DNA of 64,000 nt, from contig JAEAMQ010000051.1 in NCBI GenBank assembly GCA_016901395.1, positions 40,614 to 104,613 of the forward strand, written 5' to 3'. Of this stretch, positions 1-64,000 are shown piece by piece. The position numbers and the translations under genes are program-made. A model generated the notes under the pieces. It saw nothing but the letters and a program-made list of their open reading frames with translations, was not told the origin of the DNA and did no database searches. Source of the DNA: Prevotella sp. (GTDB lineage: Bacteria; Bacteroidota; Bacteroidia; Bacteroidales; Bacteroidaceae). Each line of letters opens with the position of its first letter. Within the stretch, counting starts at the first letter, position 1.

Positions 1-621
1 ATCTGGCCGGGCCCGTACTGGTATTTCGGGCTGATGCTGCAGTTGTATATCATCTATCGGTTGCTGCTCTACCGCCGACATTGGGCTTGGACGGTCGGGT
101 TGATGGCCGTGTGTGTGGTGCTTCAGCTTTTCATGGACCCCGAAAGCGAACTCATCAACCGTTACAGATACAACTTCATGGGGGGCATGCTGCCCTTCGG
201 ACTGGGACTATTGTTTGCCCGTTACGGTGAGAAAATCATCCTGCTCAACATCAACGGGCTGGGCATGATGATGTCGTTTGTGTTCTGTTCGATTCTCGTT
301 ATCAGCATGAGCAACAACTTCTATGCCTGGACGTTTGTGCCTGCACTCATCTGCTATGCCTCCGTCTACTTCATCAAGCTGTTCCATGTCTTTGCCTCGG
401 TGCCGGCGATGGGCCGCGTCTTCCGATGGCTGGAGTGGATGGGCAGCATCTCCGCGGCCCTGTTTGTCATCCATCCGGTGGTGCGCAAGGTGTTTATCCC
501 TATCTCCCGCAGTGGCGATGTGTACGCGGGACTGCTGCTTTACGCCATCGTCTGCCTCGGAGCGGCATGGCTTCTGCGTGAGTTGATGAAGAAAATCCCC
601 AACCCCAAGATGCAATCATGA
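1..621 (+). CDS. Acyltransferase family 3 (OafA-like O-acyltransferase), C-terminal part; 5' end lies upstream of the window
   Basis: Frame 1 is open from base 1 (IWPGPYWYFGLMLQLYIIYRLL...). The sequence is wholly hydrophobic and multi-TM, typical of an acyltransferase_3 C-terminal half. Its stop overlaps the next start (ATGA at 618-621). Confidence 0.65.
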   Translation: MWPGPYWYFGLMLQLYIIYRLLLYRRHWAWTVGLMAVCVVLQLFMDPESELINRYRYNFMGGMLPFGLGLLFARYGEKIILLNINGLGMMMSFVFCSILVISMSNNFYAWTFVPALICYASVYFIKLFHVFASVPAMGRVFRWLEWMGSISAALFVIHPVVRKVFIPISRSGDVYAGLLLYAIVCLGAAWLLRELMKKIPNPKMQS

Positions 622-1652
622 GAATCCCTGATATCGAATTGGCCAACATCAGCCGCTTCCGCGGTGAGCAGATGGGTGCTGCCATGCTGTTCATTATCCT
701 GTTCCACGTGGGTCTTCCACGCTGGGACATGTTCTTCGGACTACGTCGCATGGGCAACATCGGGGTGGATATCTTCCTGTTTCTGAGTGGTATCGGACTG
801 TGGTTTGCCTGGATGAAGCGGCCCGACTGGAAGCATTTCTTCCGCCGTCGCTATCTCCGCATCTATCCGGCATGGCTCATCATGGCCTGCCTTTACTACA
901 TACCGCGCTTCCACGGCGGCGACCTCATGGCATGGATCGACCTCATCGGCGACATCACGATTAACTGGGACTTCTGGCTTCACGACGAGCTCACGTTCTG
1001 GTACATACCTGCCACGATGATGCTTTACCTCTTTGCACCAGCCTATATGGAACTCATCAAGCGGCATCCCATATACCGTTGGCTGCCCGTGGTGATGGTG
1101 ATGTGGTGCATTCTGGTGCAGTGGGTCACGCCCATCCATCACGCCGTGGGTCATTTGGAGATTTTCTGGAGTCGCGTCCCCATCTTTTTCATTGGCATAA
1201 ACATGGGCGAGATGGTCAGGAGAAAGGACCAACTGGACGGCACCGGGGTCTGGATGATCTTCATTATGTTTGTCATGGCGTTTGCGTCGAGTGTCTTTCT
1301 CGAACAGGTTAGGCACGGAGAGTTCCCGCTTTTCATTGAGCGCATGCTGTATATTCCCCTCACCGTGACCACGATTTTGATTCTCAATCGACTCTTCCGA
1401 CGCACACCGGCATGGTTTAACGGGTGTTTTCGCTTTGTCGGCGCATTGAGTCTGGAGTGCTATCTCATCCATATCCACTTCGTACTCGACTATATTCCCA
1501 AGGCCTGGACCTACTGGCCGACATTCTTTGTTTGCCTTTTCGTCACCCTTCCACTGGCTTGGGTGCTGAGCAAAGTGGCCGGATGGCTGTCTGAGGTCCT
1601 TGCCAAACTCATTCCGGAAAGTACTCCCGACACTTCCGTTACGACCAAATAG
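618..1652 (+). CDS. Acyltransferase family 3 membrane O-acyltransferase
   Basis: ATG at 618. The N-terminus (RFRGEQMGAAMLFIILFHVG...GVDIFLFLSGIGLWFAW) is typical of acyltransferase_3, and the protein is hydrophobic throughout. Confidence 0.8.
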   Translation: MRIPDIELANISRFRGEQMGAAMLFIILFHVGLPRWDMFFGLRRMGNIGVDIFLFLSGIGLWFAWMKRPDWKHFFRRRYLRIYPAWLIMACLYYIPRFHGGDLMAWIDLIGDITINWDFWLHDELTFWYIPATMMLYLFAPAYMELIKRHPIYRWLPVVMVMWCILVQWVTPIHHAVGHLEIFWSRVPIFFIGINMGEMVRRKDQLDGTGVWMIFIMFVMAFASSVFLEQVRHGEFPLFIERMLYIPLTVTTILILNRLFRRTPAWFNGCFRFVGALSLECYLIHIHFVLDYIPKAWTYWPTFFVCLFVTLPLAWVLSKVAGWLSEVLAKLIPESTPDTSVTTK

Positions 1653-1659
1653 TGATGCT

Positions 1660-2589
1660 ATGATGAAGAATTTGCTGAAACTTATACGTCCTTCGCAATG
1701 GATCAAGAACTTCTTTGTCTTCGGTCCGATAGTCTTCGGAGGCGAACTTCTCAATGGTCACGCCATGCTTGCCGGCCTGATTACCTTCATGGCCTTTAGC
1801 TTTGCAGCCTCCAGTGTCTACTGTTTCAACGACATACACGATGTTGCCGACGACCGCCGCCACCCCGAAAAGTGCCGCCGTCCGATAGCCTCGGGCGCTG
1901 TTTCCGTACCCCAGGCCTACGGTTTGATGGCCTTGATGTTTATCCTCGGCATCGGAATCCTTGTGCTGATGGGCCTCTTCGGTCCTGCCAACCCGGCCCA
2001 ACCCATGCCCGATTCCCTCTCCAGTCCGATGCTGAAGACCGCTGGAGTCATCGTCTTCTACTGGGTATTGAACCTCGCCTACTGCGCCAAGCTCAAGCAA
2101 TATGCCATCATCGACGTGTGCATCGTGGCTTTCGGCTTCGTGCTCCGGCTACTGGCGGGAGGCGTTGCAACGGGTATTGTGCTCAGCAAATGGATCGTTT
2201 TGATGACCTTCCTCATCACACTTTTCATGAGTTTCGCCAAGCGTCGCGACGACGTTCTGCGCATGGAAGCCACCGGTGAGGCCCCGCGCAAGAACACGAT
2301 ACACTACAATACCACCTTCATCAACCAGGCCATCACCATCACCGCGGGCGTAACGCTCGTGTGTTACATCATGTACACCGTCAGCCCGGAGGTCATCGCG
2401 CAGTTCCACAACGGCTATCTCTACCTCACAAGCGTATTTGTTCTCGTGGGTTTGCTGCGTTATATCCAGATCGCCGTGGTCGAGAAAAAGAGCGGAAATC
2501 CCACGAAAGTCATCCTCAAAGACCATTTCATCCAGCTCGTGGTGGCTGCCTGGTTTGTGTCGTTCCTACTCATCATCTACGTCATCTGA
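1660..2589 (+). CDS. UbiA-family polyprenyl-phosphate phosphoribosyltransferase (decaprenyl-phosphate phosphoribosyltransferase-like)
   Basis: The track start (TTG 1600) lies inside the upstream gene. The first ATG after the upstream stop is 1660 (MMKNLLKLIRPSQWIKNFFVF). The Asp-rich motif NDIHDVADDRRHPEKCRRPIASG resembles Rv3806c-type DPPR synthases, and there are about 8 TM segments. Confidence 0.75.
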   Translation: MMKNLLKLIRPSQWIKNFFVFGPIVFGGELLNGHAMLAGLITFMAFSFAASSVYCFNDIHDVADDRRHPEKCRRPIASGAVSVPQAYGLMALMFILGIGILVLMGLFGPANPAQPMPDSLSSPMLKTAGVIVFYWVLNLAYCAKLKQYAIIDVCIVAFGFVLRLLAGGVATGIVLSKWIVLMTFLITLFMSFAKRRDDVLRMEATGEAPRKNTIHYNTTFINQAITITAGVTLVCYIMYTVSPEVIAQFHNGYLYLTSVFVLVGLLRYIQIAVVEKKSGNPTKVILKDHFIQLVVAAWFVSFLLIIYVI

Positions 2590-2601
2590 CCCCCACCCGC
2601 C

Positions 2602-3306
2602 ATGTCTGAACGCCAAACGGTCTACATATTCGACTTCGACGGCACGCTGACCACCAAGGACACGCTGCTCGAGTTCATCCGATACGCCAAGGGAACAGGC
2701 CCGTTACTCCTCGGATTTCTGCTCCACGCGCCTCTGTTGGTGCTCATGAAGTTGCGCCTCTACCCCAACTACAAGGCCAAACAACGCCTCTTTTCCTATT
2801 ATTTCAAGGGCATGACGCTCACCGATTTCAATGCCGTCTGCAAGCGGTTTGCCCACGACAACCGCACGAAACTCCTGCGACCGCAAGCCCTCGACACCCT
2901 CCACGATGCCCAATCCCACGGCCATCGCATCCTCATTGTGAGCGCCAGCATCGACAATTGGGTGCGTCCCTTCTTCCCGCAAAGCCTCCCGGCCACACCC
3001 ACTCCACCCGATACTTCCACCGCGCAGTCTCTATCTCCCTCTATGGAGGGTCGGGGAGGGTCATCTTCCGACCTGTCTGAGGGGGATATCACCATCCTCG
3101 GCACGCAAATCGAGACCCACGACGGCCTCCTTACCGGCCGCTTTCTTACGCCCAACTGCTACGGACCCGAGAAGGTTCGGCGCATCGAGGAAGTGCTGAC
3201 CCAGCCTCGCGACACCTATCATATCATCGCTTTCGGCGACAGCCGGGGCGACAAGCAACTCTTAGCATATGCCAATGAAGCCCATTACAAACCCTTCAGA
3301 CACTGA
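2602..3306 (+). CDS. HAD-IB family phosphatase carrying an internal low-complexity insertion
   Basis: HAD motif I is FDFDGTLT, motif II region is VSASIDNWV, and motif IV is FGDSRGDKQLL. A roughly 39-aa Pro/Ser/Thr/Gly-rich insert is encoded at about 2977-3093. Confidence 0.75.
   Translation: MSERQTVYIFDFDGTLTTKDTLLEFIRYAKGTGPLLLGFLLHAPLLVLMKLRLYPNYKAKQRLFSYYFKGMTLTDFNAVCKRFAHDNRTKLLRPQALDTLHDAQSHGHRILIVSASIDNWVRPFFPQSLPATPTPPDTSTAQSLSPSMEGRGGSSSDLSEGDITILGTQIETHDGLLTGRFLTPNCYGPEKVRRIEEVLTQPRDTYHIIAFGDSRGDKQLLAYANEAHYKPFRH
3034..3062. repeat. Degenerate copy of the G/C palindromic REP-like element, in frame inside the HAD CDS
   Basis: TCTCCCTCTATGGAGGGTCGGGGAGGGTC matches the intergenic consensus CCCCTCCC-N4-GGGAGGGG-N3-GGGGAGAGGC. 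Confidence 0.5.
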
Positions 3307-3676
3307 CAAATGGCAGAAACTTGGCGAGGTGGTGCGCTTCGGCATCGTGGGCGCACTGGCCACCGCCATCCAGTATGGCATCTATCTGCTCTGTCTCCGC
3401 TGGACCAACGCGGGCGTGGCCAACACCATCGGCTACGCCATCAGTTTCGTTTTCAACTTCTTCGCCAGCACATTCTTCACCTTTCGCGTGCGTGCCAATG
3501 CCCGCCGCGGTGCCGGATTTGTGCTGAGCCACGTCATCAACTACCTGCTGCAGATGTCGACCCTCGCCTTCTTTATATGGGCGGGCGTGCCCAAACAGTG
3601 GGCTCCCGTACCGATGTTTGCCATCTGTGTACCCGTCAACTTCCTCTTGGTGAGGTATTTTATGAAGCGAAAATAA
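3269..3676 (+). CDS. GtrA family membrane protein
   Basis: A 135-aa protein with 4 TM segments. VRFGIVGALATAIQYGIYLLCL and the FTFRV..AR.G.FV pattern are typical of GtrA. Its start overlaps the HAD stop. Confidence 0.8.
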   Translation: MPMKPITNPSDTDKWQKLGEVVRFGIVGALATAIQYGIYLLCLRWTNAGVANTIGYAISFVFNFFASTFFTFRVRANARRGAGFVLSHVINYLLQMSTLAFFIWAGVPKQWAPVPMFAICVPVNFLLVRYFMKRK

Positions 3677-3723
3677 CCCCCGTCATCATGTCCCCATCCA
3701 TCGATGAAATCCTAAAGAAATCC

Positions 3724-3888
3724 CGAAAATGTATCTTTGAACATACAATTTTATCCCTAAATTGTACATTTGAAAATACACTATTACCCAGAAATTGTAT
3801 CTTTGAAGATACACTTTTGCCTAAAAATTGTACAGTCAAAGATACAATTTAACACTGTTTTTGTATTTTCAAAGATACAATTTCGTAT
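3724..3888. repeat. Tandem array of five 33-bp units, each carrying an 18-bp palindrome TGTA-N10-TACA
   Basis: The palindromes lie at 3730-3747, 3763-3780, 3796-3813, 3829-3846 and 3862-3879, with an exact 33-bp period. Unit 3 (TGTATCTTTGAAGATACA) is a perfect palindrome. Confidence 0.9.
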
Positions 3889-3893
3889 CTTTG
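3886..3893 (+). promoter_or_regulatory. Bacteroidota -7 promoter box TATCTTTG for the AAA ATPase gene
   Basis: Matches TAnnTTTG and lies 25 nt upstream of the ATG at 3918. Confidence 0.55.
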
Positions 3894-3917
3894 CAGCAAA
3901 TCATCAATCTTTAGGAC

Positions 3918-5117
3918 ATGGATATCGACACCCTTTTCAGCATTTCCAACAATCTTGTCAGAAGCGCAAGTCTTGACAAAACACGCTACATCTATCAGAA
4001 AATCAGTTGGCAGACGCCCATGATCTGTGTGAAAGGAGCACGTGGCGTGGGTAAGACCACGCTGTTTTTCCAGCGCATGAAAACTGCTTTCGAGGCCGGC
4101 GAAGCCCTCTATGTCTCCTTGGACAGCATCTGGTTTAGCAACAACAGGCTCATAGACCTCATCGATTATCATTATAATCATGGGGGCAAGGCAGTGTTTC
4201 TCGACGAGGTGCACCGCTATCCCTACGATAACTGGGCGCAGGAACTGAAGAACATCTACGACTCCTATCCCGGCTATCAGATAGCCTTCACAGGCTCGTC
4301 GCTGCTGAAAATAGACATGTCGAAGGCCGACCTCTCACGCCGATGCGTGTTCTATGACATGCAGGGCATGTCGTTCAGGGAGTATCTGAGTTTCTACAAC
4401 ATCGCCCAGTTGCCCTCCTATTCCTTGGAGGATATCCTCGAACGCCACACCGAAATAGAGCAGGAGGTGCTGGCAGCAGTAAAGCCTTTGCAGTATTTTG
4501 ACAACTATCTGCACCACGGCTACTATCCCTTCTACGACAAATATCAGGACACTTACGCCGTGACCCTGCAGCAAATCATCAACACCATCATCGACAGCGA
4601 CCTGCAGTCGGCGCTGAATGTGGAAAACATCACGGTGAACAAGTTCAAGCGACTGCTGTTTATCATCTCGCAAAACGTGCCTTTCACGCCCAACATCTCC
4701 AAGATAGCGCAGGGCATTGAGTCTAACAGGCCACAGACCTACAGCATGCTTTCCACCCTCGACCAGGCCGCGCTCATCAACAATCTCTACTCAGGCAAAG
4801 ATACGATGCAGCAACTCAACAAGCCCGAAAAAATCTATATGGAGAACACCAACCTGCTCTACGCCCTCACCAAGCATCCCACCGAGGGCAATCTGCGGGA
4901 GACATTCTTTGCCAATCAACTCAAAAACGACCACGAAATCACCTTCTCGGGCGAGGGCGACTTTATGATAGACGGCAAATATACGATTGAGGTAGGGGGC
5001 AGACGCAAGTCGTTCCAGCAAATCAAAGACCTGCCCAACAGCTATCTCGCCATCGATGACGTGGAGTCGGCAGTGGGCAACAAGGTGCCCCTCTGGCTCT
5101 TTGGATTCCTCTATTAA
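3918..5117 (+). CDS. AAA+ ATPase (AAA_14 plus DUF4143-type architecture)
   Basis: Walker A is GARGVGKTT and Walker B is VFLDEVH. The length and C-terminal half are typical of the DUF4143 ATPases common in Bacteroidota. Confidence 0.75.
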   Translation: MDIDTLFSISNNLVRSASLDKTRYIYQKISWQTPMICVKGARGVGKTTLFFQRMKTAFEAGEALYVSLDSIWFSNNRLIDLIDYHYNHGGKAVFLDEVHRYPYDNWAQELKNIYDSYPGYQIAFTGSSLLKIDMSKADLSRRCVFYDMQGMSFREYLSFYNIAQLPSYSLEDILERHTEIEQEVLAAVKPLQYFDNYLHHGYYPFYDKYQDTYAVTLQQIINTIIDSDLQSALNVENITVNKFKRLLFIISQNVPFTPNISKIAQGIESNRPQTYSMLSTLDQAALINNLYSGKDTMQQLNKPEKIYMENTNLLYALTKHPTEGNLRETFFANQLKNDHEITFSGEGDFMIDGKYTIEVGGRRKSFQQIKDLPNSYLAIDDVESAVGNKVPLWLFGFLY

Positions 5118-5128
5118 CAGCTTATCGT

Positions 5129-6568
5129 ATGAAAAATCCATTCAGCATATTCACCCTTAGGCGCGAGGAGCGGTGGCCGGCAGTCGCGGCCATGATATAC
5201 ATTGTGGCGCTGAATGCCCTCGTCATCAACCGATACGTGGGGCAATTCACTGCGATTTCCGACAACTTCCACCGCTTGTTCGTGCGCACCTTCCACGTCT
5301 CGGGCTTCGACCCACTGACCTATTCAGTGGTGTCGGCATGGGGCACGGAGTATAACATCTACCGCCACCCGCTGCTGGCCTTTATGATGTGGCCCCTCAA
5401 TCAGCTCAATCAGGGCATCATGATGGTCACGGGGTACAACGGGGTGCAGTTTGTCGTGGCCGCGCTGCTGGTGTTCTGCGCGTTCTATGCCTTCGTGTTT
5501 CTCTGCCGGATATTCAGGGAAATCATTGGCGTGAGGGCCATTGACGCGTGGCTCCTCGGCGCGCTGACCTACAGTTTTGCCTTTGTCATGCTCTCCTCCT
5601 GCGTGCCCGACCACTTCGTGCTCTCCATGTTCATGCTCGTGCTGACGCTCTATGTCGCCGGTCGCAAAATGCAGACGGGCCGACAGCTCACGCTCTGGCA
5701 ATCGACAATCCTATTCTTTCTCACCGCCGGCATATCGCTCAACAACGGCATCAAGGTGCTCATCGCCAATCTCTTTGTCAATGGCCGCCGCTTCTGGCGA
5801 CCCCGCCACCTGTTGCTCGCCGTGGTGGTGCCCTGCGCCCTGATATGGGGCGTGGCGCGCGCGGGGTGGTACTACTACGAGCGGCCCAACTACATGGCGC
5901 GACAACAGAAACGGGCGAAGGTGGAGCAGACGCGCCGTGAGAAGATTGAGAAAGCTTTCCGCGACACCACCCACCTGCGCGACACCGCTGCCATCAGGGC
6001 CGGCATCAACCGTGTCGTCGCCCAGAAAGCGGCCGAACGGAAGGCGCGCGACAGCAAAAAGGCATGGAAAGCGCACATCGGCAAACCTATGGGGCACGGC
6101 GAATTTTCACAGTGGACCGACATCTCCACGCCACGATGGGCCTCGATGGTGGAGAATTTCATGGGCGAATCGATACAACTCCATCAGGACCATCTGCTCG
6201 AAGACAACCTCACGCGCCGCCCCGTCATCGTGACCTATCGCTGCAGTCTGAACTACATCGTAGAGGCCTTGCTCGCGCTGCTCGTCCTCGCGGGCGTGTG
6301 GTGCGGCCGTCGCAGCCGGTTGCTGTGGCTGGCGATGAGCTTCCTCGGCTTCGACCTCGTGATCCATGTGGTGCTCGGCTTCGGACTCAACGAGGTCTAT
6401 ATCATGTCGGCCCACTGGCTTTTCACGCTGACCATCGCCCTCGGTTTCCTCTTCAAACGATGGGAAACGACGCGCCTGCGCATTCCCTTGCGACTCACGG
6501 TGCTAACGCTCACGCTCTTTCTCATGGCGTGGAACTGGACGCTTTTAGTGGGGTATCTCGCAGGTTAA
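5129..6568 (+). CDS. Uncharacterised polytopic membrane protein, paralog 1 (candidate lipid-linked-sugar-dependent glycosyltransferase)
   Basis: Shares these motifs with 6824-8077 and 10174-11523: MKNPFSIF..REERW, FHVSGFDP, RHPLL, VPDHF, ENFMGESIQLH and NEVYIM. It also carries a Lys/Arg/Glu/Ala-rich insert of about 75 aa. Confidence 0.8.
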   Translation: MKNPFSIFTLRREERWPAVAAMIYIVALNALVINRYVGQFTAISDNFHRLFVRTFHVSGFDPLTYSVVSAWGTEYNIYRHPLLAFMMWPLNQLNQGIMMVTGYNGVQFVVAALLVFCAFYAFVFLCRIFREIIGVRAIDAWLLGALTYSFAFVMLSSCVPDHFVLSMFMLVLTLYVAGRKMQTGRQLTLWQSTILFFLTAGISLNNGIKVLIANLFVNGRRFWRPRHLLLAVVVPCALIWGVARAGWYYYERPNYMARQQKRAKVEQTRREKIEKAFRDTTHLRDTAAIRAGINRVVAQKAAERKARDSKKAWKAHIGKPMGHGEFSQWTDISTPRWASMVENFMGESIQLHQDHLLEDNLTRRPVIVTYRCSLNYIVEALLALLVLAGVWCGRRSRLLWLAMSFLGFDLVIHVVLGFGLNEVYIMSAHWLFTLTIALGFLFKRWETTRLRIPLRLTVLTLTLFLMAWNWTLLVGYLAG

Positions 6569-6584
6569 AGCCTTTGAAAAATAT

Positions 6585-6720
6585 TAACACGCAGAAAAGG
6601 TCTCGGAATAAGTACCTAATCGCATCACGATTAGATAGTAATCGTCTCACGATTCGGTACTAATCGTGACGCGATTCGATACTAATCGTCAGACGAAAAG
6701 ATAGGCATTGTTTTTCCATC
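6585..6720 (-). repeat. Dispersed TAATCG-rich intergenic element, copy A (short, reverse orientation)
   Basis: On the reverse strand it reads ACGATTAGTATCGAATCG..CACGATTAGTACCGAATCGTGAGACGATTA..CTAATCGTGATGCGATTAGG. This is homologous to the copies at about 17.1, 44.3 and 59.4 kb. Confidence 0.7.
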
Positions 6721-6823
6721 CCACCAAAACCCTTCGCCAACCCCAATAAACACAGGGCAAGACGAGGGTTTCGGCGAATGGTCATCAGGGCGGAAACCAC
6801 CCCAGCAAGCAGTCCAATAATTG

Positions 6824-8077
6824 ATGAAAAATATATTTACAATACACAGACGTGAGCGTTGGCCGATGCTCCTGATGGTCGTGGCACTGGGCGTGTTCCA
6901 TGTGCTCCTCATAGCCAAGTTCTTCCCCCTGTTTGCCGATTACAGCGAACAGCACTGGGATGTGTTCATGCGCAACTTCCACATGTCGGGGTTCGACCCC
7001 ATCTCCTATGCCGTGCTGACCGACTGGCACCAGGGTTTCGATATCCTGCGCCACCCGCTGCTTGCGCTGATGATGTATCCGCTCTATCTGATTAACAGCC
7101 TCCTGTGGACGTTGACAGGCTGCAACTGCTGCCAAATTATCATGGGTGCGATGCTCCTCGCCGCCGGCAGTTATGCGTGGCTCATGCTCTATCGCATCCT
7201 GCACGAGCTGGTGGGTCTCAGCCGCGCCTATGCCCTACTGCTCTCGTCGCTGGGGTTTGGCTTCGCCTATGTGCTCATCCCCACCTTTGTGCCCGACCAT
7301 TTCGGACTCTCGCTCCTGCTGCTGCTCACCTTATTTTATATAGCGGGCGGCAAACTGCAACGGCGCGAACGGTTCACCTGGCGCGAGGCATCGCTGTGGT
7401 TTCTGCTCACGGCGGGAGTGACGCTGAGCAATGGCGTGGCGGTGATGATTATGGTGGCGGTGGTCAACGGGCGCGAGGTGCTACGCTGGAAATTCCTCGT
7501 TTTGTCGTTCGTCGTGCCCTCGGCGGTGTTGCTCGCCACCGCCCTCGCCATCAGTCGGGCCACGGATATATCGCAGGTGAGCGTCGCCGAGCCGGTCAGC
7601 AACCAGTTTAGATGGGTGAAAAACAATGCGTCCCGCTTTGATGTCATGGTGGAGAACTTCTTCGGCGAGTCGCTGCAGTTGCACCGTCGGCATGTGCTGG
7701 GCGACGTGTTGACGCGTCGGCCGGTCATCGTGCGCTATTCGTGGAAGGGGCAATATGTGGTCGAGGGTCTGCTGGTGGGACTGTTTCTGTGGGGCCTGTG
7801 GATGGGTCGCCGCGAGCGGTTGGCGTGGATGGCGATGGGCATCGTGGCACTGAATATCGGACTCCACCTCGTGTTGGGGTTTGCCTTGGACGAGGTTTAT
7901 ATCATGGCGGCGCACTGGGCGTTCTGCCTCCCCATCCTCATGGCCTACGTGTTGCGTAGTCCCCTCCGTCCCGTCCGTCTCTCCGTCGCCCTGCTTCTCC
8001 TTGCCATCGTAGGCTATCTATGGTCCTACCACGGCGTGTTGTTATTCCGATACCTCACCTGGCCGGTGAAAATGTAA
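6824..8077 (+). CDS. Uncharacterised polytopic membrane protein, paralog 2
   Basis: The track start at 6821 is TTG. ATG at 6824 gives MKNIFTIHRRERW, which aligns with paralog 1. Shared motifs are FHMSGFDP, RHPLL, VPDHF, ENFFGESLQLH and DEVYIM. Confidence 0.8.
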   Translation: MKNIFTIHRRERWPMLLMVVALGVFHVLLIAKFFPLFADYSEQHWDVFMRNFHMSGFDPISYAVLTDWHQGFDILRHPLLALMMYPLYLINSLLWTLTGCNCCQIIMGAMLLAAGSYAWLMLYRILHELVGLSRAYALLLSSLGFGFAYVLIPTFVPDHFGLSLLLLLTLFYIAGGKLQRRERFTWREASLWFLLTAGVTLSNGVAVMIMVAVVNGREVLRWKFLVLSFVVPSAVLLATALAISRATDISQVSVAEPVSNQFRWVKNNASRFDVMVENFFGESLQLHRRHVLGDVLTRRPVIVRYSWKGQYVVEGLLVGLFLWGLWMGRRERLAWMAMGIVALNIGLHLVLGFALDEVYIMAAHWAFCLPILMAYVLRSPLRPVRLSVALLLLAIVGYLWSYHGVLLFRYLTWPVKM

Positions 8078-8080
8078 AAC

Positions 8081-8127
8081 ATATAACGCAGGAACGGGAC
8101 GACCATCGTCCCGTTCCTGCGTTATAT
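8081..8127 (+). terminator. Perfect 20-bp-stem hairpin directly after paralog 2
   Basis: ATATAACGCAGGAACGGGAC-gaccatc-GTCCCGTTCCTGCGTTATAT begins 4 nt after the stop at 8077. There is no clear U-tract. Confidence 0.55.
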
Positions 8128-8242
8128 TGGCTTCATCATTGGGCAAGGATTGCCTTCCGGCGGTGCGGACATGCACGGGGCATGTCCCTACAATGCTATG
8201 GTCTTTTCATCGCATTTACAGCTCAATAAATCCATAAAATCC

Positions 8243-8572
8243 TTCAAAATAATCTGTCTTTTTGTCTTTCTGTCTCCAAGAAAAACCTGTCCTTTATGGA
8301 GTTCTGTCTAAAAATCCCACCGCGCAGCCATTGTTATTTTGTTACTATGTCTTCAAAAACAATCTGTCTTTTTGTCTTTCTGTCTCCCAGAAAAACCTGT
8401 CCTTTATGGAGTTCTGTCTAAAAATCCCACCGCGCAGCCAATGTTATTTTGTTACCATGTCTTCAAAAACAATCTGTCTTTTTGTCTTTCTGTCTCCAAG
8501 AAAAACCTGTCCTTTATGGAGTTCTGTCTAAAAATTCCACCGCGCAGCCATAGTTATTCTGTTACTATGTCT
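8243..8572. repeat. Tandem repeat of three 110-bp units
   Basis: The units are 8243-8352, 8353-8462 and 8463-8572 and are nearly identical. The array sits between convergent gene ends (8077 and 8589). Confidence 0.9.
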
Positions 8573-8588
8573 TTCTCCTCCCGCACTG

Positions 8589-9614
8589 TTACACATGTCT
8601 ATCCCGCCCGATCCACTTGTTCACGCGGCGACGAAGGGCCTTGGTGATGGCGCCGAAGTTTCCATACCGCAGGTTCAGCGCCAACTCTTCCATCGACCGC
8701 GCGACCTTGATGCCCGGGTGTCCCCACGCATTCGTCTTATAGAGGAAATCCTTATACGCCATGTTTTCAATGACATACTTCGGGTGTTTCAGCGGAAACG
8801 CCATCTCGTAACGCTTCATCTGGAAGATGCGGCGGTAGGCACGGGGCGTAGTTTTCATGCTGCCGGAGAAGTGAGTGGAGTCTTCCGACAGGCCGAGATT
8901 GTTGATTTGGTTCTGTCGGGGCATAATGGCGAGGCCCGAATTGAGCAACTGCACAGACCAGAACACGCTTTCAAAATACGGTTTTCCATTGGCACGGTGG
9001 TCGTGAAGCATCTTCATGAAGTCAGAACGATAGCGTCTTTCCTTCACCACCCGGTCCAGCAGACGCATGTTGTAGTCATCATCCATGAAACCATAGCTGC
9101 CGTCCCACTGGTCCACCACACGCTTCCACGAAGCCCATCCCCATATACTGAATGCGGAAGTAAAGAAGTAATCATCGGGCACATCGGTGCTTTGCTCCTC
9201 CACATTAAAGCCCGCAACCATCGTTATCCGGTTGTCGTGCTCATATCGGTCGAGCATCTCCTTGCAGAAAGGGAAGAACGACTGCGCGGGCACCACGTCG
9301 TCTTCGAGCACCATACACTTGTCGGCCATCGAGAAAGCCCACTTCTGCGAGAGGTAGCCGGAGGGGTCGCAGCCCTGGTTTTGCTCACAATAGTGGCGAT
9401 GAACCTCACATTCCCAGTCGATGTTTTCGTCTGAGACGATCTGTCGGCAGGCCTCGATGCCAGGCATGTCGCGCTCGCCCCGCGGTCCGTCCTGATAGAG
9501 AAACAGTCGCGACGGGCGTGCCTTCCTCACCTCGTTGAACACCTGTTCAAAGTGGTCTGGGCGGTTGAAGAACAGCATCAACACCGCAATATCTGTCTTG
9601 TAGGGTTGTTTCAT
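8589..9614 (-). CDS. GT-A fold glycosyltransferase (GNT-I/GT13-like)
   Basis: IAVLMLFFNRPDHFEQVFNEV...LFLYQDGPR and the acidic motif VLEDDVV resemble GNT-I-like transferases. ATG at 9614. Confidence 0.55.
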   Translation of the reverse strand: MKQPYKTDIAVLMLFFNRPDHFEQVFNEVRKARPSRLFLYQDGPRGERDMPGIEACRQIVSDENIDWECEVHRHYCEQNQGCDPSGYLSQKWAFSMADKCMVLEDDVVPAQSFFPFCKEMLDRYEHDNRITMVAGFNVEEQSTDVPDDYFFTSAFSIWGWASWKRVVDQWDGSYGFMDDDYNMRLLDRVVKERRYRSDFMKMLHDHRANGKPYFESVFWSVQLLNSGLAIMPRQNQINNLGLSEDSTHFSGSMKTTPRAYRRIFQMKRYEMAFPLKHPKYVIENMAYKDFLYKTNAWGHPGIKVARSMEELALNLRYGNFGAITKALRRRVNKWIGRDRHV

Positions 9615-9652
9615 GAGTGTAATTTAACTTAAATACCTTACCAAAAATGACA

Positions 9653-9940
9653 TTACCTTAAATAAAAATGATGGAAAGCCTGCTCCGTATTCACTACATC
9701 CATCATGCGAAGACGGCCGTCTGCAGACTGCATCTTCAACCGGTTACAATTTGTAACCGTTTGATTTCCCTCCTTCTTCAGTCTGTTTTTCAACACCTTC
9801 CAATAGTTTCTGGGGTCCTTACTCTCCGTCAGCGCACCACAGATATCCACGACAGAGAAGAGCCATTCTTCTTTCTCGTCATCCCATGCAGTGCGAATCC
9901 GGCTACTTCCAAACAGTTTCAGGGCTTCTTGTTTTGTCAT
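9653..9940 (-). CDS. Bro-N/antirepressor-like DNA-binding domain protein, probably a truncated remnant
   Basis: A 95-aa protein. IRTAWDDEKEEWLFSVVDICGALTES..PRNYWKVLKNRLKKEGNQ resembles the N-terminal domains of longer phage-derived Bro/RhuM-type proteins (from memory). The surrounding sequence is AT-rich. Confidence 0.4.
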   Translation of the reverse strand: MTKQEALKLFGSSRIRTAWDDEKEEWLFSVVDICGALTESKDPRNYWKVLKNRLKKEGNQTVTNCNRLKMQSADGRLRMMDVVNTEQAFHHFYLR

Positions 9941-9963
9941 AAGGTATATACATTATTTATTTG

Positions 9964-9971
9964 CAAAGATA
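9964..9971 (-). promoter_or_regulatory. -7 box TATCTTTG (minus strand) upstream of the Bro-N-like gene
   Basis: The reverse complement of CAAAGATA matches TAnnTTTG, about 24 nt upstream of the ATG at 9940. Confidence 0.5.
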
Positions 9972-10126
9972 AAAGAATTGTGCGAGAATACATGCTGAAA
10001 AGCCATGTTTTTGTGGCTTAAAGTCAGTACATGACTACCGAATGAAGGGAATTGACAAAACAAGGAACTCTTGGGACACTGCAAACAAATCAAGGCATTA
10101 GGCTTTTCGCATTGGCAAATAATTCG

Positions 10127-10134
10127 TACTTTTG
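10127..10134 (+). promoter_or_regulatory. -7 box TACTTTTG for paralog 3
   Basis: Matches TAnnTTTG, 40 nt upstream of the ATG at 10174. Confidence 0.55.
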
Positions 10135-10173
10135 CAACATGAACAATAGATTTGACGCAGAATTGATGAAGTA

Positions 10174-11523
10174 ATGAACAATCCGTTGAAGATATTCTGT
10201 ATTAGAAAAGAGGAGAAATGGCTCGCCATCGTGACCCTTCTGGTGTTTGTCGCACTGAATGCCGTGATGATCGGCAGTCATTGGGCAGCCTATACCGAAG
10301 GTCAGGCGGGTGGATTCTGGACGGTTTTCACCCACCGTTTCAGCATGTCGGGGTACGATTGCTGGTCGTGGATCACCGTATCGGGCATGCGCATCCACTT
10401 TGAGACCATCCGCCATCCGCTTTATCTCACCTTCCTCTACCCCATGTACTTGCTCAATCACTGGCTTATGGGGTGGACAGATGTAAACTTTGCCGTGTTC
10501 ATGATAGCCGCGGTGCTGATATTCTCGGCCATTTACTCGGCGATATTCATGTATCGCACCTTCCGCGAAATACTTCTTTTGGAACACCGTCACGCCCTGT
10601 TGCTGGTGGCATTGCTGTTTTCCTTTGGTCACGTGATGATACCACCGATGGTTCCCGACCATTTTGCCATCTCCATGATGCTGCTCACCATGACGCTCTA
10701 TATTGCCGGACGACGCATGCAGAAAGGCCGAACGCTGAAGGCATGGCAGTCGATGGTGCTGCTGTTTTTTACCTCGGGCATTGCCGCTTCCAATGGCGCG
10801 AAGACGCTGTTGAGTGCGCTTTTTGTCAACGGGAAGCGTTTTTTCCGACCCGGTTACCTGTTTGTCGGAGCCGTATTGCCCCTTGTTGCGCTACTCGCCA
10901 TACAACGATACCAGTACGAAAGCTTTGAGGTGCCACAGCAAAAAGCCATCGAAAAGATTGAGAAAGCTAACGCCAAGAAGCGCGACAAGAAGAAAATCGC
11001 AGCCACAGAGAACCACAACCAATGGGTGAAGAAGCACGACATGAAGCGTGCCGCCCACGAAGGACTGCTGCAGTTGATGGACTTTAAGACTCCCCGCACA
11101 CCCGCCATCATCGAGGATTTCTTTGGCGAGTCGATTCTGTTGCACCGCGATCACGCCCTCGGCGACGTGTATGTAGACCGCCCTTCGATGATTTATTACC
11201 ACGCATGGTGGTACTATGCCATCGAAGCAATATTCGTTTTGCTCTTTGTCTACGGTGTTTGGCTGGGCCGAAAGCATCATTTGATGCAGATGATGCTGTG
11301 CTGGTTTGCCTTCGATGTGACCCTTAACCTCATCCTTGGATTTGCCATTAACGAGGTGTATATTATGGCTTCGGGATGGATTTTCATCATTCCCATTGCC
11401 ATAGGATATATCATCAAGGCCCTGCCCAAGGCTTATCTTTTCCCTCTGGAAGCCCTGTTGCTGTTCCTCGCACTATTCCTTTGGGTCAACAACGCAACGC
11501 TTATCGTCAACCATTTAATTTAA
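10174..11523 (+). CDS. Uncharacterised polytopic membrane protein, paralog 3
   Basis: Motifs MNNPLKIFCIRKEEKW, FSMSGYD, RHPLY, VPDHF, EDFFGESILLH and NEVYIM match paralogs 1 and 2. It carries a Lys-rich insert of about 55 aa. Confidence 0.8.
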   Translation: MNNPLKIFCIRKEEKWLAIVTLLVFVALNAVMIGSHWAAYTEGQAGGFWTVFTHRFSMSGYDCWSWITVSGMRIHFETIRHPLYLTFLYPMYLLNHWLMGWTDVNFAVFMIAAVLIFSAIYSAIFMYRTFREILLLEHRHALLLVALLFSFGHVMIPPMVPDHFAISMMLLTMTLYIAGRRMQKGRTLKAWQSMVLLFFTSGIAASNGAKTLLSALFVNGKRFFRPGYLFVGAVLPLVALLAIQRYQYESFEVPQQKAIEKIEKANAKKRDKKKIAATENHNQWVKKHDMKRAAHEGLLQLMDFKTPRTPAIIEDFFGESILLHRDHALGDVYVDRPSMIYYHAWWYYAIEAIFVLLFVYGVWLGRKHHLMQMMLCWFAFDVTLNLILGFAINEVYIMASGWIFIIPIAIGYIIKALPKAYLFPLEALLLFLALFLWVNNATLIVNHLI

Positions 11524-11529
11524 ACAGTG

Positions 11530-12360
11530 ATGAACTTCAGCGACAATCTCAGGACATTCAGCCAGTCAAACCTGCGCGAATGCCAGCTCAAGCAACTGCA
11601 AATCCTACAGGAAATCGACCGGATTTGCCAGAAACACCACATCGAATACTGGCTCGACGGGGGCACGTTACTGGGTGCTGTGCGTCACGGTGGGTTCATT
11701 CCGTGGGACGACGACATCGACATCGCCATGCGATTGGAGGACGAACGCCGCTTCGAAGCTATCGCACCGCAGGAACTTCCGGACTGGCTCTTTCTGCAAA
11801 CCACACACTCTGACCCCAATTCCAAGGAGCCAATCACGAAGATTAGGGACATTACCTCGCTCTATATCGAACGTGGCGACAACTTCCAAACGGACTATGT
11901 GAAGGGTATTTTCGTGGATATCTTCCCGTTTGTAGACTATCCTGACATCTCCAGAAAGTGGATTAAGCGACTCACCAGAGGCATTTCCAAGAGCCATTCG
12001 ATACTCCATCATACCCACTATTACAGCCTGCGGGCCTTCGCAGAGTTCTTCTATTTCGGGGCGAAATACGCCTTATGCAGTGCGGTCTGGGCCGTAGTCT
12101 CACGACTGGGAAAGAAAACCCGCGTCTCCGATGTGCCCTATCTCAATGGCCGGGGAATCTCTTTCGACAAGCAAGCCGTATGGCCTTTGGGCACTATTCG
12201 GTTCGAAGGCTGCGAATTTCCGGCCCCGTGCAATCCCGATTCCTATCTCCACGACCTCTATGGAGACTATATGACGCTGCCGCCAGAGGACAAAAGGGAG
12301 TTCCATTCGGTAGTCATCTTGCCTCAATTATTTACCAAAAACACGGAGAAAGAGCAATAA
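11530..12360 (+). CDS. licD: LicD family phosphotransferase (phosphocholine/ribitol-phosphate transferase family)
   Basis: LQEIDRICQKHHIEYWLDGGTLLGAVRHGGFIPWDDDIDIAM is a classic LicD N-terminal signature. The start may be GTG 11527 or ATG 11530. Confidence 0.85.
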   Translation: MNFSDNLRTFSQSNLRECQLKQLQILQEIDRICQKHHIEYWLDGGTLLGAVRHGGFIPWDDDIDIAMRLEDERRFEAIAPQELPDWLFLQTTHSDPNSKEPITKIRDITSLYIERGDNFQTDYVKGIFVDIFPFVDYPDISRKWIKRLTRGISKSHSILHHTHYYSLRAFAEFFYFGAKYALCSAVWAVVSRLGKKTRVSDVPYLNGRGISFDKQAVWPLGTIRFEGCEFPAPCNPDSYLHDLYGDYMTLPPEDKREFHSVVILPQLFTKNTEKEQ

Positions 12361-12536
12361 TCCTACCTCAAATGATTGCAAAAAACACAGGAAAAGAGCA
12401 ATAATCCTACCTCAAATGATTGCAGAAAACACAGGAAAAGAGCAATAATCCTACCTCAAATGGTGGCAAAGAATACGGAAAAAGAGCAATAATCCCACTT
12501 TAATTGATTGCAAAAAACACAGGAAAAGAGCAAAAA
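12317..12536 (+). repeat. Tandem repeat of five 44-bp units; unit 0 is the last 14 codons plus stop of licD
   Basis: AGAGCA recurs at 12351, 12395, 12439, 12483 and 12527, an exact 44-bp period. Units 1-3 retain an open LPQM(I/V)AKNT(G/E)KEQ-TAA reading in the unit-0 register. Confidence 0.9.
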
Positions 12537-12550
12537 TCCTGACGACAAAA

Positions 12551-12591
12551 AACAGAAATCGTCCGACCACCATGGCCGAACGATTTCTGTT
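12551..12591. terminator. Bidirectional hairpin terminator between convergent licD and the SDR gene
   Basis: AACAGAAATCGT-17 nt-ACGATTTCTGTT is a 12-bp stem, preceded by an A-run and followed by TTT. Confidence 0.6.
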
Positions 12592-13623
12592 TTACAGCCT
12601 TACCGACTGCAGGATATGGCTTAATCCTTCTTCCAAACCAAACAAAGGCTTCCAGCCCAAGGCCTCCAACTTACGCGTGCTGAATACCGCACGGGTGATG
12701 GGTGTGGTGTTGCCGTGCGACGAATCGGCCGGAATATCGAACACAACCCGTCGTGAAGCCAACCTCGCCACGGTCTCGGCGAGGGTGCGAATCGATACGT
12801 TTGACTCCTCATTGGCGATGTTGTAGGCCTCGCCCGACGCCCCTTTCAACAACACGAAAAGCAGTGCAGACGCACAGTCTACGGCGTAAGTCCACGACCG
12901 AAACGCCTCTCCCGTGCTCTTCAACACAATGTCTTCGCCCCGCAACACGTTCCTGATGAACTGCGCATAGACCCTGTTATCGGACTCGGTGAACTGCGGA
13001 CCATACACATGAGAGGGCCTCACGATGCACACATCGAAACCGTATTGCGCACCGTAACAGATGCAGAGCGTCTCCGCCGCACGCTTGGCCGACGGATAAC
13101 AAGCCCTCACTGTCGTGGGGTTGACATAGCCACTGTAGTCCTCCGAGAACTCGCGGCCATCGCCTTCGCCATACACTTCGCCCGAGGAAACATAGACAAA
13201 CCGCTCCAATCCGTGCTTCACGCCATAGCGCAAGAGCCTATCCACACCCATGATATTGGCCTGCATCACCCCCACCGGGTCCGTTTGGTAAAGGCGGGGA
13301 TTGGCCCCTCCCGCCGCGTTGATGATGAAATGGAAGGTCGTTTCCGACGGAATCGGATCGGTAACATCAAACGGAAGGAAGTGGAAACGGCTGTCGTCAC
13401 GCTCCTTTTGAAACACTTTCTCGGCACGATCACGGTTTCTACCCGCCGCGCAGACCTGACAATCGAGGTCGCTCCGACGCAGCAACATCCTCACCACACA
13501 GCTCCCGATGAGTCCGGTGGCACCCGTCACGAGCACGTTTTTCCCCCTCAGGCTGTCCCAAGGCAGTTGGAAAGCCAGCGCGCGGGCCATGTCTTCCTCG
13601 TAGGGGGTCATCATTTCAGCCAT
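12592..13623 (-). CDS. NAD(P)-dependent SDR epimerase/dehydratase/reductase (candidate ribulose-5-P reductase of a CDP-ribitol pathway)
   Basis: Rossmann motif GKNVLVTGATGLIGSCVV. The track's 111-aa N-terminal extension is Arg/His-rich junk that overlaps the upstream gene. ATG at 13623 (or 13614, which makes an ATGA overlap with the upstream stop) fits. Confidence 0.75.
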   Translation of the reverse strand: MAEMMTPYEEDMARALAFQLPWDSLRGKNVLVTGATGLIGSCVVRMLLRRSDLDCQVCAAGRNRDRAEKVFQKERDDSRFHFLPFDVTDPIPSETTFHFIINAAGGANPRLYQTDPVGVMQANIMGVDRLLRYGVKHGLERFVYVSSGEVYGEGDGREFSEDYSGYVNPTTVRACYPSAKRAAETLCICYGAQYGFDVCIVRPSHVYGPQFTESDNRVYAQFIRNVLRGEDIVLKSTGEAFRSWTYAVDCASALLFVLLKGASGEAYNIANEESNVSIRTLAETVARLASRRVVFDIPADSSHGNTTPITRAVFSTRKLEALGWKPLFGLEEGLSHILQSVRL

Positions 13624-14330
13624 TGCTCCTGTTCGGTGTGAATGAGTGCTTTGAACAGATCGATGTCCTCGGTCTGCGTCAGTTTCAGTCCGTTTCGCTC
13701 CGAACCCATCACCAGATGCTGGTCTTCCACGCCCAGTTCGGCCATCAACGTACACGATGCCACGGTGCCGTCGATGCCCCGCCGGTCGGCTTCGGCATGC
13801 GTGTCGAGCAGCGTTTTCAGCCTGTAAGTATGCGGCGTCTGCGTCCTGATGAGCTTTTCGCGGGGAATGGCGATATTCCTTACCTGGTCGTCCACCTTCT
13901 GCATGATGGCCTCTTTGCACACCAAACCGGTGACGGCATAACCGAATTTCTGGCATTTCTCGATGTTCTCGGAGATAATCCGCTCGCTCACCAAGGGCCT
14001 TACTCCATCGTGTACGAGGATGATGTCATCGTCCTTGCACCCCGACGCGCGCAGTCCCACGAGTCCGTTGCGTATGGAATGCTGGTTGCTGTCGCCCCCC
14101 TCGAAAATCCATTTCAGTTTCGTGATGTTGTATTGATTGGCATACGCCTGCAACACCACGTCCCATCCTTTCAGACAAACCACACAAATGCCGTCTATCT
14201 GCGGATGCGACTGGAAAGCCTGCATGGTATAGATGATCACCGGCTTGTTGTCGATCGTCATAAATTGCTTGGGGATATCCTGCCCCATTCGGTTGCCGAT
14301 GCCCCCGGCTGTCAGTAATGCGATGTTCAT
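13611..14330 (-). CDS. IspD/TarI family cytidylyltransferase (D-ribitol-5-phosphate cytidylyltransferase-like)
   Basis: MNIALLTAGGIGNRMG..IPKQF is the IspD/TarI signature. The size is 239 aa and the gene is adjacent to an SDR. Confidence 0.8.
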   Translation of the reverse strand: MNIALLTAGGIGNRMGQDIPKQFMTIDNKPVIIYTMQAFQSHPQIDGICVVCLKGWDVVLQAYANQYNITKLKWIFEGGDSNQHSIRNGLVGLRASGCKDDDIILVHDGVRPLVSERIISENIEKCQKFGYAVTGLVCKEAIMQKVDDQVRNIAIPREKLIRTQTPHTYRLKTLLDTHAEADRRGIDGTVASCTLMAELGVEDQHLVMGSERNGLKLTQTEDIDLFKALIHTEQEQWLK

Positions 14331-14337
14331 ATTAGGT

Positions 14338-15288
14338 TCAGATTAAATCGTATTGAATATTGTCGTATGCAAAGATAAAGGGGTAGAAAAATCCCCGAAT
14401 CATTCCTTTCAGTCCGCCCTGTCCGCCATTGGGATAAATCTTCCTGCGGTGTTTCATGCACAACCAGCACAGTTGGAGCAGGGCCAATGGACTTCGGCTG
14501 AGCATCAGTCCGGCCATGCGGTGGGCCGTCTGCAGCTCGGGGCGGCGCGTACCCTCATATATAATGTGGTACAATCGCTGCCAATTCTCCGTGAGTTGCA
14601 ATCTGCGGTAGTTGCCCCACCCCTGCAAATAAGGCTCGTAGGTGGGCTTGGGCTTGTTGTGTTTGCCAAACATCTTCATCTCGTTGGCACAGGCCGAGTC
14701 GTCGTTCATGCGGTGCCAGTTGAGCGGTTCTTCCACACGCACGATGCCGCGCCCCATCTGCGCGCAGATGCCGAGGCTCCAATCGTAGTGGATATGGGGT
14801 ATCCAGTTGCGCTCATCCTGTATGAAATCGCAGCGCAGGAGCATGGTATGTCCGGCAAATCCGCTGAAAAGCAGAGCCTCAAGTGCATATTGCGGACTGA
14901 CGATGTGGGCGTGTTCCGGATCGCTGCCACGCGTATGGGTCGAGAAACAGATGTCGTGCTGCCCGATGGCCTCTACCTGACGGGATATCTTCTGGGCAAA
15001 CCACACATCGTCCTGGTCACTGATGGCCACCAGATCGCCCGTGGCACGCATCGCCGCCGACTTGAAATTGAGGTTGAAACCGAGGTTTTTCTCATTGCGA
15101 TGGAAGCTCACCTGCGGAAACCTCTCCGCGTAGTCGCGGCAGATGTCCACCGTAGCGTCGGTCGAACCATCGTCTTGCAGTATCAGCTCAGACACCGGAT
15201 AGGTCTGCGCGAGGATAGAGTCTATCTGCTCGCGGAGATATTTTTCGCCGTTGTAGGTGCAAAGAATCACGGAAACCTTGGGTGTCAT
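14338..15288 (-). CDS. Glycosyltransferase family 2
   Basis: VSVILCTYNGEKYLREQIDSILAQTY...LQDDGSTD. The track start at 15297 is TTG; ATG at 15288 gives MTPKVSVIL. Confidence 0.85.
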   Translation of the reverse strand: MTPKVSVILCTYNGEKYLREQIDSILAQTYPVSELILQDDGSTDATVDICRDYAERFPQVSFHRNEKNLGFNLNFKSAAMRATGDLVAISDQDDVWFAQKISRQVEAIGQHDICFSTHTRGSDPEHAHIVSPQYALEALLFSGFAGHTMLLRCDFIQDERNWIPHIHYDWSLGICAQMGRGIVRVEEPLNWHRMNDDSACANEMKMFGKHNKPKPTYEPYLQGWGNYRRLQLTENWQRLYHIIYEGTRRPELQTAHRMAGLMLSRSPLALLQLCWLCMKHRRKIYPNGGQGGLKGMIRGFFYPFIFAYDNIQYDLI

Positions 15289-15346
15289 ACGCTTCAAAAT
15301 CTATGGTTTGATGCCGGCCGCAGTCGCTCTGTGGCCCGCCGGCAAC

Positions 15347-16780
15347 TTATTTTTTACGATGCAGAAAGGCCATCATCTCTTTCAAAATCTGTGCTCCGGC
15401 CAGTCGCATCACGACATAATAGAGCGCCGCCGCCATCGCCATGCGCGAGAGCAGGAGCAGCCACAGGCTGTCGATGGAGCGCGTGGCAAAGTGGGTGGCC
15501 ACCATCACGCCACCGGCGGCGAGGGCAAACGGCACGATGTCGAGCAGGAAATCGAGGATGCGATAACCAATGAGGGTCCTCACAACATACTGCCAGATAA
15601 ACAGCCACAGCACATTGAGCACCACGTAGGCCATCACCATGCGGTGGATGCCCCACCGCCACAGCACGACCATCGTGAGAATCTGGACCACGCCCAACGT
15701 GAAGGTGATCCAGAAATAGGTGCCCGACCGCCCCTTGCTGATGATGAGACTCGACAGCAGCGAGCACAGCGGCATGACGGCCCCACTGAGGCAGAGCATC
15801 TGGATATAGCCCGCCGAGATGAGCCATTTGGCGCCGATGGCCAGCACGATGAACTCGCGCGCCACCAATCCGAAGCCCAGAAGCAGGGGAAAAGAGAGAA
15901 AAGAGGTGAACCTCACGAGCTTCCGCAGCGCGTTGACCTGACGCTCAGGATCGTCGCGCAAGTCCACCAACACAGGCTGGGCCACGGAGTCTACCATGCC
16001 CTGGATGAGCGAGAAGCACTTGAAATTCCACTGGTAGGCCTGGTTGTAGTTGCCCGTGTCGTGCGACGTGAAATAGTGGCCCAGCATGATGTTGAGCACA
16101 TTGTTGTTGACGTGCGTGGTGATCGTGGTGGCGAGGAGCTTGCAGCTGAAGCGGAACATGCGCCTCACCGGTCCGAAATCGATGTGCAGATTGGGTCGCC
16201 AGGGGGAGTAATGCCAGAAAAGCAACGTATTGATGACGTTGTAGGCAATAGTCTGTGTGGCCAAGGCCCAATAGGAGAAGCCCATGAACGCCATCACCAC
16301 GCCCACCGTGCTCGACACCAGCGTGGCGACGATGCCCGACTTGGCGCGTTGCTTCACCATCATGTTTTTGAACAGATAGGCCGACTGCGCAGTGCTCAGC
16401 GAGGCGAAAAGTATCGACAGGAAGGCATAGCGGCTCAGGCCAATGAGTGCGGGGGTGTGGTTGTAAGCGGCGATGAGGGGCGCGCAGAAAAACAGGATGA
16501 CATACATCGCCGTGCCCACCGACACGTTGAACCAGAACACAGAGTTGTAGTCATTGTCTGTCGGGGCATCGAGATTGGTCAGTGCGGTGATAAACCCGGA
16601 GTTTTGCAGGGCGGTGGCCACCAGCGAGTACACCACGATCATGGCTATCATTCCGTAGTCGCTCGGGCTGAGCAGACGACCGAGAATGATGCCAAACACC
16701 AGACCGATGAGTTGCATCGCGCCATTGTTCATGGCACCCCAGAAGAGTCCGTGGGCTGTTTTCTCTTTGAGTGAGTCCAT
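15347..16780 (-). CDS. wzx: Polysaccharide flippase (Wzx, MOP/PST family)
   Basis: A 477-aa protein with about 12-14 TM segments. The N-terminus (GLFWGAMNNGAMQLIGLVFGIILGRLLSPSDYGMIAMI) is typical of PST-family flippases. Confidence 0.8.
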   Translation of the reverse strand: MDSLKEKTAHGLFWGAMNNGAMQLIGLVFGIILGRLLSPSDYGMIAMIVVYSLVATALQNSGFITALTNLDAPTDNDYNSVFWFNVSVGTAMYVILFFCAPLIAAYNHTPALIGLSRYAFLSILFASLSTAQSAYLFKNMMVKQRAKSGIVATLVSSTVGVVMAFMGFSYWALATQTIAYNVINTLLFWHYSPWRPNLHIDFGPVRRMFRFSCKLLATTITTHVNNNVLNIMLGHYFTSHDTGNYNQAYQWNFKCFSLIQGMVDSVAQPVLVDLRDDPERQVNALRKLVRFTSFLSFPLLLGFGLVAREFIVLAIGAKWLISAGYIQMLCLSGAVMPLCSLLSSLIISKGRSGTYFWITFTLGVVQILTMVVLWRWGIHRMVMAYVVLNVLWLFIWQYVVRTLIGYRILDFLLDIVPFALAAGGVMVATHFATRSIDSLWLLLLSRMAMAAALYYVVMRLAGAQILKEMMAFLHRKK

Positions 16781-16823
16781 CCTTTGTCAGTTTTCCCACG
16801 CATGTCGCCGTGGGATAGTATTG

Positions 16824-16831
16824 CAAAAATA
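16824..16831 (-). promoter_or_regulatory. -7 box TATTTTTG (minus strand) for the wzx arm
   Basis: Matches TAnnTTTG, about 44 nt upstream of the ATG at 16780. Confidence 0.55.
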
Positions 16832-17039
16832 CGAATTATTTTTAGGATATCCATGTTTTGTCGCCACGGATATAAATATTGTTAACACACAACAACAGGG
16901 AAAGGCCAAAGACCCTACAGGACAGACTGAGACAGATTGGGAACAAACAGACACCAAACCCTGTAGCCATCCGTCACAACCGTGACCGCCAAAATAACCG
17001 ATGAAAGAAATGAACAAAAGGCTCTTAAAAGACGAACTT

Positions 17040-17290
17040 TTCTCATAACACCGACAAATCGTGCTGAAAAAACGCACAAAAATGCCATTTTTCAAAGCGC
17101 TGAAAATCAGCACCTTGTAATTACTTTACAATTTTCGTTTTACGAATACTATCGAATCGCAACATGAATACTATCGAATCGTGATGCGATTAGGGCCTAA
17201 TCGCCGCACGAAAAGGACCTAAAAGAAACAAAATCAGCACTAAAAAACGATGAAAAAAGGGTGTTTTGATGGAAAAACAAGGGATGAAGG
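17040..17290 (+). repeat. Dispersed TAATCG-rich intergenic element, copy B
   Basis: Contains TTGTAATTACTTTACA, then a tandem pair of ACGAATACTATCGAATCG-type units (the second reads ATGAATACTATCGAATCG), then TGATGCGATTAGGGCCTAATCG and CACGAAAAGGACC. It is colinear with copy C. Confidence 0.75.
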
Positions 17291-17547
17291 GCAACAAGAA
17301 GAGGAGTAAAGGGCTTTTTTCCCGCTTGCAACCACCTGAATAAGTGATGATCTTGACAACAGATTATGACCATTATTCCTTACAAAAGATGTCTGGTTTT
17401 TGTCTCCGCAGTGTCTCCTCCCGACAATGACCAAACGCAATCTCCCCCGACCTTTCACAGGCCGAGGGAGACTTGGGTAAACAGGCGGGGATGGCGGGAA
17501 AGTCCACCGGTGGCGGGTTTCGGCGCTTGTTTCCGAGCCTGTTATCG

Positions 17548-17569
17548 GGTGCGGGAATCGAACCGCACC
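17548..17569 (-). terminator. Hairpin about 40 nt downstream of GSIII copy 1
   Basis: GGTGCGG-8 nt-CCGCACC is a 7-bp stem with no U-tract. Confidence 0.3.
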
Positions 17570-17610
17570 ACCTTCATTTTAACAACCAATAAAAATAGTT
17601 CTCATGTCTG

Positions 17611-19800
17611 TTAGCGTATGAACAGAAGTTCACGGTATTTGGGCAGCGTCCAGAGTTCGTCGGCCACGATGAGTTCGAGCTTGTCGATCTGATAGCGTAT
17701 CTCCTCCATCTTCGGAGCGACGGTGTCGTGATAGGCGATGGCTTTCTCGTGCTCACACTCTATCTTGTTGGCCACCTTGCGGGCGTTGACAAGTTCCTCG
17801 ACACCCTTCTCGATAATCTCGGTGCGCTCGGCAATCTCGCGGATGAGTTTAATGTTGCGGTCGCTCAGCTTGCGGGCTTCCTCAGCGCCGAAAATGTCCA
17901 TCATGTTCTGCACATTCTTGGCCAACTGGCTCTGATAGTGGGTGGCCACGGGGATGATGTGGTTCATCGTCAGGTCGCCCATCACGCGTGCCTCAATCTG
18001 GATGCGCTTGGTGTAGGTCTCCCATTTCACCTCGTTGCGGGCCACCAGCTCATTCTCTTTCATCACGTTCATGTCGTCAAACATCTTGATGCTCTCCTTG
18101 TCGAGGTAGCGCTCAAACACCTTCGGGCACGAAGCCTCGGTGTCGAGTCCGCGGCGCTGGGCCTCCTCTTTCCACTCATCGCTGTAGCCGTTGCCGTCGA
18201 AATGTATCGGGGCACAGGTCTTGATGTCCTCGCGCACCACGTCTACGATAGCGCTGATCTGGTCTTCGCCACCGGCGATGAGGGCATCTACACGCTTCTT
18301 GAAGTCGGTGAGCGCCTCTGCCACGGCCGTGTTGAGCACGATGAGTGCGCTGGCACAGTTGGCCTCAGAGCCTACCGCACGCAGTTCGAAGCGGTTGCCG
18401 GTAAAGGCAAAGGGTGAGGTGCGGTTGCGGTCGGTGTTGTCGATCATAATCTCGGGAATCTCGGGGATGTCGAGTTTCACGCCTTTCTTGCCCTCGACGT
18501 TGAAGAGATCCTTCTTGTCCGACTTCTCGATGTGCTCCAGCAGGTCGGAGAGTTGCTTGCCGAGGAACGACGAGATGATGGCGGGAGGTGCCTCGTTGGC
18601 ACCCAGACGGTGGGCGTTGGTGGCGCTCATGATCGACGCCTTGAGCAGTCCGTTGTGACGATACACACCCATGAGCGTCTCGACGATGAACACCACGAAG
18701 CGCAGGTTGTCCTGCGTCGTCTTGCCGGGACCGTGGAGCAGCACGCCCGTGTCGGTCGAGAGACTCCAGTTGTTGTGCTTGCCCGAACCGTTGATGCCGG
18801 CAAACGGCTTCTCGTGGAGCAACACGCGGAACCCGTGATGGCGTGCCACCTTCTTCATGAGCGACATCAGCAGCATGTTGTGGTCTACGGCGAGGTTGGT
18901 CTCCTCGAAGATCGGAGCCAGCTCAAACTGGTTGGGCGCCACCTCGTTGTGGCGTGTCTTGCAGGGGATGCCGAGTTCCAGGGCCTGCGTTTCGAGGTCT
19001 TTCATGAAGGCCTGCACACGCTCTGGGATGGTGCCGAAATAGTGGTCGTCCATCTGCTGGTTCTTGGCCGAGTCGTGACCCATGAGCGTACGGCCTGTGA
19101 GCATGAGGTCGGGGCGGGCCGCATAGAGGTCGGCATCTACGAGAAAATACTCCTGTTCCCATCCGAGATTGGAGATAACCTTCTTCACTTCGGGGTTGAA
19201 GTAGTGGCAAACTTCGGTGGCAGCGACGTTCACCGCACGCAGCGAGCGCAGCAACGGAGCCTTATAGTCGAGGGCTTCGCCGGTGTAGGAGATGAACACT
19301 GTGGGGATGCAGAGCGTGTCATCGATGATAAACACGGGCGAAGTGGGGTCCCAGGCCGAGTATCCGCGGGCCTCAAAGGTGTTGCGGATGCCTCCTGAGG
19401 GGAAGCTCGACGCATCGGGTTCCTGCTGCACGAGCAGCTTGCCGGAGAACTCCTCGATCATGCCGCCCTTGCCGTCGTGCTCCACAAAGCCGTCGTGCTT
19501 TTCGGCGGTGCCCTCCGTCAGTGGCTGAAACCAGTGGGTGTAATGGGTCACTCCGTTCTCGTCGGCCCACTGTTTCATACCCTTGGCTACCGCATCGGCG
19601 ATGCTACGGTCCAGTCGTGCACCGTTGTCGATGACATCGATGAGCTTCTCATAGATATCGGCGGGCAGATACTTGTACATCTTCTGCCGGTTGAACACTT
19701 TCTTGCCGAAATACTCGGAGGGTCTCTCTACGGGTGAAAGGGTTTCCAGAGGCTTCTTCTTGGATGCCGATGCCACGGCATCAAATCTTAAATTTGCCAT
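17611..19800 (-). CDS. glnN: Glutamine synthetase type III, copy 1
   Basis: A 729-aa protein from ATG 19800 (MANLRFDAV...), colinear with copy 2. GSIII hallmarks include NQFELAPIF and GSGKHNNWSL. The 28 extra residues in the track start at a non-ATG codon. Confidence 0.95.
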   Translation of the reverse strand: MANLRFDAVASASKKKPLETLSPVERPSEYFGKKVFNRQKMYKYLPADIYEKLIDVIDNGARLDRSIADAVAKGMKQWADENGVTHYTHWFQPLTEGTAEKHDGFVEHDGKGGMIEEFSGKLLVQQEPDASSFPSGGIRNTFEARGYSAWDPTSPVFIIDDTLCIPTVFISYTGEALDYKAPLLRSLRAVNVAATEVCHYFNPEVKKVISNLGWEQEYFLVDADLYAARPDLMLTGRTLMGHDSAKNQQMDDHYFGTIPERVQAFMKDLETQALELGIPCKTRHNEVAPNQFELAPIFEETNLAVDHNMLLMSLMKKVARHHGFRVLLHEKPFAGINGSGKHNNWSLSTDTGVLLHGPGKTTQDNLRFVVFIVETLMGVYRHNGLLKASIMSATNAHRLGANEAPPAIISSFLGKQLSDLLEHIEKSDKKDLFNVEGKKGVKLDIPEIPEIMIDNTDRNRTSPFAFTGNRFELRAVGSEANCASALIVLNTAVAEALTDFKKRVDALIAGGEDQISAIVDVVREDIKTCAPIHFDGNGYSDEWKEEAQRRGLDTEASCPKVFERYLDKESIKMFDDMNVMKENELVARNEVKWETYTKRIQIEARVMGDLTMNHIIPVATHYQSQLAKNVQNMMDIFGAEEARKLSDRNIKLIREIAERTEIIEKGVEELVNARKVANKIECEHEKAIAYHDTVAPKMEEIRYQIDKLELIVADELWTLPKYRELLFIR

Positions 19801-19890
19801 ACTTCTGATTATTTGTTTGGGATTGTTGAATATGTTTCCTAAATATTTTTTCTGTTGGCTTGGGGCAGGGGCCGACCGCCGCAACCCGAC

Positions 19891-20598
19891 TTAGGGGCGT
19901 AGCGTGAAGCCACAAACCAACCAGGCCTTCTCGGTGCTGGGATTGGCAGAGATTCCGGCAAAGACAGGAACCGAGAATGTGTTGGTGATGATGATGTCCT
20001 TGGTGGCTCTCAGCGAGAGGTTGGTCACGGCAAAGCCGCCAGCGGCATCACCATAGAACGAGGTGGCGTAAGGCACCGCTCCCACTGTCGCCGTCCAGCC
20101 CATGGAGGCCAGCTGGAAGGGAACGGTGGCCTCGACGTAGGACGAATAGGCCCGCTTTCCGCTGCCGGTGACCCCATCGTTGCCCGCAAAGTTGGTGTAC
20201 CAGTTGAGGGCTACCGGTCCGAAGTCATATCCCACGTTGGCCTCGAAGACATGACTCGTGGAATGGGCAGCGTAATCAAAATAGCGGGTGTTGGGCACAT
20301 TGAACCAATAGTCGGTGACGCCGATGTGAAATCCGTCTTTCGCCCATGCCGCGGTGAGGTCAAACTCCTTGGTGTCTTCCTTGTCGGAGAGTCCTACCGA
20401 TCCCCATGCTGTGAGCGAGAATCCCTTGTAGGCCACACCGAGGGTGGGCTGAAGGCTTACGTCGCCCAGTTCCTGTCCGCGCCAGATATACTGGTTGACG
20501 AGGTCTGCGGCGATGGTTCCTTCGATGTTTTCCTGAGCAAATGCGGGGCTGACCGAAACACTGAGGGCCAGCAATGCCAATCTTTTTACCTTTTTCAT
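19891..20598 (-). CDS. TorF/Gcw_chp family outer-membrane beta-barrel (putative porin)
   Basis: Signal peptide ...SPAFAQE. YIWRGQELGDVSLQPTLGVAYKGFSLTAWGS matches the TIGR02001-type pattern, and the rest shows alternating beta-strand character. Confidence 0.6.
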   Translation of the reverse strand: MKKVKRLALLALSVSVSPAFAQENIEGTIAADLVNQYIWRGQELGDVSLQPTLGVAYKGFSLTAWGSVGLSDKEDTKEFDLTAAWAKDGFHIGVTDYWFNVPNTRYFDYAAHSTSHVFEANVGYDFGPVALNWYTNFAGNDGVTGSGKRAYSSYVEATVPFQLASMGWTATVGAVPYATSFYGDAAGGFAVTNLSLRATKDIIITNTFSVPVFAGISANPSTEKAWLVCGFTLRP

Positions 20599-20688
20599 AA
20601 GCTGCTGAAATGTTTTGATGTTAATATATGGTGACCACAGTTTGCCCGTGGTCGTGTCATTCAGTCAGCGCCACCCCTGTCCGACGGT

Positions 20689-21924
20689 TTATCTTTTGAC
20701 CCACCTGCTGATGCGCTCCATGGCCTCCAGCACGTTGTCGCGGTCGCCGAAAGAGGTGAGACGGAAGTAGCCTTCACCGCTCGGGCCGAAGCCTACACCG
20801 GGCGTAGACACCACGGCGCAACTGTAAAGCAACTCGTCAAACATCTTCCAGCTGTCGGTTCCAGGCGAGGTTTTCACCCAGAGATAGGGTGCGTTTTCGC
20901 CGCCATAGACCTTGAAGCCGAGCTTCACGAGCGTCTCGCGCATGATGCGCGCGTTCTCCATGTAGTAGCCGATGGTCTCGCGCACCTGCTGTTTGCCTTC
21001 GGGCGTGTAGATGGCCTCGGCCGCACGCTGGCTCACATAGCTTGTGCCGTTGAACTTGGTGCTCTGTCGGCGGTCCCAGAGTTGGTTGAGGTTGATGCGG
21101 CTCTCGTCGTCGAGGCGGGCGGCGGTGAGTTCCTTCGGGATGACGGTATAGCCGCAGCGGATACCCGTGAAGCCGGCCGTCTTGCTGTAACTGCGGAACT
21201 CGATGGCGCACTTGCGGGCACCTTTGATCTCGTAGATCGAATGGGGTATGGAGTCGTCGGTGATGTAAGCCTCGTATGCCGCATCATAGAAGATGATGGC
21301 ATCGTTGTGCAATGCATAGTTCACCCATTTGCGCAACTCCTCTTTGGAGAGCACCGTGCCCGTGGGATTGTTGGGGTAGCAGAGATAGATCATATCTACC
21401 CTGCGGTCAGGCAAGGCCGGAATGAAGTCGTTTTCCTCGGTGCAGGGAAAGTAGGTCACGCTGCTCCAGCGACCCTCGCTGAACAGTCCGGCCCGGCCAA
21501 TCATGGCGTTGGAGTCGGTGTAGACGGGGTAGATGGGGTCGGTGACGCCTATGCTGTTGTCCCAACGGAGCAACTCCTGGATGTTGGCCGTGTCGCTCTT
21601 GGCACCGTCGTTGATAAAAATTTCGTTGGCATCGAGATGGATGCCACGAGGCAGAAAGTCATTTTTCAGGATGGCTTCACGCAGGAAATCGTAGCCGCGC
21701 TCAGGGCCATAGCCGTGGAATGTGGCTTTGGTGGCCATCTCCTCGACGGCCTTGTGCATGGCCTCGATGACGGCCGGACAGAGTGGCTGGGTCACGTCGC
21801 CGATGCCCAGACTGATGACACGCTCCTTGGGATGGGAGAGCTTATAGGCGTTTACACGCTTGGCAATATCGGCAAAAAGATAATTGCCGGGAAGTTTCAG
21901 AAAATGTTCGTTTACTAATGCCAT
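20689..21924 (-). CDS. dapL: LL-diaminopimelate aminotransferase
   Basis: MALVNEHFLKLPGNYLFADIAKRV... and the SYSKTAGFTG PLP-lysine motif. 411 aa. Confidence 0.9.
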   Translation of the reverse strand: MALVNEHFLKLPGNYLFADIAKRVNAYKLSHPKERVISLGIGDVTQPLCPAVIEAMHKAVEEMATKATFHGYGPERGYDFLREAILKNDFLPRGIHLDANEIFINDGAKSDTANIQELLRWDNSIGVTDPIYPVYTDSNAMIGRAGLFSEGRWSSVTYFPCTEENDFIPALPDRRVDMIYLCYPNNPTGTVLSKEELRKWVNYALHNDAIIFYDAAYEAYITDDSIPHSIYEIKGARKCAIEFRSYSKTAGFTGIRCGYTVIPKELTAARLDDESRINLNQLWDRRQSTKFNGTSYVSQRAAEAIYTPEGKQQVRETIGYYMENARIMRETLVKLGFKVYGGENAPYLWVKTSPGTDSWKMFDELLYSCAVVSTPGVGFGPSGEGYFRLTSFGDRDNVLEAMERISRWVKR

Positions 21925-22099
21925 ACTGTTGTGATTCTTTGTTTATATTATTGGTTGTGTATAGGATAGTGTCCTCGTCGGAACCACCATCCGTCCCTCT
22001 TGGGATTGAGCATCCGGTCCCTGCGCGTCGAGAGTCTGACCGTCAGACCTTCAGTGCCAATTCGCAAGAGGGATATATTGTCATTGTATTTTCTTTGAG

Positions 22100-22951
22100 C
22101 TACTCGGGAAGTGCTATCTCTCCGTCGCAGACGAATGCTGCAGGCCCGGTCATATAGACATGTCCGTCGGTTGGAGACCAGCAGATATGCAATGTGCCGC
22201 CGTCCATGATGATGTCGGACTCGCGCGGGGCCAGACCGAGCAGCGAGGCGGCCACTGCCGTGGCACAGGCACCCGTGCCACAGGCCATCGTTATGCCGCT
22301 GCCGCGTTCCCATACACGTGTACGGATGCTACCGTCGGGCAGGATTTGGGCAAACTCGATGTTGCAACGCTCGGGAAATTCGGGCGAATGTTCCAACAAA
22401 ACACCATGTGAGGCGATGTCCAAACCTTTGATATCGTCTACAAAAATGACGTAGTGAGGATTGCCCATGCTGACAAAACGGGCGCTGCGGAAGCCCGGTA
22501 CGTCATGCGTGGGGGCCGTTCCGGTGAACTGTTCCGGCACGTCGGTCCGAGGCTCAAGCATGTCGACCGTCTCCGAGGTGACCGTCTCCGGATCACTGTC
22601 GCTGTCGAAATGCAGCCTCAATACCTTCACGCCCGAGAGCGTCTCCAGCCTGATCTCGTCCTTGCGGCAAATGTTTTTCTCATAGAGATACTTGCCGATG
22701 CAACGGCTTGCGTTGCCACACATCATCGCCTCCGAGCCGTCGGCGTTGAAGATGCGCATACTGAAATCGGCGGCATCTCTGTCCTTTGGCTCTCCGATGA
22801 GCACCAGACCGTCACTGCCTACACCCGTGTGTCGTGCGCTCCAAACGATGGAAGCGCGCTCTGGATCGGGCACCTTATATAACAAGGTATTTACGTATAG
22901 GTAGTCGTTGCCTGCCCCATGCATCTTCGTAAAGCGTATATTGTTTGACAT
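22100..22951 (-). CDS. dapF: Diaminopimelate epimerase
   Basis: [11 protein letters not shown], the catalytic-Cys contexts MMCGNASRC and MACGTGACA, and a size of 283 aa. Confidence 0.9.
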
Positions 22952-22999
22952 ATTGCCGTTATTTTATCAATTAAATGAACATTTGTTCGTTTTATGTTG

Positions 23000-23007
23000 C
23001 AAAGATA
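23000..23007 (-). promoter_or_regulatory. -7 box TATCTTTG (minus strand) for dapF
   Basis: Matches TAnnTTTG, about 49 nt upstream of the ATG at 22951. Confidence 0.55.
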
Positions 23008-23206
23008 AGGCAAAAGGATAGTATAATCATTGTTTTGCCTAAAAAAAACAATCTTCTTTAGGAAAAATAACAATTTGAAATCTATTAGCTTCCTTTTATT
23101 ATCAATCTGTAACTAAATCGTGTGATTATAATATAACATTGTTGTTTTGATTAGATTTTAATCAACATAATGCTCTATACGAAATCAATTTTCTTTCAAA
23201 ATGTAT

Positions 23207-23214
23207 TAATTTTG
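23207..23214 (+). promoter_or_regulatory. Candidate -7 box TAATTTTG for asnB (implies a leader of about 190 nt)
   Basis: This is the only forward TAnnTTTG match I found in the 460-bp divergent intergenic region. Confidence 0.35.
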
Positions 23215-23411
23215 CCATCGTAACGTTTCAAATAGACGATGAAAGCCTTGTCTGGGTAGCAAAAGATAAAAACCAGACTACGGAAAGGTTATCGGATCAG
23301 GCGGATTGGAACGACAAACGTCTGTGGACGAAGGACCGGGACGGACCGAATGGCATCTTTTTGACGCGACAAGACATCATCAACATCATTCAACCATAAC
23401 AAGAAGCAACC

Positions 23412-25142
23412 ATGTGTGGAATCGTAGGAATATTCAATATTCAGGAACAGACACCTGAATGGAGACAGAAAGCATTGTCGATGAGTCGCAAAATCCGTCA
23501 CCGAGGACCCGACTGGAGTGGTATATATTGTGGTGGACCGACTATCCTTGCCCACGAACGCCTGAGCATTGTAGACCCGGAGTCGGGCCAGCAACCGCTC
23601 TATGCGCCTGACAAAAAGCAGGTGTTGGCCGTGAATGGAGAGATTTACAACCACCGGAACCTGCGTCGGGAGTTTGCCAGAAGCTATGAGTTTCAGACCG
23701 GCAGCGACTGCGAGGTGATCCTTGCCTTATGGCGACAGCTCACCGAGTCGGCCTCACCCATTAGCCATGAGGCCATCACCGCCATGCTCGAACGTCTCTC
23801 GGGTATCTTCGCCTTTGCCCTCTACGATGCCTCGCGCGACGAGTTTCTCATTGCCCGCGACCCCATCGGCGTCATCCCCTTGTACATTGGCCACGACGCC
23901 GACGGCACGGTCTATGTGGCGAGCGAACTGAAAGCCCTCGAAGGCTATTGCGAAACCTACGAGCCTTTCCTTCCCGGGCACTATTATTGGAGCCGCACGC
24001 CAGGCATGAGACGCTACTATGAGCGGCCTTGGATGGCTGAGCCTTCCGACCAGTCTGACCAGTCCGACCAGTCCGAGAACTCTAAGCACCGCGCCGCCGT
24101 GCAGGCCGTCCACGACGGTCTCACCGAGTCGGTGCGCCGTCAGCTCATGAGCGATGTGCCCTACGGCGTGCTGCTCTCGGGCGGGCTCGACTCATCGGTC
24201 ATCTCGGCCATAGCCAAACAGTTTGCCGAACGGCGCATTGAGGTCGACGGCGAGACTCCCGCCTACTGGCCCCGCCTGCACAGTTTTGCCGTGGGATTGA
24301 AGGGCGCACCCGACCTGGGCAAAGCCAAACTCGTGGCCGACCATATCGGCACGGTGCACCATGAAATCAATTACACCATTCAGGAGGGCCTCGATGCCAT
24401 CCGCGACGTGATTTATTTCATCGAGACCTACGACGTGACGACCGTCCGCGCCTCTACGCCGATGTATCTGTTGGCCCGTGTCATCAAGTCGATGGGCATC
24501 AAAATGGTGCTTTCGGGCGAAGGTGCCGACGAGATTTTCGGCGGTTATCTCTATTTCCACAAGGCCCCCTCGCGCGAGGAGTTCCACCGCGAGACAGTGC
24601 GCAAACTGTCGAAACTCCACCTATACGACTGTCTGCGGGCCAACAAGAGCCTTGCCGCGTGGGGCGTGGAAGGCCGTGTGCCGTTCCTCGACAAGGAGTT
24701 TGTCGACCTCGCCATGAGCCTCGACCCCGCGGAAAAGATGTGTCCCGGCACGACGATAGAGAAGAAAGTGGTGCGTGAGGCGTTTGCCGACTTGCTGCCC
24801 GAGGACGTAGCTTGGCGACAAAAAGAGCAATTCTCCGACGGCGTGGGCTACTCATGGATTGACACGTTGAAGCAGATTACCGCTGCCGCCGTGACAGACG
24901 AGCAGATGGCGCACGCCGCCGAGCGGTTCCCCATCAATCCGCCGCAGAACAAGGAAGAATACTATTACCGTTCGATTTTTGCCGAACACTTCCCCAGCGA
25001 CAGTGCCGCCCGGTCAGTGCCCAGCGTGCCGAGCGTGGCCTGCAGCACTCCCGAAGCACTGGCCTGGGACGCATCCTTTGCCCACGTGAACGACCCAAGC
25101 GGACGGGCCGTGGCCGGCGTGCATGAGAAAGCATATCAATAA
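23412..25142 (+). CDS. asnB: Asparagine synthase B (glutamine-hydrolysing)
   Basis: N-terminal MCGIVG nucleophile, the SGGLDSS PP-loop, and a size of 576 aa. Confidence 0.95.
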   Translation: MCGIVGIFNIQEQTPEWRQKALSMSRKIRHRGPDWSGIYCGGPTILAHERLSIVDPESGQQPLYAPDKKQVLAVNGEIYNHRNLRREFARSYEFQTGSDCEVILALWRQLTESASPISHEAITAMLERLSGIFAFALYDASRDEFLIARDPIGVIPLYIGHDADGTVYVASELKALEGYCETYEPFLPGHYYWSRTPGMRRYYERPWMAEPSDQSDQSDQSENSKHRAAVQAVHDGLTESVRRQLMSDVPYGVLLSGGLDSSVISAIAKQFAERRIEVDGETPAYWPRLHSFAVGLKGAPDLGKAKLVADHIGTVHHEINYTIQEGLDAIRDVIYFIETYDVTTVRASTPMYLLARVIKSMGIKMVLSGEGADEIFGGYLYFHKAPSREEFHRETVRKLSKLHLYDCLRANKSLAAWGVEGRVPFLDKEFVDLAMSLDPAEKMCPGTTIEKKVVREAFADLLPEDVAWRQKEQFSDGVGYSWIDTLKQITAAAVTDEQMAHAAERFPINPPQNKEEYYYRSIFAEHFPSDSAARSVPSVPSVACSTPEALAWDASFAHVNDPSGRAVAGVHEKAYQ

Positions 25143-25221
25143 ACAAAGATCAGGTGGGGATAAAAGACGCTGCATAGAGACATGGCAGGACTGCCGTCTG
25201 GCTTTCCCAACAGTTCCGAAG

Positions 25222-25262
25222 TTCCGAATCGAGTCAAAAAAGTACATCGATTCGGAATTTTT
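25222..25262 (+). terminator. Rho-independent terminator of asnB
   Basis: TTCCGAATCGA-14 nt-TCGATTCGGAA is an 11-bp stem followed by TTTTT. Confidence 0.75.
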
Positions 25263-25462
25263 ATTGTCGGTCCTTATTCCACCAAGAAAAGGCAATGGTG
25301 GTTCGTTTTGATACAAATTCTCGCATGCCCGACCTTCATGAAACAGACAAAGCCACAACCATCTCAATGACGATTGTGGCTTTCGGTCTTTGTCTCCAGA
25401 CACTTCTACCCCTCAGCCTGAGACATCTGGCAGAGAGATAAAGTGAGGTATGGGAGGGGATA

Positions 25463-26509
25463 TTATTTCTTTTGCATCTTGTTTAACTTCAGCAGACGCT
25501 TATATTCCTTCTTTGTAATTCGCATGAACGAGCCATGTTGCGGTGCTGTCACACCCTTAATATCTACCGGATCATGGAAATTGCGAAGGTTTTCATCGGC
25601 TTTGCAGATACGATAATGCTTAGGGTTGTCGCTATACTGGATATAGGCCACGCGCCAAGTCTTGTCACCGATGAGCTGGAAGGCCGATGAGCCTTCACAC
25701 TTCTTGTTGCCCTCGAAGCTCACATAGTCGTGCTCCACGGGTTCGCCCCATCCACTGGTAAGATGGTCTGACGTAGCGGTATAGATGCCGGGATGTCCAC
25801 CTTCTTTCTTGATGAGCATGTGATATTTGCCGTCGGCCAGCAGATTGATGTCGGCATCGATAGTAGCATAGCCCCAATCAAAGAGCAAACGAGGCGTAGT
25901 AATTTTAGTGAAATCCTTGGTGGCATAGCTGTAATACATGCGGTCGTAGCCCTCCTCGGGACTATTGAGCATGGAATAATAGATCATGTAACCACCTTTG
26001 TCTCCATTTTCCCAACGATAGTCGGGGTCCCAGAAAATCTGAGGTGCCCACACACGGTTGATGGTAGACCAATCCTTATAAGGCGACTGTGCTGTAGTGC
26101 CATCACAGAAGATGTTCATTCCCTTACGATAATCGAAGGTGACAGAGGTCCAGTGGATAAGGTCGTCGCTCTTGAGCAGGTCGATACCATAGTTGTCCCA
26201 CTTATGACTCTTGGCGACACACATATCTGTAGTCACCATGATATAGCCCTTGCCATTCCATGCACGGGTGATATAAGCATCACGTGTGCCGCCCTCGATG
26301 CGGGCATGTTCCTTGGGATCGAAGATGGCATTGCCCCCGAGAATGTCCTCATAATTGTATCCGTCACGGCTTACGGCATAGGCAGTGTACTCACCGCGGT
26401 CGCTCATGTGGCAATAGAGGTAACCGTAAGTGCCCTTCTCAAAATTCTGGGCAGATACACTGAGGGTTGCCGTAGCAGCAAAAAGGATAGCGAATAGTTG
26501 TCTTTTCAT
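25463..26509 (-). CDS. GH43-like five-bladed beta-propeller glycoside hydrolase, secreted
   Basis: Signal peptide. The motifs GGTRDAYITR, VWAPQIFWDP and CEGSSAFQL resemble the Asp/Asp/Glu contexts of GH43. Confidence 0.55.
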   Translation of the reverse strand: MKRQLFAILFAATATLSVSAQNFEKGTYGYLYCHMSDRGEYTAYAVSRDGYNYEDILGGNAIFDPKEHARIEGGTRDAYITRAWNGKGYIMVTTDMCVAKSHKWDNYGIDLLKSDDLIHWTSVTFDYRKGMNIFCDGTTAQSPYKDWSTINRVWAPQIFWDPDYRWENGDKGGYMIYYSMLNSPEEGYDRMYYSYATKDFTKITTPRLLFDWGYATIDADINLLADGKYHMLIKKEGGHPGIYTATSDHLTSGWGEPVEHDYVSFEGNKKCEGSSAFQLIGDKTWRVAYIQYSDNPKHYRICKADENLRNFHDPVDIKGVTAPQHGSFMRITKKEYKRLLKLNKMQKK

Positions 26510-26711
26510 TTTGTTGTTGGTTATTGATAAATATTGAATTGTTGCCGAGATATAAGATAAAAAAAGTCAAAAGAGGGAAAAGAAGGAGCGGAGAGGCTGA
26601 AAGAGGCTACGCACTTTTATACCAGATTCCGATTTTAAGTTTTAGCACCGGGCTACGTCTCACGCTTATTTAAAGAGTTATGGTATGCTCTCTTTTAAGT
26701 ATTCCATAATG

Positions 26712-27695
26712 TCAGCAAGACCGTTCCAGTCCTTTTTTCCTATAAATCCAGATTTCTACGGAATTGATGATGTTCTGCCACAGGATATAGCAGCCCGGCC
26801 CTACTGATGACAATGGATTGAGAAAAGCTGTGGCTACCCAGATGGCGAAGGCCGTATTCTTCTGTCCAAGGCTCTGCCCTGCCTCAATGGTCTTGTCGAA
26901 ATAATGGCCGATAAAGCGTCCGGTGGCAAACTGAATGATGCAAAGTAGAAGACCTAAAGCGGCAATGGATAAAAGAAAAACAAGTGACGTGTGCTCCCAA
27001 GCCTCAAGGATGTTCATTGCTGTAGTGCCCGTGACAACCACTAAGGATGCTCCCCAAAGATAATAACTCAAGTCTTTAATACCGACAATCCATCGATGAA
27101 ACTGATGGAAAACATGCTTCACCACGTATGCAAAGAGCATAGGGAGAAGAAGAACGACTCCCACCTGCCAGAGGATTTTCAAGAAAAGAGGCATAAACTC
27201 CACTTGCATCAAAGTAGAATTGGCTTGAGGCAAGAGGGGGAAACAAATCGGAATGAGCAGTGCCGAGATAAAGTTGGAGACAAACGTATAGGTGGTCATC
27301 TCCTCCAAGGAGCCGCCGAGTTTGGCTGTAACCACCGCAGCAGCAGAGGCTGCCGGACTGATAATGCATACCAGAATGGCCTCCAGCATGATGAGTCCCT
27401 TGCCCGTGATCTCAAAACCGAGAATGATACCAAGCAGCGCAAAGATAAACACCACCTGCTGGATTCCTATCCACAGATGCCATTTCACCGGCAACAGTCG
27501 CTTGAAGTCAACCTTGCAGAAGGTGACAAAAAGCACAAGAAACATGAAATCAGGCAATACATTATCGTTGTATGGGGCATACCATTGGCCAATGGGCTGC
27601 AGGAAGGGTACGAAATGGAACAACAGATAGACCACAACACCAGTGACTATGGCCACCGGCAATGTCCAATTCTTGATAAATCTTACAACGTCCAT
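26712..27695 (-). CDS. Bile acid:sodium symporter (BASS/SBF-like) family transporter
   Basis: About 9-10 TM segments, with a sequence pattern resembling SBF-like transporters. The track start at 27740 is TTG. ATG at 27695 (MDVVRFIKNW) lies downstream of the -7 box. Confidence 0.5.
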   Translation of the reverse strand: MDVVRFIKNWTLPVAIVTGVVVYLLFHFVPFLQPIGQWYAPYNDNVLPDFMFLVLFVTFCKVDFKRLLPVKWHLWIGIQQVVFIFALLGIILGFEITGKGLIMLEAILVCIISPAASAAAVVTAKLGGSLEEMTTYTFVSNFISALLIPICFPLLPQANSTLMQVEFMPLFLKILWQVGVVLLLPMLFAYVVKHVFHQFHRWIVGIKDLSYYLWGASLVVVTGTTAMNILEAWEHTSLVFLLSIAALGLLLCIIQFATGRFIGHYFDKTIEAGQSLGQKNTAFAIWVATAFLNPLSSVGPGCYILWQNIINSVEIWIYRKKGLERSC

Positions 27696-27756
27696 GCGAT
27701 TGATTGATGAATGGTTACAACGTAAGGAATAAACGAACAAATCATTCCCTCATTTG

Positions 27757-27764
27757 CAAAATTA
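27757..27764 (-). promoter_or_regulatory. -7 box TAATTTTG (minus strand) for the transporter gene
   Basis: Matches TAnnTTTG, about 62 nt upstream of the ATG at 27695. Confidence 0.5.
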
Positions 27765-27809
27765 CACATTATTTCGCAAACGGTCAAATAAAAACGGCTG
27801 TAAACAAAC

Positions 27810-27846
27810 AAAAAAAAGGCGGTATCAGACACAACCAGATACCGCC
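27810..27846 (-). terminator. Rho-independent terminator of the OMP gene
   Basis: On the minus strand GGCGGTATC-11 nt-GATACCGCC is followed by TTTTTTTT, 7 nt after the stop at 27853. Confidence 0.8.
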
Positions 27847-27852
27847 AGTACA

Positions 27853-28608
27853 TTATAATATTCGTCCGACGATAGAGAGTTTCATCACAGGATATATGCG
27901 AATCTTATCTACAATCTTGGAAAAATCATCGTCATTGCTTTCAGCATTGTCCATTTGGACCTCCTGATTATTCTGCATCACTTTAACCTTGCCATGAAAT
28001 TGACATCCTAATTCAAAGCGAGCTCCCACACGATGCTTGGGTATCAAACGTCCGAATCCAAGTCCGACATAGGGCCTGACACCTTTTACATCTAAGGTAC
28101 CATCCACATCGCCGTTCTCATCAAAAGCTATATTGTACTTACCAACTGATGCCACAAAATCACCTTGCTTATTCGGATAGGCAGCAAGATATGCTTCTAC
28201 ATCAGGGCTGTGACCATGTAGCTTGGCCAAGGTTTTACCACCAAACGAAAGACCTGTAGCCACAAAAAAAGTGCTATGGCTGCCGAATGGATAGCAGTTC
28301 ACCTTGAAATCAAAGGTGGTACGAGCAAAATTTCCCTTAACATCTACATCGCCGATAGAGATATTAGAACTCGAGGTGTAGATGGACTGCACATCAACTG
28401 TACCCTTTACATTGATTTTAGGCACAATGTTCAATCCCATACTCATCTCCAAATAGGGAGTTAACGGGGTGGCAATTCCTACAGTAACACCTTCTGTACC
28501 TACACCCAAATTAGCACCAACCCTATTAAAAATACCATAAAAATTCTCCTGCGCTGATACTTGAAGCATATTCAGCAAGAACAGGCATAATACAACAAGA
28601 TGTTTCAT
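27853..28608 (-). CDS. Outer-membrane beta-barrel protein (OmpW/porin-like small barrel)
   Basis: Signal peptide ...LQVSAQE, alternating hydrophobic beta-strand pattern and an aromatic-rich C-terminal strand. The gene looks AT-rich. Confidence 0.6.
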   Translation of the reverse strand: MKHLVVLCLFLLNMLQVSAQENFYGIFNRVGANLGVGTEGVTVGIATPLTPYLEMSMGLNIVPKINVKGTVDVQSIYTSSSNISIGDVDVKGNFARTTFDFKVNCYPFGSHSTFFVATGLSFGGKTLAKLHGHSPDVEAYLAAYPNKQGDFVASVGKYNIAFDENGDVDGTLDVKGVRPYVGLGFGRLIPKHRVGARFELGCQFHGKVKVMQNNQEVQMDNAESNDDDFSKIVDKIRIYPVMKLSIVGRIL

Positions 28609-28832
28609 TTTGATTAGCTTATGTGATAAAAAAGTGAAAAATGCATTTATTTATGTAAAGATAAGTAAATAAATAGAACTAAAGAAGGTCTTTTACGTTT
28701 ATTTAACATGAATTTGTTTATTTGTTCCTTACAAAGAATACCGCCTTTGTCATCACGAAGGAAGGCAAAGGCGATATCCGTAAACACACCTACGAGAAGG
28801 TATGGAAAGGTGGAAGATAGGTCTGACAAGTA

Positions 28833-30269
28833 TTATTGCATGACACCAATCCACCTTAATATATCATTAAGATTGGCCACCACCATGAGCAATATCAATA
28901 TGGTGATACCCACATACTCGGCTCTAATCATGAAGTTTTCTGATGGTTTACGTCGTGTCACCATCTCATAGATGAGGAAAAGCACATGTCCACCGTCGAG
29001 TGCGGGGATAGGCAGGATGTTCATGAAGGCCAGGATGATGCTCAGGAAAGCGGTCATCTTCCAGAACATATACCAGTCCCAGGTCGACGGGAAGAGGTTG
29101 CCGATAGAGCCAAAACCACCGAGACTCTTCGCGCCGTCGGCCGTAAAGACATACTTCATGTCGCTCACGTAGCCAGCAAGCACGCTCCATCCATACTTAA
29201 TACCGGCAGGGAAGCTCTGCAGGAAACCGTAGTTGATGTGGGTGGTCTTGTCCTGATACAGCGCCATGAAGCTCGCCGTGCGGACGCCCAACTTCACATT
29301 CTCGGTCAGAGTGGTCTTCAGGGTGTCTATCTTGGAAGTACCGGCCTTAGCCACGGTGATGGTGATGGTGCGGAGTTTCAGGCTGTCGGCGTGGGTCTTC
29401 ACAGCCGAAAGCTCGTCTTCGATGCGCCCAAGCTCGGTGGTAAACTCATTGTAGGAGTCGATGGCCTTGTCGTTGAACGAGAGGATTTTGTCGCCCTTCT
29501 GCAGTCCAATCTGACTGGCGGGCGAGACGATGGAGTCTTTGCTGCCCTCGGCGACGGCCATGCGCAGGGGCACAGAGTCTATGACAGCCGGGATGAAGGG
29601 GGCCACAAACTTGGGGTCCGACTTCAGCATGTCGAGCAGATTAACATGACCGGGGAGCGCCACGCGCACCTTCTTGCCTCCACGGATGACGTCGGCATAC
29701 TGGGCCTCGGAGAGGTCACGGTAGACGTCGACATTGAAATCGCGGAACGTGCCGCGGTCGGTGCCGAGGAGAATATCATGGTCCTGGAAGCCGAGTTTCT
29801 TGGCTTCGGTGTTAAACTTCATACCCATCGTCATGTCCTTCATGGCGATATAGCTCTCGCCCCAGTGGAACATGATCATCGAGTAGATAAAGAGGGCCAG
29901 GATAAAGTTAACCACCACGCCGGCCACCATGATGATAAGTCGCTGCCAGGCGGGTTTGGTGCGGAACTCCCAGGGCTGTGGGTCGCGCTTCATCTGTTCG
30001 GTATCCATGCTTTCATCGATCATTCCCGATATCTTGCAATAACCTCCGAGGGGCAGCCATCCGAGTCCATATTCGGTCTCACTGCCCTTGGGTTTGAACT
30101 TAAAGAGTTTGCCACTCCACTTGCCCACGGTGACATCGAAGAACACGAAGAACTTCTCCACCCTCACGCCGAATATTTTGGACGCGAGCGCATGACCGCC
30201 CTCGTGGAGCAGCACCAGCAGGGATATCGACAGGATAAACTGAAGGAGTTTGATGATAAATATTTCCAT
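28833..30269 (-). CDS. rseP: RIP metalloprotease RseP (site-2 protease)
   Basis: HEGGHAL zinc motif in TM1, a PDZ-containing middle region and a C-terminal NILPIPALDGG motif. Confidence 0.9.
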   Translation of the reverse strand: MEIFIIKLLQFILSISLLVLLHEGGHALASKIFGVRVEKFFVFFDVTVGKWSGKLFKFKPKGSETEYGLGWLPLGGYCKISGMIDESMDTEQMKRDPQPWEFRTKPAWQRLIIMVAGVVVNFILALFIYSMIMFHWGESYIAMKDMTMGMKFNTEAKKLGFQDHDILLGTDRGTFRDFNVDVYRDLSEAQYADVIRGGKKVRVALPGHVNLLDMLKSDPKFVAPFIPAVIDSVPLRMAVAEGSKDSIVSPASQIGLQKGDKILSFNDKAIDSYNEFTTELGRIEDELSAVKTHADSLKLRTITITVAKAGTSKIDTLKTTLTENVKLGVRTASFMALYQDKTTHINYGFLQSFPAGIKYGWSVLAGYVSDMKYVFTADGAKSLGGFGSIGNLFPSTWDWYMFWKMTAFLSIILAFMNILPIPALDGGHVLFLIYEMVTRRKPSENFMIRAEYVGITILILLMVVANLNDILRWIGVMQ

Positions 30270-30290
30270 TGTTTTAAATTTACTTTTCCC

Positions 30291-30483
30291 GGCCTCTCCC
30301 CCAACCCCTCCCCCGCAGGGAAGGGAGTAATCGCCATCAAGGCGTTTCTACAGGATGGGTATGGCCTATTGATATTTTCCTCTACTTATCTGTCCTTTCT
30401 CATTCTTCATTTTCATTCGTTTGAAACTGAGGCTTGGACATTTTATTCCCCTCCCTACGGGGGAGGGGTTAGGGGAGAGGCTC
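30291..30483. repeat. Inverted pair of G/C palindromic REP-like elements flanking about 110 bp (MITE-like unit)
   Basis: The left copy is GGCCTCTCCCCCAACCCCTCCCCCGCAGGGAAGGGAG (30291-30333). The right copy is ATTCCCCTCCCTACGGGGGAGGGGTTAGGGGAGAGGCTC (30445-30483), in the opposite orientation. Confidence 0.85.
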
Positions 30484-31644
<1,161 letters not shown>

Positions 31645-31680
31645 TGCTATATTTTCTTTTGCGGATGTCGGCGTGGCGGA

Positions 31681-32202
31681 TCAGAGATCGAGCAGTCCGT
31701 CGGGAATCTCCATCGTGATGACGCGCTGTCGTTTGTCCACATCAGTAATCATATCGTCGCTTGCGGGGATGAGCAAGTCGTTGCCCTCGCCCGTCTTTAC
31801 CTCAAAGAGCGTGTTGACGGTGGAGTCGTCTACATGGACGATGGTGCCCACCGTCTGCTGCGAGACGGCATCCATCACCTGATAACCCACGATTTCCGAC
31901 CATGTGAGATGGTCTTCGTCGGCCTCGGCATGCACCCTCGGGAAATAGACATCGCAGCCCGTCAGCTCTCTGGCGCGGTCTTCGGTGTCGATGTCCTCAA
32001 ACTTCATCAGGGCGAGTTCATCGCTCCGGAAGCGGTACTCCTCCATGAAAAACGGAACGAGGATGCCGTCAATCTCCAATATGAGATAGTCGGCATCCAC
32101 CTGGTCGAAGATATCGTCGTTGAACTGGAACGTCACTTCGCCCCTCACGCCATGCGGTTTTCCAAGGCGTCCTATCTTGTAAACGTCTTCCTTTCTAATC
32201 AT
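31681..32202 (-). CDS. rimM: 16S rRNA processing protein RimM
   Basis: IGRLGKPHGVRGEV signature. ATG at 32202 (MIRKEDVYKIG) is preferred over the track's GTG at 32223, and it overlaps the murA stop by 8 nt. Confidence 0.8.
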   Translation of the reverse strand: MIRKEDVYKIGRLGKPHGVRGEVTFQFNDDIFDQVDADYLILEIDGILVPFFMEEYRFRSDELALMKFEDIDTEDRARELTGCDVYFPRVHAEADEDHLTWSEIVGYQVMDAVSQQTVGTIVHVDDSTVNTLFEVKTGEGNDLLIPASDDMITDVDKRQRVITMEIPDGLLDL

Positions 32203-33505
32203 CCACGCGCTGAATCTTGGCACCGAGGTTGTTCAATCGCTGTTCGATATCCTGATAGCCTCGGTCTATCTGGGCGATGTTTGCAATACGGCTCACCCCG
32301 TCGGCACTCATTGCTGCGATGAGCAGGGCAATGCCGGCGCGGATATCCGGACTCGTCATGCGGCCGGCACGGAGTGTGATTCGGTGGTCCTGACCGACGA
32401 CAACGGCCCGGTGTGGGTCACAAAGGATGATCTGTGCACCCATGTCTATAAGCTTGTCGACAAAGAAAAGGCGACTCTCAAACATCTTCTGGTGGATGAG
32501 AACAGAGCCTCGGGCCTGTGTCGCCACTACCAGAAGCACCGACAAAAGGTCTGGCGTGAGGCCGGGCCAAGGTGCGTCTGCGAGGGTCATGATGGTGCCA
32601 TCGATAAACGAATCGATAACATAATGGTTCTGGTGGGGAATGAAAATGTCGTCGCCTTCGACCTTGATTTTCACGCCAAGTCGGCGGAATGCGTCAGGGA
32701 TGACACCCAGATCCTTGAGCGACACGTCCTTAATCCTGACGCCACTGCCTACCATGGCGGCCATGCCAATGAACGAACCCACCTCAATCATATCAGGCAA
32801 CAGTCTGTGGTTGGCACCGTGAAGCGACTTCACTCCGACAATAGTGAGCAGGTTACTGCCTATTCCACTGATGTTGGCTCCCATCGCATTGAGGAGGTGG
32901 CAGAGCTGTTGGATATAGGGTTCGCAGGCTGCATTATAGATGGTAGAGACACCTTTGGCCATCACTGCGGCCATCACGATGTTGGCCGTACCCGTCACCG
33001 ATGCCTCGTCGAGCAACATATAAGCACCCTTAAGATGCTTGGCCTGTATCTGATAAACATCGCGTTCCTCGTCGCGCATGAAGTTGGCCCCGAGTGATTT
33101 AAAACCCAAGAAATGGGTATCGAGGCGTCGGCGGCCTATCTTATCGCCGCCGGGCTTAGCTACTGTGGCCTTGCCATAACGACCAAGCAGGGGACCAATC
33201 ATCAGGACGGAGCCGCGCAGGGATGAGCATTTCTCCACAAACTCGATGCTGTCGAGGTATTCGAGGTTCAGCTCGTCGGCCTGGAAGGTGTAGTCGTTGC
33301 GACTGTTGCGTGTCACTTTCACGCCAATATCCGTGAGCAACTTGATGAGATTGTTCACATCGAGGATATCCGGCACATTGGTAATCCGCACCGGTTCTTC
33401 TGTCAACAGTGTGGCGCAAATCACCTCAAGTGCCTCATTCTTGGCTCCCTGCGGTGTGATGGTTCCGCATAATTGGTGTCCGCCTTCGATAATGAATGAC
33501 TCCAT
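32195..33505 (-). CDS. murA: UDP-N-acetylglucosamine 1-carboxyvinyltransferase
   Basis: A 436-aa protein. GAKNEAL, the GGDKIGRRRLDTH context and a colinear MurA pattern. Confidence 0.95.
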   Translation of the reverse strand: MESFIIEGGHQLCGTITPQGAKNEALEVICATLLTEEPVRITNVPDILDVNNLIKLLTDIGVKVTRNSRNDYTFQADELNLEYLDSIEFVEKCSSLRGSVLMIGPLLGRYGKATVAKPGGDKIGRRRLDTHFLGFKSLGANFMRDEERDVYQIQAKHLKGAYMLLDEASVTGTANIVMAAVMAKGVSTIYNAACEPYIQQLCHLLNAMGANISGIGSNLLTIVGVKSLHGANHRLLPDMIEVGSFIGMAAMVGSGVRIKDVSLKDLGVIPDAFRRLGVKIKVEGDDIFIPHQNHYVIDSFIDGTIMTLADAPWPGLTPDLLSVLLVVATQARGSVLIHQKMFESRLFFVDKLIDMGAQIILCDPHRAVVVGQDHRITLRAGRMTSPDIRAGIALLIAAMSADGVSRIANIAQIDRGYQDIEQRLNNLGAKIQRVDD

Positions 33506-33507
33506 GC

Positions 33508-34098
33508 CTATCTTCTTTTACGCTTTTTCTCGGTTTCCTGGGCCACGATCTTGTCAAACTTGAACTTCGCAAGGTCAAGCTGTATCTTGCCATCGGTGTA
33601 TCGGGCGAGGTCATCGGCCACCTTTTCATCACTGTATCCATGACTCCACTGCATGAGGTCGCGCTTCATCTGGTTGGCGGCGAGCCTCACCAGAGCGTCC
33701 TGCTCCTTGCCGGCGGGCATGGTCTTGAGCTTCTCAAAGATATCGAAGAGCATACGACCATAGTGGCGCACGGGTATGCGCTGCATGGGATAGCCCATCG
33801 GTTCGGGCTTGGTGCTCATCGTCTTGGCCTGTGAAACGTCGAAGGGCCAGTCGATGTCGAGTTTGAAATCGCTCATCAATGCGAGATGATCCCATAGCTT
33901 CTGCTTGTAGTCAGCACTCTCCTTGATCTGCGGGAACATGCGTTCCATGGTGACAATGATGGTTTCGGCACAACGCTGGCGCTCGGCCTTGTCGGGCAAA
34001 GAGAGGGCATGATTTACCATATTCTGTACTTCGCGGCCATACTCGGGCAGCACAAGACTCTCACGCTGAGTGTTATAATCTAATCCGTCTATGTTCAT
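33508..34098 (-). CDS. DUF4290 domain protein
   Basis: YNTQRESLVLPEYGREVQNMV... is typical of the DUF4290 gene found upstream of murA in Bacteroidota. The track's N-terminal extension reads through a repeat element; ATG at 34098 is used. Confidence 0.7.
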   Translation of the reverse strand: MNIDGLDYNTQRESLVLPEYGREVQNMVNHALSLPDKAERQRCAETIIVTMERMFPQIKESADYKQKLWDHLALMSDFKLDIDWPFDVSQAKTMSTKPEPMGYPMQRIPVRHYGRMLFDIFEKLKTMPAGKEQDALVRLAANQMKRDLMQWSHGYSDEKVADDLARYTDGKIQLDLAKFKFDKIVAQETEKKRKRR

Positions 34099-34108
34099 AA
34101 TTGACAAT

Positions 34109-34340
34109 GGGGAGCCTCCCCCGACCCCTCCAGTGGGAGGGGAGTGCCATCCGGGAGGCACGGCACTTGATATGAGAAAAACTTTTTCGCAGGACTCTCA
34201 TCCTCTCGTCGAGAAACCGATGAAGGTCAACAGAAGACCCAGAGCAGGTCAGCAGTAGACTGAGAAAGGTCATCCGAAGACCCGGAGAAGTCGTCCCGCA
34301 TGACATTCCCCTCCTTTGGAGGGGTTAGGGAGAGGCCTCC
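34109..34340. repeat. Inverted pair of G/C palindromic REP-like elements flanking about 155 bp (MITE-like unit)
   Basis: The left copy is GGGGAGCCTCCCCCGACCCCTCCAGTGGGAGGGGAGTGCC (34109-34148). The right copy is CATTCCCCTCCTTTGGAGGGGTTAGGGAGAGGCCTCC (34304-34340), which abuts the tsaB stop. Confidence 0.85.
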
Positions 34341-35033
34341 TTACAGCAACTTCCTCGGCTGCTTGGCCACGAAATCCTTGAGGTAGAACGGCACGAAATA
34401 GGCCACATCCTCAAACTGTTCGCGTGCCATGCGCTTCTCAGCCAGTGGCATCATGCTCTTGGCGAGCGGCTCAATGCCTTCGATGAAGTGGGCATTGGGA
34501 TGATTGATGGTCTCCTTACATTTCATGGCACCATTGCCAAAGAAGTAGACCGGTTGCTTATCGAGAAACTCCTTATAGGTCTCTGCGTCGACCACATCGG
34601 CGTGGATGGGTCGTATTTCCTTCAACGAACGGTCGAAAATCTGGGCATATACCTCCATGCGGCGGGCATCGAGCATCGGGCAGAGCAATGCGTTCTCCTC
34701 GGCAATCTTCTCCTGAAGCAACACGGGAGTACACATCAGCTCGAGCGTCGGCACGGCAATGAGCTTCACGCCACGGCCATAGCAGATACCCTTGGCCATC
34801 GACACGCCGATGCGAAGGCCCGTATAGGAACCCGGTCCACAACTCACGGCCACCGCGTCGAGGGGAATGGCGTGGTTGTCGACAAATGAAAGAGCCTCGT
34901 CAACAAACGTTCCAAGCTGCTCAGCATGATTAGGGCCGGTATGGTCTTCAAGCTCAAAGATACACCCGCCATCCTCGCTGACGGCCACGGAACACACGTT
35001 GGTGCTCGTTTCAATATGCAATATGCAAGACAT
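34341..35033 (-). CDS. tsaB: tRNA threonylcarbamoyladenosine biosynthesis protein TsaB
   Basis: ILHIETSTNVCSVAV...GPGSYTGLRIG. ATG at 35033 (MSCILHIETS); the track start is TTG at 35117. Confidence 0.85.
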   Translation of the reverse strand: MSCILHIETSTNVCSVAVSEDGGCIFELEDHTGPNHAEQLGTFVDEALSFVDNHAIPLDAVAVSCGPGSYTGLRIGVSMAKGICYGRGVKLIAVPTLELMCTPVLLQEKIAEENALLCPMLDARRMEVYAQIFDRSLKEIRPIHADVVDAETYKEFLDKQPVYFFGNGAMKCKETINHPNAHFIEGIEPLAKSMMPLAEKRMAREQFEDVAYFVPFYLKDFVAKQPRKLL

Positions 35034-35075
35034 ATTCTTTCTGAATGCTTTAAAATTATTAATCTTAATAAAATG

Positions 35076-35083
35076 CAAATTTA
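35076..35083 (-). promoter_or_regulatory. -7 box TAAATTTG (minus strand) for tsaB
   Basis: Matches TAnnTTTG, about 43 nt upstream of the ATG at 35033. Confidence 0.5.
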
Positions 35084-35106
35084 CTCTTTTTTCCCGCAAT
35101 TCTTTG

Positions 35107-35114
35107 TACTTTTG
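35107..35114 (+). promoter_or_regulatory. -7 box TACTTTTG for yicC
   Basis: Matches TAnnTTTG, 24 nt upstream of the ATG at 35138. Confidence 0.55.
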
Positions 35115-35137
35115 CAAAAATTTAACTGAAAGAAGCT

Positions 35138-36013
35138 ATGATACAATCCATGACAGGTTACGGCAAGTCGGTTGTAGCCTACAAAGAGAAGAAAATCAAT
35201 GTTGAGATCAAGTCACTAAATAGCAAGACCTTAGACCTTTCCACCCGCATTGCTCCGCTCTATCGGGAGAAAGAGATGGAAATGCGACAGGTGCTCGCTT
35301 CGGCCCTCGTCCGTGGAAAAATAGACTTCTCTATCTGGATTGAAAAAGACTCGTTGGTGGATGCCACACCCATCAACGCCGCACTGGTAGACAACTACTA
35401 CCAGCAAATCAAGACCATCTCCGCCCAGACGGGCATCCCCGAGCCGACCGATTGGTATGGCACTCTGCTGCGCATGCCCGACGTTTTGCTGAAGACCGAC
35501 ATCGAAAACCTCGACGACGAGGAATGGAAAGCGGCCCGCGAAGCCATCGACATGGCCATCGACGAACTGCTCGACTTCCGCCGTCAGGAGGGTGCGGCAC
35601 TGGAGAAGAAGTTCCACGAGAAAATAGACAACATCGAGGCTCTGCTCCATTCGATAGAGCCTTTCGAGGCCAGCCGTGTGCCGAAGATCAAGGAACAGAT
35701 CATCAAGGGCCTCGAACAGATACCCGAGGCCGAATACAGTAAGAACCGACTGGAGCAGGAACTCATCTATTACATCGAGAAACTGGATATCAATGAGGAG
35801 AAACAGCGCCTCGCCAACCACCTGAAATACTTCCGAGAGACAATGGCCGAAGACCAGCCTGTGGGTAAGAAATTAGGTTTTATCGCGCAGGAAATGGGTC
35901 GTGAGATCAACACCACTGGCTCGAAGAGCAACCAGGCAGAGATGCAGAATATCGTGGTGAAGATGAAGGACGAGTTGGAACAGATTAAGGAACAGGTGCT
36001 GAATGCGCTGTAA
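35138..36013 (+). CDS. yicC: YicC family stress-induced protein
   Basis: The MIQSMTGYGKS N-terminus and the C-terminal EINTTGSKSN motif are typical of YicC. Confidence 0.9.
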   Translation: MIQSMTGYGKSVVAYKEKKINVEIKSLNSKTLDLSTRIAPLYREKEMEMRQVLASALVRGKIDFSIWIEKDSLVDATPINAALVDNYYQQIKTISAQTGIPEPTDWYGTLLRMPDVLLKTDIENLDDEEWKAAREAIDMAIDELLDFRRQEGAALEKKFHEKIDNIEALLHSIEPFEASRVPKIKEQIIKGLEQIPEAEYSKNRLEQELIYYIEKLDINEEKQRLANHLKYFRETMAEDQPVGKKLGFIAQEMGREINTTGSKSNQAEMQNIVVKMKDELEQIKEQVLNAL

Positions 36014-36016
36014 AAA

Positions 36017-36050
36017 GCCCTCCCCGCCCTCCCAATAGGGAGGGAGAATG
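36017..36050. repeat. Single copy of the G/C palindromic REP-like element
   Basis: GCCCTCCCCGCCCTCCCAATAGGGAGGGAGAATG lies directly after the yicC stop. Confidence 0.75.
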
Positions 36051-36082
36051 AAATGTTTCAAGAATAGATTAGAAAGAGATTT

Positions 36083-36715
36083 ATGCAAGAAAAGAATACT
36101 GAAAATATTGCATGCGGATGCGGCACCAACGACAAATCAGTGAAAAGTGCCAAACTCATCATCTTCAGCGCACCGAGCGGAAGCGGGAAAAGCACCATCG
36201 TGAACTATCTCATGAAGGAGCATCCGGAGCTGAAGCTGGCATTCTCCATATCGTGCACCAGCCGCGCGCCGCGAGGAACGGAGCAGAACGGCGTGGAATA
36301 CTTCTTTTTGTCGCCCGAGGAATTCAGGGCGAAGATTGCCGCAGGCGAGTTTCTCGAATACGAGGAGGTCTATCCCGACCGCTTCTACGGCACGCTGAAA
36401 CAGCAGGTGGAAGACCAGTGCGAGGCCGGACAAAACGTGGTGTTCGATGTCGATGTCAAAGGCGGATGCAACATTAAGAAGTATTACGGCGACCGCGCGC
36501 TGAGCCTGTTCATACAGCCTCCCTCGATCGACGAGCTGCGCCGACGCCTCGAAGGACGTGCCACCGACGCGCCGGAAGTCATCGAACAGCGGTTGGCCAA
36601 GGCATCCTACGAGCTCACTTTCGCCGACCAGTTTGACCAAATCATTGTTAACGACGACCTCGCCACGGCCAAAACCGAGGCCCTGAAAATCGTCAGCGAC
36701 TTCTTAGGAGTATAA
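36083..36715 (+). CDS. gmk: Guanylate kinase
   Basis: P-loop SAPSGSGKST and the TSRAPRGTEQNGVEYFF motif. Confidence 0.9.
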   Translation: MQEKNTENIACGCGTNDKSVKSAKLIIFSAPSGSGKSTIVNYLMKEHPELKLAFSISCTSRAPRGTEQNGVEYFFLSPEEFRAKIAAGEFLEYEEVYPDRFYGTLKQQVEDQCEAGQNVVFDVDVKGGCNIKKYYGDRALSLFIQPPSIDELRRRLEGRATDAPEVIEQRLAKASYELTFADQFDQIIVNDDLATAKTEALKIVSDFLGV

Positions 36716-36734
36716 CCCCACAACCCCACCGCCC

Positions 36735-37367
36735 ATGAACCGCCCCGACCATCAGCCTTCTCCGTCCGACCCCGCCCACCGGGAGTCGTCGCGACGCAAC
36801 CGCACCGGCATCTTCGGCGGTAGCTTCAACCCCATCCATACAGGCCATATTTCGTTGGCACGCCAGCTTCTGGAGCAGGCCCAGCTTGACGAAATATGGT
36901 TTGTTGTTTCTCCCCTCAACCCCCTTAAGAAAACCACTTCAGACCTGCTCGACGACGATTTGCGTCTTGACATGGTCCGTCACGCCCTCGCTGGCGAGCC
37001 TCATCTCATGGTCTCCGACTACGAGTTCCACCTTCCCCGCCCCTCATATATGTGGAACACGCTACAGCATCTCTCTGTCGACTACCCCGACCGTGAGTTT
37101 GTTCTTATCATAGGTGCCGACAACTGGCAGTCTTTCGACCGCTGGGCACGCCCCGACTATATCCGCTCTCATTACGAAATCGTGATATATCCCCGCACAG
37201 GCTTCCCCATTGATGAAGCCTCATTGCCACAAGGCATCCGTCTTGTCAACACACAGCTCTACCCCATCAGCAGCACCCTAATACGCCAAAAGGTGAAAGC
37301 CCATGAGCCTATCGACGCTCTCGTGCCCCTTGCCATTCACGATTTGGTGCTCCGATACTATCGATAA
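36735..37367 (+). CDS. nadD: Nicotinate-nucleotide adenylyltransferase
   Basis: GIFGGSFNPIHTGH and the ISST.IR motif (ISSTLIRQK). Confidence 0.9.
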   Translation: MNRPDHQPSPSDPAHRESSRRNRTGIFGGSFNPIHTGHISLARQLLEQAQLDEIWFVVSPLNPLKKTTSDLLDDDLRLDMVRHALAGEPHLMVSDYEFHLPRPSYMWNTLQHLSVDYPDREFVLIIGADNWQSFDRWARPDYIRSHYEIVIYPRTGFPIDEASLPQGIRLVNTQLYPISSTLIRQKVKAHEPIDALVPLAIHDLVLRYYR

Positions 37368-37800
37368 GTCACCACGCAATGGCATACAATCCGCCGGCAA
37401 TGTCATGATCGAACAGAATCTTCCGACCATGATTGTGCAACGATTCTGCCCCTGCATCCTGCTTATCATTCTACGATCCAAGCCTTTCGCTGTCTAAACA
37501 AAACACCCCTACATCACCGTCACTATTGTTTTTCCAATGAGCTTCCAAAAGAGTTTTTGGAAGAATACAACTCTCGTTTCCGGCAAAACCTTACAAACGC
37601 AAACATCATGCAATATAATAGCATCTCATAATCCATCCAAAACAAAGCTAAAAATCGCCACTAACTTATATTTTGTAACATTATATCTGATTTACGTTAC
37701 ATATTGACACAAATCAAGAGCAATACGCAACAAACATTAAACTATATTAAAAAGCAAGCAAACAAAAGCTATCTATTCTTTCAAAAAGAAAATAAATAAG

Positions 37801-37808
37801 TAATTTTG
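37801..37808 (+). promoter_or_regulatory. -7 box TAATTTTG for gltB
   Basis: Matches TAnnTTTG, 41 nt upstream of the ATG at 37849. Confidence 0.55.
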
Positions 37809-37848
37809 CAAACAGATTGACAAACAATTGAGGTTTTATAATTACAAA

Positions 37849-40800
37849 ATGCGAACTGATATGGCAAAAGGATTGTACAACAGCCAGTATGAACACGACG
37901 CATGTGGCGTGGGCATGGTGGTCAACATTCATGGTAACAAGAGTCATCAATTGGTAGACAGCGCACTGAGAACGTTGGAGAATTTGCGCCACCGCGGAGC
38001 CGAAGGAGCCGACGGCAAGACCGGCGACGGAGCCGGTATCCTGCTCCAGATACCCCACGAGTTTATCCTGTTGCAGGGCATTCCCGTGCCCGAGCGCGGC
38101 AAATACGGCACGGGTCTGGTGTTTCTGCCTAAGGAAGAGCAGGCGCAGCAGACCATCCTCTCGATTATGATTGAGGAGATTGAGCGTGTGGGGCTGTCGC
38201 TCATGCACCTGCGCAACGTACCCACCAACCCCGACTGCTTAGGCGAGTCAGCCCTATCCTCGGAGCCAGACATCAAACAAGTGTTTATTACGGGCGTGGC
38301 CGACGACAAGGTTTCCACCTTTGAGCGCACCCTGTATATTGTTCGCAAGAAGATCGAAAACCGTGTGGCGCGACTGTCTGCCCCACTGAATGTAGCCGAC
38401 TTTTATATCTGCTCGCTGTCGAGTCAGACCATCGTCTATAAGGGAATGTTGTCGAGCCTGCAGCTCCGCCAGTATTTCCCCGACCTCACCAACAACTATT
38501 TCACCAGTGGCATTGCACTGGTGCACAGTCGTTTTTCGACCAACACCTTCCCCACCTGGAGCCTTGCACAGCCCTTCCGCCTGCTGGCCCACAACGGCGA
38601 AATCAACACCATCCGGGGCAATCGCGGATGGATGCAGGCCCGCGAGTCGGTGCTCTCGTCGGAGGCTTTGGGCGATGTGAGCGCCATTTCGCCCATCGTC
38701 CAGCCCGGCATGAGCGACTCCGCCAGCCTGGATAATGTGTTTGAATTCTTCGTGATGAGCGGCCTTTCGCTGCCCCATGCGATGGCCGTGATGGTGCCCG
38801 AGAGCTTCAATGACAAGAACCCCATCAGCGAAGACCTCAAGGCTTTCTATGAGTACCACTCTATATTGATGGAGCCTTGGGACGGTCCGGCGGCGCTGTT
38901 GTTCAGCGACGGACGCTATGCCGGTGGCATGCTCGACCGCAACGGTCTGCGCCCCGCACGCTATACGATTACCAAAAACGATATGATGGTGGTGGCATCC
39001 GAGGTGGGTGTCATCGATTTCGACCCCTCCGAGGTGGCCGAAAAGGGCCGCTTGCAACCCGGAAAAATCCTGCTTATCGATACCCAGGAGGGCAAAATCT
39101 ACTACGATGGCGAAATCAAGGAACGCCTGGCCTACGCCCATCCCTACCGCCAGTGGCTCAACACCAACTGCATCCAGTTAGAGAAGATACACAGCGGACG
39201 CAAGGTAGACAACGCCATTGCCGACCTGAAGGCCAAGGAAACCGAGTTTGGATTTGGGCAAGAGGACATCGAGGCTACCCTCGTGCCGATGGCCACGAAG
39301 GGTCAGGAGCCTACGGCGTCGATGGGAAATGACACGCCGCTGGCCGTATTGTCGGACAAACCGCAGATTTTCTTCAACTATTTCCGTCAGCAGTTTGCAC
39401 AGGTCACCAACCCGTCAATCGACTCCATCCGCGAGAAACTCGTCATGAGCCTCACCGAATACATCGGTCGTGTGGGTTCGGGCATATTGAATCCCGACGA
39501 GAGCAACTGCAAGATGGTGCGTCTGCCCCATCCCATTCTGACCAACACGCAGCTGGATATTCTCTGCAACATCCGCTATAAGGGCTTCAACACCATCAAA
39601 CTTCCCATGACGTTTGAGAAGGTGTCGGCCTCCACCGGCAGCCAGCCCTCGGCCAAAGAGCAGGGTGAGAAACTCGGCGAAGCACTCGACCGCCTCTGCC
39701 GCGACGCGGAGAAGAGCGTCGACGAAGGTTACAATTATATCATCCTTTCCGACCGCGACGTCGACGATACCCATGTGGCCATACCGTCGTTGCTGGCCGT
39801 GAGTGCCGTGCACCACTATCTCATCAGTGTGGGAAAACGTGTGCAGACGGCGCTGATTGTGGAGAGTGGGGAGATCCGCGAGGTGATGCACGCCGCCCTG
39901 TTGCTGGGTTATGGCGCGTCGGCCCTGTGCCCCTACCTCACCTATGCGGTGCTCGACGACCTCGTGAAGCATGGCAAAATCCAGGAAAACTATGCCACCG
40001 CCGAGGCCAACTACATCGGTGCGATGAAGAAAGGTCTGTTCAAAATCATGGCCAAGATGGGCATCAGCACCATCCGTTCGTACCGTGGCGCACAGATTTT
40101 CGAGAGCATCGGACTCTCTGAAAGTCTGTTGCGGGCCTACTTCGGCACGGAGGTGAGCACCATTGGCGGCATCGGTCTCGACAAGATTGCACAAGATGCC
40201 ATCGCCCTCCACAGCGAGGCCAAGCAGCTCGGTGCACAGAAAGACGCGCCGCTGCCGTTCCCAGGCCTGTTCCATTGGCGTGCCAACGGCATCGAACATG
40301 CCTGGAATCCCGACACCATCGCTACCCTGCAGCTGGCTACCCGCAAAGGCGACTACTCGCTTTTCAAGAAATATACAGCGCTTGTTGATAAGAAGAAGAA
40401 TCCTATCTTCATCCGCGACTTCTTTGAATTCAAGCACAATCCCATCGACATCGACAAGGTGGAGCCGGTGGAAAGCATCGTAAAGCGGTTTGTAACCGGT
40501 GCGATGAGCTTCGGCGCACTGTCCAAAGAGGCCCACGAAGCCTTGGCTCTCGCGATGAACAAACTGGGTGCACGCTCCAACACCGGAGAGGGAGGCGAAG
40601 ACAGCCACCGCTTCCACGCCACAGTAGACGGCATCAGCCTCAACAGCAAGACCAAACAGGTGGCCAGTGGTCGCTTTGGTGTGACCACCGAATATCTGGT
40701 CAATGCCGAGGAAATCCAAATCAAGGTGGCCCAGGGAGCGAAGCCCGGCGAGGGCGGACAGCTGCCCGGTTTCAAGGTCGACGAGGTCATTGCACGCACC

Positions 40801-42414
40801 CGTCACTCCATTCCCGGCATCAGCCTGATCTCTCCTCCACCCCACCACGACATCTATTCGATCGAGGATTTGAAACAGCTCATCTACGATTTGAAGAACG
40901 TCAATCCCCGCGCGGCTATCTCGGTGAAACTCGTTGCGGAGAGCGGCGTGGGCACCATCGCCGCGGGAGTGGTGAAGGCCAAGGCCGACCACATCGTCAT
41001 TTCGGGTTCTGAGGGCGGCACGGGAGCCAGTCCTTCGTCGAGCATGCGATTTGCCGGCATCTCGCCCGAGATAGGTTTGGCCGAGACACAACAGACGCTT
41101 GTGAAAAACGGCTTGCGCTCATTGGTGCGCCTGCAGAGCGACGGACAGCTCAAGACCGGCCGCGACATCATCTCCATGGCACTGCTCGGCGCCGAGGAAT
41201 TCGGGTTCGGCACCGCACCACTGATTACCCTGGGCTGTGTGATGATGCGCAAATGCAGTCAGAACACCTGCCCCATGGGTGTGGCCACACAGGACAAGAC
41301 GCTGCGCGGCTACTTCCGAGGGAGCTATAAATACGTGGTCAATTTCTTCACGTTCATGGCCCAGGAGGTGCGCGAGTACTTAGCCTACATGGGCTTCACA
41401 AGCCTTGATCAGATCATCGGCCGCACCGACTTGATAGAGACCAAGCCATCGGTTCTCGACTTCAACAGACTGTTGACGAAGGAGACGGGCGACGTTTCCT
41501 ATTATAACACGAAGTCTCAGGAGCACGAGTTGGAAGACGTTCTCGACCAGCGTCTCATCCAGAGCACACAGGCGGTGATACGCCATGAGAGCGAGGAAGT
41601 GAACTTAGACTTCGCCATCCACAACACCGACCGGGCCGTGGGTGCCATGCTCAGCGGATATATTGAGCAGCAGCGTAGCCTCGAGGCCGCCCGCAACGTG
41701 AGCGAGGGACAGCCCTTACCCCCCGAGGGACTGGGCGACGCGATGATCAATGTGAAGTTCAAGGGCGCGGCTGGACAGAGTTTCGGTGCCTTCTTGGTGA
41801 AGGGCGTGGACTTCAAACTCGAAGGCGAGGCCAACGACTACTTTGCCAAAGGCCTGAGTGGTGGACGCGTCTCGATACTCCCGCCCATCCGCAGCAACTT
41901 CGCTGCCGAGGAGAATATCATTGCCGGCAACACCGGACTCTACGGCGCAACGAGTGGCGAGCTCTACATCAACGGTAAGGTGGGTGAGCGCTTCGGCGTG
42001 AGAAACTCGGGTGCCACAGCCGTCATCGAGGGTGCCGGAGACCACTGCTGCGAATACATGACAGGCGGACGCGTGGTCGTTCTGGGCGAGACGGGCCGCA
42101 ACTTTGCCGCCGGAATGAGTGGCGGTGTGGCCTACGTGTGGGACAAAAACCACAACTTTGACTACTTCTGCAACATGGATATGGTGGAAATCAACCTCGT
42201 GGAGGAAAGCAGTTATCGCAAGGAACTGCACGAACTCATCCGCCAGCACTACCGCTACACGGGCAGTAAGCTCGCCCGGACGATGCTCGACGACTGGAAC
42301 CGCTATGTGGAAGACTTCATTCAGGTGGTGCCCATCGAATACAAGCGCGTGCTCCAGGAGGAGCAGGTGAAGAAACTTCAACAGAAGATCACCGACATCC
42401 AGCGCGACTATTAA
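37849..42414 (+). CDS. gltB: Glutamate synthase large subunit
   Basis: The N-terminal amidotransferase Cys lies in EHDACGVG, and the FMN and GXGXG domains are colinear. The track start is TTG at 37828; the first ATG is 37849 and another ATG lies at 37861. Confidence 0.95.
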   Translation: MRTDMAKGLYNSQYEHDACGVGMVVNIHGNKSHQLVDSALRTLENLRHRGAEGADGKTGDGAGILLQIPHEFILLQGIPVPERGKYGTGLVFLPKEEQAQQTILSIMIEEIERVGLSLMHLRNVPTNPDCLGESALSSEPDIKQVFITGVADDKVSTFERTLYIVRKKIENRVARLSAPLNVADFYICSLSSQTIVYKGMLSSLQLRQYFPDLTNNYFTSGIALVHSRFSTNTFPTWSLAQPFRLLAHNGEINTIRGNRGWMQARESVLSSEALGDVSAISPIVQPGMSDSASLDNVFEFFVMSGLSLPHAMAVMVPESFNDKNPISEDLKAFYEYHSILMEPWDGPAALLFSDGRYAGGMLDRNGLRPARYTITKNDMMVVASEVGVIDFDPSEVAEKGRLQPGKILLIDTQEGKIYYDGEIKERLAYAHPYRQWLNTNCIQLEKIHSGRKVDNAIADLKAKETEFGFGQEDIEATLVPMATKGQEPTASMGNDTPLAVLSDKPQIFFNYFRQQFAQVTNPSIDSIREKLVMSLTEYIGRVGSGILNPDESNCKMVRLPHPILTNTQLDILCNIRYKGFNTIKLPMTFEKVSASTGSQPSAKEQGEKLGEALDRLCRDAEKSVDEGYNYIILSDRDVDDTHVAIPSLLAVSAVHHYLISVGKRVQTALIVESGEIREVMHAALLLGYGASALCPYLTYAVLDDLVKHGKIQENYATAEANYIGAMKKGLFKIMAKMGISTIRSYRGAQIFESIGLSESLLRAYFGTEVSTIGGIGLDKIAQDAIALHSEAKQLGAQKDAPLPFPGLFHWRANGIEHAWNPDTIATLQLATRKGDYSLFKKYTALVDKKKNPIFIRDFFEFKHNPIDIDKVEPVESIVKRFVTGAMSFGALSKEAHEALALAMNKLGARSNTGEGGEDSHRFHATVDGISLNSKTKQVASGRFGVTTEYLVNAEEIQIKVAQGAKPGEGGQLPGFKVDEVIARTRHSIPGISLISPPPHHDIYSIEDLKQLIYDLKNVNPRAAISVKLVAESGVGTIAAGVVKAKADHIVISGSEGGTGASPSSSMRFAGISPEIGLAETQQTLVKNGLRSLVRLQSDGQLKTGRDIISMALLGAEEFGFGTAPLITLGCVMMRKCSQNTCPMGVATQDKTLRGYFRGSYKYVVNFFTFMAQEVREYLAYMGFTSLDQIIGRTDLIETKPSVLDFNRLLTKETGDVSYYNTKSQEHELEDVLDQRLIQSTQAVIRHESEEVNLDFAIHNTDRAVGAMLSGYIEQQRSLEAARNVSEGQPLPPEGLGDAMINVKFKGAAGQSFGAFLVKGVDFKLEGEANDYFAKGLSGGRVSILPPIRSNFAAEENIIAGNTGLYGATSGELYINGKVGERFGVRNSGATAVIEGAGDHCCEYMTGGRVVVLGETGRNFAAGMSGGVAYVWDKNHNFDYFCNMDMVEINLVEESSYRKELHELIRQHYRYTGSKLARTMLDDWNRYVEDFIQVVPIEYKRVLQEEQVKKLQQKITDIQRDY

Positions 42415-42417
42415 GGC

Positions 42418-42572
42418 CTTTGAACTTTGAGGTTTGAACTTTGAACTTTTTGATTACAAGAGCAACAAGATTGCCAAAGGAATAAAAACAAGTTCTGAGT
42501 TCAACAAAAAAGCCTCACAGTTCAATGCGCAAATCTTAAAGTTTAAAGTTCAATATTCAAAGTTCAAAGTTT
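42418..42572. repeat. Long imperfect inverted repeat built from TTTGAAC units, filling the gltB-gltD spacer
   Basis: The left arm is 42418-42450 and the right arm is 42538-42572. By hand count 28 of 32 aligned positions are complementary. The spacer holds extra GTTCAA copies. Confidence 0.8.
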
Positions 42573-42575
42573 ATT

Positions 42576-43985
42576 ATGGGTAATCCAAAAGCATTTTTGA
42601 CCATAGGCCGACAGGAAGCCGGCTACCGACCAATACACGACCGTATCCACGACTTCGGCGAGGTGGAACAGACGCTCAACAGCAACGATCGCCGACAGCA
42701 GGCCTCACGCTGCATGGACTGTGGCGTGCCGTTCTGCCACTGGGCCTGTCCGCTGGGCAACCGCCCGCCCGAATGGAACGATGCCATCTACAAGGGCGAC
42801 TGGGAACTGGCCTACCAGCTCATGACCGAGACCAACGATTTTCCTGAGTTCACCGGCCGCATCTGTCCGGCACTCTGTGAGAAAGCCTGCGTGCTCAACC
42901 TCATGAACCATGAGCCCACCACCATCCGCGAGGACGAATGCGCCATTGCCGAGCATGCGTTCACCGAGAATTTCATCCGTCCGCGCCACCCCGAGCGCAA
43001 CGGAAAGCGTGTGGCTGTCATCGGCGCCGGACCCGCAGGACTCAGCGTGACCACCCAACTCAACCAGCGGGGATACGAGGTGACGGTGTTCGAAGCGCGT
43101 GAGGATGCCGGCGGACTGCTCCGCTATGGCATCCCCAATTTCAAGTTGAACAAGGCCGTCATCGACCGCCGCATGGAGGTGTTGAAGGAAGAAGGCATCA
43201 TCTTCAAGTATGGTGTGAAGGTGGGCTACAGCTCCGCCGACACCCAGGCCCAGATTGACGGCGATTTCTCCAACGCCAAGGAGCAGGCCTACGTGGACCA
43301 GCTGGCCCAGGAATACGACGCCGTAGTCATCGCCACCGGCACGCCGACGGCCCGCGATCTGAAAGCCCCCGGCCGTGAACTCAAGGGCGTTCACTTCGCC
43401 TTAGAGATGCTGTCGCAGCAGAACCGCGTGCTCGCCGGACAGGAATTTGGCAAAGACGACCTCGTGAATGCCAAGGGTAAGGACGTGCTGGTCATCGGCG
43501 GTGGTGACACCGGCAGCGACTGTATCGGCACCTCCCACCGTCAGGGCTGCAAGAGCGTGACCCAGATAGAGATCATGCCCAAGCCCGTGGAGGGGCCCGA
43601 AGACCCCAACAGCCCCTGGCCCAACTGGCCACGCACGCTTAAGACCACCTCAAGTCATGAGGAAGGATGCACGCGTCGATGGAACATGAACACGCTGGAG
43701 TTTATCGGCAAGAACGGCAAGCTCACCGGCGTGCGGGTGCAGCCTATCAACTGGAAGCCCAATCCCGAGGGTGGCCGCCCCATCATGGTGGAGGCCGGCA
43801 AGCCCGAGGTAATCAAGGCCGAATTGGTGTTGCTGGCCATGGGATTCCTCAAGCCGCAGCATCCGGAGCTGCCCGCCAATGTCTTCGTCACCGGAGATGC
43901 CGAACGCGGAGCATCACTCGTGGTGCGCGCGCTGGCCGACGGCCGCAAGACCGCTGCCGATGTAGATCACTTTCTGACTAAATAA
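42576..43985 (+). CDS. gltD: Glutamate synthase small subunit (NADPH)
   Basis: The Cys clusters CMDCGVPFC and CPALCEKAC, plus the dinucleotide fold VAVIGAGPAG. Confidence 0.95.
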   Translation: MGNPKAFLTIGRQEAGYRPIHDRIHDFGEVEQTLNSNDRRQQASRCMDCGVPFCHWACPLGNRPPEWNDAIYKGDWELAYQLMTETNDFPEFTGRICPALCEKACVLNLMNHEPTTIREDECAIAEHAFTENFIRPRHPERNGKRVAVIGAGPAGLSVTTQLNQRGYEVTVFEAREDAGGLLRYGIPNFKLNKAVIDRRMEVLKEEGIIFKYGVKVGYSSADTQAQIDGDFSNAKEQAYVDQLAQEYDAVVIATGTPTARDLKAPGRELKGVHFALEMLSQQNRVLAGQEFGKDDLVNAKGKDVLVIGGGDTGSDCIGTSHRQGCKSVTQIEIMPKPVEGPEDPNSPWPNWPRTLKTTSSHEEGCTRRWNMNTLEFIGKNGKLTGVRVQPINWKPNPEGGRPIMVEAGKPEVIKAELVLLAMGFLKPQHPELPANVFVTGDAERGASLVVRALADGRKTAADVDHFLTK

Positions 43986-44189
43986 ATCTTTAGAAACAGT
44001 TCGCTGCGTCTAATGGGGCGAGCCGATAGTTCGCTCTCATGAAAACGCTAAACACCCCAGGAGGCCGTTGATGGTTACTTGGGGTGTTGATGTCTTTGGG
44101 CGGCGGCGACCACTCTGCACACACCTGACACACACCATCTCATACCCGCGAAAGGACTATGAAAGAATAGGACAAAAGCCTTTCTCAGA

Positions 44190-44420
44190 TTTGCGTATTT
44201 TAAAACGAAAAACTTTTTGCAGGAAATACGGCGAAAATGGGCCTGTTTTTAAGCAGTTGATTACCAGCATGTTGTAATTACTTGACAAAAAACGTTTCAC
44301 GAATACTATCGAATCGCATCACGAATACTATCGAATCGTCAAGCGTTAAGGCCCTAATCGGGAAGTGAAAAGGGCCTGTCAGAACGTAGGAAAGGCCTCA
44401 AAAAGCAGAAAAAGGCACTT
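44190..44420 (+). repeat. Dispersed TAATCG-rich intergenic element, copy C
   Basis: Contains TTGTAATTACTTGACA, then ACGAATACTATCGAATCG twice, then AAGCGTTAAGGCCCTAATCG and GTGAAAAGGGCC. It is colinear with copy B. Confidence 0.75.
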
Positions 44421-44698
44421 TTTCATGGTGAAAACCCATAAGATTTGTACGTTCAACAGCCCTTCTGACAGGAAAGTCCCCGTCGTCATCCGCTCATTGA
44501 TGATTTTTTTTTCGAACGTTTTTTCAGAATATTTCTTACACCACACCATACTGCCAGTACCAGATTCTTATTGCTTTTTTGATTTCAACGCATCCTTTTG
44601 CTATGCAATAAATAAAAAGATGGTACAAATAGTAAGCTATATTTACCCTTTCGGGTTAATTTATCTACAATAATCTTGTTTTATTGAACAGATTAGTT

Positions 44699-44706
44699 TA
44701 ATTTTG
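44699..44706 (+). promoter_or_regulatory. -7 box TAATTTTG for GSIII copy 2
   Basis: Matches TAnnTTTG, 30 nt upstream of the ATG at 44736. Confidence 0.55.
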
Positions 44707-44735
44707 CATCATAAATATAAAATGTTTGTTTGACC

Positions 44736-46925
44736 ATGGCCAACTTAAGATTTGACGCGGTGGCTGCAGCCTTCCGCAAGCGTCCTTTAGACACAATAGC
44801 ACCGATAGAACGTCCTTCCGAATATTTCGCACGCAAGGTTTTCAACCGTCAGAAGATGTACAAATATCTGCCTTCTGACATTTACGAAAAGCTCATCGAT
44901 GTCATCGACAACGGCGCACGACTGGACCGAGGCATTGCCGATGCTGTGGCCAAGGGCATGAAGCAATGGGCAGAGGAAAACGGCGTGACCCATTACACCC
45001 ACTGGTTTCAGCCGCTGACGGAGGGCACTGCCGAGAAGCACGATGCCTTTGTGGAGCACGACGGCAAGGGCGGCATGGTGGAGGAATTTTCCGGTAAGCT
45101 GCTGGTGCAGCAGGAACCCGACGCGTCGAGCTTCCCATCGGGTGGCATTCGTAACACGTTTGAGGCACGCGGCTATTCGGCCTGGGACCCCACATCGCCC
45201 GTGTTTATCATCGACGACACCCTCTGCATACCCACAGTGTTTATCTCTTATACCGGCGAGTCGCTCGACTACAAGTCACCGTTGCTGCGCTCGCTGCACG
45301 CACTGAACACCGCCGCGACCGATGTGGCCCGACTGTTTTATCCCGACGTGAAGAAGGTGCAGACCAATCTCGGCTGGGAACAGGAATATTTCCTCGTGGA
45401 CGAAGACCTCTATCTGGCACGCCCCGACCTGATGTTGACGGGCCGCACGCTCATGGGACACGACGCTGCAAAGAACCAGCAGATGGACGACCACTACTTC
45501 GGCACCATCCCCGAGCGTGTGCAGGCCTTTATGAAAGACTTAGAGGTGCAGGCCCTGGAGCTGGGCATACCCTGCAAGACACGCCACAACGAGGTGGCAC
45601 CCAACCAGTTTGAGCTGGCCCCGATCTTCGAGGAGTGCAACCTCGCCGTAGACCACAACATGCTGTTGATGTCGCTGATGAAGAAGGTGGCCCACAAACA
45701 CAACTTCACCGTGCTGCTCCACGAGAAGCCGTTCAAGGGCATCAACGGGTCGGGCAAGCACAACAACTGGAGTCTGGCGACCGACACGGGCATCCTGCTC
45801 CATGCACCCGGCAAGACTCCCGAGGACAATCTGCGCTTCGTGGTGTTTATCGTGGAGACGCTCATGGGTGTCTATCGTCACAACGGACTGCTCAAAGCGT
45901 CGATCATGACGGCCACCAACGCCCACCGTCTGGGAGCCAACGAGGCACCGCCCGCGGTCATCTCGTCGTTTCTCGGCAAGCAGCTTTCAGACCTGCTGGA
46001 GCATATCATGAAGGCCGACAAGGAAGAACTCTTCACCCTGAAAGGCAAACAGGGTATGAAACTCGACATTCCCGAAATTCCCGAACTGCTCATTGACAAT
46101 ACCGACCGCAACCGCACCTCACCCTTTGCCTTTACCGGAAACCGCTTCGAATTCCGGGCTGTGGGGTCTGAAGCCAACTGCGCCTGCTCACTGCTGGTGC
46201 TCAACTCGTGTGTGGCAGAGGCGTTGACCGATTTCAAACAGCGGGTGGACAAACTCGTTGCCGGTGGTGAGGACCTCACGAGTGCCATCATCGACATCGT
46301 GCGCGAGGACATCAAGACCTGCGCTCCGATACATTTTGACGGCAACGGCTATAGCGAGGAGTGGATTGAGGAAGCCGCACGGCGCGGCCTTGACACCGAG
46401 AACTCCTGTCCGGTGACCTTCGACCGCTATCTCGACGAGGACAGCATCAAGATGTTTGAGTCGATGAATGTGATGCATGAGAATGAGCTTGAGGCACGCA
46501 ATGAGGTGAAATGGGAGACCTATACCAAGAAAATTCAGATTGAAGCACGCGTGATGGGCGACCTGACGATGAACCACATCATCCCCGTGGCAACCCATTA
46601 CCAGAGCCAATTGGCCAAAAACGTGCAGAACATGATTGATATCTTTGGTGCCGAGGAAGCCGCATCGCTCACCGCCCGCAACAAGAAGATCATCCGTGAG
46701 ATAGCTGAACGCACACAGATTATAGAAACTGGTGTCGAGGATCTGGTCAATGCGCGCAAGGTGGCCAATAAGATTGAAAGCATGCGTGAGCGTGCCATCG
46801 CCTACCACGACATCGTAGCCACAAAGATGGAAGAGATACGTTATCAGATAGATAAGCTCGAACTTATCGTGAGTGACGAGCTCTGGACGCTGCCGAAATA
46901 TCGCGAGTTACTCTTCATCCGATGA
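44736..46925 (+). CDS. glnN: Glutamine synthetase type III, copy 2
   Basis: A 729-aa protein from ATG 44736 (MANLRFDAV); the track start at 44730 is TTG. It is colinear with copy 1 over the full length. Confidence 0.95.
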   Translation: MANLRFDAVAAAFRKRPLDTIAPIERPSEYFARKVFNRQKMYKYLPSDIYEKLIDVIDNGARLDRGIADAVAKGMKQWAEENGVTHYTHWFQPLTEGTAEKHDAFVEHDGKGGMVEEFSGKLLVQQEPDASSFPSGGIRNTFEARGYSAWDPTSPVFIIDDTLCIPTVFISYTGESLDYKSPLLRSLHALNTAATDVARLFYPDVKKVQTNLGWEQEYFLVDEDLYLARPDLMLTGRTLMGHDAAKNQQMDDHYFGTIPERVQAFMKDLEVQALELGIPCKTRHNEVAPNQFELAPIFEECNLAVDHNMLLMSLMKKVAHKHNFTVLLHEKPFKGINGSGKHNNWSLATDTGILLHAPGKTPEDNLRFVVFIVETLMGVYRHNGLLKASIMTATNAHRLGANEAPPAVISSFLGKQLSDLLEHIMKADKEELFTLKGKQGMKLDIPEIPELLIDNTDRNRTSPFAFTGNRFEFRAVGSEANCACSLLVLNSCVAEALTDFKQRVDKLVAGGEDLTSAIIDIVREDIKTCAPIHFDGNGYSEEWIEEAARRGLDTENSCPVTFDRYLDEDSIKMFESMNVMHENELEARNEVKWETYTKKIQIEARVMGDLTMNHIIPVATHYQSQLAKNVQNMIDIFGAEEAASLTARNKKIIREIAERTQIIETGVEDLVNARKVANKIESMRERAIAYHDIVATKMEEIRYQIDKLELIVSDELWTLPKYRELLFIR

Positions 46926-47015
46926 TGATCAGGAACGGAGGGAGGTCTCTGTCCACATACCTACGGGGACATGAGGCGCTTCTCTCCTGTCTTTGTCTCT
47001 CACTCTAAAAATATC

Positions 47016-47044
47016 AACGGGAATGCTTTGCATTTCCGTTTTTT
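47016..47044 (+). terminator. Rho-independent terminator of GSIII copy 2
   Basis: AACGGGAATGC-ttt-GCATTTCCGTT has one mismatch and is followed by TTTT. Confidence 0.65.
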
Positions 47045-47047
47045 CGT

Positions 47048-47055
47048 TACCTTTG
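47048..47055 (+). promoter_or_regulatory. -7 box TACCTTTG for the PL11 gene
   Basis: Matches TAnnTTTG, 49 nt upstream of the ATG at 47104. Confidence 0.5.
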
Positions 47056-47103
47056 CATCATAATCCTTTCATTTTCATCTACAAACCAACTAAAAACTTA
47101 AAA

Positions 47104-49122
47104 ATGTATCTGCATCTATCATTTCAAAGAAACGCTATTGCACTACTGTTTGCAGCGCTGGCGACGCTCCCCTCTCCCTGTTTCTCCCAAACCCGATACA
47201 AGCTCTCGCAGATGAAGACCGAGCACTTGGGACGTGGCGTGGTGGCTGTGCGCAGCGGCGACAAAGTGGTGATATCCTGGCGCACACTCTTGAGCGACAA
47301 AACCGGGGAAAGTTTTGACATCTATCGCGACGGCATCAAACTCAACACGCAGCCCCTCACCACAGGCGGCACCTTCTTTATAGACTCCAACCCCAGCGGC
47401 AAGGATGCCGTCTATGAGGTGCGTGGGGGCGGCATCAATGGCCGTTACAGGCTCAAGGCATCGTCGCCCGAGGGATATATCAGCATCCCCTTGGTGGCCC
47501 CGACCACCGAGGACAGCATTGACCTTCGACCACGAATATTCCGTCGAAGGCCCAATGCGACGGCCAACAACGGCAATACGGCCGCAGAGGACCAGCGGCC
47601 GAGGAAGATTCCTGTGACCTATAGTGCCAATGACGCTACCGTGGCCGATGTGGACGGCGACGGAGAATATGAGATTATCCTGAAATGGGACCCGCGAAAC
47701 TCGCACGACAACTCTCAGGCGGGCATGACATCGCCCGTGTTTTTCGACTGCTACAGGCTTGACGGCACACGGCTCTGGCGCATCAACATGGGACCCAACA
47801 TCCGTGCCGGCGCCCACTACACGCAGTTTCTGGCCTACGATTTCGACGGCGACGGGCGGGCGGAACTGATGATGAAGACCGCCGACGGCACCATCGACGG
47901 CACCGGAAAGGCCATTGGCGATGCCACGAAAGACTGGCGCAACACCGACAAGAGGTCGGCACAGTATGGCCGTATCATGGAGGGGCCGGAGTTTCTGACG
48001 GTGTTCAACGGACTCACCGGAGCCGCGATGAAGACTGTGGACTATGTGCCCGACCGCGGAAAACCGGGTATCTGGGGCGACGACCATGCCAACCGGTCGG
48101 AGCGTTATCTGGCAGCGCTGGCGTTTCTCGACGGCAAACATCCCTCGGCTGTGTTCTGCAGGGGCTATTACACCCGCACCACGCTGGCCGCATGGAACTG
48201 GGACGGGCGCGATTTGAAACTCCATTGGTATTTTGATACCGACCCGCAGAAGGAACAAAAGGAACTCTTGAGTCGCCTCCATCTGACCAATAAGGGGAAG
48301 GCGGAGTATGCCGGACAGGGCAATCACAATCTCCGTGTGGCCGACGTGGACGGCGATGGGAAAGACGAAATCACCTATGGCGCGATGTGTGTAGACCATG
48401 ATGGCAGTCCGCTTTACAACACGAAGATGGGGCACGGAGATGCCCTTCACCTCGTGGCAGAGCCTGTGACAAACAAGCTTTATATCTGGGACCCGCACGA
48501 AAACAGGCGCGACGGCTCCGACTTGCGCGACGCGGCGACTGGCCAAGTGATATTCCAGCAGAAGGCAAAGTTTGATGTAGGGCGTGCGATGGCGGCCGAT
48601 ATCGACTCGACGCAGTATGGTGTGGAGGTATGGAGCGCCAATGTTCCCCTCACGTCGCCATTCTCCAAGACAGCCCAGAGGAATGAACAGAACGGCGAGG
48701 TGGACTACAGCGACATCAACAGAGGCATCCGACATCTGTCGTGCAACTTCTCTATCTGGTGGCAGGGAGGTCTCACGCGTCAGCTCCTCGACCACGAAAC
48801 CATCACCCGTTACAATCCCGACACACAGGGCATCGAGGTGGTTTGTCGTCTCGACGGAGCGTTCAACAATGGCACCAAGTCTAATCCCTGCCTCTCGGGA
48901 GATATCATTGGCGACTGGCGTGAGGAGGTCATCATGCGCGATGAGCAAAGCACCGAACTGCGCATCTATACCACCGACATCCCGACACCGCATCGGGTGC
49001 CCTGCCTCATGACCGATATCCCCTATCGGGAGAGCGTGGCCTACCAGAACGTGGCCTACAACCAGCCGCCCGAACTGGGCTATTATCTCGGGCCAGACGC
49101 ACCGCTGCCCGTGTGGAAGTAG
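47104..49122 (+). CDS. Rhamnogalacturonan lyase, polysaccharide lyase family 11 (YesW/YesX-like)
   Basis: ATG at 47104 gives the signal peptide MYLHLSFQRNAIALLFAALATLPSPCFSQ. The repeated FG-GAP-like Ca-binding motifs VADVDGDGEYEI, FDGDGRAELMMKTADG and VADVDGDGKDEI are typical of the PL11 beta-propeller. Confidence 0.8.
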   Translation: MYLHLSFQRNAIALLFAALATLPSPCFSQTRYKLSQMKTEHLGRGVVAVRSGDKVVISWRTLLSDKTGESFDIYRDGIKLNTQPLTTGGTFFIDSNPSGKDAVYEVRGGGINGRYRLKASSPEGYISIPLVAPTTEDSIDLRPRIFRRRPNATANNGNTAAEDQRPRKIPVTYSANDATVADVDGDGEYEIILKWDPRNSHDNSQAGMTSPVFFDCYRLDGTRLWRINMGPNIRAGAHYTQFLAYDFDGDGRAELMMKTADGTIDGTGKAIGDATKDWRNTDKRSAQYGRIMEGPEFLTVFNGLTGAAMKTVDYVPDRGKPGIWGDDHANRSERYLAALAFLDGKHPSAVFCRGYYTRTTLAAWNWDGRDLKLHWYFDTDPQKEQKELLSRLHLTNKGKAEYAGQGNHNLRVADVDGDGKDEITYGAMCVDHDGSPLYNTKMGHGDALHLVAEPVTNKLYIWDPHENRRDGSDLRDAATGQVIFQQKAKFDVGRAMAADIDSTQYGVEVWSANVPLTSPFSKTAQRNEQNGEVDYSDINRGIRHLSCNFSIWWQGGLTRQLLDHETITRYNPDTQGIEVVCRLDGAFNNGTKSNPCLSGDIIGDWREEVIMRDEQSTELRIYTTDIPTPHRVPCLMTDIPYRESVAYQNVAYNQPPELGYYLGPDAPLPVWK

Positions 49123-49271
49123 GCTTTCTACGGTTTGTAAGTAGACGGTTTATGGTTTGAAAAAAGTCGACTTACGGTTTGGATATAAACGGCTTCAGGT
49201 TTGGATATGGACGGCTTTCAGGTTTGGATATAGCCGTCTTGTGGATTGAAAACAACATTGCCCAATAACAC

Positions 49272-49309
49272 AAAACGGGCGCATCCCATTTGAGATGCGC
49301 CCGTTTTTT
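49272..49309. terminator. Bidirectional rho-independent terminator between convergent PL11 and GH51 genes
   Basis: AAAACGGGCGCATC-8 nt-GATGCGCCCGTTTTTT has an A-run and a T-run on either side. Confidence 0.8.
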
Positions 49310-49329
49310 ATTCGTTTGAGTTCGGTTTT

Positions 49330-51291
49330 TTAGAACTTATACACGGCGAAGGTCTTGGCAGGAACGCTTACTGTAGCGGTGTTGCCATTGGCCTGTACCG
49401 TGGATTCCTGCGGAACGACATTCTTGGGATTGTCCAACGAGTTGGTGGCCTTCATGTCGTCGGCGTGCAAGGTAGTCACTGTGCCAGCACCAAGTCCTTT
49501 GGCTCCCTTGAAGTTCAGGCTGATTTCCTGTGCCTGGTCGCCAGTATTGGCTATCTTCACGATATATTTCTTCGTGTCCTTATCATATACTGCACTGGCG
49601 TAAAGGCCGTTTTCGCCCTTCACTGCCTGATTGTTCTCGGTCAGGGAGAGCATGTGGGTGCCCTTGTTGGTGCCGTAAAGCATCTGCACATACCAATTGA
49701 CCGAGCGAACACTCTGCAGATTGTCAAACCAGATGAGGTCCGGACGCCACTGCCATCCCTCCACATGGGCGAAGAGAGGAGCGTAAGTTGCCTGATAAAC
49801 CACGTCGGCATTGCGCTCAAGTCCGGTCATAAACGCGGCCTCGGAGAGTGCGGCCTCGAAGTTGTTCATGGCTACAGTGGGCTCATTGCCCATGCCTTTC
49901 ACATGGCTGGCATATTCGCCGGCAAACACTTTCGGGCCTTTGCGGTCGTAGTTGTCATAGCGGCCGGCATTCTTCAGGAACCAGTCTGGGGCCATATAAT
50001 AGTGCTCATCCACGAGGTCTACGCCGAGTTTGCGCATCTCCTGCCATCCATAGTCGAAGTTTTTGCCACTGGCAGACGGACCGGATGAACCGCAAATCTT
50101 GATCTCGGGATACTTGGCGCGAATCTGTTCCATAAACTTTTTCAGGCGCACGGGATAGAGTTCGCCCCACTGTTCGTTGCCCACGCCAATCTGTTTCAGA
50201 CCGAAAGGCTTCGGATGTCCCATGTCGGCACGCAGTTTTCCCCATTTTGTCGTCGTCGGACCATTGGCAAATTCAATAAGGTCGAGGGCATCGTCGATAT
50301 ACGGCTGCAGCTCATCCACAGCACAATGGGCATTCTGAGCGTCGTCCTTGTTTTGGAATTGGCAGGCCAATCCGACAGAGAGAATAGGCAGAGGTTCGGC
50401 TCCAATCTTCTCCGACAAAAGGAAGAACTCATAGAAACCAAGGCCGTATGTCTGGTAATAATTGGGATAGAGACGGTGGGGGAAGGTGTAGTTCCAGCGA
50501 TTTTCGTTGAGGGGACGGTTTTCGGCAGGGCCCACACTGTTCTTCCATTGGTATCTCGTGGCGAGGTCTGTTCCCTCTACGATACATCCGCCAGGGAAGC
50601 GGAAGATGCCCGGATGAAGGTCTTCGAGGTCCTTCACGAGGTCAGCACGCAGTCCGTTCCAGTTGTCTTCGGGGAATAAACTCACGTGGTCGAGGTCCAC
50701 GCCATCGGCACTTTCAAGGAAGATTCGCATCAAACCTTTCTCCAAAGTCTTCTTTGAGGTGAGGGTCACCGAGAACTTTTTCCACTGCGAATTGGTAATG
50801 GTGATGGTCTGTTTGTCCATCGGAATGTCCTGGTCGTCTACGATTTCCACACGGATTTTGGCCTCTTTGCCCTGCAGAGTATGCAGTCGGGCATAGACAG
50901 AGAAGTCATATTTCATGCCTTCTTTGAGTCCCATGCCAAAGAATCCACGGTTCTCTAAGCCAGTGAACTTCTGGTCATGACCGGCAGATTCCAATACGGC
51001 GTAATGTGGATTGCGGTCGAATGCCGGCTTCTCGTCGCTCAACGACACGTTGCCGAAGGTGTTCCAACCCATGAATCGGTTAGGAAACTCGAAGCTACGG
51101 TTCTCTACCATCTCTGCATAAAGGCCGCCGTCAGCACCAAAATTGATATCCTCGAAGAAGATACCATACATTGTTGACTGGATCGGTGCACCCGGTTTGG
51201 CATTGATGGTAAACTGATGCTGCTGTGCAGAAGCGCCTAATGATACCATCAGACTCATGGCGACAGCAGAAAGAAATTGACGTTGTTTCAT
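49330..51291 (-). CDS. Alpha-L-arabinofuranosidase, GH51
   Basis: Signal peptide, RFPGGCIVEG, the IGVGNEQWG acid/base context and the FAGEYASH nucleophile context. 653 aa. Confidence 0.85.
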   Translation of the reverse strand: MKQRQFLSAVAMSLMVSLGASAQQHQFTINAKPGAPIQSTMYGIFFEDINFGADGGLYAEMVENRSFEFPNRFMGWNTFGNVSLSDEKPAFDRNPHYAVLESAGHDQKFTGLENRGFFGMGLKEGMKYDFSVYARLHTLQGKEAKIRVEIVDDQDIPMDKQTITITNSQWKKFSVTLTSKKTLEKGLMRIFLESADGVDLDHVSLFPEDNWNGLRADLVKDLEDLHPGIFRFPGGCIVEGTDLATRYQWKNSVGPAENRPLNENRWNYTFPHRLYPNYYQTYGLGFYEFFLLSEKIGAEPLPILSVGLACQFQNKDDAQNAHCAVDELQPYIDDALDLIEFANGPTTTKWGKLRADMGHPKPFGLKQIGVGNEQWGELYPVRLKKFMEQIRAKYPEIKICGSSGPSASGKNFDYGWQEMRKLGVDLVDEHYYMAPDWFLKNAGRYDNYDRKGPKVFAGEYASHVKGMGNEPTVAMNNFEAALSEAAFMTGLERNADVVYQATYAPLFAHVEGWQWRPDLIWFDNLQSVRSVNWYVQMLYGTNKGTHMLSLTENNQAVKGENGLYASAVYDKDTKKYIVKIANTGDQAQEISLNFKGAKGLGAGTVTTLHADDMKATNSLDNPKNVVPQESTVQANGNTATVSVPAKTFAVYKF

Positions 51292-51355
51292 AAGTTTTCA
51301 GTTATTATAAGAATGTAAATTGATTCGTTTGGAGTAGAATGAAGGTCTACATGCG

Positions 51356-51363
51356 CAAAGATA
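51356..51363 (-). promoter_or_regulatory. -7 box TATCTTTG (minus strand) for the GH51 gene
   Basis: Matches TAnnTTTG, about 65 nt upstream of the ATG at 51291. Confidence 0.5.
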
Positions 51364-51425
51364 CGAAAATCCACCTCAACCGAGATGGATTTCTATGACA
51401 AATTGGTGGATATTTTACACGATGA

Positions 51426-52895
51426 CTATCGTGCCACAGGAAGAAACCTTAAATTAAAGTCTTTTCCACCATGCTGGATGAGCAACTGCCCTGATTTGGA
51501 TGTCTGGACCGCAGTAAAAGGGCGTTCTCCTATGACTTCCACTCCGTTTCCAACATTATCGCGCTGTTTCATCCAATAGACACGAGGGCGATATTCTGGT
51601 ATCTCTAACAATGAAACATCTTGGGAAAAATCCTGAGCTAAATACTCTGTTGCACTCAAACGGGAAGACAAGGTCACCAATATGTCCTGCTGACCCTTCG
51701 TCGAAATTCTCAAAACACCATTGTTGGATATCTCATATACCCATGTAACCTGACCGGCACCCGCTACATCATAGACGGCGGTAACTTTCGTTCCATTATT
51801 TCTATTAGGCTTGGTCGACGTTAGATTTACAAGTGTTGTCTTATTATTAGGCATCACCGTACCACCACCGGAGAATACGGTCACACCATTTTGAGAATAA
51901 CTTGAGATCAACCCACTATACTTATCAAAGGTGATGCTGTATGGTGTGTCCCATATAGTAAGCACTGCATTACTTTCCTTTTTCTTGGGTTTTGCCTTGT
52001 GTACGGCCGCATCGGCACGCCCTTCACCTTCTTCAATCTCTTTCCTGAAGTTGTATTTCGTGTCGGGCAAGAGGTTATAGACCTCCATCGTGTAGTTGCC
52101 TTGCTCGTCAATCAGAGGCGCAGAGGTCAATGGCGGGTCGCTCACCACTTCCATTCCTTGCTCTTTTGCATAAGCGATAAACTCCGGATCGGATGACAAT
52201 TTATTATAGGTGATGGCACCAAAACCTAAGGCTTTCATCTGTTCGATGTCTTTTTGCATCACTTTCGGCGTATCAAAATAGCCTTCGGCCAACTGGAAAC
52301 TATGTCGACTGGCTACCTTAACGCCAGCCTTTGCCTTACCAATCTCCGGTCCTAAATCTTGTTGTTGTCCATTGTTCAAAGCATAAATGAAGCAGTGGCT
52401 GGTGATACCACTCTTGCCGTATGTATTGCTGGCATCCTCGCCCTCGTCATAATGGGGCATTTGAAACACGAAAAGATTGCGTTGCCCGATATTGACATTT
52501 GAGGTGATTTCAAACTCGGTCTGCGCCCGGTCAAGTGCAGTCTGCCCAATCTTCACGCCGTTGACATAGACGCTTGTCGATGCTGTCGTGAGACCAAGAT
52601 GCAGAAAAATGCGTCGTCCAGCATAGGCAGGCGGCATCTTGATCCATCCGCGGTAGGTGCCTACATAGTCGTTTCTGAGCCATGATGTGGGCACACGCCA
52701 CACCCCGGGAACAGTCTGAAAGGTCCATTGGGTGTCGTTGAATCGGGTCGATTCAAAGTTTCGGGGAATTGATGTTTCGTTCCGGACAAGTCTAAAGAGC
52801 CATTTTTCATCAAGTGAAATGGTATCTCCGGGCGCTGCCAACAGCTGCATAGTTGACGAATAAAGTGCTGCAGCCATGATCAAAATTTTCTTCAT
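51426..52895 (-). CDS. GH2-derived secreted protein lacking the catalytic TIM-barrel core
   Basis: It has a GH2 N-terminal sugar-binding domain pattern (WLFRLV...FNDTQW..VPGVW...YVGTYRGWIKMP..GRRIFLHLG...VYVNGVKIG..EFEIT). Only the first barrel element is present (DIEQMKALGFGAITYNKLSSDPEFIAYAKEQGMEVV). This is followed directly by a domain-5-like C-terminus (ITFDKYSGLISSYSQNGVTVF). There is no WSxGNE or nucleophile motif. Confidence 0.6.
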   Translation of the reverse strand: MKKILIMAAALYSSTMQLLAAPGDTISLDEKWLFRLVRNETSIPRNFESTRFNDTQWTFQTVPGVWRVPTSWLRNDYVGTYRGWIKMPPAYAGRRIFLHLGLTTASTSVYVNGVKIGQTALDRAQTEFEITSNVNIGQRNLFVFQMPHYDEGEDASNTYGKSGITSHCFIYALNNGQQQDLGPEIGKAKAGVKVASRHSFQLAEGYFDTPKVMQKDIEQMKALGFGAITYNKLSSDPEFIAYAKEQGMEVVSDPPLTSAPLIDEQGNYTMEVYNLLPDTKYNFRKEIEEGEGRADAAVHKAKPKKKESNAVLTIWDTPYSITFDKYSGLISSYSQNGVTVFSGGGTVMPNNKTTLVNLTSTKPNRNNGTKVTAVYDVAGAGQVTWVYEISNNGVLRISTKGQQDILVTLSSRLSATEYLAQDFSQDVSLLEIPEYRPRVYWMKQRDNVGNGVEVIGERPFTAVQTSKSGQLLIQHGGKDFNLRFLPVAR

Positions 52896-53011
52896 GAGAA
52901 TTAATTTGCTATTGAACTCCTGTTATCCTTAGTTCGCTTATATTGTTATTGAAGAATGTATATGGTATGGTGGGTGCCATCTTTTCATGAAGCCGACACC
53001 CACCAATGAGA

Positions 53012-56233
<3,222 letters not shown>

Positions 56234-56243
56234 TTAAGTTTTG

Positions 56244-57386
56244 TTATTTCTGAATATATCTGTAATACTCACAGCTGGCCAGGAGGAAGGCTCCCACGCC
56301 GAAATTGGCCTGCGAGTTCTGGTCCACCACCTGTCCGGGAATGGCTTTCTCGCCGATGGGCTGCACGTAGCCCACGCGCCCGTTGGCTTGCAGGGCGGTC
56401 TTGGTGAGGTATTTCCATGCACGGTCCACGGCCTTGGTGTAGGTCTTCGACGGCGTGAGCGCGCCGTTGTTCAGTCCCCACAGCAGTCCATAGGTGAAGA
56501 AGGCGGTGCCCGAGGTCTCGGGGCCGGGGGCGTGCTTGGGGTCGAGCATCGATCGCGTCCAGTAGCCCTGCTTCTGCTGACAGGCCACCACGGCATCGGC
56601 CAATCGCTGGAATTTCTTCAGGAAGAAGTCGTAGTGCTTGTAGTCCTTGGGCATGTCCTGCAACACCTTGGCCAGTCCAGCCAGCACCCATCCGTCGCCA
56701 CGTGCCCAGAAATCCTTCTTTCCGTTCACGCTCTTGTGTTTGGGATAGATGTATTTGCCATCGCGGAAGTAGAGTCCGGTCTCCTCATCGAGCATGATGG
56801 AATCGGCATACAGCACGTTCTCATAGAGTTTGTCGAGGTAGACGGGGTCTCCCGTGAGCTTATACATCTTGGTCATCACGGGCATCACCATATAGAGGGC
56901 ATCGGCCCACCACCAGTAGTCGTGTGCCTTGCCACGGGCCTCATAGCCCATCACCTCTTTGGCACGCTGCACCATTTGCTCGTTGCGCGCCGAGGCACCG
57001 CGGGCATTCTCTATCCAGTAGAGGTCGATATAGGTCTGGAAACAAATCTGCCAGTCGCCGAAAAGCACATAGTCCTGTCCCTCGCCATAGGTCTTGTATT
57101 TCCATTTGGCGGGGTCTTTCTCGCGGGCGCCCTGCCACAGATTGTGGTCGGCCCAGGTCTTGCTGTAGTCGAGCCACTGCTCGTTGCCGAGGAGTTTATA
57201 GGCTTCAATGTTTCCTGTGTGGTAGGCGGCGTTGTCCCAGAAGCTGCGCACCTGGGGTTTATTGTTCTGTTGCCAGTAGTTATTGACGCGTGTTATGATG
57301 TCGGCTACCTGCGTGGTGGTCATGCCTTTGGCTTGTGCGGCCAGTGTCACGACAACCATTGCGGCCATAAATACGAGTTTCTTCAT
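56244..57386 (-). CDS. Unsaturated rhamnogalacturonyl hydrolase, GH105
   Basis: WDNAAYHTGN, YWWWADALYM and FWARGDGWVLAGL are typical of GH105/YteR. ATG at 57386 gives the signal peptide MKKLVFMAAMVVVTLAAQA; the track start is GTG at 57413. Confidence 0.8.
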   Translation of the reverse strand: MKKLVFMAAMVVVTLAAQAKGMTTTQVADIITRVNNYWQQNNKPQVRSFWDNAAYHTGNIEAYKLLGNEQWLDYSKTWADHNLWQGAREKDPAKWKYKTYGEGQDYVLFGDWQICFQTYIDLYWIENARGASARNEQMVQRAKEVMGYEARGKAHDYWWWADALYMVMPVMTKMYKLTGDPVYLDKLYENVLYADSIMLDEETGLYFRDGKYIYPKHKSVNGKKDFWARGDGWVLAGLAKVLQDMPKDYKHYDFFLKKFQRLADAVVACQQKQGYWTRSMLDPKHAPGPETSGTAFFTYGLLWGLNNGALTPSKTYTKAVDRAWKYLTKTALQANGRVGYVQPIGEKAIPGQVVDQNSQANFGVGAFLLASCEYYRYIQK

Positions 57387-57531
57387 TGTCTGTCTTTTCT
57401 GTTTTTTCGCCACATTCCTGCAGCATTTCGCTTAATCAATGGGGCAAAAGGATTTCAAAAATCTATGTTTCTCATCCCATTTCCCTCATCATCCTTTAGT
57501 AGCCCAGCCTCATCCGTTTATCCTTGTAATC

Positions 57532-57611
57532 AATCCCCTCCCTTTTGGGGAGGGGTTGGGGAGAGGCCTTCACTCCCCTCCCTTCGGGGGAGGGGCCGGG
57601 GGAGAGGCTGG
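57532..57611. repeat. Two direct tandem copies of the G/C palindromic REP-like element
   Basis: AATCCCCTCCCTTTTGGGGAGGGGTTGGGGAGAGGCC is followed by TCACTCCCCTCCCTTCGGGGGAGGGGCCGGGGGAGAGGCTGG. Confidence 0.9.
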
Positions 57612-57634
57612 TGAGGTAGTTTGATCGGCTTTTT

Positions 57635-58903
57635 TTAAAACTTATCCCTCGTCCTAATCTCATCCCCCCAGTGGTGGTCCTTCGGGAACGGCTGTCCGCC
57701 CCACGCCTTCACCTGTGTCCAGGGCTGCGCGGCATCGGTCCAGAACGGTGCGTCGGCCGGCAGGCCCAGCGGCATAAACGCCAGTGAACACATATAGAGC
57801 GAACCGTTATTGGTGTACCAGTCGGCCACGTTGGGCTGCGAACCACAGAAGCCGATGGTGAGATACCCGCCGGCATTATAGTTGTTTTGCTGGTCCATCA
57901 TGCGGTGCATCACCTGCGTGAGGGCCGCGCGCACCTGTCCGTTGGTCAGGTCCTGCGGCAGTTTCTGATACCAAGCCATCAGCGCCAGGGGCTGCATGGC
58001 CGCCAGGCGATAGGGGGTGGAACGCCCGATGACGGGGAATGTGCCCTCGGGAGAGATGAACCGCTCCAGCACGATGGCAAATTTCTGGGCACGCTTCAAC
58101 TCGCGGTCCCAGTATTTCTGATAGTCGAGGCGGGTGTTGGCCTTCGCGTCGACCATGTTTTTCAGTGTTTCCAGATACATCGGATGGAACACATAGCTAC
58201 TGTAATAGTCAAAGGCGAAGCTCGGGCCGTCGGCATACCAGCCGTCGCCCACATACCATTCCTCCACTTTGCGGCATGCGGTGTTCACACGAAACTGGTC
58301 GTAGTCTGCCCCCACCTTGGCGAGGAAGCTCTCGATGGTCGAGCTGAACAGGAACCAGTTGGTATAAGGCGGGTCAATGCGGCGCAGCTGGGTGAACTCC
58401 TCCACGTAGCGTTTCTTCGTCACTTCGTCGAGCGGAAGCCACAACGCATCGTAGGCACGGATGAAACTCTCGGCCACATAAGCGGCGTCGACGAGTGCCT
58501 GACCATGTCCGCGCCAAGCCAGATAGTCTGGACTTTGCGGGTCTACGGCATTCTTGTAGGCAGCCAGCGCCCACATGCGCAACTGCTGACGCTGCTGTCC
58601 CTCGGCCGTGTTGTCGTCGGGCAGCGACAGCCAGGGAGCAATGCCGGCCATGAGTCGGCCGAAACACTCCATGTAGGCCACCTTCTTGTTGCGGCCGTCC
58701 CAGTTGGGGCTTACCTCCAGCTGCATGTTCTTCTGCAACTCTCCTTTGGCCATGTTTTCCAATACCGGACGGGCCATCTTGTAGGCCTGCTGGCACCAAT
58801 ATTCGCGGTCGCTGAGCTGAACTTTCTTCTTGGCCGAGAGATTTCCGGCAGAGACGAGCAGGGCGAACGTCACAACCAAAGTTTTTACCAATACTGATTT
58901 CAT
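57635..58903 (-). CDS. DUF2264 domain protein (pectin/glycosaminoglycan-utilisation associated)
   Basis: ATG at 58903 gives the signal peptide MKSVLVKTLVVTFALLVSAGNLSA. The sequence pattern (REYWCQQAYKMARPVLENMAKGELQKNM...) resembles DUF2264 (from memory). Confidence 0.55.
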   Translation of the reverse strand: MKSVLVKTLVVTFALLVSAGNLSAKKKVQLSDREYWCQQAYKMARPVLENMAKGELQKNMQLEVSPNWDGRNKKVAYMECFGRLMAGIAPWLSLPDDNTAEGQQRQQLRMWALAAYKNAVDPQSPDYLAWRGHGQALVDAAYVAESFIRAYDALWLPLDEVTKKRYVEEFTQLRRIDPPYTNWFLFSSTIESFLAKVGADYDQFRVNTACRKVEEWYVGDGWYADGPSFAFDYYSSYVFHPMYLETLKNMVDAKANTRLDYQKYWDRELKRAQKFAIVLERFISPEGTFPVIGRSTPYRLAAMQPLALMAWYQKLPQDLTNGQVRAALTQVMHRMMDQQNNYNAGGYLTIGFCGSQPNVADWYTNNGSLYMCSLAFMPLGLPADAPFWTDAAQPWTQVKAWGGQPFPKDHHWGDEIRTRDKF

Positions 58904-58973
58904 AATTGTTAGGTTTAGATAATTGTGTTGATGAAATGGCAAAGCATAAAGACAAATACCATATTGTATGCGA

Positions 58974-58981
58974 CAAAGATA
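58974..58981 (-). promoter_or_regulatory. -7 box TATCTTTG (minus strand) for the DUF2264-GH105-GH2 operon
   Basis: Matches TAnnTTTG, about 71 nt upstream of the ATG at 58903. Confidence 0.5.
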
Positions 58982-59269
58982 CAATTTTTTTTGCGGACCT
59001 CTCAAGAAATAAACATTATTTATAAGTAACGTCTTCAATATATGAAGACTCTACGGAGTAAAATCTGTATAATTCCTGATTTTGTCGTCACAACAAACGG
59101 CTTAAACTGTCGTGTCGTCGTCAACGGCTGTCTACACACGAATCATGAGATTTAGGGGCTGGGCAGACGGAGTAACGATGCCTGCTCCAGATGAACAAAT
59201 CGAGCAGGCAAGAACGATAGCCAGAATGGATTGGCACACTAAAACAAAATGAAAATAGTTGAAGAATGT

Positions 59270-59530
59270 TGCAAAATCCTGCCCGTATTTTAAAATCGAA
59301 AGCCGGAGGCTCGAAATACGAGAAAATACGACCGTTATACAACCGGCTGGAAACCAGAGACTTGTGATTAATTAACATTTTTAGCCTTCACGATTAGTAT
59401 GTAATCGTCCTCAAAAAACGCCTTTTTCACCCCATCATTAGGCCCTTTTCGTGATGCGATTAGGCCGTTTAGGCATCGTCATTAGGTACTAATGGCATCA
59501 CAATTCGTATCTAAACGCAGAAACATCTCT
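59270..59530 (+). repeat. Dispersed TAATCG-rich intergenic element, copy D
   Basis: CGTATTTTAAAATCGAAA..GAAATACGAGAAAATACG..CTTGTGATTAATTAACA..CACGATTAGTATGTAATCG..CGTGATGCGATTAGGCC is colinear with copies B and C. Confidence 0.7.
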
Positions 59531-59748
59531 GTTTTTTGTCTCTGAAAAGCTGTTTTGGGGGCAAAAAGAAGAAGCCCGATTTCTAAAACGAGAAAAAAAG
59601 AAACGCTCTTTTTTATGAATAAAATCAACAAAAAGAAGACTGCCATCCCGGCTGCAGTAGACATGGACTGCCAGATTGGGACCGCCTCTCTCACATGGTA
59701 ATCCCAAAAATACTCCATGCAAAGTAAATCCTTTGAATGGAAAAACCG

Positions 59749-59756
59749 TAACTTTG
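59749..59756 (+). promoter_or_regulatory. -7 box TAACTTTG for the esterase-HAD fusion gene
   Basis: Matches TAnnTTTG, 26 nt upstream of the ATG at 59782. Confidence 0.55.
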
Positions 59757-59781
59757 CAGACACAACAAAAGTCTTTGTACA

Positions 59782-60801
59782 ATGGAAAATCCTTATATCA
59801 AGCAGTTTCCCGAACTAATGAACGGGAAGACCATCATGTATAACCACGGTTTCGGATCGGCCGCCTCGTCGGGCACGGTGAAACTCATTCAGCAGACCTT
59901 TCCCAACGCACGGGTGGTGGCTTTCGACATTCCGCTCCACCCGGAAGAGGGGTTTGCCTTCCTCCGCGCGAAGGTGGCGGAGGTGAAGCCCCACCTCATC
60001 ATCGGCACGTCGATGGGTGGCATGTACACGGAGATGCTCTACGGTGTGGACCGCATCTGCGTGAACCCGGCGTTTGAAATGGGGCAGACGATGAAAGATC
60101 ACGGCATGACGGGCAACCAGACGTGGCAAAACCCACGGCAAGACGGTGAGACCGACTTCATCGTGACCAAGGCGCTGGTGAAGGAATACCGCGAGCTGAC
60201 GGAGCAATGCTTCGTGGGTCTGGAGGCGCTGGACCCTGAACAGCGGGCCGAGGAGCAGCGCAGGGTGTGGGGACTGTTTGGCGATGAGGACCCGGTGGTG
60301 CACACCTTCGACCTCTATCGCAGCCACTATCCGCAGGCGGCCCACTTCCACGGCGAGCACCGCATGGACGACCGGTCGTTTATGAACGGTGTGGTGCCGG
60401 TCATCCGATGGATAGACGACCGGCAGGAGGGGCGCGAGCGGCAGATTGTCTACATCGATGCCTCGACGTTGCGCGATGGTTATGGCAAACCGAAGTCGTC
60501 GTTGTCGAAGGCGTTTCAAATGCTCATCGAGACCTATCAGGTGTATGTCGTGATGCCCGCGCCGACCAACGACCATGCCGCCCTCGATGCCGACGCGCGC
60601 TGGATAGAGCAGTATCTCTCCACCCCCGCCCACGACCATGTGATCTATACCAACCAGAAAGCCTTGCTCTATGGCGACTATTTCATCGACATGCAGCCCG
60701 ATCCCGACTTCATGGGCACCACGATAGAGTTGGGGTCGGATGAGTTTAAGACGTGGGAGGAAGTGATTGTGTTTTTTGAAAGGTTAAAGCCTCTCCCCTA
60801 A
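59782..60801 (+). CDS. Fusion protein: YqiA-like alpha/beta esterase (N-terminal) plus 5'(3')-deoxyribonucleotidase-like HAD domain (C-terminal)
   Basis: The N-terminus (IMYNHGFGSAASSG...IIGTSMGGMY...VNPAF) parallels E. coli YqiA (LHGFNSS...GSSLGG...VNPAV). The C-terminal 140 aa resemble the NT5C family, but motif I reads YIDAS instead of DxDxV. The last 4 codons and the stop lie inside a REP-like element. Confidence 0.55.
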   Translation: MENPYIKQFPELMNGKTIMYNHGFGSAASSGTVKLIQQTFPNARVVAFDIPLHPEEGFAFLRAKVAEVKPHLIIGTSMGGMYTEMLYGVDRICVNPAFEMGQTMKDHGMTGNQTWQNPRQDGETDFIVTKALVKEYRELTEQCFVGLEALDPEQRAEEQRRVWGLFGDEDPVVHTFDLYRSHYPQAAHFHGEHRMDDRSFMNGVVPVIRWIDDRQEGRERQIVYIDASTLRDGYGKPKSSLSKAFQMLIETYQVYVVMPAPTNDHAALDADARWIEQYLSTPAHDHVIYTNQKALLYGDYFIDMQPDPDFMGTTIELGSDEFKTWEEVIVFFERLKPLP

Positions 60802-60828
60802 CCCCTCCCCCGGAGGGAGGGGAATGAA
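60789..60828. repeat. G/C palindromic REP-like element, left boundary of the DUF559 cassette
   Basis: GCCTCTCCCCTAACCCCTCCCCCGGAGGGAGGGGAATGAA. Confidence 0.85.
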
Positions 60829-60920
60829 TTGTTTGGGGGATGGATTTGGTTGTTTTTGATAAGTGGTACCTTATTAATTGAGAGTAGTTTAATATTTAAT
60901 GTTGTAGAAAGAAGAATAAG

Positions 60921-61319
60921 ATGGAGGAGAAAAAACGTAAGCCTTTTTATCAGACGGCGGCACCGGACAGGTATGACAGGCTTAAGGATTTTGCACGGGA
61001 ACTGCGAAAGGAGATGACGGTGGCAGAGTCTATATTGTGGGACGAACTGCGAAAAAATCCCTATCGACTTCGTTTCCGACGCCAACATCCTATCTTCGAC
61101 TTCATCGTCGACTTTGTTTGTATGAACGGAATGCTTGTTGTTGAGATTGACGGCGGATATCATCAGGAGTCTGAGCAAATGATGGACGACGAGTCACGCA
61201 CCCGTCTTCTCAACAACATGGGGTACACCGTCATGCGCTTTTCCAATGAGGAGGTGGAGTATCAACTACCTCTTGTCACCCAAAAAATCTATGATTTCAT
61301 CCTCGATTCCGAAGAATAA
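60921..61319 (+). CDS. DUF559 endonuclease-domain protein (Vsr-like fold)
   Basis: ARELRKEMTVAESILWDELR...FRRQHPI..FIVDFVC....LVVEIDGGYH...D..R...L...GY.V.RF.N.EV is the DUF559 signature. Confidence 0.85.
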   Translation: MEEKKRKPFYQTAAPDRYDRLKDFARELRKEMTVAESILWDELRKNPYRLRFRRQHPIFDFIVDFVCMNGMLVVEIDGGYHQESEQMMDDESRTRLLNNMGYTVMRFSNEEVEYQLPLVTQKIYDFILDSEE

Positions 61320-61356
61320 CAGCTACCATGACAGCCGAACATCTCCAAAAAACAAT

Positions 61357-61397
61357 ACGGCGGACTACTCCTAAACCTTGAGTAGTCCGCCGTTTTT
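61357..61397 (+). terminator. Rho-independent terminator of the DUF559 gene
   Basis: ACGGCGGACTACTC-9 nt-GAGTAGTCCGCCGT is a 14-bp stem followed by TTTT. Confidence 0.85.
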
Positions 61398-61440
61398 ATG
61401 TGAATAACCTCCATCCTCTCGTTATTGTTTATCCAGCATT

Positions 61441-61482
61441 TCACTCCCCTCCCTCCGGGGGAGGGGTCGGGGGAGAGGCTGG
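61441..61482. repeat. G/C palindromic REP-like element, right boundary of the DUF559 cassette (inverted relative to 60789-60828)
   Basis: TCACTCCCCTCCCTCCGGGGGAGGGGTCGGGGGAGAGGCTGG. Confidence 0.85.
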
Positions 61483-61500
61483 TATGGCTGTTTGACAGGC

Positions 61501-61968
61501 TTAGTATTCTGTTTTCTCTGTACTTGCCATCCACATCTCAAACGCTTTCTTGCCCTCCTCGGGCAACAAAACGTGGATGGGGCGATGGCGCTCGGACAGC
61601 GGACGGTCGATTTCCTGATAGATAAAATCATCGTCGAAGCCTATGCCTGCGGCGGCCTTGCGGTCGTTAGCATAATAGATGGTGTCGAGATGTGCCCAGT
61701 AGATGGCCCCGAGACACATGGGGCAAGGCTCACACGAGCAATAGATGTCGCAGCCCGTGAGGTCGAACGAACGCAGGCGCGTGCAGGCCGCACGTATCGC
61801 GTTCACCTCGGCATGGGCCGTGGGGTCATAGTCTATGGTCACACTGTTGGACGCTTCGGCAATGATTACGCCATCCTTGGCAATGACAGCACCGAAGGGT
61901 CCGCCACCCGTTCTCACACTGTTTTCACTCAGGGCGATGGCCCTGCGCATCAATTCTTCCTTATTCAT
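61501..61968 (-). CDS. CMP/dCMP-type zinc deaminase (guanine deaminase / nucleoside deaminase-like)
   Basis: HAEVNAI and the CEPCPMC zinc motifs. ATG at 61968 (MNKEELMRRAIALS). Confidence 0.8.
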   Translation of the reverse strand: MNKEELMRRAIALSENSVRTGGGPFGAVIAKDGVIIAEASNSVTIDYDPTAHAEVNAIRAACTRLRSFDLTGCDIYCSCEPCPMCLGAIYWAHLDTIYYANDRKAAAGIGFDDDFIYQEIDRPLSERHRPIHVLLPEEGKKAFEMWMASTEKTEY

Positions 61969-62065
61969 AGATTTCGTGTTTATTCCGTTTCTGCAGTTAG
62001 TCCGGGGCATAGCGGCCGTTCCTTATGACAAGTGAAGGACAAGGCCAGACCGAGGAACCAATTTG

Positions 62066-62073
62066 CAAAGATA
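62066..62073 (-). promoter_or_regulatory. -7 box TATCTTTG (minus strand) for the deaminase gene
   Basis: Matches TAnnTTTG, about 98 nt upstream of the ATG at 61968. Confidence 0.45.
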
Positions 62074-62147
62074 AGCAAAATATAAACGTAAGTCGATGGT
62101 TTATACATTTTTTATCATTCCCCATCTGCTTTTAACGACAAATTTCC

Positions 62148-62155
62148 TATCTTTG
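62148..62155 (+). promoter_or_regulatory. -7 box TATCTTTG for ogt (near-leaderless arrangement)
   Basis: Matches TAnnTTTG and ends 8 nt before the ATG at 62163. Confidence 0.45.
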
Positions 62156-62162
62156 CAACACT

Positions 62163-62666
62163 ATGACAACTATCGAATACGGATTTAGCGAAAGCCCCTT
62201 CGGCGAAATCATCGTGGCGCGCACGGTGCTTGGCATCTGCGACCTGCAGTTTCTGGAACACAACAAGCTCGAGACCATTCACGAGCTGGCGCAACGATGG
62301 GGTGTCTACACTCCGACAACGCAGAGCGACCAGATGGCCCACAACGTGGAGCGCGTGATATTCGAGGGTCTCGACCGTGAGCTGACGCTCGACCTGCGGG
62401 GCACGGAGTTCCAGAAACAGGTGTGGCACGAGCTTCAGCGCATTCCCTTCGGGCAGACGGCAAGCTATCAGGAGATAGCCGACCGCATCGGAAACCCCAA
62501 GGGTGTGAGGGCCGTGGCATCGGCCGTGGCGCAAAATCCGATAGCGATGCTCATCCCTTGCCACCGGGTGATCCACAGCGATGGCACCACGGGGGAGTAT
62601 CATTGGGGCCGCGACCTGAAGCGTCGGCTCATTGAATGGGAAGCCGCGAAAGTCGCTAAAGAATAG
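62163..62666 (+). CDS. ogt: Methylated-DNA--protein-cysteine methyltransferase
   Basis: The IPCHRV active-site motif with the preceding NP.....PCHRV context. 167 aa. Confidence 0.9.
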   Translation: MTTIEYGFSESPFGEIIVARTVLGICDLQFLEHNKLETIHELAQRWGVYTPTTQSDQMAHNVERVIFEGLDRELTLDLRGTEFQKQVWHELQRIPFGQTASYQEIADRIGNPKGVRAVASAVAQNPIAMLIPCHRVIHSDGTTGEYHWGRDLKRRLIEWEAAKVAKE

Positions 62667-62692
62667 TTTGCAGACGAAATCCTACGAACAAT

Positions 62693-64000
62693 ATGACCTC
62701 TAATATCACGCCCGAAGAACTTTTCCTTCGGGTAAAAAGCATCATGGGTGCAGCAAATGTACGCCCAAGCATCCTCAACAAGATGATGCACGAGACCCTT
62801 GTGCTCGTGTGTGCCGAGGCGCTGAAGGACTCCCACTATGGCTTTGGCGACCTCAACTCGCAGGTGGAAACCCTCATCCGCCAACTCCAGATACCCGCAG
62901 ACGAGGCCAATGCCATCCGCCAGATGCGGCGACACAGCAACAAGAGCGAGGCACTCTCGTCTGAAGACCTGCGCTATGATGCCTCAGCCCTGGCCACATT
63001 CATAGGTCGGGTGTTTGCCGTGGCGGTGCCTTCCGACTTGCTGTCTGCCCTACCCCGCGACCGACAACAGCCGAAGGACCGTATCCATGCGAACGCACCC
63101 GACAAGCGGTGCATCGTGACGGCATGGGATGAACACTCGATTCAGGTCGTCATCGATGAGGAAGGGCAGGACGAGGAGGCCACGGTGCGCTACACAGAGG
63201 CATCGCAATATGCCCGCATGGAGTATCTCTCGGGCATCCTGAAGGTGGGAATGCACCTCAATCTGTTGGGTTGTGAGGTGTCGGGAAACGTCATCACACC
63301 CCGCCTGATCATTGTCGAGCCTGACTGTTTGCTGGACATCAGCGTCATCTCCAACTGTTTTGAGGACTACGGTCACCATCCTTTGCTCTACCTGTTGAGC
63401 CGTATGCGCGAGAAGCCCAATACCCAGGCGACCCTGCTCGGAAACTTTGCGGGCAGTGCGCTGGATGATATGATCAACAACCCGGAGTTCTCTATGGGGC
63501 AGACTTTGGTCAACAATTTCAGGGAAAAAGCGATGGAATACAGCACCTGTACGGATTTCGATGCCGAACAGTTCAAGCAGGATGCCGCCACGCAGACAGT
63601 CAACCTGCGGCAGATTGTGGACGAGTTGCGACAAAATCATGACCTTTCACGCGCCATCTTAGAGCCGTCGTTTGTCTGCGAGAAGTTAGGATTGCAGGGC
63701 CGTGTGGACCTCATGACCACCGACTTGAAGCTGTTGGTGGAGCAGAAATCGGGCCGCAACATTTTCCTCGAACGCAATGTTCCCAATGCGCATGGGGCCA
63801 AAGTGGTGGAGAAACACTATGTGCAGCTGTTGCTTTACTATGGCATTCTGTATTACAATTTCCGTCAATCGAAGACCGATATACGCCTGCTCTACTCAAA
63901 ATATCCGCTTCCGGGCGGTCTGATGAGTGTGGCCAACCTCATGAAACTGGTCTATGAGGCCATACGGTTTCGCAACGAAGCCATCGCCCTGGAGTTTGAA
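62693..64000 (+). CDS. PD-(D/E)XK (Cas4/AddB/Dna2-type) nuclease-domain protein, N-terminal 436 codons; continues beyond the window
   Basis: This ORF is absent from the track because it has no stop; it is open from ATG 62693 to 64000. GRVDLM...LVEQKSG...HYVQLLLYYGIL fits the D..(D/E)xK..QxxxY nuclease motifs. Confidence 0.6.
   Translation, partial: MTSNITPEELFLRVKSIMGAANVRPSILNKMMHETLVLVCAEALKDSHYGFGDLNSQVETLIRQLQIPADEANAIRQMRRHSNKSEALSSEDLRYDASALATFIGRVFAVAVPSDLLSALPRDRQQPKDRIHANAPDKRCIVTAWDEHSIQVVIDEEGQDEEATVRYTEASQYARMEYLSGILKVGMHLNLLGCEVSGNVITPRLIIVEPDCLLDISVISNCFEDYGHHPLLYLLSRMREKPNTQATLLGNFAGSALDDMINNPEFSMGQTLVNNFREKAMEYSTCTDFDAEQFKQDAATQTVNLRQIVDELRQNHDLSRAILEPSFVCEKLGLQGRVDLMTTDLKLLVEQKSGRNIFLERNVPNAHGAKVVEKHYVQLLLYYGILYYNFRQSKTDIRLLYSKYPLPGGLMSVANLMKLVYEAIRFRNEAIALEFE

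Follow-up and report, generated by a model that had tools for sequence, protein, structure and literature searches.

A Prevotellaceae surface-glycan locus with a putative pentofuranosylation system and DUF6080 as its candidate transferase family

Introduction

What do three related membrane proteins of the family DUF6080 do beside genes that seem equipped to make and export a lipid-linked pentose? The question is raised by a surface-glycan locus of a Prevotella sp. MAG, lying in the 64,000-nucleotide stretch of DNA analysed here (the window). We found no mention of DUF6080 in the literature. The initial annotation proposed a counterpart of the mycobacterial DPR/DPA-type pathway. The logic of that proposal, a lipid-linked pentose used by GT-C enzymes, is supported by our results, but a system of Citrobacter youngae, 'three-component' pentofuranosylation (Kelly et al., PNAS 2024, PMC11127046), is the nearest precedent. 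There, biochemistry has proved that alpha-Ribf is added in the periplasm by three components, a PPPRS-PRP enzyme, a flippase and a GT-C (PMC11127046).

Results

The six genes at the centre of the question, UbiA, HAD, GtrA and three paralogs, lie where the initial annotation had placed them, all on the forward strand. With their upstream neighbours and one intervening gene they read as follows.

1-621, forward strand: Acyl_transf_3 membrane O-acyltransferase gene, 3' part, cut off by the left window edge (open frame from base 1; Pfam PF01757, positions 132-324)
618-1652, forward strand: Acyl_transf_3 membrane O-acyltransferase (PF01757, E=7e-27)
1660-2589, forward strand: UbiA-superfamily polyprenyl-phosphate 5-phosphoribosyltransferase, PPPRS/DPPR synthase type (Pfam UbiA, E=1.9e-19)
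2602-3306, forward strand: HAD-IB phosphatase, predicted polyprenyl-P-ribose-5-phosphate phosphatase (PRP role; PF12710, E=3e-34; TIGR01490)
3269-3676, forward strand: GtrA-family small membrane protein, predicted lipid-linked-pentose flippase (PF04138, GtrA_DPMS_TM, E=2e-19)
3918-5117, forward strand: AAA_14/DUF4143 ATPase (Pfam), between GtrA and DUF6080 paralog a
5129-6568, forward strand: DUF6080 paralog a, 479 aa, predicted GT-C-fold pentofuranosyltransferase (PF19558, E=4e-189)
6824-8077, forward strand: DUF6080 paralog b, 417 aa (PF19558, E=1.5e-133)
10174-11523, forward strand: DUF6080 paralog c, 449 aa, predicted GT-C-fold pentofuranosyltransferase (PF19558, E=8e-170)

The product of 1660-2589, which carries 'FNDIHDVADDRRH', groups with the DPPR synthases and not with the quinone or heme prenyltransferases. 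It scores 224.3 bits against NCBIfam NF008978 (curated cut-off 207), compared with 19-31 bits against the UbiA, CyoE and chlorophyll synthase families and at most 52 bits against any prenyltransferase family other than NF008978. A PDB search matched it to Rv3806c (8j8j) at E=6e-41, with chlorophyll synthase at about 1e-4 and UbiA at 6e-3. The catalytic NDxxDxxxD motif is kept, N57-D58-x-x-D61-x-x-x-D65 aligning with Rv3806c.

The HAD-IB protein has the 'FDFDGT' motif and an insert, about 35 aa long, rich in P/S/T; its gene comes after UbiA in 54 of 57 metagenomic UbiA loci. The protein is homologous to the stand-alone HAD-IB protein of a Lactococcus cassette and shares its Pfam family with the UbiA-fused PRP domain of Rhizobium; compared with the PRP domain of the ORF15-type fusion, the similarity is marginal (E=0.014). 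The GtrA and HAD genes share 38 nt. GtrA is present in 43 of the 57 metagenomic loci, about a quarter of cassettes lacking it. It is thus dispensable in some cassettes, where a different flippase would therefore serve the donor.

Wherever a triad locus has sufficient upstream flank, an Acyl_transf_3 gene lies directly upstream of UbiA; one also comes ahead of UbiA in nearly all 80 metagenomic loci. In the related loci examined (L049, L051, L137-L140), a second such gene lies before the first. The AAA_14/DUF4143 ATPase occurs in none of the 48 related loci, not even in L001, where the locus proteins show 83-96% identity, and is probably a genome-specific insertion outside the system.

In 26 of 48 reference-genome loci (23 of the 37 whose upstream flank measures 5 kb or more), genes in the order UbiA-HAD-GtrA lie no further than 10 kb from DUF6080, and in nine loci under 100 bp separate GtrA from DUF6080. 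From the other direction, DUF6080 lies downstream of the UbiA gene in 40 of the 57 metagenomic loci. Because the gene order recurs at related loci in this way, the arrangement of UbiA, HAD and GtrA with DUF6080 is not due to chance. Fusions tie the families further. HAD::DUF6080 (678 aa, a 27-member cluster) and GtrA::DUF6080 (614 aa, 67 members; 601 aa, 16 members) occur on many contigs from NCBI, JGI, ENA and Logan, exactly at the cassette position, and their fused domains are 43% (HAD) and 61% (GtrA) identical to the window proteins. The minimal cassette consists only of UbiA and HAD::DUF6080. A UbiA-type neighbour is thus the usual state for DUF6080, as the initial proposal requires.

All 48 DUF6080 loci are of Prevotellaceae type, as is the sole match among 72,556 plasmid records. 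The UbiA and HAD cassette also occurs with other candidate GT-C families, DUF6044 on a gut contig and a 533-aa hypothetical protein in Lactococcus, and GT39 proteins adjoin a DPPR synthase in Chondrinema, where HAD is not annotated.

The three paralogs share about 40% mutual identity, and in their alignment paralog b lacks most of a charged helical insert. They are three old orthogroups, each conserved separately: paralog a in 30-32 loci, the rare paralog b in 3-5, and paralog c the most widely. They probably serve different linkages or acceptor positions.

AF2 models of paralog a (pLDDT 90.9) and paralog c (pLDDT 90.6, pTM 0.91) gave Foldseek lists in which the top 27 and top 23 matches, respectively, were all GT-C-fold proteins, the best PDB matches being STT3, AglB, PglB, Pmt1/2/4, ALG9, ArnT, PimE, AftA, AftD, EmbA/B and PIG-U. 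Wzy, WaaL and SEDS proteins were absent from the top 50, and transporters reached a TM of about 0.1 with a probability of at most 0.1. The resemblance in fold is of moderate strength (best Foldseek E=1.5e-3, TM 0.40-0.48, with a large global RMSD), and a Pfam sub-threshold scan, a PDB profile search and hhalign against a GT39 gave no sequence-level link to GT-C families. As two independent models of paralogs about 40% identical agree, the expected likeness to GT-C enzymes is borne out, and the matches, almost exclusively GT-C, speak against a Wzy, ligase or transporter. The models suggest that DUF6080 is a sequence-isolated GT-C-fold family.

The predicted topology places each cytoplasmic loop at a net positive charge (+1.1 to +2.6) with acidic residues almost absent. 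The invariant polar residues (D62, R80, H81, H163, E319, D331, R336 and E394) all fall in predicted periplasmic loops, as does the nearly invariant D162. The likely catalytic residue is Asp62, which lies in the first of these loops.

The genes among and beyond the paralogs belong to a larger glycan locus.

8589-9614, reverse strand: 341-aa protein without Pfam or NCBIfam match, likely GT-A/GT2-like cytoplasmic glycosyltransferase
11527-12360, forward strand: LicD-family phosphotransferase (PF04991, E=9e-39)
12592-13578, reverse strand: SDR similar to CDP-6-D-glucitol synthase (best PDB matches 8v4g/8v4h, E=6e-40)
13611-14330, reverse strand: IspD-family sugar/alditol-phosphate cytidylyltransferase (PF01128, E=3e-34)
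14338-15297, reverse strand: GT2 glycosyltransferase (PF00535, E=5e-29)
15347-16780, reverse strand: Wzx flippase, Bacteroidota O-glycosylation type (NCBIfam NF058658)

The 341-aa protein is kept at 61-83% identity in 16 related loci, and a 25% identical homolog at the equivalent position in L013 has a weak Glycos_transf_2 match. The LicD-family gene begins 3 nt past paralog c. The IspD-family protein scores 143 bits against NF001183 (ribitol-5-P cytidylyltransferase), under the 166-bit cut-off; its gene and that of the SDR are found together in nearly every related locus with either, usually adjacent. Wzx matches NF058658, 'O-glycosylation flippase', over its full length (E=1.3e-196, 654 bits, cut-off 720), with the second-best family at 185 bits, and a Wzx homolog adjoins DUF6080 in 32 of 48 loci. 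The setting points to a locus resembling that of Bacteroidota general protein O-glycosylation (LFG-type), not a generic polysaccharide locus. The acceptor is most likely the oligosaccharide of this adjoining Wzx, GT2, LicD and CDP-hexitol locus. The literature searched held no ribofuranose-containing Prevotella glycan, and the one characterised Prevotella O-glycan, that of P. intermedia, is without pentose.

Discussion

We conclude, with a probability of roughly 0.7, that this locus encodes the Prevotellaceae form of extracytoplasmic three-component pentofuranosylation. It differs from the precedent, which has a PPPRS-PRP enzyme, in that synthase and phosphatase are split and the predicted flippase is a GtrA protein.

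Which pentose is transferred depends on the donor. By Pfam, there were no DprE1/E2-type proteins among the window ORFs scanned or the cassette-adjacent genes of annotated neighbourhoods. Where such epimerases are encoded, on a Bacteroidota plasmid (Chondrinema) and a Rhizobium plasmid, the FAD-oxidoreductase and SDR genes lie right beside the synthase. No epimerase accompanies the Prevotella cassette, and the donor is therefore most likely undecaprenyl-P-ribofuranose, so that the original preference for ribofuranose over arabinofuranose holds. This makes Ribf, not Araf or Xylf, the most probable sugar to be transferred.

The same system might still transfer arabinofuranose or xylofuranose, epimers formed by an epimerase encoded elsewhere or by the SDR of the locus. 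In characterised systems, which pentose is added depends on auxiliary epimerases that act on lipid-linked ribose, and the GT-C is sometimes promiscuous; L052, a related gut cassette, has an SDR epimerase straight after the flippase. We think this unlikely. The locus SDR is closest to CDP-6-D-glucitol synthase (8v4g/8v4h being the HS5.17 enzyme, PMC10918830), consistently accompanies the IspD-like gene, often with LicD, and shares only 21% identity with the L052 epimerase, making it an improbable pentose epimerase.

Also unlikely is an indirect association, in which the cassette feeds another transferase while DUF6080 uses a different donor, such as Und-P-hexose, or is a non-catalytic flippase or scaffold. 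About a third of full-flank DUF6080 loci lack the triad within 10 kb, 17 of the 57 metagenomic cassettes have no DUF6080 nearby, those without GtrA need some other flipping protein, and the non-catalytic PIG-U is among the fold matches. However, in KA00344, the one genome checked for a distant cassette, cassette and DUF6080 pair are both present, on separate scaffolds. The annotated Prevotellaceae neighbourhoods offer no identifiable alternative GT-C, although a few of their ORFs lack a Pfam assignment, the minimal cassette has no gene besides UbiA and HAD::DUF6080, and the invariant acidic and basic residues of the predicted periplasmic loops look like an active site. Among neighbours other than several GT2 genes, no GtrB-type polyprenyl-P-hexose synthase was recognised beside DUF6080; in about a dozen loci one of these GT2 genes lies directly 3' of the DUF6080 pair.

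Very unlikely is a third alternative, in which protein or core glycan receives an Und-PP-linked outer glycan en bloc through DUF6080, instead of one pentose at a time from a monophosphate donor. In its favour, the best fold matches of DUF6080 are oligosaccharyltransferases (STT3, AglB, PglB), an O-glycosylation-type Wzx is a frequent neighbour of the family, in KA00344 DUF6080 sits with Wzx and two GT2 genes apart from the donor cassette, and a 2025 review calls the OTase and ligase still undiscovered. Against it, DUF6080 was seen only in Prevotellaceae-type genomes while the O-glycosylation system is phylum-wide, each locus conserves two or three paralogs, the fusions and the tight PPPRS operon bind the family to a monophosphate pentose donor, and the models lack the large C-terminal periplasmic peptide-binding domain of OSTs.

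In the pentofuranosylation pathway that we favour, the UbiA-type enzyme, by its strong homology, would transfer 5-phosphoribose from PRPP to undecaprenyl phosphate at the cytoplasmic face. The stand-alone HAD-IB phosphatase, judging from conserved adjacency, family and fusions, would strip the 5-phosphate to leave undecaprenyl-P-ribofuranose, which the GtrA protein, by analogy with GtrA and Rv3789, may flip to the periplasmic leaflet. There, the DUF6080 proteins would move ribofuranose from the lipid donor onto the glycan, a transferase activity to which computed fold, topology, linkage and fusions all point. The two upstream O-acyltransferases would also tailor this glycan in the periplasm, as would the sulfatase/EptA-like phosphotransferase of related genomes.

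Three-component pentofuranosylation is already known as a concept, the pathway type having first been described in 2024. What this locus would add is a split synthase and phosphatase with a GtrA flippase, a Prevotellaceae setting for such a system, its position within a Wzx locus resembling that of Bacteroidota protein O-glycosylation and, on the evidence of the models, DUF6080 as most likely a new family of transferases.

A donor cassette and three DUF6080 genes in one locus

We think it probable, at roughly 70%, that the DUF6080 proteins are periplasmic glycosyltransferases that depend on a polyprenyl-phosphate-linked pentofuranose. The initial annotation had proposed a lipid-pentose donor pathway with these paralogs as its candidate transferases, and predictions from sequence and structural models support this. 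The paralogs model as GT-C folds rather than as Wzy polymerases, ligases or permeases, a UbiA-type neighbour is usual for the family, and the UbiA homolog groups with decaprenyl-phosphate 5-phosphoribosyltransferases (DPPR synthases). The source is a Prevotella sp. metagenome-assembled genome (MAG), and an NCBI MAG protein matches the 449-aa paralog at 100% identity. All six genes of the proposal are present where it had placed them, and they are given here with the other genes discussed.

1660-2589, UbiA-family protein, sequence FNDIHDVADDRRH
2602-3306, HAD-IB hydrolase with the motif FDFDGT
3269-3676, GtrA-family protein, its start overlapping the HAD gene by 38 nt
3918-5117 (+), AAA_14/DUF4143 ATPase
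5129-6568 (+), DUF6080 (PF19558), paralog a
6824-8077 (+), DUF6080 (PF19558), paralog b
10174-11523 (+), DUF6080 (PF19558), paralog c
11527-14330, candidate hexitol-phosphate module: LicD (+), SDR (-), IspD-like cytidylyltransferase (-)
15347-16780, Wzx flippase

The three paralogs match the Pfam family with E=1e-133 to 4e-189. The rest of the locus, which runs from base 1 to about 16.8 kb, encodes two Acyl_transf_3 O-acyltransferases (the first truncated by the window edge), a 341-aa protein without family assignment and a GT2 glycosyltransferase. Beyond it are housekeeping genes. The ATPase gene, inserted between GtrA and the first DUF6080 gene, was rejected as a part of the system as it is present in this genome alone: all 48 related loci lack it, among them L001, a locus whose proteins are 83-96% identical.

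The intergenic regions contain several repeats. A 33-bp tandem repeat (3.8 copies, 3725-3850) lies ahead of the ATPase gene, and there are further tandem repeats of 22 bp (4 copies, 6616-6703), 110 bp (3 copies at 95% identity, 8242-8573) and 44 bp (4.6 copies, 12337-12540). Hairpins with 20-bp stems lie just past gene ends at 8082-8126 and 12550-12592. For these three repeats and the two hairpins, a regulatory role is conceivable, as is one as terminators or as repeat elements. Between the gene for the GT-like 341-aa protein and the third DUF6080 gene there is also a 95-aa ORF (9653-9940, minus strand), which weakly matches the Bro-N domain and may be the remnant of a mobile element.

Some of the surroundings differ between genomes. 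The housekeeping block dxr, murA-like, DUF4290, tsaB, yicC, gmk and nadD (30484-37367), followed by gltB, is 14-20 kb from the locus here; it adjoins the glycan module in Segatella albensis (L051) and partly does so in two other related loci (L139 and L140), which implies rearrangement. Genes for a PL11 rhamnogalacturonan lyase, a GH51-type alpha-L-arabinofuranosidase and a GH2 beta-galactosidase (46993-56221) point to plant-polysaccharide degradation and are unrelated to the present finding. In all six Pfam-annotated neighbourhoods (L049, L051 and L137-L140) a sulfatase-family (LtaS/EptA-like) membrane protein gene and two Acyl_transf_3 genes lie upstream of UbiA; by synteny, the sulfatase-family gene would here fall left of the window's edge. 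This arrangement suggests a larger periplasmic glycan-tailoring block, adding phospho-substituents, O-acyl groups and pentofuranoses.

The cassette probably makes polyprenyl-phosphate ribofuranose

The UbiA homolog scored 224.3 bits on NF008978, the NCBI equivalog for decaprenyl-phosphate phosphoribosyltransferase (cut-off 207), against 19-31 bits on the UbiA, CyoE, BchG and ChlG models and 52 bits on a generic prenyltransferase model. It thus belongs with the DPPR synthases and not with the quinone and haem enzymes. Its PDB matches are consistent with this: E=6e-41 to the Mycobacterium Rv3806c structure, compared with 1.7e-4 for chlorophyll synthase. N57, D58, D61 and D65 of the N-D-x-x-D-x-x-x-D motif align residue by residue with Rv3806c and are invariant across 10 homologs. 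The motif residues of cytoplasmic loop II are essential both in Rv3806c and in ORF15, the equivalent protein of Citrobacter youngae (PMC11127046). We infer that the Prevotella protein is a polyprenyl-phosphate 5-phosphoribosyltransferase that would take its phosphoribose from PRPP.

Of 57 metagenomic loci with this UbiA subfamily, 54 have a HAD gene after it and 43 have GtrA. The HAD protein shares PF12710 with a phosphatase domain encoded on a Rhizobium plasmid, where it is joined to UbiA in one protein of ORF15-type architecture; direct similarity between the two is marginal (E=0.014). It is homologous to the stand-alone HAD-IB protein of a Lactococcus plasmid (E=5e-9), where the cassette is identical: UbiA, HAD-IB, GtrA. 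At about residues 127-160 it has an insertion of about 35 residues, rich in Pro, Ser and Thr, that is absent from the fused HAD domain of P0138; other homologs are also shorter, at 199-209 aa versus 234. The GtrA_DPMS_TM gene, which overlaps the end of the HAD gene and is fused to DUF6080 in two protein clusters, is a candidate for a dedicated small flippase.

The identity of the sugar depends on what accompanies the synthase. As the initial annotation had noted for DprE1, no DprE1- or DprE2-type gene was found in the locus, in the remaining ORFs that were scanned across the window, or in the cassettes of L049, L051 and L137-L140. On Chondrinema (Bacteroidota) and Rhizobium plasmids, an FAD oxidoreductase and an SDR gene lie directly beside the synthase. 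The SDR of the Prevotella locus was considered as a pentose epimerase and rejected, as its match is CDP-6-D-glucitol synthase and its gene consistently comes as a pair with IspD. With no epimerase pair accompanying the cassette, the donor is most likely polyprenyl-phosphate ribofuranose.

DUF6080 proteins are predicted to have a GT-C fold

DUF6080 was not mentioned in any paper of the searchable literature. The family is small, as 1.84 billion proteins yield 737 representatives at 50% identity, and in our samples its hosts are exclusively Prevotellaceae-type genomes (48 of 48 reference loci). The sole match in 72,556 plasmid records was also Prevotellaceae-type. We found no phage carriage of DUF6080 among 50,697 phage records; the UbiA type occurred there only on one 6.6-kb unverified fecal fragment.

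AlphaFold2 models were built for two paralogs that are 40% identical (pLDDT 90.6 and pTM 0.91; pLDDT 90.9 and pTM 0.89). Both models are all-helical, with lengths of 449-479 aa. When they were compared with the PDB by Foldseek, the top 23 matches of one and the top 27 of the other were all GT-C-fold proteins, including STT3, AglB, PglB, Pmt1/2/4, ALG9, ArnT, PimE, AftA and PIG-U, with EmbA/B, ALG3 and AftD further down. The scores are moderate, with a best E of 1.5e-3, TM of 0.28-0.48 (0.40-0.48 for the best matches) and a probability of at least 0.9 for nearly all of these top matches, so the assignment rests on the consistent ranking across two models and not on one strong match. The alternatives raised in the initial annotation were Wzy polymerases, ligases and permeases. 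No Wzy, WaaL or SEDS protein was among the top 50 matches of either model, and MFS and ABC transporters appeared only at a probability of 0.1 or below and a TM of about 0.1.

At the level of sequence the family stands apart. A Pfam scan of 42 members up to E=10 returned DUF6080 as the sole match, phmmer and profile searches of the PDB found nothing, and hhalign gave a probability of 0.3% against GT39. Against the 533-aa membrane protein that accompanies the Lactococcus cassette it gave one local match, at 22% probability. We therefore reject sequence-level kinship to established GT-C families (PMT_2/GT39, ArnT, STT3, GT87 and others); on the model evidence, any relationship is one of fold only.

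The distribution of charged residues fits a transferase acting on the periplasmic side. Positive-inside analysis of the 42 sequences showed predicted cytoplasmic loops that were all net positive and nearly devoid of acidic residues, which supports an N-in topology; fusion of the N-terminus to a cytoplasmic HAD phosphatase fits this. All invariant polar residues fall in predicted periplasmic loops: the first has D62, R80 and H81, the second H163 (beside D162, which is nearly invariant), the large fourth E319, D331 and R336, and the fifth E394 and Y396. The catalytic residue of GT-C enzymes is usually an invariant aspartate in the first extracytoplasmic loop. D62, in the sequence S-G-[YF]-D of the loop after TM1, is invariant in all 42 sequences and may have this role.

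DUF6080 and the cassette are linked by neighbourhood and by fusion

The complete triad of UbiA, HAD and GtrA lies within 10 kb of DUF6080 in 26 of 48 loci, and in 23 of the 37 that have at least 5 kb of upstream sequence, so a UbiA-type neighbour is indeed usual for the family. The triad keeps the same order and is nearly always upstream, and in nine loci its distance to the closest DUF6080 gene is under 100 bp. In the reverse direction, of the 57 UbiA loci whose downstream flank reached 4 kb or more, 40 had at least one DUF6080 gene. In KA00344, a Bacteroidales bacterium, one scaffold has the donor cassette in its middle, adjoining metG, and another has a pair of DUF6080 genes in its middle, adjoining two GT2 genes and Wzx. 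The modules can thus co-occur without adjacency, with the transferases staying with the presumptive acceptor locus.

Protein fusions give a second line of evidence. The HAD domain of a HAD::DUF6080 protein shares 43% identity with the HAD protein of the window, and the GtrA domain of a GtrA::DUF6080 protein 61% with its GtrA. Such fusions could arise as artefacts of gene calling, but the clusters have 27, 16 and 67 members from many contigs in four sources (NCBI, JGI, ENA and Logan), and we reject that explanation. The fusion genes occupy the exact position of the cassette: one layout is Sulfatase, AcT3, AcT3, UbiA, HAD, [GtrA::DUF6080], then further genes followed by GT2, Wzx and LicD, and a minimal one is Sulfatase, AcT3, AcT3, UbiA, [HAD::DUF6080]. 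In the genome with the GtrA::DUF6080 gene (L137/L138, 12371-13567 and 18336-20615) a group II intron reverse transcriptase lies directly 3' of the fusion gene. The Wzx locus of the same genome has a PEP mutase gene, a hint that a phosphonate decoration replaces the hexitol-phosphate module there.

The three paralogs of the window are about 40% identical to each other and each belongs to a distinct orthogroup. The c-type is found in 48-50 of 51 loci, the a-type in 30-32 and the b-type in 3-5. With an identity of only 29-43% between copies of the same locus, they are old, retained duplicates, which suggests that they serve different linkages or acceptors.

The Wzx locus and the likely acceptor

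The neighbouring genes suggest what might be modified. A reading as a capsule or O-antigen locus is disfavoured: no Wzy or Wzz is found among the annotated genes, the locus is small, and its Wzx most resembles the O-glycosylation type. This protein matches NCBIfam NF058658, the 'O-glycosylation flippase', over its full length with 654 bits (E=1.3e-196), below the cut-off of 720 and well ahead of the next family at 185 bits, and a homolog of it neighbours DUF6080 in 32 of 48 loci. metG is absent from the locus, where glutamine synthetase follows wzx, and in KA00344 metG adjoins the donor cassette and not wzx. The window holds two type III glutamine synthetase genes, at 17611-19884 (minus strand) and 44730-46925 (plus strand).

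Beside Wzx, the LicD, SDR and IspD-like genes form the candidate hexitol-phosphate module. The closest structures to the SDR are 8v4g and 8v4h, the Campylobacter CDP-6-D-glucitol synthase (E=6e-40), and PF01128 and PF01370 gene pairs are predicted to make CDP-hexitols (PMC10918830). Together the three genes predict a hexitol-phosphate substituent. The O-glycan of P. intermedia, the only characterised one from Prevotella, has a HexNAc-P-hexitol branch to which no genes have been assigned and contains no pentose; the three genes are candidates for making this branch.

The acceptor is most likely the product of the Wzx locus, and from this context it is plausibly the general protein O-glycan, in its outer part, an identification that we offer tentatively and with less than even confidence. 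We found no pentofuranose in Prevotella glycans in the literature searched, and a 2025 review has O-glycans assembled wholly in the cytoplasm before flipping, by a pathway whose OTase and ligase are unknown. It is possible, if doubtful, that in Prevotellaceae the DUF6080 proteins add ribofuranose to the general protein O-glycan within the periplasm, acting either on glycoproteins or on the outer glycan while it is Und-PP-linked and already flipped, with the three orthogroups adding distinct ribofuranoses.

Comparison with known systems

The initial annotation had likened the locus to the mycobacterial DPR/DPA pathway. The likeness holds for the homologous first enzyme (E=6e-41), the GtrA-like small membrane protein and the multiple GT-C paralogs. 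Mycobacterial Emb and Aft enzymes use a polyprenyl-monophosphate pentofuranose outside the membrane, as we propose for DUF6080. In contrast to the mycobacterial pathway, the Prevotella cassette has no DprE1/DprE2 and so probably no arabinose, its phosphatase is HAD-IB and not the PAP2-type Rv3807c, its transferases are outside the Emb and Aft families, its lipid is presumably undecaprenyl rather than decaprenyl phosphate, and its product would be a decoration and not an essential cell-wall polymer.

A three-component system in C. youngae is the closer precedent. In C. youngae O1/O2, ORF15 is a fusion of phosphoribose phosphatase and polyprenyl-phosphate phosphoribosyltransferase, ORF14 a MATE flippase, and ORF12 the GT-C enzyme that founded CAZy GT136 (Kelly et al., PNAS 2024, PMC11127046). 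ORF12 adds alpha-Ribf or alpha-Xylf to the O-antigen in the periplasm, and the presence or absence of an epimerase sets the identity of the sugar (PMC11127046). Such systems are widespread, with possible SMR-type flippases, GT-C partners that are typically 'hypothetical' and one case of a separate phosphatase; the published survey covers Proteobacteria, a Bacillus and a phage, and includes neither Bacteroidota nor DUF6080 (PMC11127046).

The two systems would share a UbiA-type synthase acting on PRPP, a putative HAD-family phosphatase yielding polyprenyl-phosphate ribofuranose, a small flippase, and a GT-C enzyme adding the pentofuranose in the periplasm. The Prevotella synthase and phosphatase are split rather than fused, with the phosphatase a TIGR01490-type HAD-IB, and the flippase is GtrA-type, as in mycobacteria and Gtr systems, rather than MATE. 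ORF12 has 11 TM helices and a C-terminal beta-rich carbohydrate-binding module. In contrast, the Prevotella transferases are sequence-isolated DUF6080 proteins of 420-480 aa in two or three paralogs (three here), whose models show no such domain. On this architecture, membership of DUF6080 in GT136 is unlikely. The host is a member of the Bacteroidota, the glycan context differs and, unlike in C. youngae, the acceptor is probably not an O-antigen.

The Gtr systems that glucosylate Shigella and Salmonella O-antigens also combine a GtrA-family flippase, a lipid-monophosphate donor and a variable GT-C enzyme acting after flipping. Their donor synthase is the GT2 enzyme GtrB using UDP-glucose, whereas that of Prevotella is a PRPP-dependent UbiA-type enzyme with a phosphatase, and they add glucose rather than the pentofuranose predicted here. 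With the O-glycosylation (LFG) loci of Bacteroidota, the Prevotella locus shares a Wzx resembling the O-glycosylation type, the lack of annotated Wzy and Wzz, the few GT2 genes and a predicted hexitol-phosphate module that fits the P. intermedia branch. Its Wzx falls short of the family cut-off and, unlike in the Bacteroides arrangement, metG is not adjacent in the window. We know of no Bacteroidota O-glycan for which a pentose or a periplasmic GT-C step has been described.

Similar cassettes occur with other partners. A human fecal 'phage' fragment (L052, MT837543.1, 898-5419) encodes a UbiA-type synthase 51% identical to that of the window, a HAD-IB protein, a 118-aa SMR/EamA transporter, an SDR epimerase and, in the position of the transferase, a 565-aa protein of DUF6044, likewise an uncharacterised family, making it a parallel cassette. 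The Chondrinema litorale plasmid (L134) has a DPPR synthase, DprE1-like FAD oxidoreductase, DprE2-like SDR, acyltransferase, GT39 and TMEM260-like protein, and is an arabinofuranose-type layout in the Bacteroidota. Rhizobium pR132503 (L135) carries HAD::UbiA, GtrA, DprE1-like and DprE2-like genes and two hypotheticals of about 520-540 aa, and Lactococcus pLLF27D (L136) has a 533-aa hypothetical, DPPR synthase, HAD-IB and GtrA inside an EPS cluster. These three, annotated but so far uncharacterised, share the donor cassette, split or fused, with large polytopic hypotheticals or GT39; none of the partners is DUF6080, and two of the three have the arabinose-type epimerase pair. The pairing of one cassette with DUF6044, GT39/TMEM260-like and unassigned partners fits a modular design, in which one donor cassette serves interchangeable GT-C transferases.

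Implications

The concept has been known since its publication in 2024, and the system is not categorically new. The novelty lies in assigning a function to DUF6080 and in a possible tie to the O-glycosylation of Bacteroidota proteins. The assignment gives DUF6080 a testable function and, if confirmed, the family would probably found a new GT-C family in CAZy. It would carry the pentofuranosylation paradigm of 2024 into the Bacteroidota, namely Prevotella, Segatella and Hallella. These are dominant members of gut, oral and rumen microbiomes and of medical relevance, and their envelope glycans are almost uncharacterised. It also predicts an acid-labile ribofuranose epitope, easily missed by standard glycoproteomics.

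If the acceptor is the general O-glycan, the model of wholly cytoplasmic assembly would need revision. DUF6080 would then provide, for the first time in the phylum-wide O-glycosylation of Bacteroidota, a tailoring step that is extracytoplasmic and lipid-monophosphate-dependent, and a distinct ribofuranose for each orthogroup would generate species- or strain-level glycoform diversity on hundreds of envelope proteins.
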